Below are positions 1 through 64,000 of a DNA stretch of 64,000 nt, piece after piece. The position numbers and the translations under genes are program-made. The stretch's first letter is position 1. The number at the start of each line of letters is the position of its first letter. The notes under the pieces were generated by a model, which saw nothing but the letters and a program-made list of their open reading frames with translations, was not told the origin of the DNA and searched no databases. The stretch is taken from IMG/VR virus record IMGVR_UViG_3300031087_000014. The stretch is one strand, 5' to 3'. Source of the DNA: a virus.

Positions 1-365
1 TTGGTGATTATATGGAGCAAGGTTATGAGGGCGTAATCGTCCGTAACTTTGATGGTGTCTACTTATTCAACCAACGATCATCGGATCTGATTAAGTGGAA
101 GATTTTTCAGACGATTGAAGCATTTGTTTTTGGATTTGAGATTGACAAGAACGACGAAGTTCTGTTACACTGCCGTCTTCAATCTGGAGTTGAGTTCAAA
201 GTGAAAATGAAAGGCACCCACGCCTACCGAGCAAACTGTATGTATCTGGTAGGTAGTTTCATCACAATTAGCTTCCAAGCTTATACTGATGACGGAGCAC
301 CTAGCTTTGCAACTGGACTCACTGAACGTGATGTTAACCCTGACACTTGGGAGGTATTAGAATAA
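1..365 (+). CDS. ATP-dependent DNA ligase, C-terminal part (gene begins upstream of window)
   Basis: GYEGVIVRN (motif IV) and RSSDLIKWK (motif V) followed by an OB-fold-like tail. Confidence 0.85.
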   Translation, partial: GDYMEQGYEGVIVRNFDGVYLFNQRSSDLIKWKIFQTIEAFVFGFEIDKNDEVLLHCRLQSGVEFKVKMKGTHAYRANCMYLVGSFITISFQAYTDDGAPSFATGLTERDVNPDTWEVLE

Positions 366-547
366 TGTTTACTACCGCACTTATCGTGCTGTCTATTATG
401 TGGTTGGTAATGTTTGTCTACTACATTATCAATACAACGAATGAAACTACCACAGCAGCAATCGTAGGTATTGGTGTGGCATATTTTGCCGGATGTGGTG
501 TAGCGGATTTCATCTTAAAAGCAGCAACCTGGATTGCCCAACTATAA
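365..547 (+). CDS. small membrane protein
   Basis: Two hydrophobic segments; ATG at 365 overlaps the ligase stop. Confidence 0.6.
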   Translation: MFTTALIVLSIMWLVMFVYYIINTTNETTTAAIVGIGVAYFAGCGVADFILKAATWIAQL

Positions 548-584
548 TTAGAGGGCTTCGGCCCTCAGTAAGGAGAGATTTTTA

Positions 585-1322
585 ATGGCTAAGAAGTTTT
601 ACAAAGAACAACGCAATCACTCAACATTCTTCCAGAACGCAGCAGAACGTGTAGTAAGCTGGAACGCGATTGCAATGAACGAATCCCCGAGCAACTACGA
701 AAAGTTTGCTGAGAAGTTCACCCACGAGAAGTTTGTTCATCAGATTTCTCTGGTAGAAGAAGAACTCAAAGAGTACCGTGATGCATTCCAAGCACAGGAT
801 CAGGTAGAGATGTTGGATGCAGCCGCAGATATCTTTGTTGTATCAGGATTCCTGACTTATATGTTCTTCGGCCCCGCTATTCTTAATGAGTTTATGAAAT
901 ACGGTGTAGCAGATCATCTGGCAAGCGATCCCTACGAAACACTGTGTCGTTCTCGGGAAGTACTTGACAGTTCAGATCAGACAGCATTCCTGATGGCGGC
1001 AATCTTCCGCTCTTCTCGTGACTCGCTGGTAAAAACTGTTCACGATGGTAAAGGAGCTATTCTGGAAGTGTTACGTAGTAACGACAGTAAGTTTCCTACT
1101 GAGCAACAGCTTCGTGATAGCCACCAGCTTCTTACCGAAGATATCTCAGAGGTTCTTGAGGCAGAATTAGCTTGGATTAAAGAAAACCGTACCGAATATT
1201 CTGACTTCTCTGTTGTTTACAACGAAGAGTTTGAGGTGTATACTTTCCTCGATGGTAATGGTAAGTATATGAAACCATCTACTTTCAGTCCGGCAAACCT
1301 CAAGCCGTTTATGGTGGAGTAA
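585..1322 (+). CDS. MazG-like (all-alpha) NTP pyrophosphohydrolase
   Basis: EEELKEY...EMLDAAADIFVV acidic motif; C-terminal SNDSK and GKYMKP typical of phage NTP-PPases. Confidence 0.7.
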   Translation: MAKKFYKEQRNHSTFFQNAAERVVSWNAIAMNESPSNYEKFAEKFTHEKFVHQISLVEEELKEYRDAFQAQDQVEMLDAAADIFVVSGFLTYMFFGPAILNEFMKYGVADHLASDPYETLCRSREVLDSSDQTAFLMAAIFRSSRDSLVKTVHDGKGAILEVLRSNDSKFPTEQQLRDSHQLLTEDISEVLEAELAWIKENRTEYSDFSVVYNEEFEVYTFLDGNGKYMKPSTFSPANLKPFMVE

Positions 1323-1606
1323 TGAGTTACAGTGCTCAAGCAATGCAATACCAGTTGATGCAAATCATTAAGCAGTTGAAGGCTGCTGGTATTGATGATA
1401 TAACTACGGAAGATGTTTCTTTGAAGCACTCTGTGAGAGGTAAGCTGGTAGTAAGATTCAACACGGAAGAGCAATGGCTCGATAATCCTGAGAACAAAGC
1501 CAGCGCTGCACAAAAAGTAATGAAGCAAGCATATAAAGGTTGCAAGCTTCCTGACTGTGTAGTAGAGTACGAAAAGGTTAAATACCTCGTTAAAGTAATC
1601 AAATAA
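1322..1606 (+). CDS. hypothetical protein
   Basis: Stop/start overlap with the upstream gene. Confidence 0.6.
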   Translation: MSYSAQAMQYQLMQIIKQLKAAGIDDITTEDVSLKHSVRGKLVVRFNTEEQWLDNPENKASAAQKVMKQAYKGCKLPDCVVEYEKVKYLVKVIK

Positions 1607-1649
1607 TTATAGGGCTGGCAACAGCCCTTCATTAACAAAGGAGAATATT

Positions 1650-2528
1650 ATGTCATTCGCAAAAACTTTCAAATCTGTTGTTACTCTGGAACTGACCGAA
1701 GCTGTTGACCTGAACGCAATCAACAATATCACGGATCGTCCGTTTGAGTATGTACCTGCTGGTGAATGGGAAGCAGAGAGCATCGGTCTGATTCATATCG
1801 ACGGTGAGTTTGTGAAAGAGTTCGCTGGTCTGCAAGTGATTAACATCGGCTCCAGTGTTAAGAAAGTTAACAAGAAAAAAGTGAAGCGTCTGGTTAAAGA
1901 ACGTGTAGCTGAGATGCAAGCGCAGTATGCTGAAAACAACCCAGGCGAAACCCTGAAAGTTAGCAAGGAAGATAAGGATATTATCGCAGAAGAAATCGCA
2001 TTTTCTCTGCTGCCAGAGACAGAGGTTGACGAGTTTGAAAACCTGCTGATCGTGGATAAAGAAAACCAGCAAGTATTCGTTGTCAACACCAGCAAGAAAG
2101 CTAGCGAAAAGCTGACTGACTTTGTGCGTGACCTGATTGAAAGCTTCCCTGTGGAAGGTATTGTGAAAGACGAGTCAATGGTAGTGAAAGGTTTCTCTGA
2201 ACTGCTTACTGGCGATATCACTACCCGTTTGGCGCTGGGCAACTACATCAAACTGGCTGACGCTGACGGTGTTGTTGTCTGGACTAAAGAAAGTCTGTAT
2301 CAGTCAGAAGCATCTGAACTGCTGGAGACAGGTAAGCTGGTTCAAGCGATTGGTCTGGATTATGATGCGGTTGTAACTTTCGTGGTGGATACTGAGTTTA
2401 CTCTGAAATCCCTCAAGTTCGATAAGAGCTTTGAGGCAGATGGTACTTTTGAAGCGAACGTACTTGCAATCGTAAATGAACTTCGTGGCATCATCAAAGA
2501 TCTAAAAGAAGAAACTTTTAGCGAATAA
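1650..2528 (+). CDS. rdgC: RdgC-like recombination-associated DNA-binding protein
   Basis: 292 aa; KKVKRLVKERVAEM...KEDKDIIAEEIAFSLLP resembles the conserved RdgC segment; strong SD. Confidence 0.7.
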   Translation: MSFAKTFKSVVTLELTEAVDLNAINNITDRPFEYVPAGEWEAESIGLIHIDGEFVKEFAGLQVINIGSSVKKVNKKKVKRLVKERVAEMQAQYAENNPGETLKVSKEDKDIIAEEIAFSLLPETEVDEFENLLIVDKENQQVFVVNTSKKASEKLTDFVRDLIESFPVEGIVKDESMVVKGFSELLTGDITTRLALGNYIKLADADGVVVWTKESLYQSEASELLETGKLVQAIGLDYDAVVTFVVDTEFTLKSLKFDKSFEADGTFEANVLAIVNELRGIIKDLKEETFSE

Positions 2529-2531
2529 GTA

Positions 2532-2561
2532 TTGACACGCTCAGTCTAGTTATGTTAAGAT
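2532..2561 (+). promoter_or_regulatory. sigma70-type promoter
   Basis: TTGACA-N18-TAAGAT with TGn extended -10. Confidence 0.6.
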
Positions 2562-2602
2562 GCCCTTCTAGTAACGAAGGGCTTTTTATTAGGAGACTCA
2601 CA

Positions 2603-2800
2603 ATGAAACGAATCATCCTCGCAATCGCATTAATGACTTCATTCTGTGCCGCAGCGCAACAGACTACATTAATCCTTGAAGCAGAGTACATCAGCGGTAA
2701 CGCCAAATATTGTGTATATTCTAATGCTAGCCATACAGAGACTGTTGAGGTCAGCGAGAATTCACAATGTCGGCATACGGAGACTTTCGATGCCGATTAA
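2603..2800 (+). CDS. small exported protein
   Basis: AGGAG SD; MKRIILAIALMTSFCAAA signal peptide. Confidence 0.65.
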   Translation: MKRIILAIALMTSFCAAAQQTTLILEAEYISGNAKYCVYSNASHTETVEVSENSQCRHTETFDAD

Positions 2801-2884
2801 CATCACTAGGAGGATGTTATTAGCGGCTTTATCAAAATCAAACTGGAAGACCTGCCAAAATATGTAGACGAGAATACGGAAGTT

Positions 2885-3946
2885 GTGATTGACTACGATC
2901 AAATCGCTTTCCAAGGAGCGTCAGCGCTAGAAAAGAGAGCGATTGAGGCGTTACACATTGCCTCGGGCAGAAAGAAACAGTTTAAGCATAAAACAGAATT
3001 CTGGGGTGCGGGAAAGGCTATCGGAGGATGGTTAGCAAATCAGAACACGGAAAGAGAAGAGAAAGGACTTAAGACGTTTACAAAGGAAGATTTTGAAATC
3101 CTTAATCTACAGATCCCAGCAGCGGATATCTCCCACACTTTCCAAGCAGCAAAATCAAAACTCGAAGGGATTGTTAAGCACCTCAAGCTTACAAAGTATT
3201 CCGGCGTTATCGGTGTAGGTAAAACCTTCCGGCATCGCTTAGAACTCCCCAAAGAATACAAATCCTCTCGTGCAGAAACAAAACCTGTCCAGTTAGCAGA
3301 AACCAAAGATTTCCTTGTAGAGCATCATTACGGCGATGTTGTTGTTGAGATCGAAGCCGATGATGCTATGGAGATCCGAGCATTTGAAGGCTACAACGAT
3401 TATCTGAGAACAGGTAAAACATCGTGTATCATCGCATCGATGGATAAAGACAGCCTCCACACTCCAGGCTTCTTACTGAACTTCTACCGTGAACCAGGCG
3501 CCACCTCTTACAAGGAGCCAGAAGTTATCTTTATTGATGACTCAATCGGTGATATCTGGGTTAACGAAAAGACCAACTCGAAAGGGAAGGTAACAAAAGA
3601 AGTTAAGGGCTGGGGAAGTTATTGGCTGGCGTATCAGATGCTTATGGGTGACGATACAGATACAGTAAGACCTTACCAAGACTTTGATATCAAGTTTGGG
3701 GATTTAACGTGCTACGCTTTAATCAAAGACAGCACTTCTCAATATGACTTGTTCAGCAAAGTTAAAGCACAATTCCATACTTGGTTCCCAGACGGTGTTA
3801 AGTTCACCTCGTGGACAGGTAGAGAGATTGAAATGTCAACGGACGAGTGGATTGAAACTATCTTCCAACTGGTCTATATGAAACGTGTACACAACGATAC
3901 TACCACCTTTGAAGATATGCTTCAAGGGTATCAGGAGATAAAATGA
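2885..3946 (+). CDS. 5'-3' exonuclease (FEN/T7 gp6-like); true start may be ATT at 2819
   Basis: IDYD, EADD, DKD and GDDTD acidic motifs of the FEN family. Confidence 0.8.
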   Translation: MIDYDQIAFQGASALEKRAIEALHIASGRKKQFKHKTEFWGAGKAIGGWLANQNTEREEKGLKTFTKEDFEILNLQIPAADISHTFQAAKSKLEGIVKHLKLTKYSGVIGVGKTFRHRLELPKEYKSSRAETKPVQLAETKDFLVEHHYGDVVVEIEADDAMEIRAFEGYNDYLRTGKTSCIIASMDKDSLHTPGFLLNFYREPGATSYKEPEVIFIDDSIGDIWVNEKTNSKGKVTKEVKGWGSYWLAYQMLMGDDTDTVRPYQDFDIKFGDLTCYALIKDSTSQYDLFSKVKAQFHTWFPDGVKFTSWTGREIEMSTDEWIETIFQLVYMKRVHNDTTTFEDMLQGYQEIK

Positions 3947-4902
3947 GCAAGTTAACAGAAACGCAGAAGACAGATATCCTTAGTTATAAAGCACAGGGAT
4001 TCAGTTCTCGCGCTATTGCCTCTTTAGTGTTAGGTAGCAGTTCTCGCAAGAGTACTGTTAATGATTTCCTAGCTCGTGAAGTTGGAGCAACACTGACAGT
4101 AATTAAGAAAGACGGCCCCGTTATCAAAATTATTGATGTGGAAACAGCCCCAGAAATCGCGTATAGTTTCCGTCGATTCAAAGCTTTCATCTCTCCTGAG
4201 CAGGTGATTAAGCGTGGCTATTTGCTGTCCTACTCTATCGCAGACCTGCATACAGGTGAAGTAGAAGGTAAGAGTTTAGCAGATTATGACCTGTTTGATA
4301 TTGACCACACAGACGACTATGATATGTGCCAAGACCTCTGGCGTATTATGGATGAAGCAGATGTTCTGATTGCTCACAACGGCGTCAAGTTTGACCGTGC
4401 GTACATCAACCAACGGTTTGCTTATCACGGTATGGTTCCACCAAGCCCGTATGTTGTAGTCGATACACTGAAAGCCGCTAAGAAGCAGTTTGCACTGCCT
4501 TCAAATGCGCTTAAAGAGATGTGTATCTATTTTGAGACAGAGAACTTCAAACTGGATAACGAAGGATTCCCGCTTTGGAAGGCTTGTTGTGAAGGTGATC
4601 GTGATGCATTCAATCGTATGCAAACATACAATGATGGGGATGTTCTGAGCCTTCGTGATCTATATCTGAAACTTCTGGCGTGGATTCCTCAGCACCCGAA
4701 CGTCTCAGCATACTACAGTGATGACGCTTGTCGTTGTTCACGTTGTGGTAGCACGGATGTTGCTGTTGTTCCAGGTAAGTTCCACCAGACCGCAGTTAGC
4801 ACCTTCGAAGTTATTCGTTGTGCTCAGTGTGACAGCCTTTCTCGTGGACGTGTCAACCTCCGCAGTAAAGAGAAACGTGGCAATACCATCATCGGTATTT
4901 AA
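3943..4902 (+). CDS. DEDDy 3'-5' exonuclease (RNase H-like) with N-terminal HTH and C-terminal Zn ribbon
   Basis: DVET, HNGVKFD and YNDGDV motifs; CSRC...CAQC. Confidence 0.8.
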   Translation: MSKLTETQKTDILSYKAQGFSSRAIASLVLGSSSRKSTVNDFLAREVGATLTVIKKDGPVIKIIDVETAPEIAYSFRRFKAFISPEQVIKRGYLLSYSIADLHTGEVEGKSLADYDLFDIDHTDDYDMCQDLWRIMDEADVLIAHNGVKFDRAYINQRFAYHGMVPPSPYVVVDTLKAAKKQFALPSNALKEMCIYFETENFKLDNEGFPLWKACCEGDRDAFNRMQTYNDGDVLSLRDLYLKLLAWIPQHPNVSAYYSDDACRCSRCGSTDVAVVPGKFHQTAVSTFEVIRCAQCDSLSRGRVNLRSKEKRGNTIIGI

Positions 4903-4908
4903 TATCAA

Positions 4909-4931
4909 AGAGGGCTTCGGCCCTCTCTTTT
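4909..4931 (+). terminator. intrinsic terminator
   Basis: AGAGGGC-TTCG-GCCCTCT followed by CTTTT. Confidence 0.75.
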
Positions 4932-4944
4932 AGAGGAGATAGTT

Positions 4945-5334
4945 ATGTCAGCAATCAATTCCCAAATCGACGGAAGTCACTACACAGAAATGTACCTTCA
5001 ACCACTGGAACTAACCTATATGATAGGTGCTACTCCGGCCTTCTGCAAGCTTGCCAAATACGGCTCACGTAACAAAGGCGATAAGCTTATCAACTTAAAC
5101 AAAGCCCTCCATTGCATCAAGTATGAGCAAGAAATGCAAAGCCGTTATGCTAATATTATGGCAGAGGCATATCCCTTCGGATTCGATTTAAGCAAGTCAG
5201 AGTTGGCATCAAAGCTAATCGAAATCTTCACTCCAAATCCAGAACTACGTTCTGCACTCAAAGCAATGTATAACGGTGAATACGAAAGAGCAATCCGCTA
5301 TATTGAGGTAATGATCGAAAGTGAAACAGAATAA
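4945..5334 (+). CDS. DUF3310-like phage protein
   Basis: Q.DGSHY...QPLE...KY..R.K...LNKA pattern. Confidence 0.65.
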   Translation: MSAINSQIDGSHYTEMYLQPLELTYMIGATPAFCKLAKYGSRNKGDKLINLNKALHCIKYEQEMQSRYANIMAEAYPFGFDLSKSELASKLIEIFTPNPELRSALKAMYNGEYERAIRYIEVMIESETE

Positions 5335-5518
5335 CCCTCAAGATTATAAAGAGGGTGATCGTGTGAAGATTTATAGAAAGGGCGCTAATGGCGTCCTTTT
5401 GTGCGATATAACCCTAAAGGAATCATTCTGCAAGAGAGCCTTCGACAGAATGTTGTTTTTCAAATACGATATACCGCCTGGTGATTACAGGGCAGTTAAG
5501 GTAGTGAGCAATGGCTAA
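5321..5518 (+). CDS. hypothetical protein
   Basis: ORF with GAGG SD, tightly packed between neighbours. Confidence 0.55.
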   Translation: MKQNNPQDYKEGDRVKIYRKGANGVLLCDITLKESFCKRAFDRMLFFKYDIPPGDYRAVKVVSNG

Positions 5519-6137
5519 AGCTGTTAGAAAGAAAGTTACAAGGAAGAAAGCAGTAAAGAAACCTCTGCTTATGGACGTTATTGAAGACCTCACCGGAGAA
5601 CCTAAGAAAGTATGGGGAGAAGGAACGCCCTGGAGAACAAAATCAGAATTCTATGTCTGGTTGCGTGGGCTTCTGCGTAGAGGTTGGAGCAAGCATCCGT
5701 TAAGGATCTCCAAGATCACAGCAAACAGGTTTAAAGCCGATAAGCACTTTAAAAACGGTAAAGTGATGCAGGTGTGGCACTGTAAGTGTGAAATGTGTGG
5801 AATCACTGGCCCTCAGAAAGAGTTTGAGGTAGACCACATCACAGCGGCTGGATCTTTGCGTGGCTATGATGATATACTCGGATTCATTACAAGACTTCTC
5901 TACATCTCAGATGAAGATTTAAGAATTGTGTGCAAGAAGTGCAACAGCATCTTGGCATACTCAGACAAACAAGGAGTTACTTTTGAAGAAGCGAAAGCTA
6001 TCAAAGAGGCGATCAGTTTGGTGGGCAGTAAGCAAGACAGACAGTGGCTTGAGTCCAGAGGAGTATCGGCAGAATCAACCATCGCAAAAAGAAGAGAACA
6101 AATCATAAATATTTTGTTGACAGAGAAGAACACTTAG
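5511..6137 (+). CDS. HNH-family endonuclease
   Basis: CEMC...EVDHI...LRIVCKKCN. Confidence 0.7.
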   Translation: MAKAVRKKVTRKKAVKKPLLMDVIEDLTGEPKKVWGEGTPWRTKSEFYVWLRGLLRRGWSKHPLRISKITANRFKADKHFKNGKVMQVWHCKCEMCGITGPQKEFEVDHITAAGSLRGYDDILGFITRLLYISDEDLRIVCKKCNSILAYSDKQGVTFEEAKAIKEAISLVGSKQDRQWLESRGVSAESTIAKRREQIINILLTEKNT

Positions 6138-6210
6138 CGTAGTATTCATCTCAACAAAACGAGACAGCTACTGAAATGGTTTGGTAGCTGAACAACAAAG
6201 GAGATATTTA

Positions 6211-6741
6211 ATGAAAAAGCTTAAAAACGTAAAATCAGTTCGCAACGAAAACGGCTCAGTGTTTATGGTCAATGATAATGATCAAGTATTCAAGGGGGCC
6301 GGATTCACCAGCCTATACGGTAGCATCGGTATGGAAGACGGTTCAAAGATCCTGTCTGCTGTATCTCAAGCAAAACCTACAGGTGATAGCGAAGTTGTCT
6401 TTGGCAAATCTAAGCGTGGATTTATGACCCTGGGTAGCATCTTGGGTAATGGTCGCTTCCGTGACCGTGGTATCTCTGAAACTCTGCTGTTGAAGCTGTT
6501 CACTAACAACCGTTTTATCAAGCGCGTCCGTATGGCTTATAAGATGACTCCGCTGAAAGAAGAAAGTCTCCAGCAGGTGTATGAGCCAATCGTGGATACT
6601 CAGTCTCTGACCAGTGAACTGACTCAAGTCAAAAAATGTCTGAAAATGGATGAAAACGGCTTGACAGGAACTGTCGAATACGATAATATTCGTGTCGTTG
6701 TCTCAGCGACAGAAGCTAAGCGTCTGAGCAACTTTATTTAA
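6211..6741 (+). CDS. hypothetical protein
   Basis: AAGGAG SD before ATG 6211; upstream promoter TTGACA-N17-TAGTAT lies inside the HNH gene. Confidence 0.65.
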   Translation: MKKLKNVKSVRNENGSVFMVNDNDQVFKGAGFTSLYGSIGMEDGSKILSAVSQAKPTGDSEVVFGKSKRGFMTLGSILGNGRFRDRGISETLLLKLFTNNRFIKRVRMAYKMTPLKEESLQQVYEPIVDTQSLTSELTQVKKCLKMDENGLTGTVEYDNIRVVVSATEAKRLSNFI

Positions 6742-6748
6742 TATTACC

Positions 6749-6770
6749 GCCCTCTTCGGAGGGCACTTTT
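6749..6770 (+). terminator. hairpin / probable terminator
   Basis: GCCCTC-TTCG-GAGGGC then ACTTTT. Confidence 0.6.
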
Positions 6771-6789
6771 AGAGTAAACATAAGGAGAA

Positions 6790-7803
6790 GTGACAATGCT
6801 GAATAAAACAAACGTAGAACACATCTATACCATCAAAGTTAAAGACTTTCTGAACAAAACTAAAACTCCAACTATTCAGCGTGATCACAAGGCTCGTGTA
6901 GAGTCAGGTAAAGTAAACTACTTCCAAGATATGCTGCCAAACCACTTGGTAGTTAACCTTGCGCTGTATATTGGTAAGGACTTCACCACTGACAACGGTC
7001 ACACAATCCAGCGTGGCGATTATCTGGTTGTTGATGGAAACACCCGAAAGTTCTTCTGGCAAGTTATGATGGAAAGCAAAGATCCAAAATGGCTGGCCTT
7101 TAATGAATCACAAATCGTTTGTGGTTATCGGGAGTTCTCTGAGATTGAAGATCTGAATAAGTGGTATGCTACATTCGACTCGAAAGAGCAGATTAAGGTT
7201 GCTAAGCATAAAATGGAATCAGCAGCGAGTCTGATCGGTATCGACTCAGAACGTGTAGCTAAGCTTAGCAGCGCACTGAACAAGTGTTCTTCTAAGGTTG
7301 CTGATGTTTGCCGCAAGTATGACGTTACCGAAGAAGAAGCTAAGGCACGTCAGATTGAAGCTTTTGGCACTCATTACATCAATGAGTTTTACGATAACTT
7401 TGAAAAACTGTGGAGTCCTAAACAGAAATCAAGCATTGGGCCTTTCCTGGTTGCTTACCGTTATCTGCTCAGCAGTGGTCAGCCTCGCTCAGTTGTAAAC
7501 AGCCTGTTCACCGAAATGTTTACTGGTCACTTTGACCGTGCAATGAATGAAGAAGGAGACAAATGCGTAGCGCTAGAACTGCGTGATATGTTCCTGACAG
7601 ATGGTATCTACAGTTACTTAAACCCTAAAGGCGCTGGCGACCGTATTGAAATCATCTCCGCAGTGGTGTATAAACTTATCCAGACCAGTATTGAATCTGG
7701 TAAGTATTTTGTAAGCCGCAAACGCAAGCCTTTTGCTCAGAGTCAAGAGGGTGCTAAGCGAGCAATCCAAATCTTCAACGAAGAGTTGAGGATCACAGTA
7801 TAA
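6790..7803 (+). CDS. ParB/Srx-like (DGxxR) domain protein
   Basis: IQRDH...YLVVDGNTR in the N-terminal third. Confidence 0.5.
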   Translation: MTMLNKTNVEHIYTIKVKDFLNKTKTPTIQRDHKARVESGKVNYFQDMLPNHLVVNLALYIGKDFTTDNGHTIQRGDYLVVDGNTRKFFWQVMMESKDPKWLAFNESQIVCGYREFSEIEDLNKWYATFDSKEQIKVAKHKMESAASLIGIDSERVAKLSSALNKCSSKVADVCRKYDVTEEEAKARQIEAFGTHYINEFYDNFEKLWSPKQKSSIGPFLVAYRYLLSSGQPRSVVNSLFTEMFTGHFDRAMNEEGDKCVALELRDMFLTDGIYSYLNPKGAGDRIEIISAVVYKLIQTSIESGKYFVSRKRKPFAQSQEGAKRAIQIFNEELRITV

Positions 7804-7813
7804 CGGAGGAAGT

Positions 7814-8668
7814 TTGATTAACGACTTAAAACCCCTATTCAAATGGGCTGGTTGTAAACGTAAGATGTTCGTAAAGTATGCCCCTCTCTTTGAGGGGCTT
7901 TCTTTTGACACTTTCGTAGATTTATGTGGTGGTACAGGGATTACCTCTGTGTGGATTCACAAGAACTTTCCTGATGCGAAAATCATCTTGAATGAGTATA
8001 ATGTGGATCTCTATTACATCTACCAGCAAATTAAAGAGAATTACGAAGACTTCATTGACAACGTAAATCATTTAGAGGCTAAGTATATGGCCTTACCTAC
8101 CAAAGAAGAAAGAAAGGCTTTCTACCTAGAGTATCGAGAGTATTACCACGAGAACTACAACACTCTATGCGTTGAAGACAAGACCTTCATTCTGTATTTC
8201 CTAATGTCCACCAACTTCAACGGTATTTGGCAAGCTAAAGCTGCAACTGGAATCTACTACACTCCTTTCGGAAACGGTGGAGAGAAGAATGGAATCTATA
8301 ACAGAAAAGCTATGCAAGATTTCCGTGATATGATAAAAGATGCTACCATTGTTTGTGGTAGTTATGAGCACGTAGCAATTCCAGAAAACTCATTAGTGTT
8401 TGCAGATCCACCCTACGTGAATAGCCACACTCAGTACGACCGCAGATCTTCATTCGAAGATATTATGCAGTTGCAAATGGCAGAACATCTAAAGAACCTT
8501 CCGGCTAGCTGTCAGTTTGCATTCTGTAACAAGGATCACGAAATGTTCTATGATGCTTTTAAAGGCTACACCTTCGAGTACTTTGACGTTAAGTACACTG
8601 CGTCCAGTAAAGACACAGAAGGAGCTAAAGCCAAGGAAGTATTGATTCATAACTTAAGAGGTGAATAA
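7814..8668 (+). CDS. Dam-family DNA adenine methyltransferase
   Basis: KWAGCK, motif I DLCGGTG, FNG, catalytic DPPY; TTG start after GGAGG. Confidence 0.85.
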   Translation: MINDLKPLFKWAGCKRKMFVKYAPLFEGLSFDTFVDLCGGTGITSVWIHKNFPDAKIILNEYNVDLYYIYQQIKENYEDFIDNVNHLEAKYMALPTKEERKAFYLEYREYYHENYNTLCVEDKTFILYFLMSTNFNGIWQAKAATGIYYTPFGNGGEKNGIYNRKAMQDFRDMIKDATIVCGSYEHVAIPENSLVFADPPYVNSHTQYDRRSSFEDIMQLQMAEHLKNLPASCQFAFCNKDHEMFYDAFKGYTFEYFDVKYTASSKDTEGAKAKEVLIHNLRGE

Positions 8669-8670
8669 CT

Positions 8671-9222
8671 TTGGCAAAGTTGTATTTCAGACACAGCGTA
8701 ATGAACGCTGGTAAAAGTCTGCATCTACTTCAAACCCAAAACAACTACAGAGAGAGGAAGAAGGAAACTCTTCTTCTCACTGCTGCACTTGATACCCGCA
8801 ACGGCGAAGGTAAGATTACCTCTCGTCTGGGTGTTTCTGGTGATGCAATGGGTGTGTCAGATGTTGACGATATCAAAGTAGTAGCGTATGCTATTGAGCC
8901 TGCAAATATAGAAGCGATATTTGTAGACGAATGCCAATTCTTATCCGAAGAAGTCATTGACGCACTGGCTGGATTGGTAGATACTTACGACATTCCTCTT
9001 TTCTGTTACGGACTAAAGACAGATTTCAGAGGAAAGCTTTTTGAGGGAAGCAAAAGACTGCTAGAAATTGCAGATTCGATAACAGAACTGAAAAGCATTT
9101 GTATGTGTGGAAGAAAGGCACTATTCAATAGAAGAATGGTTGACTCTCCTGACCAAGTAGTGTTAGGTGGAGAGGATATTTACGAAACGCAATGCAGAAA
9201 ATGTTTTATGGAAGGAAAGTGA
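8671..9222 (+). CDS. tdk: thymidine kinase
   Basis: MNAGKS P-loop, DECQF, YGLKTDF, Zn-site CMCG...CRKC. Confidence 0.95.
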   Translation: MAKLYFRHSVMNAGKSLHLLQTQNNYRERKKETLLLTAALDTRNGEGKITSRLGVSGDAMGVSDVDDIKVVAYAIEPANIEAIFVDECQFLSEEVIDALAGLVDTYDIPLFCYGLKTDFRGKLFEGSKRLLEIADSITELKSICMCGRKALFNRRMVDSPDQVVLGGEDIYETQCRKCFMEGK

Positions 9223-9223
9223 A

Positions 9224-9811
9224 ATGAGAATTATGTGTGATTGGGATCTATGCGTAGCTCCTACAGACGTAGGCTGGTGGGAATGGTTGTGTAAGATTGA
9301 CGGCAGAAAAGACCCTATGCCAGTGAGAGGTAAAACCACCCACTACAACCTTGGAGAATACTTCGCTTGGTTTAAGCATCAACACGGTATTGATCCTCAG
9401 TCTTATTGGGATAACTTACACCTGTATGATACAATGGGTACTGTAGAAGGTGCAGGTAGAGTACTAAACCGTTGGGGTAGGTTTGGAAACAACCTGTCTG
9501 TAGGCAGTGTTACTCGTGGAGGACACATTAGTAGCAAGTTTAGACACGTTAAGCGCGTGGCAAGTGATTTCAGTTTTGAGCCTGGTAGTGGTAATGGTTT
9601 CTTTGCAACAAAAGAGAAATATTTACTTCCTTGTGATATCGCAATTGACGACCGAGCCGAAAACCTGTTACACTTTCCAGATAGTGTCGAAAAGATTTAC
9701 TTCAACACGGTATATGATGATTCAGCGCTAATGCGTTTAGTCAACAAACCAAATGTACACATCACCACGATTGAAACACCGTGGCAAGATATTGAATCAA
9801 TTTTATTTTAG
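9224..9811 (+). CDS. HAD-family 5'(3')-deoxyribonucleotidase
   Basis: N-terminal DWD motif I and IDDRAEN motif IV. Confidence 0.7.
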   Translation: MRIMCDWDLCVAPTDVGWWEWLCKIDGRKDPMPVRGKTTHYNLGEYFAWFKHQHGIDPQSYWDNLHLYDTMGTVEGAGRVLNRWGRFGNNLSVGSVTRGGHISSKFRHVKRVASDFSFEPGSGNGFFATKEKYLLPCDIAIDDRAENLLHFPDSVEKIYFNTVYDDSALMRLVNKPNVHITTIETPWQDIESILF

Positions 9812-9819
9812 GAGAAACA

Positions 9820-10800
9820 ATGGAATTTACTAACGATCAGGGATATGTAGCAACTATCATCGCAGACTCAATCTCACCGACAGGTAAGCGAATCACAACA
9901 TTCGAACTTACTTACCCACGTATGGTTCACTCTGAAATGATGACTCACCGCCTATTCAGCCGTAATGCTGCATCAAGCCGTGCAATCCCTGTAACCAAGC
10001 TGATCGAACTAATCAGGACTAAGCCTGCCCGACCTTACCGCTTTGGTCAGAATCAACCTGGTATGCAAGATAAAGGCGTAGATTTCGATGCTCCTATTCA
10101 GGCAGGATACTCTGCACAGGAATGGTGGGATCTTGCAGCACTAAGCGCGATTCGATTTGCCGAAGAGTACACAGCAGCAGGTTATCACAAACAGGTAGCA
10201 AACCGTTTACTGGAACCTTTCCAGTTTATCAAAACCGTTTTGACAGCTACAGAGTTTGCTAACTTCTGGTGGTTGCGTATTGATGCTGACGCAGATCCTT
10301 CCATCAAAGCTATTGCTGAGTTGATGAAGCAAGCTATTGATGTTTCTAAGCCGGAAGCCCTTGAACCTGGTCAGTGGCATACTCCGTATGTTGACCACGC
10401 ATATGAACATCTGACGGATGATGGCCCAGGTATTTTTGTAGGTTATTGCTTGCAAAATGAAGACGGTACAACTACTATGCTTACCGAACAAGAGGCTCTT
10501 GCTATCTCTTCTTCGTGTTGTGCTCAGGTAAGTTATCGTGTTCTGAATAACACCAAAGATAAAGCGCTGGATATTTACGGCAAGCTGTTATCAGGTGCAA
10601 AAGTTCACGCATCACCTTTCGAACATCAGGCAACGCCAATGATTATTGAGTCTGTGGAGTGTTTTGGTGACTTCTCCCGATTCTTAGATGGTGATCTTTC
10701 TGGATACACTCACGTTGATAAAAACGGTATGTTCTGGTCAGGAAATCTTCAAGGTTTTGTTCAGCATCGACAATTACTGGAAAATCATTCGGAATGGTAA
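9820..10800 (+). CDS. thyX: flavin-dependent thymidylate synthase
   Basis: THRLFSRNAASSR and HASPFEH phage ThyX signatures. Confidence 0.85.
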   Translation: MEFTNDQGYVATIIADSISPTGKRITTFELTYPRMVHSEMMTHRLFSRNAASSRAIPVTKLIELIRTKPARPYRFGQNQPGMQDKGVDFDAPIQAGYSAQEWWDLAALSAIRFAEEYTAAGYHKQVANRLLEPFQFIKTVLTATEFANFWWLRIDADADPSIKAIAELMKQAIDVSKPEALEPGQWHTPYVDHAYEHLTDDGPGIFVGYCLQNEDGTTTMLTEQEALAISSSCCAQVSYRVLNNTKDKALDIYGKLLSGAKVHASPFEHQATPMIIESVECFGDFSRFLDGDLSGYTHVDKNGMFWSGNLQGFVQHRQLLENHSEW

Positions 10801-10808
10801 GAAAGTAG

Positions 10809-10838
10809 TTGACAGATAAGTAGGTTTTGTAGTAGTAT
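10809..10838 (+). promoter_or_regulatory. sigma70-type promoter
   Basis: TTGACA-N18-TAGTAT, intergenic. Confidence 0.6.
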
Positions 10839-10898
10839 TATCCCACGTTTGAGAGGGAGCATTTCCCTCTCCACTATTTAGATTAGGAGAAGCAAAAT

Positions 10899-11315
10899 AT
10901 GTCACTGATTAACACCACCGTATACGGCTCTGTAAGTATGTCCACCATCAAAGCAACCCCAGAATGGAAAGCTGTTGCTGATTCAAATGGTAATATCCCT
11001 CGTGAACTATTCAGTAAGACATTTAAGCTAGCTCTGCACTTCCTTGGTTGGGATTCAGAAAAAGCAGGATACACTCGTGAAGAAGGTATCTATATCCGTA
11101 GCCAAGAACGTGAAGTAGTGTTCAAAACGAGCGTCTACCGTTTTCCAGTACGTAGCGATTATGCTTACAAGCGTATCTATGAGAAAATGGATATTCTCCA
11201 CGTTGGAGATGAAGAATTCAACGGATGGGGAGACATTCACACTAAACTCGCTGACTTCGGTAACGAACATCAGCCACCAACAGGCAGTAACTTTGCCGAC
11301 GACACCGAGGAATAA
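10899..11315 (+). CDS. hypothetical protein
   Basis: AGGAG SD and ORF. Confidence 0.65.
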   Translation: MSLINTTVYGSVSMSTIKATPEWKAVADSNGNIPRELFSKTFKLALHFLGWDSEKAGYTREEGIYIRSQEREVVFKTSVYRFPVRSDYAYKRIYEKMDILHVGDEEFNGWGDIHTKLADFGNEHQPPTGSNFADDTEE

Positions 11316-11560
11316 TGGCTAAGAATACCAAACCCAAAGATAGATTCGCAGGATGCGTTACAGAAACCTATTTCGATAAAGATATGAACTGTAACGTGAC
11401 CGTTATTTTAGATACATCAGAAAGATTAAGTCCTAGCAGAAAAGCAGCAGATCAGAAAGCCAAAGAACGTGGATTTGAAGATATCGATCATTTTGAAGGT
11501 TATCTGTATGCAAACAGCTTATATACGGACTTAAAGCCAGGCAGTGATGTAGAACTGTAA
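11315..11560 (+). CDS. hypothetical protein
   Basis: Stop/start overlap with the upstream gene. Confidence 0.6.
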   Translation: MAKNTKPKDRFAGCVTETYFDKDMNCNVTVILDTSERLSPSRKAADQKAKERGFEDIDHFEGYLYANSLYTDLKPGSDVEL

Positions 11561-11580
11561 TTTAGAATAAGGAAAAGACA

Positions 11581-13893
11581 TTGATTAACTTCGTAACAAA
11601 AGCTAATGGTAAGAAAGAACCTTTTAATCCAGAGAAACTTCGTAAATGGTCTGACTTTGCAAAAAAGATCAAGCGGAATAAAGGTAAAGTTAGCTGGAGT
11701 GAGATCGAGTTAGAAGCAGTCAAACGTGGGTATGACGGAATGCCCACTTCCGAACTGCATAACGCTATGATTTCAGCTTGTATCAGCAAACAAACACAAC
11801 CATACGCAGATTTCGCAGCGCGGCTTCTGATTGGTCGTCTGTATAAACAAGCACACGGAGGTTTCAGTAAGATTCCTTCTCTGCTTGAGTTTTATAACAC
11901 CAGTGTAAAATCTGAATACTGGATTGATATGGATTACACCGAAGAAGAGATCAACGCTCTCGGGAAAGTAATTGACCATAACAAAAACTTGGATTATGAT
12001 TACAGCGTCTTACGTCAGATGGAAGATAAATATCTGGTGCGTGATGTAATCAACGGAGTAGTACACGAAACTCCTCAGTTCCTGTTTATGGGCCTGGCGA
12101 TGAAAGTGATGGAGAAGCAGCCTAAAGAAACTCGTCTTCTGGATGTTACTCAACTGTACACATACACCAGCGATTTGAAGATCAACCTGCCGTCTCCGTA
12201 TCTGACAACAGTACGTACTCGGATCTTGGGTAGCGCTTCTTGCTGTCTGTTCCGTGCAGATGATACTGCTCAGTCTCAGCGTATCGCTAATACGATTGCT
12301 CACGAGTATACACTGAATAACGCAGGTATTGGTGTTAACATCTCTACTCGTGCTACAGGCCAGGGCGTAAAGAATAACCGAATCGTTCACGGCGGTATGC
12401 TTCCTTACCTTCGTTGGATGGAGAGCAGCGTTGGTGCGTCGAAACAAGCCTCTCGTGGTGGTAGTGCAACAATTACGTTCACCTGCTTGGAGCCGGACTT
12501 TGATGACCTTGTACGACTGAAAAACCCAACTACACCAAATAACAAACGTGTAGATAAACTGGACTACTCAGTTGTGGTGAATAACGCATTCCTTCGTCGT
12601 GCAGCACAAGGCAAGGAGTGGATGCTGGTGAGTGTTAACGAAGCTCCAGAACTGTATGATGCGCTCTACGCCTCAGAAGAAGAGTTTGAGGAAGTATATG
12701 AGCTTGTAAGTCGTAAACGAATCAAGAAGACTGTGGTTAAGGCTCGTGATATGCTGGTGGAAATCATCAAGCAACGTGCAGAGACCGGACGTATTTATAT
12801 TTTCTTCGCAGATAACGTAAACCGTCATACACCTTTCTTGGACACGATCTTCCAGTCAAATTTGTGTCAGGAAATCTTCTTGCCTACAAAGGCATTCCAG
12901 AAAATGAGTGATCTGGATACTGGTGAGAATACTGATACATCAGAACTGGCGCTGTGCTTCCTAGCTTCTATCGTTGCAGGACGTGTTACTCCAGAAGAAT
13001 ACGAGGATGTTGCTTACTACACAGTATTAACGATTGACAACATTATCGAAGATATGGTGTATCCATTCTATCATAATGAAGTAACAGCTAAGGCTCGTCG
13101 CTCTATTGGTGTTGGTATCACAAACCTAGCTCACTATCTGGCAGCAAGCGATGCATCTTATACCGATGAAAAAGGTAAGGTGTTAATGCACGAACTGGCT
13201 GAACGTCATTACTTCTGGTTGGCTAAAGCCTCTCTTCGCTTAGGTAAAGAGAAAGGTAATGCCGAGTGGATGGATAAAACCAAGTGGCCTCAAGGTTGGT
13301 TGCCTATTGACACTTACTCTAAAGCTGTTGATGACATTGCAGACTTTGAGTTGAAGATGGATTGGGAAACTCTCCGTTCAGAGATTATTGCTAATGGTGG
13401 TATCCGTAACAGTGTTCTAACAGCAGTTGCACCGAATGAATCATCTTCTTTGGTGAGTAATACAACAAACAGTCTGTACCCTGTGCGTGACACAATTATC
13501 TTTAAGCAAAGTCAGAAAGGTAACGTGCTATTCATCGTTCCTGAATATGATCGACTGAAAGATAAATACCAGATTGCCTGGGATGTACCTCATAAGCATA
13601 TGGCTGAATGCTACGGCATCTTCACTAAGTTTATGGATCAGGGTATCTCTTGTGATGAATGGGCTGACTACACCAAGTCAGAAGACGGAAAACTGTCTTA
13701 CAAGACGGAGATTCAGTTTATCCTGACAATGGCTAAGCTGGGGGCTAAATCTCTGTACTATATGAACAGCCGCACCAAATCCTCTGAAACAATGGCAGAT
13801 CAAGATCTTAAAGCCTTGGGTATGGAAGCAAATGCACTTGAACAGCTTCCTGACGAAGAGGAAGAAGATGGTTGTGAAGCGTGTAAAATGTGA
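11581..13893 (+). CDS. nrdA: ribonucleotide reductase class Ia alpha subunit
   Basis: ATP-cone-like N-terminus, SCC, SNLCQE, APNESSS, KSLYY, C-terminal CEAC. Confidence 0.95.
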   Translation: MINFVTKANGKKEPFNPEKLRKWSDFAKKIKRNKGKVSWSEIELEAVKRGYDGMPTSELHNAMISACISKQTQPYADFAARLLIGRLYKQAHGGFSKIPSLLEFYNTSVKSEYWIDMDYTEEEINALGKVIDHNKNLDYDYSVLRQMEDKYLVRDVINGVVHETPQFLFMGLAMKVMEKQPKETRLLDVTQLYTYTSDLKINLPSPYLTTVRTRILGSASCCLFRADDTAQSQRIANTIAHEYTLNNAGIGVNISTRATGQGVKNNRIVHGGMLPYLRWMESSVGASKQASRGGSATITFTCLEPDFDDLVRLKNPTTPNNKRVDKLDYSVVVNNAFLRRAAQGKEWMLVSVNEAPELYDALYASEEEFEEVYELVSRKRIKKTVVKARDMLVEIIKQRAETGRIYIFFADNVNRHTPFLDTIFQSNLCQEIFLPTKAFQKMSDLDTGENTDTSELALCFLASIVAGRVTPEEYEDVAYYTVLTIDNIIEDMVYPFYHNEVTAKARRSIGVGITNLAHYLAASDASYTDEKGKVLMHELAERHYFWLAKASLRLGKEKGNAEWMDKTKWPQGWLPIDTYSKAVDDIADFELKMDWETLRSEIIANGGIRNSVLTAVAPNESSSLVSNTTNSLYPVRDTIIFKQSQKGNVLFIVPEYDRLKDKYQIAWDVPHKHMAECYGIFTKFMDQGISCDEWADYTKSEDGKLSYKTEIQFILTMAKLGAKSLYYMNSRTKSSETMADQDLKALGMEANALEQLPDEEEEDGCEACKM

Positions 13894-13895
13894 AT

Positions 13896-13919
13896 AAAGG
13901 GCTTCGGCCCTTTTTCTTT
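13896..13919 (+). terminator. intrinsic terminator
   Basis: AAAGGGC-TTCG-GCCCTTT plus T-tract. Confidence 0.75.
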
Positions 13920-13929
13920 GGGAGTAAGA

Positions 13930-14412
13930 ATGTACTTACCGATAAATGATGGTGTTGATCACATAAACATCTACACCAAAGGAAAGACGCTTCTTGGTAG
14001 ACGGTTAACAAACTTATCTAACGATAGAGTTGACGTTACCGGCTACGGAAAGTTTGCATCTCTCGAAGGTTTCTGGTATTATTATCTAACGGGATCTAAA
14101 GACGAGTCTCTAAGAGGTATGTCTGGATTCGAAGCAAAGAAGCACGGACGTAAGATAGAAGGTAGGATCGATGAAGACGGGATGACCGAAGAACACAAAG
14201 ATGTGTTAAGAGAAGCTATCCGGTGCAAACTACGTCAGAATAAAGACCTGCTTAAAATGTTGGTGGAGTCAACTCTGCCGCTCACTCATTATTATTTCTA
14301 CGGGAAAGAGGATAATCCCCGAGTTCACTACTTGGAACAGTTTAATTGGATTACCGAAGAAATAGAAAGAATACGAACAGTATGTAAGGAGCACTATGGG
14401 ATCTCTAATTGA
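13930..14412 (+). CDS. NADAR-like (T4 gp30.3-like) protein
   Basis: LTNL...FASLEGFW...AKKHGR...KLRQN..LLKMLVEST resembles the NADAR pattern. Confidence 0.5.
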   Translation: MYLPINDGVDHINIYTKGKTLLGRRLTNLSNDRVDVTGYGKFASLEGFWYYYLTGSKDESLRGMSGFEAKKHGRKIEGRIDEDGMTEEHKDVLREAIRCKLRQNKDLLKMLVESTLPLTHYYFYGKEDNPRVHYLEQFNWITEEIERIRTVCKEHYGISN

Positions 14413-14551
14413 AGTTAAACTATCACTAGGTGAACTATCAGCCTTGATTGACCTTATTGAGATGGCTCAAGATCATAATATTTCCCTGAGCGAATCTCAG
14501 AAGGAAGTTTATAAATACCTACAAAGCAAAGAAGCGGAGGAACTAATCTAA
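14396..14551 (+). CDS. small hypothetical protein (51 aa, not in ORF track)
   Basis: AAGGAG SD, MGSLIEVKLSLGEL...; stop overlaps the nrdB ATG. Confidence 0.6.
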   Translation: MGSLIEVKLSLGELSALIDLIEMAQDHNISLSESQKEVYKYLQSKEAEELI

Positions 14552-15645
14552 TGGCAGCAATCAACCTTAAGAATGACAACTATAAAAGCGGCATCTACCC
14601 TGTATTCTTAGGACAACAGTTAGGCATCTACGACAGTATCAATAAAGCCTATCCAGAAATGTTTGACCTGTATAAAAAGCAAAAGGCGCAAGATTGGGCA
14701 GAGGATGAAGTTGACCTAGACCAATCACGTAAAGACTTTGCAACTTGCTCTCAGAATAACTTCGATGTTATGATCAAGACGCTCAGCTTCCAGTGGGAAA
14801 ACGACTCCCTGGCAAAATCAATCATCACATTGTTTGCTCCGTTCTTGACAAACAATGAAGCAAGTGCAATGATGCTGAAACAATCTGAGGTAGAACTGCT
14901 TCACGCACTCACCTACTCAGAAATCGTGCGTCAGTGTGTGAAAGACCCAAACAAAGTTATTGATGAAATCGTTAAGAACGAAAGTATCTTCAACCGTATG
15001 GGTATCGTAGAAGAAGTAATGTCAGAACTTGAGATTGCAGGCCACAAGTATGCTCTCGGGATGCTGACTGTAGAGAATGACGGCCCTTACATCCGACAGC
15101 TTCTGCTGGAAGGTATGGTTGCTCTGATTGCCTTAGAAGGTATTCAGTTTATGTCTTCGTTCTCTGCAACGTTTGCCCTGGCTGAACAAGGCTTGTTCAT
15201 CGGTGCAGCTAAACTGGTTCAGAAAATTATGCTGGATGAAATGTTGCACGTCCGTATGGATTATGCTATCATCGACGCATTGTTAAAAGATCCCGTTTGG
15301 GCAGCAGCCTATGAAACAGCTAAACCACGTCTGAAACTTATCTTAGACACGGTGGTTGCCCAGGAACGACAGTGGGCTAAGTATCTGTTTAGCGAAGGAC
15401 GTGTTGTTGTAGGCTTGAATGAAGTACTGATGATGGAATGGGTGTATTACAATTGTGCTCCTATTTATCGTCGTCTGAAACTCAAAGCAGACTTCAAAGC
15501 CCCTAAGCAAAACCCTACTCCTTGGATGGACTTCTGGACTGATCCAGATAAAACTCAAGCAGCAGCACAAGAGATTCAGCTCACAAACTATAAACTCAAC
15601 TCAATGAAACAAGATTTCAGCGACGAAGAGAAATTTGATTTTTAA
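14551..15645 (+). CDS. nrdB: ribonucleotide reductase class Ia beta subunit
   Basis: W.EDEVDL, END, E..H..TYS, LEGIQFMSSF and DEMLH di-iron/tyrosyl motifs. Confidence 0.95.
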   Translation: MAAINLKNDNYKSGIYPVFLGQQLGIYDSINKAYPEMFDLYKKQKAQDWAEDEVDLDQSRKDFATCSQNNFDVMIKTLSFQWENDSLAKSIITLFAPFLTNNEASAMMLKQSEVELLHALTYSEIVRQCVKDPNKVIDEIVKNESIFNRMGIVEEVMSELEIAGHKYALGMLTVENDGPYIRQLLLEGMVALIALEGIQFMSSFSATFALAEQGLFIGAAKLVQKIMLDEMLHVRMDYAIIDALLKDPVWAAAYETAKPRLKLILDTVVAQERQWAKYLFSEGRVVVGLNEVLMMEWVYYNCAPIYRRLKLKADFKAPKQNPTPWMDFWTDPDKTQAAAQEIQLTNYKLNSMKQDFSDEEKFDF

Positions 15646-15654
15646 GGAGCACTA

Positions 15655-15915
15655 ATGACAGCAGTATATCAGAAGCCAGTGTATGATGTTGTAGTCGGTG
15701 ACGAGATCCTATATACGGAAGATGAAGACGGTGGAAACCAGATCTTCAAGAAAGTAGTAGGTGAACCGTTCACTGTTTATGAACCATATGACACTAATAA
15801 GTATGGGACTTTCTGGGCAAGTGGAGATGTAATTTTCCAGCTTGAAGACGATACATACACTGGCGGTGATCGTGGAACGATTATCACTGTCAAAGACCAA
15901 TCAGCAGGAGAGTAA
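15655..15915 (+). CDS. hypothetical acidic protein
   Basis: AAGGAG SD and ORF. Confidence 0.6.
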   Translation: MTAVYQKPVYDVVVGDEILYTEDEDGGNQIFKKVVGEPFTVYEPYDTNKYGTFWASGDVIFQLEDDTYTGGDRGTIITVKDQSAGE

Positions 15916-15917
15916 TA

Positions 15918-16136
15918 ATGACTACGAGTATTGTTAAACTGTCAGACATTAAGAAAGGCGATTATCTGGAAGTTCAAGAAGACTTCTATATGACTGCCAA
16001 TCAGGACGCAGAACTATTAACAGAAGATGTGGATTTCCCTATTCATATCGATGCTGGTAATTGGTTAGTTGTTACCGATACCCAAGCTTTCATCTACGGC
16101 CCTGCCGATTTGGAACTTACTTTAGTAACATCGTAA
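15918..16136 (+). CDS. hypothetical acidic protein
   Basis: AGGAG SD and ORF. Confidence 0.6.
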
Positions 16137-16141
16137 TATTC

Positions 16142-16162
16142 AAGGGGCTTCGGCCCCTTTTT
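16142..16162 (+). terminator. intrinsic terminator
   Basis: AAGGGGC-TTCG-GCCCCTT plus TTT. Confidence 0.75.
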
Positions 16163-16177
16163 AGATTGAGGAGACGT

Positions 16178-17167
16178 ATGAGAATTCTAGTAACAGGTGG
16201 AGCAGGCTTTATTGGAAGTGCTGTTGTTCGCCAACTTCTTGAGACCACGGACGCTCAGATAGCTGTCGTGGATAAAATGGGATATGCGTCTGATCTGAGA
16301 AACGCACCTATTCTGGACAACCCAAGAGTAGTATTTTATGAGTTTGACTTGGCGTTGTCGTTCAGAGTGAACTCTATGATCGAAGATTTCGATCCACACA
16401 TCATTATGCATCTTGCCGCAGAGAGTCACGTTGACAACTCTATTGGAGATCCTGCACCATTTATTTATTCGAACATCATTGGAACTTTCAACCTACTGGA
16501 AGCAGTGAGGAATCGTTCTAACAGTTTGATGTTGTTCCATCACATTTCAACCGACGAGGTGTATGGGGATCTGAGTGATCGAGAAGAAGAGAATGCCAAG
16601 TTCAAGGAGACAGATGCCTACGATCCTAGTAGCCCTTATTCTGCATCTAAAGCAGCCAGTGATCATTTAGTCAGATCTTGGGGAAGAACATATAAAATCC
16701 CTGTGGTGGTAACAAACTGCTCTAACAACTACGGGCCATACCATCACCCTGAAAAACTAATCCCTTCTGTAATCACAAATGCGCTAAAAGGTAGTCCGAT
16801 CCGTGTCTACGGCAAGGGAAACCAAATTCGTGATTGGTTATATGTAGAAGACCACGCAAGAGCGCTGATTCAGGTAGCAACAAGCGGTAAAGATGGTGAG
16901 ACATATAACATTGGTGGATGTAACGAACGTACCAATCTACAGGTCGTACAAGCGATTCTAAGCCGTCTTAAAGAAAAGACAGGCAAAGACTACAGTCAAC
17001 TCGTTACGCACGTCCCAGACCGTCCAGGGCACGATTATCGCTATGCTATCAATGCTGACAAGATTATTTCTGAATTGGGCTGGTATCCGCAGGAAACCTT
17101 CGAGTCAGGTATTGTGAAAACTGTCGATTGGTATCTGGAAAACTTGGATTGGGTAGAGGGTAAATAA
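16178..17167 (+). CDS. rmlB: dTDP-glucose 4,6-dehydratase
   Basis: [38 protein letters not shown]; GAGGAG SD before ATG 16178. Confidence 0.97.
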
Positions 17168-18051
17168 TGAAAGGAATTATTCTGGCTGGCGGGAGTGGAA
17201 CCCGCCTACATCCAGTGACAAAAGGCGTAAGCAAACAGTTATTGCCTGTCTATGATAAACCAATGGTGTACTATCCACTCTCAGTGCTTATGCTAGCAGG
17301 AATACGTGAGATTCTAATCATCACTACACCCAAAGATAAGGCAGCATTCGTAGAGCTACTTGGGGATGGGAGTACTTGGGGATTAACCCTGTCCTATGCT
17401 ACACAAGATCAGCCTAACGGTTTGGCAGAAGCATTCATTATTGGGGAAGACTTCATTGCAGGTGATGATGTTGCGTTGGTATTAGGAGATAATCTATTCT
17501 TTGGGGAAAGCTTCACAGAGAAACTAATTCGAGTCCGAACCAGGGTGGAACAATATGGAGGTGCGGGTATCTTTGCTTATGAGGTAAAAGACCCTCAGAG
17601 ATTTGGTGTTGTCTGTAAAGACGAACGCAACCGTGTGGTGTCTATCGAAGAAAAGCCAACTGATCCTAAGTCAAACTTAGCTGTAACTGGCTTGTATTTC
17701 TACGATTACACAGTTGTAGAAAAAGCAAAGAGTGTTAAACCTTCTCAGCGGGGAGAGTTAGAGATTACCGATATAAATAACTTTTATATCGAAGATGAAA
17801 ATCTTTCTGTAGAGGTATTGGGGCGAGGGTTTGCTTGGCTAGACACAGGAACCCACGAAAGTTTATTAGAAGCCGCTGGATATGTAAGAACACTGCAAAG
17901 ACAGCAAGGAACGTATATTGCCTGTCTGGAAGAGATTGCTTATAAGAAAGGCTGGATCAGTCGAGAACAACTCTTAGCAAGTGGTCAGGAGTTATCTAAG
18001 ATCGAATACGGATCATACATTTTAAAATTGTTTGGGGAGACTATTAAGTGA
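17167..18051 (+). CDS. rmlA: glucose-1-phosphate thymidylyltransferase
   Basis: [37 protein letters not shown]. Confidence 0.97.
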
Positions 18052-18599
18052 AAGTAAAGAGTTTTGATATTGAGGGATTGAAACTTTTCAGTCCCAAGAT
18101 CTTCGGGGATGAAAGAGGTTATTTCTACGAGTCTTTCAACCAAGCGGATTATGACGAACATATTGGTTATGAGATATTCGTTCAGGACAACGTTTCCAAG
18201 TCTAAGAGAGGAGTGCTTCGTGGTATGCACTTCCAGACACAGAACCCTCAAGGTAAACTTGTCCGTGTAATGTCGGGTAGCGTCTACGATGTAGCTGTTG
18301 ACCTGAGAGAAGGATCTTCTACCTTTGGTCAGTGGGAAGGCGTGGTTTTGAGTGATCGTAATAAGAATATCTTCTGGATTCCACCTGGCTTTGCTCACGG
18401 TTTTGTTGTAATGAGCGAAGAGGTTATTTTTGAATACAAATGCACTCAGTTCTATCACCCAGCCTCAGAGGTAAGTTTGGCTTGGGATGATCCTGATGTT
18501 GGGATTGATTGGGGATTTGACTTAATGGGCAAGAACTTCAAAGTCACTCTATCGGATAAAGATGCAAATGCAAAATCACTTAAGGAGATCTTTGGATGA
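18048..18599 (+). CDS. rmlC: dTDP-4-dehydrorhamnose 3,5-epimerase
   Basis: DERGYF, QDNVS, LRGMHFQ, GFAHGF. Confidence 0.97.
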
Positions 18600-19417
18600 A
18601 ATATTTAGTCTTTGGTGGATATGGGCAGCTAGGATCTGCCCTAGCAAAATATAAGCCAGAAGGTGTTCAGGTTATTCAGCTAGATAGCGGAGCAGATATC
18701 ACTGATTACTTCAAGGTTAAATCTATTATTGATGAAGTTATGCCTGACGTTGTGGTTAACTGTGCAGCCTACACAAACGTTAATAAAGCAGAACAGGAAC
18801 AAGATAAAGCATTCTCCATTAATGCTCTTGGGCCTTCTATTCTGACCAAGCTTTGTTCAGACCGTCAGATCCGATTCATTCATATTTCATCGGACTATGT
18901 TTTCGATGGAAGAAAATCTGCACCTTATAACTCTTGGGATGATACAAACCCTCTGAACGTGTACGGGGTGACAAAAGAAGCAGGAGAGATCTTTGCATCT
19001 GGTCACAAGTGGTATAGCCCTCTGGTAATTAGAACATCTTGGGTGTATAGTGAGTTTGGAAACAACTTTGCTAAGACCATTCTGAAACGATTAGAAAATG
19101 GTATCACCGAGTTCAACGTAGTAGATGATCAGATAGGCACACCGACATACGCCGGACACATCGCGGAAGCTATCTTTGAATATTATGGCAAAGGCGACCT
19201 GTTCTTAGAGACAGGTATTGTTCACTTCTCGGGTAATCGAGCATTGAGTTGGTATGACTTCACAAAGTTATTGACACAGGATGTTGATTCTGTTATAGTC
19301 TCTCCAACGAAAACAGTGTCTCAAGTAGAGCGTCCAGCGTATTCCGCTTTAGCCTCTTCTTTTGGTATTTATAGCAATATCGAAGAAGGTATTCTGAGAA
19401 CAAAACAAAATCTTTAA
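18596..19417 (+). CDS. rmlD: dTDP-4-dehydrorhamnose reductase
   Basis: GGYGQLG, NCAAYT.V, SSDYVFDG, YGVTK, DQIGTPT. Confidence 0.95.
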   Translation: MKYLVFGGYGQLGSALAKYKPEGVQVIQLDSGADITDYFKVKSIIDEVMPDVVVNCAAYTNVNKAEQEQDKAFSINALGPSILTKLCSDRQIRFIHISSDYVFDGRKSAPYNSWDDTNPLNVYGVTKEAGEIFASGHKWYSPLVIRTSWVYSEFGNNFAKTILKRLENGITEFNVVDDQIGTPTYAGHIAEAIFEYYGKGDLFLETGIVHFSGNRALSWYDFTKLLTQDVDSVIVSPTKTVSQVERPAYSALASSFGIYSNIEEGILRTKQNL

Positions 19418-19428
19418 TAGGAGAAAAG

Positions 19429-19683
19429 ATGGTATTCACTATTTATGGCAAACCAAACTGCCCATATTGCACTCGTGCAACTGAAACTTTAATTTCCAAA
19501 GGTATTCACTTCGTGTACCTTACACTGGATGAAGATTTCACAGTACCAGAACTTATTGAACTGGTAGTTGCGAAAACAGGAGTTCGTCCCTCTACATTCC
19601 CTCAGATTTTCGTAAGAGATGAAGAGGAAACGGACACAACACACGTAGGAGGCTTTACTGAGTTAGTAAACTTCCTTAAGTAA
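19429..19683 (+). CDS. glutaredoxin
   Basis: CPYC, TFPQIF, VGGF. Confidence 0.92.
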   Translation: MVFTIYGKPNCPYCTRATETLISKGIHFVYLTLDEDFTVPELIELVVAKTGVRPSTFPQIFVRDEEETDTTHVGGFTELVNFLK

Positions 19684-19694
19684 AAGGAAAATAG

Positions 19695-20195
19695 ATGCCT
19701 AACGTATCAGACGCTTTCGGTATGTTGAAGCTGGATGAAGGTCTAAAGCTTAAGACATATAAGGACACAGAAGGTTACTGGACTATCGGGATTGGTCATC
19801 TTTTAACTAAGAAACCATCCTTGGACGTAGCAATAAGTGTTTTGGATTCCCAAGTAGGGAGAAAGACTCAAGGGTCTATCACCGAAGACGAAGCCCGAAA
19901 GCTGTTCCAAAGTGATGTTAACTCTGCTGTTAAGTCGATCAAGGTTGATTCAACACTCGGCCCACTTTACGCCAAATATGATGATGCAAGGAAACAAGCA
20001 CTGATTAATATGGTTTTCCAAATGGGGAGTGCAGGCACTGCATCTTTCAAAAATAGCTTAGGCTTGATTGCGGATAAGAATTACGCAGTTGCTGGGGCTA
20101 ATATGAGGAAGAGTAAGTGGTATCGCCAGACACCGAATAGAGCAGAACGTGTTATTAAGGTGTTAACAACAGGCACATTTGATGCCTACAACTAA
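19695..20195 (+). CDS. endolysin, T4-type lysozyme (GH24)
   Basis: DEGL...YKDTEGYWTIGIGHLL, ALINMVFQMG, SKWYRQTPNRA. Confidence 0.95.
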   Translation: MPNVSDAFGMLKLDEGLKLKTYKDTEGYWTIGIGHLLTKKPSLDVAISVLDSQVGRKTQGSITEDEARKLFQSDVNSAVKSIKVDSTLGPLYAKYDDARKQALINMVFQMGSAGTASFKNSLGLIADKNYAVAGANMRKSKWYRQTPNRAERVIKVLTTGTFDAYN

Positions 20196-20226
20196 TTAAG
20201 GGGCTTTGCCCCTTTCAGGAGCAATA

Positions 20227-20961
20227 ATGGGAAAGAGTAGCCGTAAGTCTATTAAATCTTTTGATACCTCCGCACCACGTAGCAAATATCAAGAGAAGAA
20301 CGCAGAAACAGCACCCGATTATAAGCTGGGAGATTTCATCCCTACCGAAAAACAGAATCAGATTGTCAATAGTATCGAATGGAATGATCTGACCATCGTA
20401 AACGGTAAAGCTGGTACGGGTAAGACCTCTACCGCACTTTGGGCTGCAATCAAGAAGCTCAAGCAAGGGGAAACACGTAGAGTGCTATTCCTCAAGAACC
20501 CAACAGAAGTAGGTGACGATCAGATTGGCTTCCTTTCTGGTGACAAAAAGGATAAACTTGTCGCTCACTATGCTACAACAAAAAGAGTGTTCCATCAGTT
20601 TGTATCACCAGGTAAGTTAGAGTCAGATATTGCCAATGGTAAGATTGAACTTGAAATTCCAAACTACGCTTTAGGTGCGACTTGGGATGATTCGATTGTT
20701 ATCATTGACGAGAGCCAGTTAATGTCGCCTGAAACAATCAAGCTACTGCTTGAGCGTACAGGACAGAACACAAAAGTGGTAATTGTTGGTGATGTGACGC
20801 AAACTTACGCAGTTAAGAAGCGCCAGAACGGTTTAGCAGATTTAGTAAGTAGAGTAACCGACAACGGAGTTCCAAACAGGGACTTTATCGGGTATATTAC
20901 GCTGGAATCTGAGGACAACCAGAGGTCAAGACTTTCTCAGTACATTACTGAGGTATATTAA
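20227..20961 (+). CDS. phoH: PhoH-family ATPase
   Basis: GKAGTGKT, IGFLSG, DESQ, GDVTQ. Confidence 0.9.
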   Translation: MGKSSRKSIKSFDTSAPRSKYQEKNAETAPDYKLGDFIPTEKQNQIVNSIEWNDLTIVNGKAGTGKTSTALWAAIKKLKQGETRRVLFLKNPTEVGDDQIGFLSGDKKDKLVAHYATTKRVFHQFVSPGKLESDIANGKIELEIPNYALGATWDDSIVIIDESQLMSPETIKLLLERTGQNTKVVIVGDVTQTYAVKKRQNGLADLVSRVTDNGVPNRDFIGYITLESEDNQRSRLSQYITEVY

Positions 20962-21002
20962 ATAAGCAATGGGCAGGGAAGCCCTTATAACGAGGAGAAT
21001 GT

Positions 21003-21479
21003 ATGCAGTTAGTTGAGATTGATCGTAGTGGTGTTGAAGCCTGCTATCAGGCAGGTATGGTTAAGCCAAACGAGTTTCGTCAGATTTTTATGGATCTTCT
21101 TGCAAAAGAGGTACAACTTCGGTTAGAGTCCACCACTCCTTTCCAGGTAGTGTCTGCTCTGTTCACTCAAGAGTACTTTCTTGAATTCTATCAGAAGCTG
21201 GCGGGAACAAAAGATGATTTAGTTCAATGCGTGATCGATATCGCAACTTCCGAGCCAGAACTGCTGCTGATCGACCAAGAAGAAGCTAAACGCCTTTTCT
21301 TGAGCTATGTGTTCTACCGTAAAGCAGTTATTGTCCGTGATTGTAGTGATATCTTTAAGCACGAGCTAGTAGAGTCCAGCACGATTATGGTTGACAAAGA
21401 AACCCTCCGTGCTATAGAATACTTATCCGTCCATTCCTCCGGTGGTCGGGACTTAATTAAAACTTATTATCAAAACTAA
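21003..21479 (+). CDS. hypothetical protein
   Basis: GAGGAG SD and ORF. Confidence 0.65.
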   Translation: MQLVEIDRSGVEACYQAGMVKPNEFRQIFMDLLAKEVQLRLESTTPFQVVSALFTQEYFLEFYQKLAGTKDDLVQCVIDIATSEPELLLIDQEEAKRLFLSYVFYRKAVIVRDCSDIFKHELVESSTIMVDKETLRAIEYLSVHSSGGRDLIKTYYQN

Positions 21480-21488
21480 GGAGGTTGA

Positions 21489-22130
21489 ATGACTACAATT
21501 ATTGCTACCCGAGATGCAATCTATAGTGACGGGATGATTACAGTCGGGGATCGTGTTGACAGCGTTAACTTCAACAAGGTAAGAAAGATTGAAGGATACC
21601 TTGTAGGTGGTGCTGGTCGCTTATCCTCTATCCTAACATTCTTCTCTTGGATGGAAGAACGTATCAAAGCAGAACGTCTGTCCGAGGAACTGCCCAGCTT
21701 GGATTTTGATAATGATCCAGAAAAAGACGACGAAGAGTTTACTGCTTTAGTTGTTCATCCTGACGGTGAAATCTATTTGCACGAAGGCAATGATCCTTCA
21801 CGAGCATATCCAATTGATACGGAGTATTATGCAGTCGGAAGCGGTAGTGACTACGCATTAGCAGCATTAGATGCAGGAGCCACACCAGAAGTTGCTATGG
21901 ATGTTGCCAAGTTTAGAGATGCATTCTCAGGTGGAGCAACATTCTCAGAACATATCCCGCCAGAAGAAAAGAAAGTCGAACTTACGGATGAAGTTATGGG
22001 ACTTATGAGCAAGGAAGAGTTGATGCACCTTATCAAAACAGGAGTACCACTTGGAAAACCCGAACAAGTATTTGTTAGCAGCAGACCAAATCCTGAGTCT
22101 GACACCAGAAGCCAAACACCTACTGGCTGA
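21489..22130 (+). CDS. HslV/proteasome-beta-like Ntn-hydrolase
   Basis: N-terminal MTT, DG, GGAG, AVGSGS.YA.AAL and D..SGG motifs. Confidence 0.75.
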   Translation: MTTIIATRDAIYSDGMITVGDRVDSVNFNKVRKIEGYLVGGAGRLSSILTFFSWMEERIKAERLSEELPSLDFDNDPEKDDEEFTALVVHPDGEIYLHEGNDPSRAYPIDTEYYAVGSGSDYALAALDAGATPEVAMDVAKFRDAFSGGATFSEHIPPEEKKVELTDEVMGLMSKEELMHLIKTGVPLGKPEQVFVSSRPNPESDTRSQTPTG

Positions 22131-22224
22131 GTTGATCGAGGAAGCCGAGAAATCGGCTTTTAAAGACGGCTTCAATAAAGGATATAATGCAGGTTTCATT
22201 GAGCATAAGTATTTACCTTTCTAA
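22051..22224 (+). CDS. small hypothetical protein (57 aa) overlapping the HslV-like gene (not in ORF track)
   Basis: AGGAG SD, TTG start, MENPNKYLLAADQILSL...YLPF; fills the gap up to the next SD. Confidence 0.55.
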   Translation: MENPNKYLLAADQILSLTPEAKHLLAELIEEAEKSAFKDGFNKGYNAGFIEHKYLPF

Positions 22225-22232
22225 GGAGAAGT

Positions 22233-22658
22233 ATGTTAATTACTAAAGTGGAAGTATTGGCGAAACATTTCGCCTTTCAGCAAACGAGGAAGCTAGGCAG
22301 AAACCTACGAATCGCAATGGCACGTAAAATGTATTGGGTGCCTGGAAAAGGCATCTTCGGGAATTTCTATGACAACTACACCAACGTGTTTGGTGAGGCA
22401 ATGTTAAAGAATCCTAAAAATGAAGAGATCCTTGATACGTTGCTTGCAATGGATAAGATTTCCGTGGTAAACTATAATTTACTAGCCTTCTATGACGAAA
22501 CTATGCAGGGTGAGGAGATGTTCCAAGCCCTGTTAGCTAAGTTTGAAGATAAAGAAGAACTTGACATTGATGAAAGATGTGTTAATATCGTCAGGTTCCT
22601 CGGAGACTTCAATGAAGAGACTCACGAAGGTAAGGGTGTGAAATGCCCGCAACTTTAA
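22233..22658 (+). CDS. hypothetical protein
   Basis: AAGGAG SD and ORF. Confidence 0.65.
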   Translation: MLITKVEVLAKHFAFQQTRKLGRNLRIAMARKMYWVPGKGIFGNFYDNYTNVFGEAMLKNPKNEEILDTLLAMDKISVVNYNLLAFYDETMQGEEMFQALLAKFEDKEELDIDERCVNIVRFLGDFNEETHEGKGVKCPQL

Positions 22659-23164
22659 AAAAGAAGTCTGAAAGAAATGCAAATGACTACTACCCAACAC
22701 CAGACTCAGCTATTGAGCCAATGTTGAATGTAATCAACTACGGTAGCATTGTAAAGGATTGGCGATTTGCTGAACCTTGCCGTGGAGAAGCAAAAGCAAT
22801 ATACAAGTACTTGCCTTTTGGAAGCGAGTACTGTGAGTTATCGGAAGGGAAAGATTATCTACTGTCTGAATGGAATGAAAAGCCAGATTGCATAATCACA
22901 AACCCGCCCTTCTCGATAGCTACCGAATTCTTAGAGAAGAGTCTTGCAGAGGCTGATGTTTGTATTTTCCTCTTGCGACTTGGCTTCTTAGAATCTGTGA
23001 GACGAAAGGAGTTCCACGATAAATATCCAGTGGATCATCTGATTGTCCTCAGTAAGCGTCCATCGTTCTCGGGAGACGGAAAAACAGACGGCACAGCTTA
23101 CGCTTGGTTTGTCTATGATCCGAAGAAGAGATTAGGACTACAAAAATCGATATATGTCGTATAA
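22643..23164 (+). CDS. DNA amino-methyltransferase (N6-A/N4-C)
   Basis: DYYPTP, EPCRG, catalytic NPPF, YAWF. Confidence 0.8.
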   Translation: MPATLKKKSERNANDYYPTPDSAIEPMLNVINYGSIVKDWRFAEPCRGEAKAIYKYLPFGSEYCELSEGKDYLLSEWNEKPDCIITNPPFSIATEFLEKSLAEADVCIFLLRLGFLESVRRKEFHDKYPVDHLIVLSKRPSFSGDGKTDGTAYAWFVYDPKKRLGLQKSIYVV

Positions 23165-23177
23165 TTAAGGAAATATA

Positions 23178-23369
23178 ATGGCTTCATATCAGAACTACCT
23201 AGTTCGTTACAGTGTTTCACAGAAGAGCACCATCGGTGCAGGCGTTGTGAGCACTACAGAGTCAGATGCAAAAGTAGCTGGAAGCAAAGTACTAGCCTCA
23301 GCCTTCGGTGTACCTGTCTCTCAGGATAAAGTATTCGTTTCAGTAATGGATGCTCCGGTAACAACCTAA
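23178..23369 (+). CDS. hypothetical protein
   Basis: SD, ORF, followed by a terminator. Confidence 0.55.
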   Translation: MASYQNYLVRYSVSQKSTIGAGVVSTTESDAKVAGSKVLASAFGVPVSQDKVFVSVMDAPVTT

Positions 23370-23376
23370 AAATCTT

Positions 23377-23400
23377 GCCCTCTTTCGGGAGGGCTTTTTC
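23377..23400 (+). terminator. intrinsic terminator
   Basis: GCCCTCT-TTCG-GGAGGGC plus TTTTT. Confidence 0.7.
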
Positions 23401-23413
23401 GTAGGAGGGAATT

Positions 23414-23611
23414 ATGCAGCAACAAGTGGAAGTAGTTCAAACCTTCACTTCAAAAGCATCCGCATTAAACTTTATGCAGTTTTTGAACGTGGATCGTATC
23501 TTACTCGATAGTACAGGCTCTGAATACAAGGTTGTATATGCCGCACTACGTAGCACAGTGGACGGTGAAGTTGTACCCAAAGAAGAAGAGACCAGTGTTA
23601 TCACCTCATAA
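23414..23611 (+). CDS. hypothetical protein
   Basis: AGGAGG SD. Confidence 0.6.
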   Translation: MQQQVEVVQTFTSKASALNFMQFLNVDRILLDSTGSEYKVVYAALRSTVDGEVVPKEEETSVITS

Positions 23612-23621
23612 GGGGTAATAA

Positions 23622-24209
23622 ATGCTCTTAAGTGCAAGTGGTTATGTCAGTTCCGAAATACTGACCAAAGCAATTCTACAGGCTTCAAAAGATCGTAAGC
23701 CATTGTCGTTGCCTATGTGTGTGGATTTTGATAGTGTATACCAAAGCCATATTTCGCATCTTTACGTGCGTAGAAACAACGTAGACAACGTAACAGAAAA
23801 CACATTCTATGTTACTACACCCAAGCAAGCTATCATCAATCAGTCTAAGATGGATCTCTTGCCCAAGTCAGGAGATTATTTCAGCATTCTCCCTTGTAGA
23901 AGCCTAGACGTAGAGGGGATGACGTGTTATTCTACTGAGATGTGCGTAGAGCTAATAGATTTTGGGCATAACACAATGTCTAAGATCGTAACAGAGATTA
24001 AATCTTTCCTAATCTCTCTTGGAGTACAACGGAAGTATATTGACTTCGTTATCTCAGAGAAAGAAGGAGAGGGTGTGGAAGTATGGGTAAACCTTATTAA
24101 GGTTGGTAATGTAATTTGCTTTGATACTCCTAACGGACGTACCGTTACGGTAGGAACCCTTGCAAAAGAACCTTTATTGTCTTATGCTGTAGAGGTGTCA
24201 ACAAGTTAA
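23622..24209 (+). CDS. hypothetical protein
   Basis: ORF in operon context. Confidence 0.6.
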   Translation: MLLSASGYVSSEILTKAILQASKDRKPLSLPMCVDFDSVYQSHISHLYVRRNNVDNVTENTFYVTTPKQAIINQSKMDLLPKSGDYFSILPCRSLDVEGMTCYSTEMCVELIDFGHNTMSKIVTEIKSFLISLGVQRKYIDFVISEKEGEGVEVWVNLIKVGNVICFDTPNGRTVTVGTLAKEPLLSYAVEVSTS

Positions 24210-24221
24210 ACGGAGGTAGTA

Positions 24222-24980
24222 ATGTTTCAGCAAAATATTAAAGAGGGTGATGGTAAACGAGTTTTAGTGTTTGGTGATGTTCACGGAGCCTGGCACTTGC
24301 TGGAAAAGGCTATCCACGATCTAGCTATTGAAAAGGGAGATGTAAAAGTCTTTCTTGGTGATCTAACAGACCGAGGAACCGAAAACCTCAAGTGTGTTGA
24401 CTACGCGGTTAACACAGAAAACTCATATGTTGTTCGCGGTAATCACGACGATATGTTGATTCAAGGTTTGCTGGAAGGGGATCAGAGAAACTATCTGGGA
24501 TGGTTACAGAACGGTGGAAAGACCGTATTAGCAGAAGTTGGTGAAGAGGGTAGTACTTGTTTGGCAGTGATGCTGGAGAACAAGTCTTATTACCTCATTA
24601 CGATGGAAGTTAATAGTAAGATGTACGCTTTCAGCCACGCAGAATACCCGCTGGAGTTGGAAGAAGTGCCACCTCAAGCTTTGGAAAAAGTTCTTGAGCG
24701 CGTTTATCCTGATGACCTCGATCAAGCGAAAGCAGAGATTGCTCAAATGCTTTGCTGGAACAGAACTATTATTGGTGCGATTGAGCAAGGATATAAACTT
24801 CCTGACGTACCTGGCGTGGAGATGATTTTCCACGGACATACTGGAGTGAAAGAGCCTGTTATTCACGGCAACCGAGCCTATATCGATACGGGATCAGTGT
24901 TCACCCAGAAACTTACAGTGGCTGTTATCGAACCTGACGGCGAGATCTGGTATTACAATACCAAAATGGAGGAGCTATAA
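24222..24980 (+). CDS. Ser/Thr protein phosphatase (lambda NinI-like metallophosphoesterase)
   Basis: GDVHG, GDLTDRG, RGNHD, HGHT, IDTG. Confidence 0.9.
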   Translation: MFQQNIKEGDGKRVLVFGDVHGAWHLLEKAIHDLAIEKGDVKVFLGDLTDRGTENLKCVDYAVNTENSYVVRGNHDDMLIQGLLEGDQRNYLGWLQNGGKTVLAEVGEEGSTCLAVMLENKSYYLITMEVNSKMYAFSHAEYPLELEEVPPQALEKVLERVYPDDLDQAKAEIAQMLCWNRTIIGAIEQGYKLPDVPGVEMIFHGHTGVKEPVIHGNRAYIDTGSVFTQKLTVAVIEPDGEIWYYNTKMEEL

Positions 24981-25202
24981 ATGTTCAAGATTAAAGTAAT
25001 TAAGAAAGTCGGAGATGTGGAAACCATTGTTGAAGTGGATACAGATAGCGTTGATATGGCCTTAGCCATTCTACGCCACAACGATGTTATTTCAATTACC
25101 AGCGATGTACCAAACCGTAATATTGATTTCGATTGGCAAGATTTCATTCGGAAGTCTAAAGAATACGGTTTACCCCAGACGCCTATGACGATCACTTGTT
25201 AA
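24981..25202 (+). CDS. hypothetical protein
   Basis: GGAG SD, abutting neighbours. Confidence 0.6.
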   Translation: MFKIKVIKKVGDVETIVEVDTDSVDMALAILRHNDVISITSDVPNRNIDFDWQDFIRKSKEYGLPQTPMTITC

Positions 25203-25212
25203 GGAGGTAAAA

Positions 25213-25932
25213 GTGCTAGTTGGAGAACTTCCACCAGAAGTAAGAGAGTTGCATCACCTCTTGTGGAAATATGCAGATAAGTATAATCTGTCTTTTGAAG
25301 AGGCTGTATCTGAGGTAACAAGATTATCTCGGGAGTTTCAGGATTCCCAGGAAGAGCAGTCTCAAGAAGGCCCGAGCAACTTGCTAGCATACACTGGTGT
25401 GGGCAGTCGTGAAGTGAGTGATGAAGAGTTTGACCTTATGGAAGCCGTTGCAAAGTGGTTAGCTGGTCAAGGCTATGTATTGCGTAGCGGAAAAGCTCTA
25501 GGGAGCGACAGTGCCTTTGAAAGCGGTGTAAACCTTGCAGGCGATATCTCTAAGAAAGAGATCTACACTCCTTGGGAAAAGTTTAACGGCAATGACTTGG
25601 AAGGCGAAACAATCCCTCTGGGTAAACCTTCTACTGTTGATTTTGGAATCTCGTTGAAACTTGTACGAGAGATCCATCCAGCAGCAGACAGATTATCTCA
25701 GGGTGCGCTAAAACTTCATCAACGTAACTGCCACCAAGTGTTAGGTAAAAGCCTGGAGAATCCTATTCCTTCACGTTTTCTGCTTGCCTGTGGTAAAGAA
25801 GATAAGGACGGAAATGTTCAAGGTGGTACTCGTACTGCTTGGATGCTAGCTAAGAAATATGGCGTCCCTTGCCTGAACATTCGAGGGAAGACGAAGAAAG
25901 AGATCTTCGCTTTCCTTAAGCAAGTGATGTAA
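25213..25932 (+). CDS. SLOG/DprA-like Rossmann-fold protein with N-terminal extension
   Basis: YTGVGSR, LRSG.A.G.D.AFE.G, GGT..A. Confidence 0.7.
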   Translation: MLVGELPPEVRELHHLLWKYADKYNLSFEEAVSEVTRLSREFQDSQEEQSQEGPSNLLAYTGVGSREVSDEEFDLMEAVAKWLAGQGYVLRSGKALGSDSAFESGVNLAGDISKKEIYTPWEKFNGNDLEGETIPLGKPSTVDFGISLKLVREIHPAADRLSQGALKLHQRNCHQVLGKSLENPIPSRFLLACGKEDKDGNVQGGTRTAWMLAKKYGVPCLNIRGKTKKEIFAFLKQVM

Positions 25933-26002
25933 CATATCAGGGGCACAACTGTTTAAATAGCGGTTAGTGTCCTTAATCAAACACCCTACAGAGGAGAAGA
26001 AT

Positions 26003-27168
26003 ATGTCAGAACATATAATTGCAGAAAATGGAATGGAAGCTAGCTTTGTAAAAAGCTGGGAAGGTTGGGATGAAATGGATACCTCCGATCTCTATTTCTA
26101 TGACGTAAAGCTGCTGCCAGGTATTTTCCCTGCACACGTCTACGAACGTGAAGCAGAAGTTAAAGCTTCCGGTGGTCAGATTGATCTAGGTATCTGGGGC
26201 CAAACCAGTGTTATCGAACTTTATGACGGCAACGAAGAGCCAATCTTCAAATCTCAGTTTAAACTCGTATTAGTGGAGGAAGTATAATGGCAAAGTTAGG
26301 TGAAGTATTTATTGATCGTTGGGATGACGAAGCTTATATCTGTATCTATGACGGAAAGACACGTCTTGATCAAGCAAATCCTACTCAGCTTGTAGATTGG
26401 AACTTTGATCCAGAAGCTTTGGATGAACACGTTTCAGAATACCCAGGCACAGCAGCATACCTTAGCGAATACGGTGATGTGGAAGACTACGATAGTATGA
26501 TGGATGATCGCAACTTACGTTCTCAGAGTGATATTGAAGAAGGCAAAAAGCTATACAAGAAAATCAAGAAAGCCTTAAAGCAAGTAGAAGGTTTAGATTT
26601 AGATAACCTAATTCTTTCTGATGGTGTTGTCTACAACGGTAACAGTGCGTGTTGTGATTACATCCAAGGTACTTATGCTTGGTGTTCAAGTTCAATGGAG
26701 TGCTAAATGATTGCATACAAAGAGCCAACAAAACGTTTTAATATTGACAAGCTTCAATTTTCAGACTATGGCTCTGCGTTGACAAAGTTACTGTTTGATC
26801 GTCTTCCTTCCGCTATGAAGATCGAACTATCCACCTCCGATGTGTTTCACAGACCTTCGGAGGAACCGATAAAATTGGTTCAGTATACTTTTGATGCAGA
26901 GTTAGATAAACAGGACATTCGGGAACTAGGATTCATTGCACAAGGGCTGACTCCAGATCACGGAACTTTCTTTGAGAAGATCCTGACAGTTATCTACAAT
27001 CAGATTCACGCCGAAGTGAAGCATTTGTTTGAGCACGGAGTTCCGAAGGATTTTCAGACTTTAGTATTCCAAGCAAACCCAGCCGGATATGCTATCACCG
27101 GATATGTCAGGGATAATACAATCAGCATTACAACCGTGTTTAAGGTGGTGTCTAATGTTACAAACTAA
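26003..27168 (+). CDS. three hypothetical proteins (26003-26287, 26287-26706, 26707-27168)
   Basis: Abutting ORFs with SDs. Confidence 0.6.
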
Positions 27169-27694
27169 GGTAATATCTCTGGTTGCTGGCCCTGGGGCTG
27201 GCAAATCCACTACAGCCGCTGGTATCTTCCATAATATGAAGATCGACCAGAAGTACAAGGTGGAGTTGGTTACTGAGGTAATCAAAGATGCAGTGTATGA
27301 TGACAATACAGGTATGCTGGATGACCAATTACTGCTAACTGCAACTCAGAACCACGCCCTGCATCGTTTAGTCGGAAAGGTAGATTACGTTATCAGTGAT
27401 GCTTGTCTTCTAAATGGTATCGTGTATAATCGTTTTTACAATACGCCAAGTATCTTGGATAATCTGATTCTCACCTTATTCAAGGACTACGACAATACAG
27501 TAATTATGTTGCCTCGTAAGGCAAAGTATGAGGGATACGGCAGAAGCCAGACAGAACAAGAAGCCAAGGATATTGACCAACTTTTCATTGACGTTCTGGA
27601 GGAACTTGGTGTACCATATCACGACTTAAGACAATGTGGACTCACCACAAGAGAGTTACCACTTCATATCATCGACTTAATTGGAGGTAAATAA
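27155..27694 (+). CDS. P-loop kinase/ATPase (NadR/AAA_28-like)
   Basis: GPGAGKST, E..K, VISD, GRSQTEQEA. Confidence 0.7.
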   Translation: MLQTKVISLVAGPGAGKSTTAAGIFHNMKIDQKYKVELVTEVIKDAVYDDNTGMLDDQLLLTATQNHALHRLVGKVDYVISDACLLNGIVYNRFYNTPSILDNLILTLFKDYDNTVIMLPRKAKYEGYGRSQTEQEAKDIDQLFIDVLEELGVPYHDLRQCGLTTRELPLHIIDLIGGK

Positions 27695-27891
27695 TGGATT
27701 CAACTAAAGCACGTAAGGTAGTACAGAATGCAATCAACTCTATCACCCCTAACCTGACAGAGGGCCGTAACAGCTTCACTCTGGAAGACGGTGTTGAAGT
27801 TGTTATCAATGTACCTCAGAAAGAGGTAGAGTCTCACGAAGAATCTTGGTGGGAATCCTCAGAAGAATATTGGGACGATAGTGGTTGCTAA
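27694..27891 (+). CDS. small acidic protein
   Basis: Stop/start overlap; ends WWESSEEYWDDSGC. Confidence 0.6.
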   Translation: MDSTKARKVVQNAINSITPNLTEGRNSFTLEDGVEVVINVPQKEVESHEESWWESSEEYWDDSGC

Positions 27892-27908
27892 TCCCAACAA
27901 TATTTGAT

Positions 27909-27931
27909 AGCCTACTTCGGTAGGCTTTTTT
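27909..27931 (+). terminator. intrinsic terminator
   Basis: AGCCTAC-TTCG-GTAGGCT plus T-tract. Confidence 0.8.
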
Positions 27932-27949
27932 ACGTTAGGAGGAAATGAA

Positions 27950-28397
27950 ATGAGAGCAGTATCTGGTGATTGTGTTTTTGGTGGATGTATAGCGATTGTA
28001 TTTGGTTTGGACGATGAATACCCTATGGGTGCTACAGTTCACGTCCAGCATCGTATAGATGAAAACCCTATCTGGTTTTGCATCTATGACTGTCCAGTAG
28101 ACGGCTACAAAGAAGTATACCTGGATGAAAAGAATCTGAGTCGAGTCACCCCAGAAGACGAGGATACGATTGAGCGTTATTGGGGATCTAATGGAGGTGT
28201 GTATGCGTGACATTGTTTTTATGATTATTGATGAACACGGAATTCCAACGTGGTTCCCTACGACTGCTCTGGCTAACCACTATATTGAAAAGAGTGGGCT
28301 GGAGGGATACACAGAGATTCATCGTATCGATATCCCTAAGATCCAAGAGGAACTACTTACCTCTAAAGAATCCATCGAAGAACTGTTTAACTTTTAG
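27950..28397 (+). CDS. two hypothetical proteins (27950-28210, 28203-28397)
   Basis: GGAGG SDs. Confidence 0.55.
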
Positions 28398-28496
28398 GAG
28401 AACGTATGTCACTACACTTGCACGGCTTAGGTAACGTTTTAATATTCGCTGTCATCCTCGTAATAGCTTGGGAATGGTGGAAACGGAGTTAACAAG

Positions 28497-28522
28497 AGGA
28501 GCCTAACGGCTCCTTTTCTTTT
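28497..28522 (+). terminator. terminator ending the plus-strand block
   Basis: AGGAGCC-TAAC-GGCTCCT plus TTTCTTTT. Confidence 0.8.
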
Positions 28523-28531
28523 ATATAAGAC

Positions 28532-28598
28532 ACTCTAAGAGCCTCTAACAGGTCAGCAATACGTTTCCCTACCTTAGAATCATAAAACCTCTTAGAAT
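28532..28598. repeat. ~65-bp dispersed element, copy A
   Basis: ACTCTAAGAGCC...AAAACCTCTTAGAAT, imperfect terminal inverted repeats. Confidence 0.55.
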
Positions 28599-28621
28599 CG
28601 CTCCCACGAATCGTAGGCAAT

Positions 28622-28643
28622 AAAAAAGGAGCCTTTCGGCTCC
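28622..28643 (-). terminator. terminator ending the minus-strand block
   Basis: GGAGCC-GAAA-GGCTCC plus TTTTTT on the minus strand. Confidence 0.8.
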
Positions 28644-28648
28644 CTCTC

Positions 28649-29467
28649 TCATCCTTCCAGATGCTTTTCGATAATCTCACAGAACTCTGGGTCACTGAAA
28701 ACGTCTCCAGCGCCTTTCCTCCAGATTTTACCTCCTGCCTCTTGGATGATCTGCTCTTCGTTATACAAACCGTGAGGGTTTACCTCGTGTACCTGCAAAC
28801 CAAACCTACGGGCCTTCGGGATCAGTTCACTCCAGAAGTTAATCACTAAGTTAGAGCAACCTACAACAACCACCATATCTTGAACTGTCAGATTATCCAG
28901 AACGTGATACATCTCAGTGTAAGCTGGGGCATTCTCGTAGAAGAACACAATGTTAGGCTTAACAAAGAAGTGCTCAGAAACATCCACAGCATTATATCCA
29001 ACATCGATTACACGCCTAGGATCGCCAGGTGAGTCTTGGGTAATCACTTCTGGCAAATAACCGTGAATATGGAGGATATCAGATTTAACACCAGCACGTT
29101 CCAACAGGTTATCAACGTTAGTAGTCAGGTTAATCACTTGACCAGGGAAACGGTTAGCCCATTCTGCAATACGGCAATGAGCTAAGTTTGGCTCAACAGT
29201 ACCCAATTCTTCGCGGCGCTTGTTGTAAAACTCATTGGTTAGAGTGTACAGGTCAATGCCTTTATCATTTTCATACAGCCAGTGAGCCTTAACCTCTGAT
29301 CCAGTATACTTCTCAAAACCTGCACGGAAAGCGCGTAAGTCGCAAACCTCTCCAATATCGTATTCGTCCCACATACTTCTACCGGAAGCGGTGTCGGTAC
29401 GGAAAGCTCGTACTCCACTCTCAACACTAAGTCCCGCACCACTGATTACTATTAAACGTCTAGGCAT
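28649..29467 (-). CDS. Sir2-family NAD-dependent deacylase
   Basis: ISGAGLSVESG..FR, PNLAH, TTNVDNLLERAG, HIHG, KPNIVFF, VVGCS. Confidence 0.9.
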   Translation of the reverse strand: MPRRLIVISGAGLSVESGVRAFRTDTASGRSMWDEYDIGEVCDLRAFRAGFEKYTGSEVKAHWLYENDKGIDLYTLTNEFYNKRREELGTVEPNLAHCRIAEWANRFPGQVINLTTNVDNLLERAGVKSDILHIHGYLPEVITQDSPGDPRRVIDVGYNAVDVSEHFFVKPNIVFFYENAPAYTEMYHVLDNLTVQDMVVVVGCSNLVINFWSELIPKARRFGLQVHEVNPHGLYNEEQIIQEAGGKIWRKGAGDVFSDPEFCEIIEKHLEG

Positions 29468-31391
29468 CTTTCTTTTCCTCCAACTTGATAGTTTCTTTTT
29501 TGACAACACGACCGCTAAACTCCTGACGGTATGTGTAGTATTTCATTGCAATAATACGTCTTGCTTCAATCTCAGTGCAAACCTCTACAACATCAACCCA
29601 CTTAGAGAAGTAGGTGATAATGTCCACGAGAGCACTCATACCGAAACGGCGTTTCTGCACCATATAGGTAGGTGGCCCAGAATCGTGATGCAGTTTCTGT
29701 AACCGGAACATCTGGGACTTTGTTTTCATTTCTGACATTCTTTCCTCCAATCATCGTAAGCCTGCTGATCCCCATAAGCCACGTACACCTGTATATTCTC
29801 AATAGGAGTATCGTGATCCTGCCAACGGATACTACCACCATACTTACTACCAGGGAAAGTGAATTCTGCGATCTTAGTGAACATTGGGTAATCACACTGC
29901 CACTTAGTAACCTCATACTCAGGGAAGTTCTTCTCAACGTAAGCTTTAAAGTCTTCTCCAGCCTTAAAGAATCCATCTAAGTAGTGTGCGTGTTGCTCTA
30001 CTTCTTTCATATTGAGATAGATGTGCTTACGGTTAGGACTTTCCACAAGTTCATCGGGGATGTACAAACCATCCATATGATCAGGGTATTCTTTTTCCAA
30101 CTCGTCGTACTCCTCCCGTGTCACTGGTTCGTTCATCCGGCGCTGCCAGTATTCACTGTAAATATACCAGCCTTCCTCTAAGAAAGCCTTCTCCGGCACA
30201 TACCCCAAAACAGCCCACTTGTCAAACTTAGGATCACGTTTGACGGAGTATTCAGTTTCTTCGTAGTAGTGGCCCATACGACTAGCTCCTAAACGTCGAG
30301 CCTGCAATCCGTGAGTAGCGAATACAATAACAGCACCATCTTCATAATCAGGTGCAGTGACAACAAAAGCTCTAGCAATATTTTCCATTATTTTCCTCCA
30401 GAAACGACAAAAGGAGAAGGTATCACACCCTCTCCTTAGAATCAACCTTCGATTACAACACTTACTTTGTTTTTCTGACCAAACTCGTCATAGTAGAACA
30501 CTTCAAACCCTTCGAGAGAATGGTAAATACCATCCATATCGTAATCTTCGGGCCAGCTTTCGATCCAATCCCCTCCAATATACTTGTCGTAGTTTTCCAC
30601 ATTCTCGTAAGAGTCATAACCACCTTTACCGTTCCGATACAGGTTTGCACAGTCAACCAAGAACTGTAAAAACTCGTACATAGATTCAGTTTCAGTAACA
30701 GGGAAAGCTTTCTCTTCGATAATCTCACCATCTGCATCTCCAATCATAAACTTGGCACTCACCAAGTAAGAGTTGAAGAACCGAGGTGCCACGCTTTCAG
30801 CAATCATTACAGTTCGCACCTTTCCGAGAGGTGGCTGTCTGAAAGCAGGTGAAATAAAACCTTTATGCACTTTAATAGAATTCTTCATCTTCCCTCCTGT
30901 TATGCCCAACGGATATGAACGATCATTTCATAAATTAACCACACTGTACCGACGATACTTGCAATAGCTCCCACACCCGCCATAATGAACAGGATCATAA
31001 ACATCCCTTCCCAGCCTTTACCGAACATCTTCTTTCTCCTCTAATAGTTTGCGTAAACGCAACACTTCATAAGCCAAAACTCGCTCCAGACCGTTACGGC
31101 TATCGTCCCGAAGGTGAACAAGCAACTCTTCTGTTAGTTCTAATTGTTTCATTACTTTCTGCTCCAAGTGATTTCAATAACATCGTAGTCATCTGCAATC
31201 TCGGCATTCATCTTATTAAGAATACAATCCCAAGCCGCAGCCTTCGAAGAGAAAATTAGAAACTGCTTAGTTTCATTCTGCCAAGCAATACCGTCTTTTT
31301 CTTTATGATAGACTGCCCACATAGTCACCTCCAATACGTCAACCATATACCACCAGCAATTATCAGACAGGTAAGAATACCAAATGTCCAT
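29460..31391 (-). CDS. cluster of hypothetical proteins (29460-29738, 29726-30388, 30442-30888, 31152-31322 and smaller ORFs)
   Basis: Co-oriented ORFs with GGAG(G) SDs; starts approximate. Confidence 0.55.
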
Positions 31392-31488
31392 CTTGCCCAG
31401 CGGCGCTCAAGTAATCCAGGAAACTCAATGATAGCCTCAAACATACAAGCAATCAACTGAAAGATTGCCTCAATGATTTCTCCTTCCA

Positions 31489-32187
31489 TTAGCTATTCTC
31501 TAAGAACACAGCTTGGGCAAAGCCCCGAGGAGTGAGAGAGCGGATCATTTTAGTCTTTGCAGACTTGCCTCCCAACTTTTTGTATTGTACAGAGAATCCT
31601 TCATCTAAGTCAACAGGTTTCTTCTCTGGCATCTTAAAGCCTTCGCTCACCCACAGACAGGTTTTCTTTGGATAAGCATCTCTTGCCTTGATAAACTCAG
31701 GGAAAGCCGGATGCTGGTCGTCTTCCGGTAAATAACCACCATACTCGTGAGGGTTAAATATGTGGTTTGGCTTTCTCCACATAGAAGACAGAACACTTAC
31801 GGGATTCTCGATCATATACTCTGCCATATATTTCTCAGCCAGTTCCGCAGCAATCTTAGCAGTAGCAACAGCCTTCTCCTGGAACAGAGGATCTTTCTCC
31901 CGCTTAGCTTCAAAATGACGAGCACCACTTACAGCCATATCAGTGCAAGGAGGAAAGGCAAAGATTAGATCTGGAGCCTCAATCATCACACCGTTTACAC
32001 GTTCACCAACAGGATCGAAGCCAGGCTCAATCCACTGGTTTACATAATGCATATTAGGATGCTGTACTTTGCACGAATATTCTCCGTGGTCGCCTTCGTC
32101 TGCATTGAACAGGAAGACAGTGTGACCTGCCTCCGCCCAATCCTTAGCCGCATATCCCGATCCATCAAACAAGGAAAAGATAATCAT
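31489..32187 (-). CDS. DNA cytosine-C5 methyltransferase
   Basis: SLFDGSG (motif I), FPPC (IV), ENP (VI), RSLTP.GFA. Confidence 0.85.
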   Translation of the reverse strand: MIIFSLFDGSGYAAKDWAEAGHTVFLFNADEGDHGEYSCKVQHPNMHYVNQWIEPGFDPVGERVNGVMIEAPDLIFAFPPCTDMAVSGARHFEAKREKDPLFQEKAVATAKIAAELAEKYMAEYMIENPVSVLSSMWRKPNHIFNPHEYGGYLPEDDQHPAFPEFIKARDAYPKKTCLWVSEGFKMPEKKPVDLDEGFSVQYKKLGGKSAKTKMIRSLTPRGFAQAVFLENS

Positions 32188-32545
32188 TCGACACCTTCCC
32201 ACACAGGGAAAGCAAGTCCATCGTCAGTATACACTTCTCCAATGGCTTGACAGTTATTGCAAGAGATATGATCTCCATCGTAAAACCAGTTAGGTTTCGT
32301 TGCGTCTGTTGTTACAGTAACATTGGATGCTCCGCAGTTATCACATTCCATCCAATCACACACTACTTTTTGCATTTGATCTCCTCTATGAATCCCCAGC
32401 GAATAAACTTCTCCAAGCTGTTCCTTGTGTGGTGAGACTTATACCAACCACCAGCCTGATCCTGCGCTTCTACGCCGTTGTTCTTGCTTGTACGATATTT
32501 ACGGTCAGCACCACCAATCTTACCTGTAGAAACGTAGTATTTCAT
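32184..32545 (-). CDS. two small proteins; 32184-32375 carries a CxxC...CxxC Zn ribbon
   Basis: CDNC...CNNC. Confidence 0.55.
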
Positions 32546-32546
32546 T

Positions 32547-33473
32547 TTACTCTCCTTTATAAGGTCTACAATTATGCTGATTCGCTTTGAATCGCTCTAT
32601 GTAATCTGTCTTACCCAAGCTGTGATAAAGATTCACAACCTTGAAGTAGTTCTCCCACGCATAGGTACGAAAACGCCCTGATGTGATTGAAGTACAGATT
32701 TTCATTAATGCTATCATAAAACTTCGTTCTGGGTCAATCTCAAAGTTGTTTGGGATCTGAGAACGTTCTAACGCAAGCACACAAGCCTCTTCATAAACAC
32801 CTAACAGACGGTATTCCTCTTCCACCTCAAAGAATTTATCCATAGAGGTGAGGACTTGAGCACCTTCAAACATATAGTACCGGAAAGCTGGCTTGTCGTA
32901 AAGAGCAATTGCATCGTGAATATCGTCGTGCTGATAAACGTAGTTTACACCATCACCAGAAAAGAACTCTCCACTAGATACATTTAACTTAGGGTGAGAG
33001 TAGTTGTAGGTCTCTTTCATACGCTTATTGTAGATATCAACAAGCTCACCCGTAATCTCAGCACCTAATGACCGCATAAAGTGGATATCCTTCATCGTTT
33101 TTAGGAAATGAGGGGAGTTCTTCTTGAAGCGGTGAGACATTTTTAGCATATACAGAACATTCAGAGAAACACAGGTTCCTAATCCAGATGTTTGATTCCT
33201 TGTTAGCTCAGGGTGTTTATAGCACCAAGTGAGGATATCGTAGCCACTGCTACCTTCTTGAGCAATCTCGTACTCTTCGATTATATGACCGTCTTTCTTG
33301 ATTAATCCTTTGTTTCCGGTACGGCTGACAGTGTACCCAGCAGCTTCTGAGCGATAAGAAACATTACTCCACTCCCGTTCAGAACAGATGTAATCGATAT
33401 CCAGCATTGTTTTACGCAGCTTAATACCTTCTGGAACATACTCTAGCAAAGCCTGACTTCCAATAATAACCAT
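32547..33473 (-). CDS. putative Pol-beta-superfamily nucleotidyltransferase-like protein
   Basis: N-terminal IIGSQA...DIDY; further KMSH, HDDIH, EEA.VLALER motifs. Confidence 0.5.
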   Translation of the reverse strand: MVIIGSQALLEYVPEGIKLRKTMLDIDYICSEREWSNVSYRSEAAGYTVSRTGNKGLIKKDGHIIEEYEIAQEGSSGYDILTWCYKHPELTRNQTSGLGTCVSLNVLYMLKMSHRFKKNSPHFLKTMKDIHFMRSLGAEITGELVDIYNKRMKETYNYSHPKLNVSSGEFFSGDGVNYVYQHDDIHDAIALYDKPAFRYYMFEGAQVLTSMDKFFEVEEEYRLLGVYEEACVLALERSQIPNNFEIDPERSFMIALMKICTSITSGRFRTYAWENYFKVVNLYHSLGKTDYIERFKANQHNCRPYKGE

Positions 33474-33489
33474 AATACCCTCCTTACAA

Positions 33490-33512
33490 GAAATCCCGCC
33501 GAAGCGGGATCT
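33490..33512 (-). terminator. hairpin / terminator
   Basis: ATCCCGC-TTCG-GCGGGAT plus TTCTT on the minus strand. Confidence 0.65.
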
Positions 33513-33515
33513 ATT

Positions 33516-36500
33516 TTAGTGTTGCTTGACACCCATAGTTGCGTTGTCAGTGTAAGTCTCTTGAGACGCTATCACTTTATTATCTTCAAAGTGATATGCG
33601 TGACGCTTACCTGTAGCCACATCTTCGAACATAGCACAAGCTAGATACTCAAATGGGACGATGGTGTTTTGATTGATAGTGATCAGGTCGATTGTTTTGG
33701 TGTTATCAATCTTAACCTGATTAGTTCGTGTGTCAACAATAAAACCTTTAACACGGCTGAAATTATACTGCTTGCCGTCTGCATAAATCAGAACAACCTT
33801 ACGATTTGTTGGTTTTTCTTTTTTGATCTCTTTCACAGTTCCTTTCTCCTTTATCAGCTTTAAATCCGAATGGTTATACCCATTTGATGTACCGTTATCC
33901 CAATCCACTGTAACAGGAAGAAACCCGCGAAACCGTTCTGTTATGGCTCTCTGCACTGTCCCTACACAATCTGATGGGTTATTACAGGTTGCAGATTGTC
34001 CATAATACCGAGAACCTTCTGCAATCTCAACACGATCACCTACTTTAAACATAAGTCACCTCACTTACTTAGTTGATAAAAAGTTTCATATTGATCCCGA
34101 GTGATAATATCAGGGCAGCCCTTCGTTCCTTTGATGAAAGGCGGTTCAACCACCATATGATTGTTGATTAGACAATCTTCACCACGCATAAAGATTCCAC
34201 GAGGAGTCTTGACAATGGCTCCTTTAGTCTTGGTAGAGAATTTAATCTCACCATCAAAATCACGCATAACGCTCATTGCGTTTGGGGGCCACTCCACACC
34301 AGAGTTAATCACTTCTTGCACCAGTTCCATTACTTAGTTCTCCTTGCCATTTTAATTGTCAGCTTAGATAAAGGCGAGAATACAAACTTGCATAGTAAAA
34401 TAATCACTAGCATAGGCAACCAGAAGGTTGCAGGCCAGAAGTTATTCGTAAACAAGTCAAAACATTTATCCGTATCAACTTCTTTATCGATGTTTTTCTT
34501 CTGTTCATCATACAGATCCATCAGGTAAAACACAACCATAAAGAATGGGATCAAGATAATGTAGCAGAAGAAAGGGTGATACATAACCCAATCCAATACA
34601 ATCATCGTAACACCATTACCTTATGATCGTCAGAAGGTCGTGATGCTAAGTACTCATTGTACTCCTGAACCTTAGCTTTCGCTTCCTCTCTCAGCTTATC
34701 TGCAACAGACAGGCTCCAGTTAGGATCTTTCTCTTTGTTTGTGCTTTGAGTCAAGTTCTCGTAGTAGACATACATCTCGTCACCTACACTCATAGACCGA
34801 CTGCCAGTAGAAACGATTTTGAAAGTAGGACAATCACTGTCGTCATCATTTGTAAGCTTCACAATATCACCAGGGACAAGTCCGTCTTCGTGGTCAATTA
34901 CTGTAAAATGAGCCTTTAGATCGTATTTATTATTTTCGCAATATTCTTGAAATTGAGTCATCTTTTTCTCCTTAAATGGTAGGTTTGTCAGCCAGAGGCT
35001 TATCATAGTTTGGGCTAAAGGTGTGCAGCTTGTCAAACGCATTGAAAGAGCTACGCGATGATTTAGGGCAATGCAGTACCTTAGCTTGGTGTTCGCCGTG
35101 TTGCTTACCGCAGTGCAGGCACAGATACTGAGTTTTATTTTCCATTTTCATTCTCCGGTTCCACTACAGCTTTACGAACAGAACGTACAACATCACTGGT
35201 GATAGCACCACACATAAAGATCCAGATGAAAACGTTGTTATCCACATCCTTGAAGAAGATGTACTGGAAGCCAAGGGCCATAATAACCCACACTAACATT
35301 CCCCACAGAAAACCTTTAGTCTCTTTTTTCATCTCTTACTCCTTATTTAACGAAAGTTCCAATATTGTAAGGCTGTGCTCTTACTTTACCAATGATACCG
35401 CATTCAGCATCTAAGAACAAGTACTTAATATCAAAATAAATCGTGTTGGTCATTGATGCATTTTGACGTGACTTGATCACTTTGTAATTCTGCCCTGTCT
35501 CCATAAACACGAGGTCAGCATACTTCATCGCATCCATAAACTGATCGTACTTATCTCCAAAATGATCGTTTTCAGTTTCAAGATAGCACAGAACTCCGTG
35601 TCTTGCAAAGTACATAATCATTATAAACTCCCGCAGAAGCAAATAAAACAGATCACCGTAGCTAACAGTGTCCAGATAGCCATTAAGATACGAGCACCTT
35701 CACTCCACTGGAAGATACCTACTTCCAACCACTCGCCCTGAACCATAGAACCCAAGAACCAGAGAAAGTAAGGAGGCAGAAAGATCACCAAAACTAACAT
35801 AACGAGAAAACCGATAAACTCTTCCATCATTTTTCTCCTGTTTTGTATTCGTCAAAACATCCTAGCAGAGTCATACCACCTTGAGTAGTAATAAGTGCAT
35901 ACTGGCAACCAGTTTTGTGATCAGTAATTACATAATCAACCCAACCTGTTACACGCTGCTGTTCCATACGTCCAGCTTCAAAGCTACCTGTCTGCAACGG
36001 ATTGACAGGTTCCGCTGCTGTTACATCGCCATCACAGGCAGTAAGACAAAGCAATGCAATACCAATAAGAATCTTTTTCATTTAAAACCCTCCTCGCGTA
36101 AGAATTCTTTCACCTTCTCAATGTCCGTGAAAGTTTTGATTGTGAAGTAATCGTAATGCCGACCATAAGACTTTGGGTTATCCCCTTCCATCCACTTCTT
36201 AACGTAGAAGTACCGGAGTAAATGGTGTTGCACTACCTGATAACCATCCTTTTGCCAAATGATCATTCAACCTCTCCTATACTTTCCGCAGAACCATCCC
36301 AAGCACCGATGATATCCATCGCGGTTGATCTTTTCACTCCGAAATACTTTAACATTGCCTCGACAATATCCTCCGTACTAGGAGAAACGCCTGGCTCTTT
36401 CCTTTCTACCCTTTCAAAGTAAATAGTGAGCCATTTATGATAAGTCATCCAGTTACGGACACTCACCGACGAAAACCTTTCTTGCGATCTGCAAGCTTCT

Positions 36501-36684
36501 TAGCATAGCTACTGCCATAATCTTTGCCGGAATCTTTGTGATAAAGAACACGGTCAGAATCTTTACTCGGACGTTTTCCGATTGCTACCTGTACCACATA
36601 GAGGCGGTTGCCTACACCAGCAGCATCGGTTGTTGTTAGTTGTTTTAATGAAGCCATTGTATCCTCCTGTTGTTTGATGTACAC
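33516..36684 (-). CDS. run of ~11 small hypothetical, membrane and lipoprotein genes (incl. lipoprotein 35827-36081)
   Basis: Tightly packed co-oriented ORFs; TM segments in 34330-34605, 35135-35332, 35621-35830; lipobox LTAC. Confidence 0.55.
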
Positions 36685-36720
36685 ACTCTACCTAACATCT
36701 AAGAGAAGTACAAGTAGTTT

Positions 36721-37302
36721 TTAGAGGTCTAGTGAGAAATCTTCTGAGATATCATCACTCATTTCTTGGGTAAAGCCAATATAGAACAGTGTTGCAGCCG
36801 GAGACGTTTGTCCCAGAAGCTTAGTGATACGCTCAATTTGAATACCGTTTTCGAATAAGATACGACCCTTACTCTTACGAGGGGTGTGAGTTCCCACTTC
36901 CAAAATACCACAACGACGACCTGCCTTACCAAAAGCTTCCAGCACAGCATTATGACTAACTGGAGAACCTTTTGATCGTTTGTCCGAAAGAGAGAATACA
37001 TATTCACCAAACATATCGCGAGACGAAGCTTCCTTTAGACGCTCAGATACAATCTGACGCATAGTGTCAGTGATCTTCACCTTGATAGTTTTGCCTGTCT
37101 TCTTCTGCTTTAACGATACGTGAGTAGCAGAATGAGAAAAGTCGCTCCACTTCAACTGAGTTGCATCGGAGAACCGCAGGGCAGTTTCATACTGCATCAC
37201 CCACAAACTGTAGAATAAGTTGGTTGCACGGTTATCCTTAAGGATCTTCGCCACCTTCTTTACATCTTCGACAGATTTAAGTGATGCTGCTGCTTTACCC
37301 AT
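36721..37302 (-). CDS. minimal tyrosine recombinase (catalytic domain only)
   Basis: ALRFSD (R), KKTGK (K), HTPRK (HxxR), LLGQ (H/W position), TLFY (Y). Confidence 0.85.
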   Translation of the reverse strand: MGKAAASLKSVEDVKKVAKILKDNRATNLFYSLWVMQYETALRFSDATQLKWSDFSHSATHVSLKQKKTGKTIKVKITDTMRQIVSERLKEASSRDMFGEYVFSLSDKRSKGSPVSHNAVLEAFGKAGRRCGILEVGTHTPRKSKGRILFENGIQIERITKLLGQTSPAATLFYIGFTQEMSDDISEDFSLDL

Positions 37303-37338
37303 TACGATTCTCCTCTCAAGTTGATGGAAGTATCTTAC

Positions 37339-37593
37339 CTACTCCTGAACCTCATAGCAAGCAAAATTATACACGTTACGGATTTTATTCGAGTCTGCAT
37401 CCATAAACGTATATTCCCCATTATCCCAGCCAATCTCTCCCGTATAGTGGAAGCTGTACATATAATTGGTATCCGTACAAGCTAAAGTCTTACTTCCTGG
37501 CGGCCCTGCTGTCGGGGAAGGGGAGCATCCGGCTAAGAAAGCCAGAACTAAAGCAATAGCTCCTACTTTAACAGCATCATTCATCTTCGTCAT
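37339..37593 (-). CDS. putative lipoprotein
   Basis: Hydrophobic leader with lipobox FLAGC. Confidence 0.6.
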   Translation of the reverse strand: MTKMNDAVKVGAIALVLAFLAGCSPSPTAGPPGSKTLACTDTNYMYSFHYTGEIGWDNGEYTFMDADSNKIRNVYNFACYEVQE

Positions 37594-39213
37594 TTGATTC
37601 CTCCTCTTCGTCATATGGTTTTTCAATAGACTCAAAGGAGTGCAGAACGTTATCAAAATAACCTCCGCTCTTCTGGTCTAGTTTTGCACCCGTTACACAG
37701 CTACCTGCGTATGCATCATTCTGAGAATCAGCGTAGGATTTGGCTACAGAAATGGCTTCTTGTTCTGTACTGAACAATCCAAGAATACCTTCGCTGTGCT
37801 CCCAACCATCAGACCAATCCCACCAAGCGATGTAGATATCCATAATAGGTTTCTCCTATCAATAAATGTGTTTTTGCACATAAGCTTTCATTAACTGATT
37901 AAGCTCTTCGTTTGTAAATAGTGGAGGTTGTTCTTGCATCAGCAAGTTGTCCACCGAGATTCGTCAATATATCCTTGTTCAACAATCTCAAAGGTTTCAG
38001 TTGTGATTTGATACTTATCCTCGGTGAGGTTATCAATCGCAAAGCTCTTCGCCTCTTCAATAGAGTCAAAACTCTCCACGTAATCCTTAGCACCGCCGCT
38101 TGGGTAGTAGATATCAAAAGAAAAAAGATGATACTTCATTCTAAACGCTCCGCAATAGGAAGAAGAAGATTACCAAGAGCACCAGCTTGCCACAGACGGA
38201 AAAGGTTATGCTCCTTTCTCAGTTCCTTATCCACACCTTTCATTCCATTATGGATATAAACGGGAATGCCGATAGAGTTGATGATAAAGATAGCGTAGCC
38301 TTCGTCCCAAGCTTTGTTAAGAAAGCACATCTGAGAAGTGTGTATGTGATCCCCATCTTTCGCTGCATCAAAAGCGAACTCAGTTTCACCATACCCTGTT
38401 AACAACTGTCCGTCCTTATAATCAGAGAACGGATAGAACATTGCCATTTTCATAGACACCTCCTACCATTTAACGATGATATTTTCAATAAAACCAGGAT
38501 CTCTATGAGACTCATAGTACACAACCTTAAACCCAGCAATTTCCAGCATACGCTTATAAGGCTCCAACTCTAGCTCTTGACGATAACGAGCATAGTGAGG
38601 AGGATTTACTCCAAAGTGATCTACCGGAGATAAATGTGCTTCGAAAAGCCCGCTAGAAGCGGCTTCCTGTATAGCACCTATAACATCAGGGCTAATTTTA
38701 TCCTTGTTTGCTTGAATAGAATGCTGCCGCATATCTTCTGCTCTTACCAAAACTGCATCCCCCATTCATCAGTTACTTCAACACCCATCGCCACCTCAAA
38801 GGCCATACTATACTGCCCTTTATTAAAGAACAGTTCAAACCTGTAGAAGTGGTCGGGACACCTTTCTGACGTAAACTCTGTCGTCACTCCTGTATTAGGA
38901 TTGAAGATCTTAGCCACACCATTCACTAGGGAAACATCTTCCTCTCGGAAAATCTCCCCTCTTTCTAATAGTTTGTATCGTAACATAATTATTCGAAAAT
39001 CCAAACAAGAATACCAACAAAGCACCCAATAATGAAAGTAAGCCTGATATTTTGCCAGTTAATGTTAAAGAAACCCTGGGTAAACATATTCCAATCCCAA
39101 GTGACAAAGCTAATGCCAAAAAGAACAACAAAAGCAAGTACAAGCAGAGCAATAACAAAGGCCAAACCAAAAGCCATTACTACTCCGATGTTACGGATTA
39201 GTCGAGCGATCAT
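37577..39213 (-). CDS. cluster of small hypothetical proteins
   Basis: ORFs 37577-37843, 37939-38139, 38136-38453, 38463-38765, 38744-38986, 38989-39213. Confidence 0.55.
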
Positions 39214-39222
39214 AAATCCTCC

Positions 39223-39684
39223 TTAATAAAGTTGAGCAACATCTTCTGAGAAGCCATAGTCATAGAGCATAAGAGTTCCACGAGAGTTGACACCGCAGTT
39301 GGTAGGATAGTCTGCCATACCAATATCACAAGAGTTCTGATAACCGTACTTTTCATCCACAACTTCTACTCGTGCTTCGAGTTGGGAGAACTTCTTCTCA
39401 GATGCTTTGGTAATACGCTCAAGAGTTTCCATCTCTATCCAGAGAAAGTCAGGATGATGGTTAACGATCTTCGCATAACGCAAACGCTCACGAGGACTCA
39501 TTTTGTCGTAGAGAACAATCTCAGCTTCATTCTGAGCAATACCACGCCAATCTTTAGCCACCTTGATACAAGTGGTATCCAGCAGGTTTTTATAGACAAC
39601 ACGACTGCTGCCTTCTCCTAATTCATCGCCTTTTGCGATGGTTTGAATAACTTCACTAATACGCTCACGTAATGATACCGCCAT
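39223..39684 (-). CDS. minimal protein-kinase-like protein
   Basis: LGEGSSRVVY glycine loop, IKVAK, QNEAE, N.G, LYDYG. Confidence 0.55.
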   Translation of the reverse strand: MAVSLRERISEVIQTIAKGDELGEGSSRVVYKNLLDTTCIKVAKDWRGIAQNEAEIVLYDKMSPRERLRYAKIVNHHPDFLWIEMETLERITKASEKKFSQLEARVEVVDEKYGYQNSCDIGMADYPTNCGVNSRGTLMLYDYGFSEDVAQLY

Positions 39685-39720
39685 AATCCCTCCTCTTTAC
39701 TCTAAAAAGAGCAACCTAAA

Positions 39721-42161
39721 TCACTCCACCTCTTGTTCGAAAACCACTTTAACATTCTTTAGCTTGCCTGCCAAGTCCCTGCCTTGTTTTTCTTTCAAGG
39801 CTTGCATCGCATCGTCAAATGTATCGAAGGTACGATCATAACTATCAGAATAACAATGCTCTTGTAGAGTGTGCCAGAACAGGGAACTTTTATACTTAAC
39901 CTTGAAGGTGGTACGTTCATCACCCCAAGTGTAACACACAATCTGATATTTCATTACTCCTCCTTGCCATCGATGTTACCAAGGAATACCAGAGTACCGT
40001 TATTCATCTCTTCTGTCAAATGCTGGAGGCTGGTGAAGTTGGATTCCGCACCATTCTTATCTAAGCAGGAGATGTATGTTCCTTCTACATCAATACTGTC
40101 CTGCTGAATGACCAGCATTTCACCTGGGCGACGACAGCCTGCCCGTTTGGTAAACTGGAACACATCGCCAAAGCGAACTTCGGTAATTTTAACAGTAGCG
40201 GTAGTTACAACGGTATCAGTCTTTTTCATTTTATTTCTCCTTAGTGGAATCGAATTTCAAGTTTGTTTTCACCCATAGGCACTGCACGAGCACACCGCAA
40301 GGTTTCAAAATAGCCAACGTAGAAAACGTGGATCTGAGTACGGATGCCTTCGGATGTTTCCAGGCTAATAGCAAACTGCCAGTAGTCTTTATCTTGCGCT
40401 GTACACCAAGCTTTGTCAACTACATCCTTCAACACTTCGGATTTAAATCGACGACCAGATGTTCCACCAGAACGGACATAGCGATCATTCCAAGCTCGGT
40501 CATACTCTTCTGCCAGCTTGTAGTGCTCTTCGATATCTTTCAGAGCCTGTTCTGCTAATTGAACATTGTCAAAGATCAATCCTAAGTCTTGATCATTACG
40601 CTCTTCGCTCCCGAAGGAATCTCCGGTGGTGTAGTCAATAAGGATTTCGTATTTCATTTGTCCTCCGGTATGTTTAACATCTCTAACACCCACTGGAGGG
40701 TATTACATTGTGTCTGTAGTTGTAACCTAGCCTCTGATCCAAGTAGAGGGAAGGATGCTTGAGATAAGTCATCGTTTTTAACAGCATCAACCAATACAGA
40801 AAACCGCTTTTTAAATATCTCTGCTGCTTCTGGAGTACACTCTACACCAGTTGATCGACAAGGTAAAGCATAAACCTGAGAAATCAGCCTATCTCTGTCA
40901 CGTTGATAGGCAGACTCTGAGGCTGCTTTGGCAATAATTAACTCTCGCTCTCGTTTTTGTTCTTCCACTTTAAAGATGAAAGAGAAGAGATTAGCACACT
41001 CTGTGGCAGTAAGAGAGGATGGAGAACTAGAATAACGAGCGTCACTCTCCCGATCATAGATCGAATACTGAGTACGAACTATTTCTAGCTTAACATCACC
41101 AATAATCAGACCATAACAAATTCTTCGGCTGTCCAATACAGAATCCGTGCGTACTCTTGCTACCTCTACCGAACCATTCACAATACCTTCCTTGATCCTG
41201 GACAACATCTCAGAGTCAAACTGAGAGTTATCCTCGGCAGGGATAGGCTTAGTGGTACTATCGTTCAACCCTTTTAAGAAATTAATCACATATCCTCCTA
41301 AAACTCTTTATTGTCAACGTAGTATTGAATGGCCTCAGCCAAACCCATACCACCTAAGCTCCAGCCATTGATACAAACATACGTGTCTACGATGTATCTG
41401 TCAATGACATTTCCTTCGTCATCGTGCTTTGTCCAAGCCATTTTCTCACGAGAGATACTTACTTGGTTGTTTACGATGAAATCAAACATCTCCTCTTTTG
41501 TTAACACTTAGATACCCTCCCTCATCAAACTTCATATTTCCTCCTTAAGGCTGCGCCTTTAGAACGCTTCGCGGGAGGCTTCGCCTTTCCCCGCTACGCT
41601 TGTTGCATCCGTTTAATACTACCTTCACTCTTTTTCCCGAAAGTCAATTAGAATGAGGCTGTAAGCGTCTTGTTCTGAAATGTTCCACTCCAAAGCTTTC
41701 TCCACCACCCAGATATCGTGGTCATAAGCTGTCACCTCTGCTTCCCAACACCAATCAGGATCTGGATGTTTATCTAGGTTGTTACAGTGATTGATCGCTA
41801 CTTGGCGTCTCTCTACCATATCAGCCTTCTCTTTCTCCAGTGCTTCTCTTTCTACTGGAAGTAAACGCTGAATGTGTTCATATCCTACCATCGCTTCGCT
41901 CCTCTTAACGTTCGGCACTTTGTGCCTCTCTTGTTGCATCCGTTAGATCTGTATGTGTACAATTTAGTGTACGATTGTCCAACCCGTCTTCTGCCATTCG
42001 TCACCCTTATACCAACGAGACATATTGTACTCACCTTCACAGTAGATGACACCATTAATCATCTGAAACCATTCATCACAACAGAAGTGACGATGCTTCA
42101 CCTTATCCCCTTCACTCATTGCTTTCTGCGCTTCTTCCCAAGACAAGTTGTACATTTTCAC
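39721..42161 (-). CDS. cluster of hypothetical proteins (39721-39954, 39954-40229, 40241-40657, 40654-41289, 41298-41507, 41625-41891, 41964-42161)
   Basis: Co-oriented ORFs with SDs. Confidence 0.55.
41547..41613 (-). other. cluster of four GCGNAGC mini-hairpin motifs plus one copy of a 15-bp direct repeat
   Basis: Motifs at 41550-41556, 41566-41572, 41578-41584, 41593-41599; CTTGTTGCATCCGTT at 41599-41613 and 41930-41944. Confidence 0.7.
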
Positions 42162-42226
42162 TCCTCTGTGTGTATAACGGAATATTTTGACGTGGGGGGT
42201 GTGATACTCCCCGTCACTTGAAGTAT

Positions 42227-42256
42227 CAGCCTACTCCTTCCCGAAGAAAATATCAA
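42227..42256 (-). promoter_or_regulatory. probable sigma70 promoter driving the leftward block
   Basis: TTGATA-N17-TAGGCT on the minus strand. Confidence 0.45.
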
Positions 42257-42259
42257 GGG

Positions 42260-43640
42260 GTATTTCAATAGAGATCTTCGTTCATCTCAATCAACGTTGT
42301 AGATTGATATGTATTCCCTATTAATAAATGGGGAATTTACCTAATAATAATAGGTAATATGTCTATAATATTTCTGCCAGTATACCCGAATAATTTGACG
42401 CCCCTATCTGTGTAATTTGCCCCGAAATATATCGAGAAAACAGACAGAGTGCCTAACGCGGATTTTTGCCCCCGCCTGATTTTCAGATTTCAAGCCGCCC
42501 AAATATCACAATGGTTTCAATAGCTTACGTAATTATATCATATCAGAGTGAAGGAGTCTATGATCATTTCGTGCTATCTCCAAACATTCCCGAAAATACT
42601 ATCATTTCTTTATTAATCAATAACTTAGAGAGTGGAGAATACGATATATCACTTTCAAGCTCGAATCGTTCACTAATCAACCAGTATTCACCTGACAACA
42701 GCGCAGCGCTCACTATCACAAACCGCTGAAAAGTGCAATTTATTCGGGATCTCAAAAAACGCACACTTTTACAGATAGACGCTCAACAACCTACGGTAGT
42801 TTTGCTCCGAAACCATAATGATCCTGATTATTAAATAAACAATAATAACGTTGTGTTATCATCACAGATGATTCCCTGTTTCACGTTGTGACGATTGTCA
42901 ATGATGACAATATAATAACGGAAAGAAACGATAACGTTTCGTTAGAAACTTAAGTTTCCCACGAAGGCACCGAGGAAAGCGAGAGCTTTTCGAGAGTGGT
43001 TTAGTTCCGTTATTATATTGTGCGTAAGGTGGTGTCCTCACGCCCAATAACTATTATTGCTCAAATAGTTTCGCTGCGCAATCATTATTTCCCGAGATAT
43101 TACCGCTTCGCAATTGTTCTTCCCGAAATGATGATAATAACCTACGGTATAATTTCCTTATGAAACATTAACAACATAAAACATTTTAGTATGTTTATTG
43201 GTTGTTAGTGTATTGTCAGTTAGTGTAATCTTTCCCGAAAGCGATTGTTACTTAGATAATAGTTAGAATGCACATAGTAACGTGTGGTTATTATTACTTA
43301 GTTATCAATAACATATGTTAGCGTTTGTGTGTTGATTGTTTCCTTTGTTTACTATTGCACTTTCATAGATGCAGGTTGTTTAGTGTGTTAATTGAGAGCT
43401 ATTATCATTTATTCACTGTATTGAATAACCATTCATTAAGATGCGTTAAAGTGTGTTAGTGGGTTGAATAACTGCATAATTGCCAATTGTTCGCCTTCTC
43501 AGGTTGTCTGTAAGCCATTCTAAGAGGCTTTTACTGTTAGCTGTGTGTTGATATGGATTGAGAGAGATTCACCGTTTAAGCAGTTTTTGCATAAATGCAC
43601 TGTGACGGTTATTGATAGGCAAAATCTATTGGAAACTTGC
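42260..43640. other. long AT-rich, palindrome-rich non-coding spacer
   Basis: No credible ORF; many hairpins including a perfect 17-bp inverted repeat 42907-42923/43005-43021. Confidence 0.75.
43511..43582. repeat. ~65-bp dispersed element, copy B
   Basis: TAAGCCATTCTAAGAGGCTTTT...GATTCACCGTTTAAG. Confidence 0.55.
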
Positions 43641-43644
43641 AGAC

Positions 43645-43669
43645 AAAATAAAAGGGCTTTTCAGCCCTT
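43645..43669 (-). terminator. terminator closing the early island
   Basis: AAGGGC-TGAAAA-GCCCTT plus TTATTTT on the minus strand. Confidence 0.75.
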
Positions 43670-43686
43670 GTTTTGTTGTTCCTTGC

Positions 43687-46600
43687 TTACATAAAGCCAA
43701 ACGCTTTACAAGCTTTATTTCTGCGTTCGATCACTTTTAAGATTGCCTCTAAATTCTGCTTTGTGATGTAGTTGCGTTCCATTGCTTCCCGAACATTGAC
43801 ACGATAAGCGCCGAACCCCTCACGAATGATCAGGATGTTATCCAGTGGGGTGAGCATTACCCCTGCAACCTCCTCAGAGAAGAAAAGCGCGTTTACTTCG
43901 TATTCGATATTTCCATCATTCACACTTTCGATCATAATGTCAGTACGAACAGCCCAGGCGTAACAATCGTGAATCAGGGTTGTTTGATCTTGGGTTAATG
44001 TTCTGTTGCTGATTGCGTGAGTCAGAGCAGCCGCACCAAAAGTTTCCGCGATAGTGATAACATCGTTAAAGGTGGTGATAGCGAACATAATAAAACCCTT
44101 TTTGTTTGTGGGTTGCTGTATTGCTTCCCGATGAAAAGATTATACGACAAAAGCCCCTTTCGGGGCAAGTGTTTTGATCATTTGTTTGTTATTCTTTTTC
44201 CAGCGGTTCAGCCTCATAACCTAGCGTTCTTATGTCAAACAATGCTTGATCAATCTCGTTGATCTTCTTCTGAAAGAATTCCCGCCGTGCTTGTAGCTTA
44301 TCATCTAGCTGTGATAGGGCTTGCGCTACTGTCTCGCCTTGTGCGTATACAGTGCCATTGTCACGCCCTGGCATATTGCCTGCTGATGCACTTGCAGACC
44401 AATAACCGCGCTTAGAGAAAAACACCTGAAAAGTGCTAACCTGGAAAACTTTTGTTTTTAATACGTGACAAAAACGGATCATTTTCTTTCGCCTTCTATT
44501 GCATCAATAAACGCGCTAACATCCATCGTAAAACCTAAAGCGCCAGCCCGCTTGCAAGGGAGATCGCGCAAATACTCTATATTGCCTTCCATTGCTATAG
44601 CTGTTTCAAGGTCTCTTAATGCTTTGTGCAAGATATGTGAATTCGGGTAGTCTCCTTGTTTCATTCTATCACCTCATAGCCAATTGTTTCACACCAGGAA
44701 AGCGCCTGATCTTTTGTCTGGAATCTTGCACCCTCTACCGCTTGATTTTCCCGATAGCCTGACATTATTTTCAGAGTATAATCAACCTTATTACGATAAC
44801 GATTAGTGATTATTTTTACTCTCATTATTTCCACGCTTTAATTGATCTTTCTAGCTTAGGAATGCTAACCTTTAAGGCTAACATTAAGTTAACTTGCTTA
44901 GGTGTCCAGGTATCTTGATCCTGCAATTCTTGATAACGCTTCTTATCATATGCTAATTGCTCTTTTTTCCTTTTCAGGGTTAATCTACCGTGCCAGGTAA
45001 AGCCGCTAATAGTGTTATTCATTTTATCACCTATGAAAGAAGAGCAAAAGAACCGCCAATGATGAAAGGAAGATCATAGCGGGTGAAACGCTTGTACCGC
45101 ATCCACTGAATGATCACAAAGGAAAGCAACTGTAAAGCGTCGATCACGTTGTTTGTGATGTTCACGCTTTCACTATTAAACATCATTTCGCCTGTTACGT
45201 TGAATGCAACGTTTGACACGTAAGCACAAACTACAGAGAACAAACAAGCCTTGATAAGGCTAGTCTTTGATAATGTCTTAATAATTGCTTTCATTTGTTA
45301 CACCATTTGAGCCAAAAACCTATTATGCACTATTGCCCCTTTCGGGGCAAGCATTATCAATAAATGATTTTCTCGCAGGTCATAGCGTTATGATCTTTCA
45401 TTGACATAGTGATCGAACCTGTGCGGAGATCCCAATCAAGATTCAGCTTTTGTGCGTGAGTTATTTCGAATTGTCCGAGATTATGATAGGCGTAATACTT
45501 ACCTGATACGATTTCTAAGCCAGTGTGAGAGATTGAGATAGATTCTTGCATTTTGTTTTACTCTTTGATGGGTGAAATAAGATAGTAACATTGCCCCCTT
45601 TCGAGGGCAAGCATTATTTAATCTTTCTTTGCTTCTTTCCAGTGAGTCAGATTAATAACGCCTTTTGCTTTCATCTTCTCGATCAAGTCGCTTGCAGTGT
45701 TGAAAGAATTTTTATAATAAGTCACTGTGTCGCAATAGCCTGTAGCTTTATCCTCAAAATCTTCACAATGAATCTTTCCGATGATAAGAGAGTTTAAAAC
45801 GTAATGTTCGCCGGTGTACCAGTTATGCAAGTGAATCGAACAAGAAAAATCATCGCTCGGGCCTTCTGGCGTCATACACGCGATCAAATCCTCGCGCTCA
45901 ACAACTAAACCCCAAACGTGATCTACATCACCGGGAGTTTTTACAGTAGCGTTTACGTTGATAGTTTTCATTGTCGATTGCCTTAATCTTGTGAGGGCTG
46001 GCACCATTGCCGCCCAACACAGATATAATAACATAACGAGGATTAAAGGCAACACTTTGATCAAGAATGTTTGAAATTCTTTTGAGCTACATCTAAATGA
46101 TCTTTTATTGCTTTGAGGCTTGACATATGCGCCAAATGCTCTACCTTTCCTTTCTGGCAATGCTTCTTAGTTAGATGATATCGAGCCAGTAGACAAAGAT
46201 AATCGAAATCGTTATCATTTATCAGTTTATTGCAAATGCCGAAACGGCGGGATATTGGATAACCTTTAAGAGGGTTAAACGCATTGTGACGATTAGCGCC
46301 CATTAACGATCATCTTCAATCAAAATTATTTCATCGCTGAAATGATGCGTTACCATCTCACAACCTTCCTCCGTTATGTAATGAATTGACATATAATCGC
46401 CGTGATCAACTTCTGTAATCAGCAATGAGTATTGCTCACCGAAACAGTTTTCACGCGCCAGGCGATCACCCGCTTGGATACATTCAGCCTTAATCATACG
46501 TGCTTTCATTTTGTTTTCCTTAGTGGTTAGCAGTATTGCCGCCCTTCTGATAAACATCATATCATAGTGAGCGACACGATCAACACTTATTTAAATCTAT

Positions 46601-49600
46601 TTGCTCTTTCTTTTGCTATTTCTTTTTTGAACTGCTTAACATACACTTTATTAAAGTTTTGCAACTGAGTGAAAGCGATGTTATATAGCTTTTTCTCTGT
46701 CTGATATTCTGGCGTTACTTTGATGTGATCCGGCGTCAATCCCATTGCACTGCGTGGATATTTATCAAAGGCAGATCCTAGCAGCTTGCAATTTTCTTCT
46801 AACTGCGCTTTAACTTTCTTTGCTTCTTCAAAGGTATAAGCTAACATTAATCACACTCCGCACACGAATTAATCAGACCAATAAAACCAGAAAGCAACGA
46901 TACCATAAACAGCACTAAACTACCAGCGTTTTCGGTCAAAGGATCTTTAAAAATCATTGAGCAGATGAAAGCAATAATAGCGATGATGAATGAAAAGCGC
47001 ATTTTCTGATTCCTGTCTTTGTTTAGGCTCTATTGCCTCAGTCCGTATATAATAGCATAACCAGTTTTAAGATCCACTATTGTTTTGTAAAGATTGTGGA
47101 ACTATTCTCATTACCAGAATAACAGGTATCTCCAGTGTGTTTCCTCCGGTGTCCATCGTTGCCGCTGTAAGTAAGATAACAAAAAAGGCCAGCAAATGCC
47201 AGCCCTTTTATCACCAATTTGTTGATCTGACTACTTCACCCGCTACCAGTTGCCACCGCCAGCCCGATCCGGTTAGCTTGAATACGCTATCGTATTTTTC
47301 CAGCAAGTCATAAACAGGTTGTTGGTATTTTGTTTCATCAAGTCCGATTTCCTGATCGTAGAAGCAAGCGCCACCCATAGCCATAACAAAAGCAACAGCA
47401 CGATTTTTAGGGTTAAGCAAGATCTTTGTGACTCGCTTTTCTATTTCAGCCATCACAAGGCTTTCAGCCTCTTGCAACAGGTTATCAACTTCTTTCATTA
47501 TTCGTAATCCTTAAAGAATTCACTGATAAACGCCCATACATCGGCTTTTGTGTGACAAATGCCGTAATCAACGTGTGAAACTACATCGCCCATCTGTGAT
47601 CCTTCGTCAGTCTCAGGATCTACACCTTCGGGAAAGTGAACCAGCGTTAAATCTTCAACACGATAAGCACTCTTGCCGCTTCGCAGATTCATCGGGCCTG
47701 GTGCAATAGTGTAGCACAACTCATAACGTTTACAAACAGACAAGACAGAATTAAAATGAGAGTAAGACGGATGACCATAGTCACGGATATTTGCCATATC
47801 TTCACGGGCTTTATCTTTTGCATCTTTCAGTTTAAAACGAATCATTTTATTTATCCTTAAGCAACGATTGCAGCGATTGAAAACATAAATCCGATAATAC
47901 CTAAAATCATAACGCCGTGTAAGTTGTTCATTTTGTTTCTTTCCGTTGTCTGTTTCAGTAAGGCTATTATGCCCCACTTTCGCAGGGCTGTTTTATCAAT
48001 TTGTGCTATTTAATATAGTCTTTGCAATCTTCTGGGTTTAAGAATGGCATATGTTGAGCCATAACTTTACCGTATCTGCCGATTCCCCACTGATTAAGGT
48101 TATATTCTGCCGTTCGCTGAATCACTAAACCGCACTGGATCTTGTCTGCTGCTTCTTTTTCTCTGTTGTTCAAAAAGTCGTGAAATCTCGGTAATGACTT
48201 ATTGTTTTCTTTTTCAAATTCTGCTAGCGCGTCTCTTTCTTCTAGGACGAACATCAAATCACGAAAACCATTATTTGCCATTTCTTGACCAGTAGCAAAA
48301 CGGGAATGATGATAAAAATAGTTGGTTGGATCTTGATACTCTTCCAGCGGCTGCACTTCGTCTAAGAAAAATAGTTGACCGTTATCAAGCCCTAACCCAT
48401 TTTCAGAGAGAGTTTCAACAGTTGCAATTTTGCGAGTTTCCAGAACAATGACTTTTTGGCCCACACAGAAGAAGTTTTTCATTTTGTTTGTCTCAGTTAG
48501 CGCCGCACCATTGCCGCGCCTTCTGTGATACATAATAGCAAACTGAGTTATTTTGTTTTATCTTTTTGTGCTATTGCATTTCAGCGTGAATAATGGCGCA
48601 TTCAATCCCCGCCAGGATGTTACGACGATCTTTTAGTAGTTCGTCAAGTGTGGGAGACGGTGATAATAAATGCTCTGTTTCGGTTATCTCGCGCTGAACG
48701 ATTTCCGACAGTGTGCGCATTTTTTCAATAGTCAAGTTTAAAGTAACAACTTTGCTCATAAAATCCTCTATTCAGTGATTATGCATAAATAACGCTGTTT
48801 ATGCAGATAGTAACAGATAGCAACTAAATTTAAGCCATTCTAAGGAGATCCCGACAAACCACCCTATCGTAAAACCTCCTGTAACGCTCTCTAAGCGTCG
48901 ATCTCCGAAAGTGCTATCACTGCATTGCCTCGCGGAGATCTCTTTAAATTCACTTTTTTGCATAACGCAAAAATGAAATAAAGTTGTATTTGCTATTGAT
49001 TTTAATCGTTAAGTAAGATCACGATTAGCGCAATGATTAAGGCGGTTGTCCAGCCAAATAAATTCACAATAAGAGCGAAAAGTAGTAGATCAATGATAAA
49101 GTCACGCATAGTAATTACCCCTTGTTATTAACGATCATAAAATGCTTGATGCGGTGCCAGGTGCGGTAAAGGTTGTTATGATAACCAGGGCCGCGATCAT
49201 TAACATCGCAATATGCTTCGATGGCTAACTGTTTCACTTCGTCACTATCAAGCTTTAAACGTTTACCGTTCGTTACTACTTCTACGCATTCTTTTATGTA
49301 GTAAACATAATCGCCTTGATCAGTAAATATTGTGCGATTATCACGAATATAGCGGATCAGATAATCATTGCCAAATTGCTTAACTTTTCGCAGTGCTGCG
49401 CCACCATTAAACAACTTTCTAATATGGTGAGGATCATTTATTGCCTTATTTGAATCCTTACACCAAGCAGACAAAGCTTTTTTGATATCGCGTGATCGTG
49501 CTTCGTACTCCGGCACTAACACATTGATCCGTGCTTGCGCTTTTGCTTCGTCGCTCAATTCATCATAATAGAAAAACTTTGTGATATTCATTGGTTAAGC

Positions 49601-51499
49601 CCTTTTCATAAAATCAACAGCACTTGTTAACGTGCGGAGCTTGCTCTCTGTCGCAAGTGAGATCGCATTATAAGTTTTAACCCTCATAGGCGCAAGCTGA
49701 ATCTTGCGGATCTCGTTAAAATATTTTGCCTTTACTTTCTTGTTACATCCAGCATCATTAGCAACGGTATTCATCACCGCTTGCACTTTCTGATTGTGAA
49801 TTCTGAAAATTGCATCAGGGTTATATTCCTGGCGCTTTGTTGCTGTCAGAGTGTCGTTGGCGATTGAACGTAACAGAGTGAGGAGTTGTAAAGGTTGCAT
49901 TTTGTTTGCCCTAGTTGCTTAACCGATGAAAACCATTATACACTAACAGAGGCGGGAGTAAACCCCCCGCGCAATGTTTATTATTGGAAAAACAAGACTA
50001 AAAAGACGATAGCCCACAAACCGCCGCTGATTAACAGCTTTGTTTTGTTTTCTGCTAAAAATGATTCTTCTTTATAGTCTATACTGTCGCTTTCCATATG
50101 GGTTTAGTTTACCTCTAAGTCTGATTTATTAAATTGGAATTTGATTTCAGGATGTAACATATTTTCTAAAATCACTTTCCCGCTGTTATCATCTTGCGAG
50201 TCTGAAACAATGTAACATCCCCGCGTAATGATGTGATCTGCGTCTACCGTTTCAACGTCCGGCATAAAGTCCAGAATGTCAAAACAATTATTCGCATCTT
50301 TCTTTAACTCGGTAACAGAGTTGCTTACCCAGGTTTTTTCAAAATCTGCGCCGCACTTGTCGTTAGTTTGCGTTGCGATGTTACACAGTGAAGCGATTAA
50401 AACAATAGATGCGAACATTTTAGATCCTTAAGCTGTCATATAATCGTTGACGATAGCAACAATAGTTGCTGGAGTATCTTGCAGTGAGATAACAGCGTTA
50501 TCGCTCACCTGATGAAAACCATTATCGCATAAATAGGTTAGATTGCAAACATTATTTTCAACTGATACCACAATTCCCACTCTGCGATTATGAAACGAAA
50601 ACTTAAACGTTTTTTCTGTCTTTGTTACGTCTTGGGAGTCTAACATAACGCCGTCAACAATACTAGAGAAAAAAGCCAAAGTGTTTGCGAGTACCATTTA
50701 AAAATATTCCTTACAGTGCGATTAGTTGGGTGGCAATGCAGCCTTTTAGCACAACAGCGCCAGCCTCTTTACTAATGAAATCACAGTTTAGCTTAATACC
50801 TAGTGATTGTCCAGAAAATTCTGCTGCCAATGTCTCTGTGATTTCTGTTCCCTTCTCCACCATTGGCACGGCTCTAGCTTCTAATTCCTTTGCGGTTAGC
50901 TGGATGTAAGCAACAACCGGACTTGCTTTAGAATACAGGTTTACTTTAAGGTTTAGATTACCGTTAGCCATTTCTACAGATTCGCCAATACTTTTCACCT
51001 TGAAAAACACCTGGCCTAGTGATGATTTTAATTGCTTCTTTGCACCTTCGAGATCACTTACTGCATTCTCTGCAATCCCTTGGGATAAAAACATTCTCGC
51101 ATAAGCTGGATCAGATGTAAAGTCTTGTTTTGACATAGTACCAGAGTAAAAACAATCCTGGATAGCTAAAGCGTGATAACGGGATTCTTGCCCGAAATTA
51201 GTATCACTGCACCACTTAGGCGCGGCGCTGGCGGTGAAGCTGGAAAGGGCCAGGGCTGCAACTAGGATTGTCTTTTTCATTGTCTCGCCTTATATCTGCT
51301 TTGTCTCAATCAGTGCAGATATACTAACACAGTTTTCCCAATTATCTATAACTATTTTTGATTCTTTTTCGTCTACAGACAACACAATGCCCCACACAGA
51401 GAAGCCGTATTGATCGCGGTAACGCGCTTGCATTCTATTGGATTGCTTCCATTGGAGGATAAAAGCGGGGAGGTTGTTTATAGCGGTGTCGTGTCTCAT
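43687..51499 (-). CDS. early-island small hypothetical genes (about 20 ORFs of 60-190 aa; exported-type leaders at 50104-50418 and 50711-51280)
   Basis: Co-oriented short ORFs, many preceded by their own sigma70-like promoter. Confidence 0.55.
44139..44168 (-). promoter_or_regulatory. sigma70 promoter with hairpin over -35/spacer
   Basis: TTGCCC-cgaaaggggcttttgtcg-TATAAT. Confidence 0.6.
45322..45350 (-). promoter_or_regulatory. sigma70 promoter with hairpin over -35/spacer
   Basis: TTGCCC-cgaaaggggcaatagtg-CATAAT. Confidence 0.6.
45582..45610 (-). promoter_or_regulatory. sigma70 promoter with hairpin over -35/spacer
   Basis: TTGCCC-tcgaaagggggcaatgt-TACTAT. Confidence 0.55.
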
Positions 51500-51513
51500 T
51501 GCTGCTGTAATCC

Positions 51514-51577
51514 ATTCTAAGCGGGTTTATTGCTTTGCTAGTGTGATTGTGTGGCTGTCTGATTCAAGCCCTTAAAC
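51514..51577. repeat. ~65-bp dispersed element, copy C
   Basis: ATTCTAAGCGGGTTT...GATTCAAGCCCTTAAAC; aligns with copy B along its length. Confidence 0.55.
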
Positions 51578-51609
51578 GTCGAAAGGGGCGCTATTTGCGC
51601 CCCCTCTTA

Positions 51610-51744
51610 TTACTCTTGCCAGTTGCGTTTATTGCTTACGCCTCGCGTAGTCTTGTTGCGCTTTGCGCCTTTCTTCACTACCACTTCACCAAAGGCCAGG
51701 CGCTTGCCAGATTTCATTTTTTCAGCTTTGTTTGTGTATTGCAT
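51610..51744 (-). CDS. 44-aa basic peptide resembling T7 gp1.1 (not in ORF track)
   Basis: MQYTNKAEKMK...KKGAKRNKTTRGVSNKRNWQE; GAGG SD. Confidence 0.55.
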   Translation of the reverse strand: MQYTNKAEKMKSGKRLAFGEVVVKKGAKRNKTTRGVSNKRNWQE

Positions 51745-51772
51745 CTTTATACCCTCTTTAAGTTTAGTTAGA

Positions 51773-52333
51773 TTATTTGTTACGCATTTCTTTTGCTTTA
51801 CTGCGCATAAAGAAGCAGTCTAGCAGAATCAGCTTGCCGTTGTCTACTGCAACATTTCGCGGTGAAATCTCAAACATTACATCAGATCCGTAATTCGCTA
51901 CATCATCCAGCGCTTCAATCATTGTCGTGCGTAACTCGTCATTTTCAATCGTTGAAAATGCATCGTGTACCGCGTTGTAACTGTCATAAAGGTTGCTAGG
52001 ACACTTTAACACATCCTGAGCCTTTCGCAAAGTTTTATAAATTTCGTATTGATCTGCTTCTAAACTATTTTTCAGGCTTGAAACTTTTGTATACCGTTTC
52101 ATTTTGAAAATAGTCTCGCCGCTTGCTAAGCAATCTATTCTCTCAGTTACTGGAAACAGTGTATCACACAGCCAACCCATTGAGTAGACTTCTTTCAACG
52201 GATCTTCACTTACTAACAGTACTTCACTATCACTCAATTCGAAACACTCAGTGAACAATCCTTTACCCAACTTTTTCAAGCCCTTCACTAACTGGCGCTT
52301 AGTGGTTTTGTCTGTGATTTCGATGATAGTCAT
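51773..52333 (-). CDS. protein-kinase-like early protein
   Basis: LGKGLF glycine loop; EISPRNV...LILLDCF resembles the catalytic and DFG loops. Confidence 0.45.
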   Translation of the reverse strand: MTIIEITDKTTKRQLVKGLKKLGKGLFTECFELSDSEVLLVSEDPLKEVYSMGWLCDTLFPVTERIDCLASGETIFKMKRYTKVSSLKNSLEADQYEIYKTLRKAQDVLKCPSNLYDSYNAVHDAFSTIENDELRTTMIEALDDVANYGSDVMFEISPRNVAVDNGKLILLDCFFMRSKAKEMRNK

Positions 52334-52657
52334 TTTGTTTTTCCTGGTTAGTGTGTGATTGTTTCTCTAAATCAGAGACACTATTCTATAATGTCTCTTG
52401 TTTACAGTCAACAGTTATTTTGAAACTTTTACTACTTTCCAACCTTTGCAGCCTGTAAACACTTCCTTATACTCTCGCTTTGCTTCTTGGGCGTCAGCAT
52501 ATGGTAAACGCCAATCTGGTTTAAAGATAGAACCGTCAGCCTGCGTACATTGGATAGTGTATTTGTTCATTTTCTTCTCTCTATCGGCGGGAGCCATTCC
52601 CGCCCTGTGATAAGTAGTATCGTTTATTTTGAATCTTACGTCAACAACTATTTTTGT

Positions 52658-53005
52658 TTATTCTTCGTTTTCTGCTTCTTCTAATTCGTCTTCCAGATCC
52701 TGCAACTCGTTTTCTAATGTCTCTAACTCTTCCGCTAACTCTTTGTATTCTTCGTTTTCTTCTTTTTCTAAAGAATCTTCATAGTCGCTTTTTCCGACGT
52801 TGTATGCTGTTTCATCAACCATCTTAAGAGCGTAAGCAGGGGAATAAGTGTTGCCGCAGATTTCTACTTCTTCGTAGCAATCATTAAGAAAATCATCATA
52901 CTCGCTTTCGCTTACAGTGATTTCAAAGTTATCCATTTCGGACTGCTTTGCCTTGATTTCAGCAGTTTTAGAAACGATGTTTGCTTTGATGGTTGCGATA
53001 GTCAT
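52658..53005 (-). CDS. highly acidic early protein (candidate DNA mimic)
   Basis: Roughly one third Asp/Glu; own promoter; adjacent to the Ocr homologue. Confidence 0.6.
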   Translation of the reverse strand: MTIATIKANIVSKTAEIKAKQSEMDNFEITVSESEYDDFLNDCYEEVEICGNTYSPAYALKMVDETAYNVGKSDYEDSLEKEENEEYKELAEELETLENELQDLEDELEEAENEE

Positions 53006-53156
53006 AATATTTTCTCTTCTCTGTTAGGGACAACCCTTTGTTGTCCTGATATGAAACATTCTACGCTATTTTGATTTAGAGTCAACAACTATTTTCTAAA
53101 TCTTTTAACTTTCTTTCTCATTGCCCCTTTAATCAAAGAGGCAACACGAAAAATCG

Positions 53157-53498
53157 TTATTCTGTTTCTTCTTCCTCGTCTTCTCCGAAACCTGATTCAC
53201 ACCATACTAAATCATTTGAGTTCTGAATGTCAATGTAAAGTTGTTCGTAGATGCGAGCCTGCAAAATCCGCGTAACATCTTTTGTCTCAGGAATCAAGCC
53301 GCTGTCTTCGAATTCGTGATCAATACCTTCTGATGCCATTACTTGAAAGATTTCACTGTAGTAGTGAGGTACATAGCGATCCGCTACTTCGTGCAATGCA
53401 TCGTGTGAATCGCTCATTTCAGTAAGGTTATCGCACTGGATACGCTCGTTAAAAGCGACGATTGCATTTGCCAGGATTTCAGTGTAAGTAACAGTCAT
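53157..53498 (-). CDS. ocr: Ocr-like DNA-mimic anti-restriction protein (T7 gp0.3 homologue)
   Basis: VPHYYSEIFQVMASEGIDHEFEDSGLIPETKDVTRILQARIYEQL closely matches the T7 Ocr core; acidic tail. Confidence 0.92.
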   Translation of the reverse strand: MTVTYTEILANAIVAFNERIQCDNLTEMSDSHDALHEVADRYVPHYYSEIFQVMASEGIDHEFEDSGLIPETKDVTRILQARIYEQLYIDIQNSNDLVWCESGFGEDEEEETE

Positions 53499-53582
53499 TT
53501 TTTCTTTCCTTCGTTGTCTTGTTAGTGTGAGAGTATTTTAATGTAAGCTATCGCTATTTGCAATAGCCTACTAAAAATATTC

Positions 53583-53753
53583 TTACTTTTTCAGAGAAAG
53601 TTTTTTACCGTGTGAGATGCCAGGGAAAGTCCAGAGACCGTCCGAGCCTTTCACAGGTGCGCGCAATGTCGCTTTACTTCCGGCTGCTTTCGCTTTCTCG
53701 TTTACTGCGTTGCGGTTAGCGCGGGCTGCTTCACGGGTGATGAAAGTTTTCAT
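53583..53753 (-). CDS. 56-aa basic early protein (not in ORF track)
   Basis: MKTFITREAARANRN...KKLSLKK, own promoter. Confidence 0.55.
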   Translation of the reverse strand: MKTFITREAARANRNAVNEKAKAAGSKATLRAPVKGSDGLWTFPGISHGKKLSLKK

Positions 53754-53851
53754 ATTTGTCTTCTCTTTTGTTTGAGCGGGAAACCATTTCCCCGCTTGAT
53801 GTAAGTATTATCGTTTATTCAGTTATTGCTGTCAAACTTTATTTTGAATCT

Positions 53852-55546
53852 TTACAGTAAAAATAAAACTTCTTTCGCGGTTAACTCTGAATCAATAATC
53901 ATCGGGCTTTTGTAGTCAACAAAGCGAGATGTTTTTTCGATTGCAAAGCCCATATAATCCGCGCCAGCCTCTTTTTTGAAAGTCTCCCGCGCTACTTCGA
54001 TTGCAGCCGCCAGGCTTAAACGCCCATCGATACTAATGTTTGCAAAGCTTCCAGATCCGGCGATCACTTTATCACCCATTGCAGAAGATTTAAACATTGT
54101 TGCGCTGAAAGAAGCCATTTTATTTTCCTTGGTTGATTGTTTTCTCTTACCTAGTGAGGCTATTCTAAAGCCCCACTAAATCAAAGTCAAACTGTTTTTA
54201 AACCCCACTGACGAAAACCACAATCTTTATTACGTTTCAATTCTGCTTTCAGTCGCTTGCAACGTTGCTTTATTGCGTAAAGATCTGGAGTGCAAACCGT
54301 AGCGCCTGACTTAAAGTGAATTTTCATAACATATTGTTTCATTGCTTTGTTTCCGTTGTTGTCTCAGTGATTGATATACTACGCTTTGCTTTCGGATAAT
54401 GCAACTCTTTTAGAAAAATACTTTTGCAAGCACTGGAATCCAAACCAGTAAGGAAAATAAACCAGCAATGACCCAGCCTTCTTTACGTACACCACGATTG
54501 GCGCGATCATCTGCATCGTTCTGCATAGTGATGAAATCCGCTTGTTTAAAGTTGGTTGGCTTGTTCATATTCATTTTCCTTAGTTGTTTAGGTTGTTGTT
54601 ACTGTGAAGCTATCTTATCACACTGAATCTTTATTTCAACTACTATTTTAAATCTTTTCAACTTATCCAGACTTCGTATGCTCTGGCGCTACTGCCCTTT
54701 CGGGTGGCTCCCTGCCTCGTTGATGTGATAATAGTAAGGGATCTCGTTTTTTAAGTCAATCCCAAAAACGTTTATTTAATGCATTTTTTAACTCTTCTTC
54801 TGTAAAGGCTTCGCTATGTGCTGCATCAGCAAAGATCTCCGGCGCTTCCTCTTCTTCCTGCTCTTCCTCGTCTAGCTCTGCTAGTTTGTGGATCTTCTCT
54901 TCTGCCTTCTTTAGTTTGTTGTCTAGCACTCGCATAGCTAGATCATAGGTTCCTTTTGTAATCTTTCCGGCTTCAAGATCAGCAAGCATTGCCGCCGCTC
55001 TTCCTTCGTACTCTTCCAGAATCTTAAACGCTGGATCTATTGCGTAAAGAGGATTAACGCGGCGCGGCGCTCTCTCTGGTTCGGCGGCTCCTGCAATGTC
55101 TGCCGTTCCGTCAGGATTCCAGCCTGGGATCGTTCTCGTTCTTACGTTACCGTTTGAACGTGCTAAGCGGTTGCCTACCTGCTCCCCGCTATACCCTACG
55201 GAATGATCTAGCAGTTCCTCAGGAATAACCCGCCAATCATCAGGATCGTGCTTTACCCACGATTGGATCACATACTCACGCCCCATTAAAACATCCTCCG
55301 CGATTTCTTAACTTGTTTAATTGCATTATATAGGATCTCTGCATCCTTTGAATAGTATCCGTCCAAGGTGTACCCGTTATCAAACCGGATAAGCAGAACT
55401 TTAACAAATGTGGAAACGCAAGTTATATGCATCCTGTTTTGTGCTTCTGTTACACTGTCGGGATTCTTAACCACTGTTGCTAACAGTCTTTGCGCCTTCT
55501 CTGTGTTGAACACATATAAAACGCCGCCTGTTTTGAATGGAAACAT
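53852..55546 (-). CDS. early hypothetical genes (53852-54118, ~54187-54342, 54410-54574 membrane peptide, 54756-55286, 55286-55546)
   Basis: ORFs with SDs and individual promoters. Confidence 0.55.
54655..54727 (-). ncRNA. candidate small structured RNA
   Basis: Promoter TTGACT-17-TACTAT followed by a GC-rich, ATG-less tract with CCC-GAAA-GGG and CCAGA...TCTGG stems. Confidence 0.35.
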
Positions 55547-55687
55547 TTTTGCCCTCTCTTGTTGTTTAGGCTTCGTATTCTACAGATAAAACAATTTAAA
55601 TCAAGTGTTGTTTTTACTTTTGTTTAGTGTATTATAGCCACACTAAACACGGATAGCCGCAAGGCATACAACTTAACAAGGCGACAT

Positions 55688-55915
55688 ATGAAACAGTTTA
55701 CAATGGTTATTGCTAAAAGTGGTTTTCAGATTAAATCATTAAATGGTCGGGGCCGTCCTGTAAACGTGAAGCCTGGCGATCTGTTCCTAGTTACTTCTCC
55801 AGCCCATAACAACAAAGATCAAGTTATGGTAGACCGTAAAGCCAGGGCTATGATCAATTCTGGTTATTGCCTCAGTCGAGCAGACCTAGAAACTTTCTTT
55901 GATATTGTGGAATAA
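55688..55915 (+). CDS. hypothetical early protein (divergent)
   Basis: AAGG SD; transcription diverges at about 55.6 kb. Confidence 0.6.
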   Translation: MKQFTMVIAKSGFQIKSLNGRGRPVNVKPGDLFLVTSPAHNNKDQVMVDRKARAMINSGYCLSRADLETFFDIVE

Positions 55916-55920
55916 AACTA

Positions 55921-55949
55921 TTGATTGCCCGATTCAATTCGGGCATAAT
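55921..55949 (+). promoter_or_regulatory. sigma70 promoter with hairpin spacer
   Basis: TTGATT-gcccgattcaattcggg-CATAAT. Confidence 0.6.
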
Positions 55950-55978
55950 GCTTTCACTCCAACAAATGAGGCAAGAAA

Positions 55979-56155
55979 ATGATCACAACATCTGATACAA
56001 TCGTTACAATGTTCACTTGGGAAACGAGTGCTTTACATTGCGGATCTCGCCAGGTGCCATTGCCTCACGCTATGAAAATGCTAAACGGTGGATTTTATCG
56101 GGTTAAGCTGGTGGCGGAAAACGGGGAAGTAATTGCAGATACTTTGAAATATTAA
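55979..56155 (+). CDS. 58-aa hypothetical protein (not in ORF track)
   Basis: GAGG SD; MITTSDTIVTMFTWETS...TLKY. Confidence 0.55.
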   Translation: MITTSDTIVTMFTWETSALHCGSRQVPLPHAMKMLNGGFYRVKLVAENGEVIADTLKY

Positions 56156-56184
56156 TTGACGCCAGGCGCAAGCCTGGTTACAAT
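56156..56184 (+). promoter_or_regulatory. sigma70 promoter with hairpin spacer
   Basis: TTGACG-ccaggc GCAA gcctgg t-TACAAT. Confidence 0.7.
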
Positions 56185-56189
56185 GTTTG

Positions 56190-56280
56190 TGAAGTAAGGC
56201 AACGCCAACCAACGGCGCTAAACTTGGCTAGCAGGCCCGAAGGGGCTGCAAGGTGGATCGCCGGCAGGCTGTCTAAAATA
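56190..56280 (+). ncRNA. candidate small structured RNA
   Basis: Directly follows the promoter; no SD-led ORF; possible pseudoknot plus GCCC-GAAG-GGGC hairpin. Confidence 0.4.
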
Positions 56281-56534
56281 AGTTTTGTAAAGATTGAAAT
56301 AAAGCTTGATCCATTCCCTCACTGTGGTATTATATCCACAGAGTAAGACGCTACTTAAGTGAAGAGAGACCCGCCCCTGCGCGTCATTTAGGTAATTACT
56401 TACCGTGACTAATCATTTTCCAATAGTAACGCAATGTGACTATCACGCCTGAAATGATAACGTGCGGTATCATTAGGCTGCGAACTATCACCCCCGAAAC
56501 TATGATCAGGCGCATAATCAACCCCGAAAATGCG

Positions 56535-56785
56535 ATTTTTTAATATAAATTTAGGATTACGAATTCTGTTTTTCAAAAAGTCAAAAAAATCCTACGACCC
56601 TGGACCGATTTTTGGAAAATATTTTTTCAAGGTTTTTAAAAATAATTATACTTTGTTGTCTGACTTTAGCCGGAAGCATTTTTAATATAAATTCAGGTTT
56701 ACAAATATTGATTTCTGAAAACTCGAAAAAATCCTACGACCTTTTATCAATTTTAAGTAAAGTGCTTTCCAAGTTTTTGTAAAAC
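56535..56785. repeat. two degenerate tandem repeats, 142-bp period
   Basis: TTTTTAATATAAATT at 56537 and 56679; AAAAAATCCTACGACC at 56584 and 56726. Confidence 0.8.
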
Positions 56786-56797
56786 TCTCTCAGACAC

Positions 56798-56862
56798 GTT
56801 CTAAGAGGTTTTTATAAATACTTGAATGTTGGGTTAGGTTTACTGAGAAAGCTTCTGAGGAT
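56798..56862. repeat. ~65-bp dispersed element, copy D
   Basis: GTTCTAAGAGGTTTTT...AAAGCTTCTGAGGAT. Confidence 0.5.
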
Positions 56863-56962
56863 GCAGCGGTAGAATCAGGAGAGGTGTTAGCTCTCCGTTT
56901 TCCAGGGATCGGCACGTCACTTCAAAACCCTAATTCTTTTCAAATATCGCGCCTAATATCTA

Positions 56963-57593
56963 TCATTCGATATTGAAGACAACCTTACAATCGTCTGACT
57001 CCTCCAGAGAGAAGCTATCTAGCTTCAATGTTCCGGTAGGTTTTGACGCAGATAGGGCCGCAAACAAAAGCTTCAATGAATCGCAGTTGTTACCTGAGTA
57101 TCCTAGCTCAAAAGGAATACTTCTACCTAAGTTCTGAACCAATAAAGCACTACTGTTCTCTGATATATTAACTGCAAACTTAACTACACCAGCTTGGTAC
57201 TCTATATTACTAGCAGGGATAGGTACACCATCCACCAGTAAGGTAGTCTGCATATGGTTGTAATGTCTACTCATAATCGCTTATCTCCTCGTATGGAATC
57301 ACTTTATCAATATTTGAACGTATGTGGGATAGGACTTCTGACTTTCCTATACCAGTAATGCCGTCTGTAATGGCACTACATTCTAAATAGAATAGTGTAT
57401 GGTTATGTATGCTACCATCAGAACACAGCATTTCTTGAGATACTTCTAAAAATACATCGTCCCGCTCTGCTAAGTAGTATCGCTCTGCCCACATACCACT
57501 CACTACATTGTAGTCCCAGCTAATTTTACCGGACTGTAGGGCTTCTTCCAAGGACACTTTAATGTATTTAGTTACTGCTATCTCTACTTCCAT
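56963..57593 (-). CDS. two hypothetical proteins (56963-57274, 57267-57593)
   Basis: GGAG SDs, overlapping ends. Confidence 0.55.
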
Positions 57594-57606
57594 CTTTCCT
57601 CCAAAC

Positions 57607-57628
57607 AAAAAGAGGGCCGAAGCCCTCT
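57607..57628 (-). terminator. intrinsic terminator
   Basis: AGAGGGC-TTCG-GCCCTCT plus TTTT on the minus strand. Confidence 0.75.
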
Positions 57629-57631
57629 CTA

Positions 57632-58762
57632 TTAGAAAATACGACTGAATCCACCAATTGCCGTGATTGGCTGCTCCAGTACGATACGCAGTGCAGCACC
57701 GGAGTTATCTTCGAACACCAACTTACCGCCGTCAGTAATAGCCATAGCCATTGTGTTAGCGCTAAAGGTGATTTCTGAGGTATCGTCCTCGTCTTCGCCT
57801 ACTTTGATCAGAGGGACTTGGCGCAGAAGTTCTTTCTGATTGCTTTTCTCTTTCAGATAGGCAGTAAGCTGAATGTTGTTATCCAGGAACTTAATCAGGT
57901 CAAAGCCGTAGATACCGGAAACGTGGCCCGTCTGAATAACTTCTCCGTTGATGGTCATCTCTGACAGCTTCCATTCACCTTTGCCAGCACCGAAGGTGAT
58001 ACCCATCATATCCAGTGCATCCTTGAAATGCATATCAGGATAGGCGTTAAGCTCTTCCACTAAGCCCTGAATAACATCAAACGACAGTTCAAAGCTTACT
58101 TCGTGCAGGCGTTTGAAGCCAGATACGTGCTCTTTGTTGTCCAGACGATGATCCAGATAGTCTTGCATCGTCGCATCACTGATTTTATCGTAGTCAAAGC
58201 TGTAGAAAATACGGCTCGGACGGTTTTTGAAGAACTCAGACAGGAATCCGTTGTTCTTTGTCAGCGTAAACATCTTATTACCAGTGCCTGTACCATCCAG
58301 AACAGTCAGAAGAGCCTCTTGTTTCTTCTTCTCGTCGTAGAGTTTGTCAAATTCATCGATAATAACCATAGCTTTCTCTTGAATCTTAGACATAAACTCG
58401 ACAAAACCTGCATCGGTGTAGGCTTCGGAGATCAGAATAGTACTGATACCCAGGGTAGCCAGCTTCTTAGCAATGACTTTTGCCAGCATTGTCTTACCAC
58501 TACCTTTTGTACCAGACAGGAGTACACCAGTATTGTCACCCTTCTCTGCACGGCGAAGGTAAGTTTTGATTACGTGGTCAGCACGAGTCTCAGTTTCACC
58601 GTAAAGTACCGAAGGAGTGTCCATTTCAGGGGCAGCCGCCAAGTGATAACCAATGTTATCGTTATAGGACAGTGCATATGTGCCTACTGGCAGACTATCC
58701 ATAGGGATGCCCATACGCTTGTTAATAGTAATCAGTTCACCGTAAAGGGTATAAGTAGACAT
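57632..58762 (-). CDS. AAA+ ATPase
   Basis: GTKGSGKT Walker A, IIDEFDK Walker B, LLTVLDG, NRPSR arginine finger. Confidence 0.9.
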   Translation of the reverse strand: MSTYTLYGELITINKRMGIPMDSLPVGTYALSYNDNIGYHLAAAPEMDTPSVLYGETETRADHVIKTYLRRAEKGDNTGVLLSGTKGSGKTMLAKVIAKKLATLGISTILISEAYTDAGFVEFMSKIQEKAMVIIDEFDKLYDEKKKQEALLTVLDGTGTGNKMFTLTKNNGFLSEFFKNRPSRIFYSFDYDKISDATMQDYLDHRLDNKEHVSGFKRLHEVSFELSFDVIQGLVEELNAYPDMHFKDALDMMGITFGAGKGEWKLSEMTINGEVIQTGHVSGIYGFDLIKFLDNNIQLTAYLKEKSNQKELLRQVPLIKVGEDEDDTSEITFSANTMAMAITDGGKLVFEDNSGAALRIVLEQPITAIGGFSRIF

Positions 58763-58833
58763 TATTCATTCTCCTCTTTTGGGGCATCAGAAGCCTTATC
58801 TTTCACTTGATCTGTAGTTGCCATACTTCCTCC

Positions 58834-61800
58834 TTAAAAAGACTTGATGATAATACGTTTGCCACAAACAGGGCAGTCGATGTAATGATCCGTGCTAGTG
58901 CATTGCGAAATGTCCTTATATGTCACTGTTTTAATATCAGTGAAGACATAAGATAGCACACTACCACACTGACGACAATTACTTTGCATTTCTTTTTGCT
59001 CACCCACTACTTTGATAGCCATTAGAGAATGTCTCCTTCTGATTTACGATATTTGTACATACTCACCATCCCCAAAAATGCTGGAACGTAGAGGATAGGC
59101 CATAAAACAGCCCCTAGAATAATCATCCAAGGACTATCTACACAGCTTGCCTCAAGACAGTCCACGTAATACACCAGCGTAGCTACCACAAAGCCAACGC
59201 TCAACCACCACAGGATAAATAGCATCATACGAAGCCACCATAAAGTGTCGCAAAGCGTTCTGGATGATTCTTAGGAAGCTTTAACGCCTCTTGAACTTCG
59301 GGTGTGTCCATTCGTGCTGTAATGCGTTTCTCTAGCTCTGCAAAATCTCCTGGGTAGAAAGTCTCTACCTTCATCGTTTTATCTCCAACAGGGATGTTCT
59401 GCAAATCTGGACGACCTTTCAGACGCATTGTACGACTCTTACCCGTTAATGAATTGTGCATTGTGATCTCTTCTGGAAAATCTTCTGGCTTAGCCTTCTC
59501 AATACCAATGCAGAAATCAGCCGCACTATAGAGTTCGCCTGGAGAAAGTCTTGACTTTCCTTCTGGAGTTGATGCCATAAGTACAGTTAGTGTATCTCGT
59601 TTCTGTCCGTTAATAATAGAATCCCCTTTAAGTTGAGTAAGTAGTGTCTCACGTAATAACTGTTCTTGTCCAGCAAAGTTTTCATTACGGGGAGATAACA
59701 TAATCTCCTCCGCATTCCACTTAGAATTCGACAAACCCATCTTCATCGTTCATATCCTCCAAAGTGACTTCATCAAGTGTCTTCAACACTACATACCCAC
59801 TTTTAATACCTGGAACGATCTTATCAAAATATTCCTGGAACAAATCTTCTGCCGCAATCTTGTGTTCAGTGATCACAACAATACGCTTCTCTGCAACATA
59901 AGCTTTCCAAACCTTACCACACTTCCAAATGAAGTCTGCACGATCCGCACTCACCATACCTTTCTTACGTACACGTTTAGCGATTGATTCCAACATCTTT
60001 AATAACTCCGTTCTCTGTTTCGATAGGACACATACTACAAGACAGCCCGTAGGCTGTCAATCGATAATTTTAGCGTAATGATAGTTTAATACCTTATCTT
60101 TATTCGACTGAATCCATTTCAAGCCCATATGAATATCGGTGAAGCAAAAAACTTCGCTTTCTGTCCGTAGTTTAGGTGTAATGGCAGTGACACGACTTGT
60201 GCTAACAATCAGTGCTTTCTTCATCAATCCATCCTCGACACAAATTCGCGGTCTACTTTACCTTCCTTCCAGCGGGTAGACGTTGTGGAGTTAGGGCATA
60301 CGAGGGCGTGGATGCCAACACCATCTGTGCTGGTCAGATAGTACATATGGCACTGAGAAAGCTCGTCTGGCAGCTTAAAAGTCTCAGTTGTGTTTGTTGA
60401 CTCGGCTTTACAACCAACCAAGGCTAATGCAATGGCTGCCACAGCTAAAATCTTTTTCATATTCACTCCTTATTTGTTTTGAATTTTGTCGGTAAGCATT
60501 TCTGCAAATTTACGGCTCAAGTCTTGAATGAGATATTCACGAGGGAAGTGATCCCATACGCGAGTTGTCAGATTCATTGCCATTGCAGCCTCACCTGCGA
60601 TGTAAACACGGACACACATTGCTTCTCGAAGCGAATCTAGCTCTACGCTGGTGTCCATAACGTCCAAGCTATGTAGCTTATATGCCACTTCTAACGGACT
60701 TGCCTCTTTACCATAAGGATAACCAAACTTTGGAACCTCTGGTATACGAATATAATCCTGCCCTGGCTGAATATGGTATTCACTGTCATTCCCGATAAAG
60801 TTCTTACCTAATACTTCATCCATAACATTAGCCATCTCAACAAGGTCTGACATTCTACGTTGTAGCTCGGTGTTATGTAACGCCGATTGAGTGTTTCGAC
60901 GCTCCAGCGACGCTATCTGCTCACGCGCTTTGCGCTTCTGATTTCGACCGTAACGTTTAGACATTACCTTTCCTCCGATAGTAAGCCACATAAGACTGAC
61001 TGTAACTCCAGCCATCTTTATTAGCAGTAATGCTGTCACCATTTAAAGTAACTTGATAATCTTTTTTCAGCTTTCCTGCTAGGGTGAGTTGATTTAACTT
61101 AGCGGCACCTGACAGAATAAGGGTAATACCTGTCTCCCTAGCTAAAATCTCCTCAATAGTACACTCAGACTCTTCTATTGCTAAGAGAATGTCTTTGTGA
61201 ATTGTTTGGTTGTTTGTGACTAAGGTAAAGATATGCATCATACTACCTCGACTGGCAACCACATCTCGTAGCCCTCGATGAACACCTTACCTTCTGGACT
61301 GATAGAATCTTTATCTACCTGGAAGGTTTCGTGACCATAAGCGATAAGCGCCTTAAGAGAACGAATGTCGTACACAGCTTCCATAGTGGAAAGCTCAAAA
61401 AGATCCTCTTCATCGGTGAGGTTTGCCAGGATTGCATTCTTATTCAGCCTTACGTTTAACATTTTCGGTTCTCCTATAAAAGTCTTTCTAACGGATTTTT
61501 TGTGATGCACTTGGGCCAAGCTGATAGCGCTTTCTAGGCTATCTGCAAGATACATCGTTTCCGATGGATCTTTGTTCTCGTAGTGGACTCGCCACTTCCC
61601 TTCTTCCTCGAAGATAATGACTAACACCCAATCCCCTATCTCGGCGCAGTAAATCAGCCCTTCGTACACTCCAGTTTGGGTATCATCCTTAAACTGAGGC
61701 GTTTCTGTTTTTTGTGTCATCACTCCACCTCTACACCTAAAGCGGAGAGTGCTGAAAGATTACCTGCTTCAACCTCTTCTGTCAACACTTTTACACGATG

Positions 61801-63175
61801 TGCTAAGGCAGCACTTAATACTTTTTTGCTAGGCTTTGGTGCGCTATTAACAAGATCTGCCATTTCTCTTGCCTGTTTAGCCTTGAGTTCACGAATAGCC
61901 TGGTTGATATCCAATTCGTCCATAGCCTCTTTACAGATACACATATGACCTGTAACAGTAGCGTCAGAATCAGGATTGAAACTACCCTTAAAGTATGGCT
62001 GGAGAGGCAATCCCTGATGCCCACAGTAGGCACAAACACGACCGTAGCGGGACGTATGCACCATCTTAGTAGGCTTGCCACCAGAAGTGCTGTCGTAACG
62101 GTAGCCGTACATACTGCCGTTATCTCCACGGTCACTACCAACAAAAGAGTTAACGTAATGCTTCTCAGCGCGTGGATCACAGTAGTCAGGGATAGCCATT
62201 TTATTTCTCCTATGAGTAGTATACTTTACAGTTGCAACTTGGACACTTCGGTTCTTTAACATCCAGCTTATCTGGTGCAGCCCTTGGTGCCGTAAGAAGA
62301 TTGTAGCACCTCAGACAACGAACACACAAGACATTTTTATCTGGCACTGTCATCTCGGAAATCGGACGACCTAAGTAATCTGTTCGCGTTAGTTCTCCCA
62401 TACATCGTGGCAGGTTCCAACACTACCATCGCCGTTTTTGCTACAAGTGACAAACTGCTTGTTGATGTAGGAGGCTTCGGTGTTAACCCTCAGCACATAA
62501 GATCCGCAGTCAAAGAAGACTTTGGTGTTGTCATTATTTCGATAAAGCTCTAAACACTGAGGAATGTTTGCATTTAATGCTGATCGTGTAGCTGGTGTCT
62601 CCGCTTGGACAGCAGTTGTAATTGCCATAAGTGCTACGCCAATGCTCAGTACAGTCTTTTTCATTTTCAGTTCCTTATCGTAAGATTTTAAGTGCTTCTG
62701 GACAGTGAGAGGAGTATAGCATCTTCTGGAGATTACTTACAAGCCTCATTTTTCTTTTTGGTGCGAAGAGAAGGTTATCTCTTTGTCGAACATATGTCAA
62801 GCTTGCTGATGGCATAAATGTTCTTACAATCACCTGGAAAACACCATTGTCTACCATCTTACACTCAATTGCAACTGCAAAACACTCAACAAGATTTCCT
62901 CGGTACAGTCGATAGAGGATCAGTCCACCGTCTTCGGCAAAGAATGCTTTATGCATAATCCTTCCCAAGTGAAGATCCACCATCTCCTGCAACATCACCA
63001 TAATCTTATCAATATCCACATCTATGCGCAAGGATCTATCGAAGATTCGATCTGCTACGTGATTCGTGATCACCAGATCCATTTTCAACCCAAACTCTTG
63101 CAGATGTTCATTAGCTTTCTCTGCAATGACGGATTTTCTATCTCGGATAATTCTTCTTGCTTCATAGAGTTTCAT
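58834..63175 (-). CDS. cluster of hypothetical proteins (Zn-ribbon 58834-59022 and 62210-62401, membrane 59022-59228, lipoprotein 60224-60466, exported 62389-62664, others)
   Basis: Co-oriented ORFs; CxxC pairs; lipobox LVGC; signal peptide. Confidence 0.55.
60032..60060 (-). promoter_or_regulatory. sigma70 promoter with hairpin over -35/spacer
   Basis: TTGACA-gcctacgggctgtcttg-TAGTAT; GACAGCC-TACG-GGCTGTC stem. Confidence 0.65.
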
Positions 63176-63187
63176 TTTAGGCTCCTG

Positions 63188-63838
63188 TTATGGCTTTGTT
63201 TGACTATCCAGTACAGCTTTTAGGCGCAGATATGCCTGATGATACTTTTTCATACGCTCAAAGTCTTTCTCTTCCAAACCTTTCAGGCGGCGAACGTCTG
63301 TATTATGACGCAAGTCTGCTAGTTTGACACGAACTGCATCGATATTTGTTAGCATCCTGTCAATGTACTGGTCATAGCTGATACCTTCCTCATTTGACAT
63401 TAGTCGAACTCCTTCTATTACACGATCAGAGAAACCCTTGTCTTTCAGATCTTGTAATGAAACAGGGCAATCGTCGATCAGATCGTGCATTACTGCAATT
63501 GTCATTAGCTCCATATCTTCTGTCTTAAGATAGTGCATCACCTTTAAAGGGTGTAGAATGTAAGGCTTACCGCCTTTATCTACTTGCTGTATATGGCCTT
63601 GTGCTGCTAGCTGGATAGCTAGAGCTAATTGTTGATTTGGTGATAGTTTGGTCATCTCTTTATCCTTGTTGTAGTAGGTGGCTTCTTCGATATAAACAGT
63701 ATAGTCTCTACCGTTGTGTTCTACAACCCAAAACCCATCTTGTTCGTAATCCGAAAGGATCTTTACGATATCCCCCTTCTTCGGGCCTGATGTACCATAA
63801 CACCAATCTGACCTCATTTTTACGTGAGTGTATGTCAT
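63188..63838 (-). CDS. HD-domain hydrolase of the SpoT/Mesh1 type, with in-frame N-terminal extension (alternative start 63655)
   Basis: H..Q.DKGGKPYILHP, AVMHDLIDD, VKLADLRHN. Confidence 0.8.
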   Translation of the reverse strand: MTYTHVKMRSDWCYGTSGPKKGDIVKILSDYEQDGFWVVEHNGRDYTVYIEEATYYNKDKEMTKLSPNQQLALAIQLAAQGHIQQVDKGGKPYILHPLKVMHYLKTEDMELMTIAVMHDLIDDCPVSLQDLKDKGFSDRVIEGVRLMSNEEGISYDQYIDRMLTNIDAVRVKLADLRHNTDVRRLKGLEEKDFERMKKYHQAYLRLKAVLDSQTKP

Positions 63839-64000
63839 AATTACTCCTTATTCATAGCCAAGCCAACTCGGAGAAGATGCGAAGCCAGATCAAGGACGGC
63901 ATCACGATCACTAAATTCCAGCAAAGCTTCGCCGTGCTTGTCCTTAGCAGTGATCCAGATAAGATCAGTATCACCCTCATTGCCTGTCTCAATAGTCAAG

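What the first reader, a model, noticed from the sequence alone, without database searches (positions are those of the whole stretch)
42260..43640. 1.4-kb ORF-free, heavily structured spacer: large ncRNA, origin or injection-pause signal
Seen: in an otherwise densely coding genome this tract has no credible gene but many hairpins (TTCCCTATT/AATGGGGAA ~42315-42335, TTACCTA/TAGGTAA ~42337-42357, ATTGTCA/TGACAAT ~42894-42911, a long ACATTAACAAC/GTTGTTAGTGT stem ~43165-43211). It also has recurring (T/C)CCGA(A/G)A motifs (~42421, 42589, 42806, 43091, 43122, 43234) and AACCTACGGTA twice (~42788, 43139). G-T pairs in several stems fall on the plus strand, which favours a plus-strand RNA or ssDNA fold. 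Established: phages carry large structured RNAs (GOLLD, ROOL), and T5 separates first-step-transfer DNA from the rest by a repeat/palindrome-rich stop signal. Which applies here is inference.
Basis: partly seen in the sequence, partly recalled or inferred. Interest (0 to 1): 0.75.

Follow-up and report, generated by a model that had tools for sequence, protein, structure and literature searches.

The report
Phage genome-end region with terminal repeat
This gene-free 1.5-kb stretch is most likely where the two physical ends of a phi92-like phage chromosome meet, holding a roughly 329-bp terminal repeat and a conserved folded palindrome; this layout is already known in relatives, and the stretch is not a giant RNA.

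Summary
Window 42162-43686 has no credible gene. The listed hairpins and the co-oriented CCCGAA motifs are real, and the motif is locally enriched.

The tract is not structured as a whole. Only 42240-42359, 42840-43080 and the terminator fold better than shuffles, and they do so on both strands. Rfam finds nothing.

The tract is collinear with the terminal region of phage phi92 (Stephanstirmvirinae), with z about 8 against shuffles that keep local composition. GenBank annotates 343-bp direct terminal repeats (DTRs) there. PhageTerm studies of BME3 and FKP3, and one IMG/VR contig start, put the repeat edges at the same conserved boxes.

Those boxes are present in the window and predict a DTR at 42455-42783 (329 bp). 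It sits about 290 nt from the first downstream gene and about 900 nt from the upstream terminator, as in phi92.

A branched palindrome at 42907-43021 is closed by a perfect 17-bp stem. Compensatory changes maintain it. It has counterparts beside the DTR in Stephanstirmvirinae and Vequintavirinae.

The physical ends were not measured here. Earlier follow-ups in this scan reached the same reading on other phi92-like and phAPEC8-like genomes. Their Fur-like boxes are absent in this window.

The parts
41964..42161 (-). First gene downstream of the gap (65 aa, phrog_3474). It begins the tightly packed minus-strand gene array. It is absent in relative L004.
42162..42454 (-). Leader between the predicted terminal repeat and the first gene. 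It holds a sigma70-like promoter (-35 TAGGCA at 42455-42450, 18-nt spacer, -10 TATATT at 42431-42426) that straddles the repeat edge. It also holds the conserved box TATACCCGAATAATTTGAC (about 42382-42400) and two small hairpins (42313-42359) that are not conserved in L004.
   Evidence: the same boxes are in phi92, BME3 and FKP3
42455..42783 (.). Predicted direct terminal repeat (329 bp, edges good to about 15 nt). The left edge is TGCCT|AACGCGGATTTT and the right edge is GACGCT|CAACAA. It is unstructured, carries no coding signal, and is 92% identical to L004 with a single gap column.
   Evidence: phi92 DTR 343 bp; BME3 342 bp; FKP3 317 bp; contig start at the edge
42784..42906 (.). Variable spacer (72% identity to L004, many indels). 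It carries the first AACCTACGGTA copy and one CTCCGAAAC site. L004 has a 67-nt insertion here that duplicates the repeat-edge motif.
42907..43021 (.). Branched palindrome: a 17-bp perfect closing stem around three hairpins. A further hairpin follows at 43022-43043. It is the counterpart of the conserved element beside the DTR in Stephanstirmvirinae and Vequintavirinae.
   Evidence: I1; z about -8 on both strands; compensatory changes in L003 and L004; covariance-model hit, E about 0.003
43044..43260 (+). Segment with three co-oriented TTCCCGA(A/G)A sites (43089, 43120, 43232) and the second AACCTACGGTA copy. All three sites are kept in L004 although the segment is only 76% identical.
43261..43560 (+). 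Fast-evolving tract, G+T-rich on the + strand. It holds four exact GTGTGTTRRT copies (43327-43552) and is 67% identical to L004. It includes the box CTGTAAGCCATTCTAAGAGGC (43508-43528), which is identical in Klebsiella phage FKP3.
43652..43669 (-). Intrinsic terminator of the upstream minus-strand gene.
43687..44088 (-). Last gene upstream of the gap (133 aa, phrog_10173). It has homologues in Phapecoctavirus, Vequintavirinae and jumbo coliphages.

Best explanation
The tract is the terminal (concatemer-junction) region of a virulent myovirus related to phi92 and phAPEC8 (Stephanstirmvirinae).

In replicating concatemers and in assemblies, the two chromosome ends meet here. In virions, a repeat of about 329 bp (window 42455-42783) would be present at both ends, as in T7-type packaging.

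Reading in the sense of the genes (the minus strand), the tract contains, in order:
1. The terminator of the last gene of a loosely packed early-gene island.
2. A fast-evolving repeat tract of about 400 nt.
3. A conserved branched palindrome.
4. The terminal repeat.
5. A leader of about 290 nt with a host-type promoter at the repeat edge, which drives the tightly packed gene array that follows.

Shown here: homology and collinearity with terminal regions that have been measured in relatives; conserved edge boxes; selection for the palindrome's pairing; retention of the CCCGAA sites.

Inferred, not shown: that terminase cuts at these edges in this phage; that the palindrome and the CCCGAA array are cis-acting sites for end recognition or for duplication of the repeat, by analogy with the hairpin intermediate and repeat duplication described for T7; and that the promoter is active.
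For: 1. Layout. The window's 28-64 kb is a minus-strand array of small genes interrupted by this gap. phiWec188, nepoznato, phi1_175008, BME3 and phi92 have ORF-free gaps of 1.5-2 kb in the same kind of array. The phi92 gp248 homologue lies just upstream of the gap in the window.

2. Measured ends in relatives. phi92 has DTR-L at 1-343 and DTR-R at 148270-148612, with 1.1 kb of ORF-free DNA before DTR-R and 355 nt after DTR-L. PhageTerm DTRs of 342 bp (BME3, PMC12210895) and 317 bp (FKP3, PMC11663894) fall at the same place within 13 nt. A 99%-complete IMG/VR contig starts exactly at the edge |CAACAAATAGG. Vequintavirinae phage KPP-1 has a 514-bp DTR inside its ORF-poor tract (PMC9862379).

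3. Homology. Global alignment of the gap with the phi92 junction scores 662 against 562 +/- 12 for block shuffles (z about 8), and 504 for the reversed sequence. The DTR alone gives z of 4-6. Weak BLAST hits are collinear with matching spacing. Both edge boxes are present.

4. Conservation mosaic against L004. The DTR is 92% identical with 1 gap column, the palindrome is 92% and 43521-43651 is 97%. The spacers are 67-76% with many indels.

5. Palindrome. Every lineage has an element of 114-206 nt closed by a perfect 15-21-bp stem. There is covariation in the closing stem and the third hairpin. L003 and L004 show compensatory G-C to T-A and A-T to G-C changes. A covariance model built from 12 relatives hits only 42908-43020 in the 64-kb window (22 bits, E about 0.003).

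6. CCCGAA sites. Eight of nine are kept in L004.
Against: No reads or virion DNA are available for this phage, so the ends are inferred by homology only.

Nucleotide similarity to phi92 is too low for BLAST at E 1e-5.

No contig of this lineage ends at the predicted edges. L003 ends at the palindrome arm, and G001, G002 and L012 are uninformative.

The genes immediately flanking the gap are not the same as in phi92.

The Fur-like boxes that are prominent in phi92 are absent here.

The covariance-model E-value is rough and modest.

The BME3 and FKP3 records contain an extra internal copy of the DTR, which looks like a curation artefact and weakens them somewhat as references.
Confidence: 0.75

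Rival explanations
1. The tract is mainly a replication origin: an AT-rich or strand-skewed unwinding region, iterons for an initiator, and a cruciform.
For: There are four exact GTGTGTTRRT copies only at 43327-43552. There is a strong palindrome and co-oriented CCCGAA sites. The relatives carry a T7-like replisome (PMC3606486), and from my own memory (not checked here) T7 has secondary origins near its ends.
Against: There is no DnaA-box cluster. The GTGTGTT repeats are not conserved in L004, where the tract is 67% identical. The GC-skew turn in the window is at about 28 kb, where transcription direction changes, not here. The conserved blocks coincide with the DTR and its neighbour, not with the repeat tract.
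Confidence: 0.12
2. A large structured non-coding RNA of the GOLLD/ROOL type, or another long RNA, is transcribed from the + strand across the tract.
For: The tract is ORF-free and has local hairpins. In relatives the palindrome folds about 16 kcal/mol better on the strand equivalent to window plus, and single-sided changes there give G-U.
Against: There is no Rfam hit even at E up to 1. About 1 kb of the tract has fold z about 0. The listed helices are not conserved. In this lineage the palindrome folds equally on both strands. The spacers are riddled with indels.
Confidence: 0.03
3. A T5-like injection-stop signal halts DNA entry after a first-step-transfer segment.
For: The tract is palindrome- and repeat-rich and borders a 12.6-kb island of small genes that first-stage notes (unchecked here) describe as self-promoted. 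By homology the tract lies at the chromosome end.
Against: By homology the end itself is inside the tract, so it would be the first or last DNA to enter, not an internal stop. There is no DnaA-box cluster. The repeat is about 0.3 kb, unlike T5's repeat of about 10 kb. If a stop signal exists, the second non-coding block at about 56.2-57.0 kb is a better candidate.
Confidence: 0.05
4. It is an ordinary regulatory intergenic region. It is homologous to the phi92 terminal region, but this lineage has lost the ends or moved them elsewhere.
For: There is no direct end data for this lineage, and the flanking genes differ from phi92.
Against: Both edge boxes, a repeat-sized block without indels, and the adjacent palindrome are all retained under selection.
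Confidence: 0.05

Closest known systems
Direct terminal repeats and flanking ORF-free DNA of Escherichia phage phi92 (NC_023693: DTR-L 1-343, DTR-R 148270-148612), with BME3 and FKP3
   Same: The position inside a co-directional array of small genes is the same. So is the order of terminator, variable repeats, branched palindrome, repeat, leader with promoter-like site and first gene. The repeat lengths are similar (329 predicted here against 317-343). Both edge boxes (AACGCG.ATTTT and GCT|CAACA) and the TATACCCGA box are conserved.
   Different: Nucleotide identity is too low for BLAST. The inside of the palindrome is not alignable. The palindrome sits 124 nt from the repeat instead of about 250. 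The Fur-like boxes of phi92 (up to 17 of 19 matches) are missing, and a co-oriented CCCGAA array is prominent instead. The immediate flanking genes differ. The ends have not been measured.
Bacteriophage T7 concatemer junction (short exact terminal repeat that must be duplicated; a hairpin-ended intermediate)
   Same: Both have a short exact DTR in non-coding DNA, a host-type promoter just inside one end, and a palindrome close to the repeat. KPP-1 was typed as T7-like by PhageTerm (PMC9862379). PMC4281155 summarises repeat duplication in T7 and a hairpin structure that contains the repeat.
   Different: This is a myovirus of about 150 kb with no phage RNA polymerase promoters. No experiment links the palindrome to processing. 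My recollection that arrays of short repeats flank the T7 repeat comes from memory and was not checked here.
T5 first-step-transfer boundary (injection-stop signal)
   Same: Both are ORF-free DNA rich in palindromes and repeats, associated with a chromosome end and an island of small early genes.
   Different: The T5 signal lies inside a terminal repeat of about 10 kb and stops transfer at 8% of the genome. Here the repeat is about 0.3 kb and the tract contains the end itself. There is no DnaA-box cluster.
The 'non-coding' box of rV5, and the 514-bp DTR of Vequintavirinae phage KPP-1
   Same: There is an ORF-poor tract of 1.7-1.8 kb with a short DTR, and a multi-hairpin element closed by a perfect 16-21-bp stem about 300 nt away.
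   Different: In Vequintavirinae the tract lies between convergent gene blocks. The sequence is unalignable to the window, and the covariance model does not hit it convincingly (E 0.23).

Membership tests
Terminal region (short exact DTR) of Stephanstirmvirinae/phi92-like phages | An ORF-free tract of 1.5-2 kb inside a co-directional array of small genes, with a gp248-like gene on the upstream side | tested here: met
Terminal region (short exact DTR) of Stephanstirmvirinae/phi92-like phages | Collinear sequence homology to the phi92 junction | tested here: met
   Global alignment z is about 8 against block shuffles. The DTR alone gives z of 4-6. Hits are collinear.
Terminal region (short exact DTR) of Stephanstirmvirinae/phi92-like phages | Conserved boxes at both repeat edges, spaced about 320-340 bp apart | tested here: met
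   The window has TGCCT|AACGCGG at 42455 and GACGCT|CAACAA at 42783/42784, which are 329 bp apart. The same boxes are in phi92, BME3, FKP3, phiWec188 and G004.
Terminal region (short exact DTR) of Stephanstirmvirinae/phi92-like phages | The repeat is physically present at both ends of virion DNA (read-start peaks, two-fold coverage) | not testable with these tools
   No reads are available. The window's own assembly is not held.
Terminal region (short exact DTR) of Stephanstirmvirinae/phi92-like phages | Fur-box-like sites near the ends (typical of phi92-like phages, according to earlier follow-ups in this scan) | tested here: not met
   The best site in the gap matches 14 of 19 and there is no enrichment, whereas phi92 has sites matching 16-17 of 19.
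Conserved branched palindrome beside the DTR (Stephanstirmvirinae/Vequintavirinae) | An element of 114-206 nt closed by a perfect stem of at least 15 bp, 120-310 nt from the repeat, with pairing maintained by compensatory change | tested here: met
   The covariance model from 12 relatives hits only 42908-43020 on the + strand (22 bits, E about 0.003, rough).
Conserved branched palindrome beside the DTR (Stephanstirmvirinae/Vequintavirinae) | Strand-specific fold (G-T pairs on one strand only) | tested here: inconclusive
   In relatives the MFE is about 16 kcal/mol better on the plus-equivalent strand, and single-sided changes give G-U. Z-scores, however, are similar, and the window lineage is symmetric.
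Large structured ncRNA (GOLLD, ROOL or any Rfam family) | A match to a curated covariance model | tested here: not met
   There were 0 matches at E up to 1 in 40000-46000.
Large structured ncRNA (GOLLD, ROOL or any Rfam family) | Structure across the whole tract that is conserved in relatives | tested here: not met
   About 1 kb of the tract has z about 0. The four listed hairpins are not conserved in L004.
T5-type injection-stop signal | An internal position at the end of a first-transferred segment within a long terminal repeat; a DnaA-box cluster (recalled from memory) | tested here: not met
   By homology the end lies inside the tract and the repeat is about 0.3 kb. There is one 1-mismatch DnaA box at the edge of the gap and no cluster.
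Iteron or DnaA-type replication origin | Conserved iterons and/or DnaA boxes, and a skew switch | tested here: inconclusive
   GTGTGTTRRT occurs four times locally but is not conserved in L004. There is no DnaA cluster. The skew turns at 28 kb.

The most novel reading that the evidence does not exclude
The branched palindrome next to the terminal repeat, and possibly the co-oriented CCCGAA array, is an undescribed cis-acting element shared by Vequintavirinae, Stephanstirmvirinae and this divergent lineage. It would work as a folded single strand or a cruciform that primes duplication of the terminal repeat or marks the site where packaging starts. In this lineage, CCCGAA sites would replace the Fur-like boxes of phi92-type phages as the protein-binding sites near the ends.
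Probability: 0.3. Interest if true: 0.55.

Novelty: new member of a known kind. Interest (0 to 1): 0.3.

Why it matters
Knowing where the physical ends lie matters for three practical reasons. It lets this phage group be annotated and oriented correctly. It shows which genes enter the cell first. It is also needed to engineer or reboot such phages.

The finding extends the phi92-type end architecture to a lineage that is not in the phage database searched. It shows which parts are under selection (the repeat, its edge boxes and the adjacent palindrome) and which are lineage-specific filler.

It also explains the unexplained 'non-coding' box drawn in the rV5 genome map. The role of the conserved palindrome in processing T7-style ends in large myoviruses remains an open and testable question.

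Tried and rejected
- Megablast and blastn of the gap against 50,697 phage records gave no match.
- Rfam at E up to 1 and a tRNA scan found nothing.
- The window's own assembly is not held. The nearest record, G001, covers only window 24976-39293.
- Scans of IMG/VR and the metagenome collection with a 20-mer from the repeat returned only one other lineage, L004/L012 (99% identical to each other), so there is no depth for covariation across the whole tract.
- The L012 contig (147.6 kb) could not be opened to look at its ends.
- A terminase search in G002 was empty, because G002 is only half a genome.
- The phi92 paper (PMC3457257) is not held, so I relied on the GenBank features.
- I tested whether the CCCGAA motif is part of sigma70 promoters on the minus strand. 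Only the site at 42421 has a credible -35/-10 pair, so I rejected this as a general explanation.
- The motif is not a genome-wide promoter element.
- I found no cluster of DnaA boxes or Fur boxes.
- A sigma28 reading of the GCCGATAA-like sites in phiWec188 was dropped, by eye on the sequence: there is no -35 element and the orientation is opposite.
- I first took IMG/VR locus lengths to be contig ends. That was wrong, and only G004 really starts next to the element.

Full report
**What the window is.** The window comes from a large virulent myovirus. Its nrdA gene is 72% identical at the nucleotide level to Phapecoctavirus-type phages (Stephanstirmvirinae), and no closer record is in the phage collection. 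The large ORFs in about 1-28 kb lie on the plus strand. Those in about 28-64 kb, mostly small genes, lie almost entirely on the minus strand. The finding sits inside that minus-strand array.

**Checking the observation.**
- The tract between the start of gene 41964-42161 and the stop of gene 43687-44088 has only non-ATG ORFs of 87 aa or less. The two longest (87 aa and 66 aa) have no PHROG hit; the shorter ones were not searched.
- Those two ORFs overlap on opposite strands. They are kept in the nearest relative only because the DNA is about 92% identical, and the amino-acid changes are mostly non-synonymous.
- TTCCCGAAA with at most 1 mismatch occurs five times on one strand in 1 kb. That compares with 20 in the whole window on both strands, so about 0.2 are expected.
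- The tract is not heavily structured as a whole. A 120-nt scan with dinucleotide shuffles picks out only 42240-42359 (z about -4), 42840-43080 (z about -7) and the terminator (z about -3), equally on both strands. The rest has z about 0.
- Rfam and ARAGORN find nothing.

**Close relatives.**
- IMG/VR and one metagenome contig give a second lineage, L004/L012. A near-identical fragment, L003, ends inside the tract.
- The alignment is a mosaic. 42455-42783 is 92% identical with a single gap column, 42907-43021 is 92%, and 43521-43651 is 97%. The segments between them are 67-76% identical and full of indels.
- Eight of nine CCCGAA sites are kept, including three in a segment that is only 76% identical.

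**Finding the homologue.**
- The upstream gene (phrog_10173) led to phiWec188 and a Vequintavirinae phage. Both have ORF-free gaps of 1.6-1.7 kb a few genes further on.
- The rV5 paper draws an unexplained 'non-coding' box in its genome map (PMC3606486).
- Papers on BME3 and FKP3 report PhageTerm DTRs of 342 and 317 bp (PMC12210895, PMC11663894). In both records the repeat lies inside the big ORF-free tract.
- The phi92 reference record annotates DTR-L at 1-343 and DTR-R at 148270-148612. There is 1.1 kb of ORF-free DNA before DTR-R and 355 nt between DTR-L and gene 001.
- The three repeats coincide within 13 nt at each edge. A 99%-complete IMG/VR contig begins exactly at the right-edge box.
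- Vequintavirinae phage KPP-1 has a 514-bp DTR, supported by coverage and PhageTerm and typed as T7-like, inside its ORF-poor tract (PMC9862379).

**Mapping onto the window.**
- In window plus orientation the conserved left edge reads TGC(T/C)T|AACGCG(G)ATTTT. The right edge reads ...GCT|CAACA.
- The window has these boxes at 42454|42455 and 42783|42784. That gives a 329-bp repeat, about 290 nt from the first downstream gene and about 900 nt from the upstream terminator. This is the phi92 layout.
- Global alignment of the whole gap with the single-repeat phi92 junction, in the same gene sense, scores 662. Shuffles within 20-nt blocks give 562 +/- 12, and the reversed sequence gives 504.
- The repeat alone gives z of 4-6 against phi92, BME3 and FKP3.
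- Weak BLAST hits form a collinear chain with matching spacing. The chain runs from the terminator-proximal box, through both arms of the palindrome and the inside of the repeat, to the edge box, the TATACCCGA box and a leader box.
- A sigma70-like site (TAGGCA, 18-nt spacer, TATATT) straddles the left edge and points at the downstream array. Its -35 is the conserved edge box.

**The palindrome.**
- 42907-43021 is a 17-bp perfect closing stem around three hairpins, with z about -8 as DNA on either strand.
- Every lineage examined has such an element of 114-206 nt, closed by a perfect 15-21-bp stem and lying 120-310 nt from the repeat. The lineages are phi92, BME3, FKP3, phi1_175008, phiWec188, PsgM04F, nepoznato, ESCO5, four IMG/VR contigs, LTH01 and KPP-1.
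- In an alignment of 12 Stephanstirmvirinae copies, three closing-stem positions and six positions of the third hairpin covary. Single-sided changes give G-U on the strand equivalent to window plus.
- Within the window's own lineage, L003 changes G-C to T-A in hairpin 1 and L004 changes A-T to G-C in hairpin 2.
- A covariance model built from the 12 copies hits only 42908-43020 on the plus strand in the 64-kb window (22 bits, E about 0.003, rough). It also hits the L004 copy.
- Strand preference is suggested in relatives, where the MFE is about 16 kcal/mol better on the plus-equivalent strand. It is not clear after shuffling controls, and it is absent in this lineage.

**Mechanism.**
- The shown facts fit a T7-style chromosome: concatemers cut at fixed sites, with a short repeat that has to be duplicated.
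- I therefore infer that the palindrome and the co-oriented CCCGAA sites are cis-acting sites for end recognition or repeat duplication. I also infer that the edge promoter starts transcription of the tight gene array. These steps are inference only.
- A replication origin could coexist in the fast-evolving repeat tract. Nothing specific supports that.

**Comparison with earlier work in this scan.** After reaching this reading I looked up earlier notes. Several follow-ups on phi92-like and phAPEC8-like genomes reached the same conclusion: a 329-343-bp DTR plus an undescribed folded element plus Fur-like boxes. I confirmed strong Fur-like sites in phi92 (up to 17 of 19 matches) but found none above background in this window. 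This window therefore adds a more divergent lineage. That lineage keeps the repeat, its edges and the palindrome, but not the Fur-like sites.

**Verdict.** The tract is real and functional, but it is an ordinary feature for this phage group: the genome-end region. It is not a large ncRNA. Whether it also holds an origin or affects DNA entry remains open.

Noticed in passing
window 56160-56960: A second ORF-free block bounds the other side of the 12.6-kb island of small genes. It has two direct repeats of about 130 bp (about 56530-56660 and 56680-56790), two co-oriented CCCCGAAA sites (56491, 56521) and a TTCTAAGAGG copy. If DNA entry is stepwise, this block is a better candidate for a stop signal than the finding itself.
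   Followed up: partly
window 28588(-), 43515, 48835, 51512, 56796: A CCATTCTAAGAGG-like motif occurs 5 times against 1.6 expected. Copies lie in both non-coding blocks and at the convergent junction near 28.6 kb. The 21-nt version at 43508-43528 is identical in the gap of Klebsiella phage FKP3.
   Followed up: partly
L004 (IMGVR_UViG_3300031087_000234) against window 41964-42161 and 42784: The nearest relative lacks the 65-aa gene (phrog_3474) next to the leader. It also carries a 67-nt insertion just outside the predicted repeat that duplicates the edge motif TAGACGCTCA.CA.
   Followed up: partly
L008-L011 (GenBank PP239276 BME3, PP895363 FKP3): Both records seem to carry an extra internal copy of the terminal repeat, as if the repeat had been pasted onto a contig that already held it. 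The BME3 DTR-L feature is offset by about 73 nt from the sequence that is actually duplicated at the record's ends.
   Followed up: partly
L003 (IMGVR_UViG_3300013307_000052), end of contig = window 42909: The contig breaks exactly at the left arm of the 17-bp closing stem. This is probably an assembly break caused by the palindrome, not a physical end.
   Followed up: no
L014/L015 (phi92 junction): Fur-box-like sites match up to 17 of 19 positions inside and beside the phi92 repeat. The window's tract has none above background. The proteins that bind near the ends may therefore differ between lineages.
   Followed up: yes
L002 9255-9368 (LTH01) and L026 2839-3044 (KPP-1): Vequintavirinae tracts hold multi-hairpin elements closed by perfect 16- and 21-bp stems. 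In KPP-1 the element lies about 300 nt from the 514-bp DTR. The 'non-coding' box of rV5 is probably this same terminal region.
   Followed up: partly
PMC12695924 and the LC7395xx records: The paper says the phiWec genomes end in direct terminal repeats. However, nrdA sits at very different coordinates and strands in sister records, so the record ends look arbitrary and do not mark physical ends.
   Followed up: no
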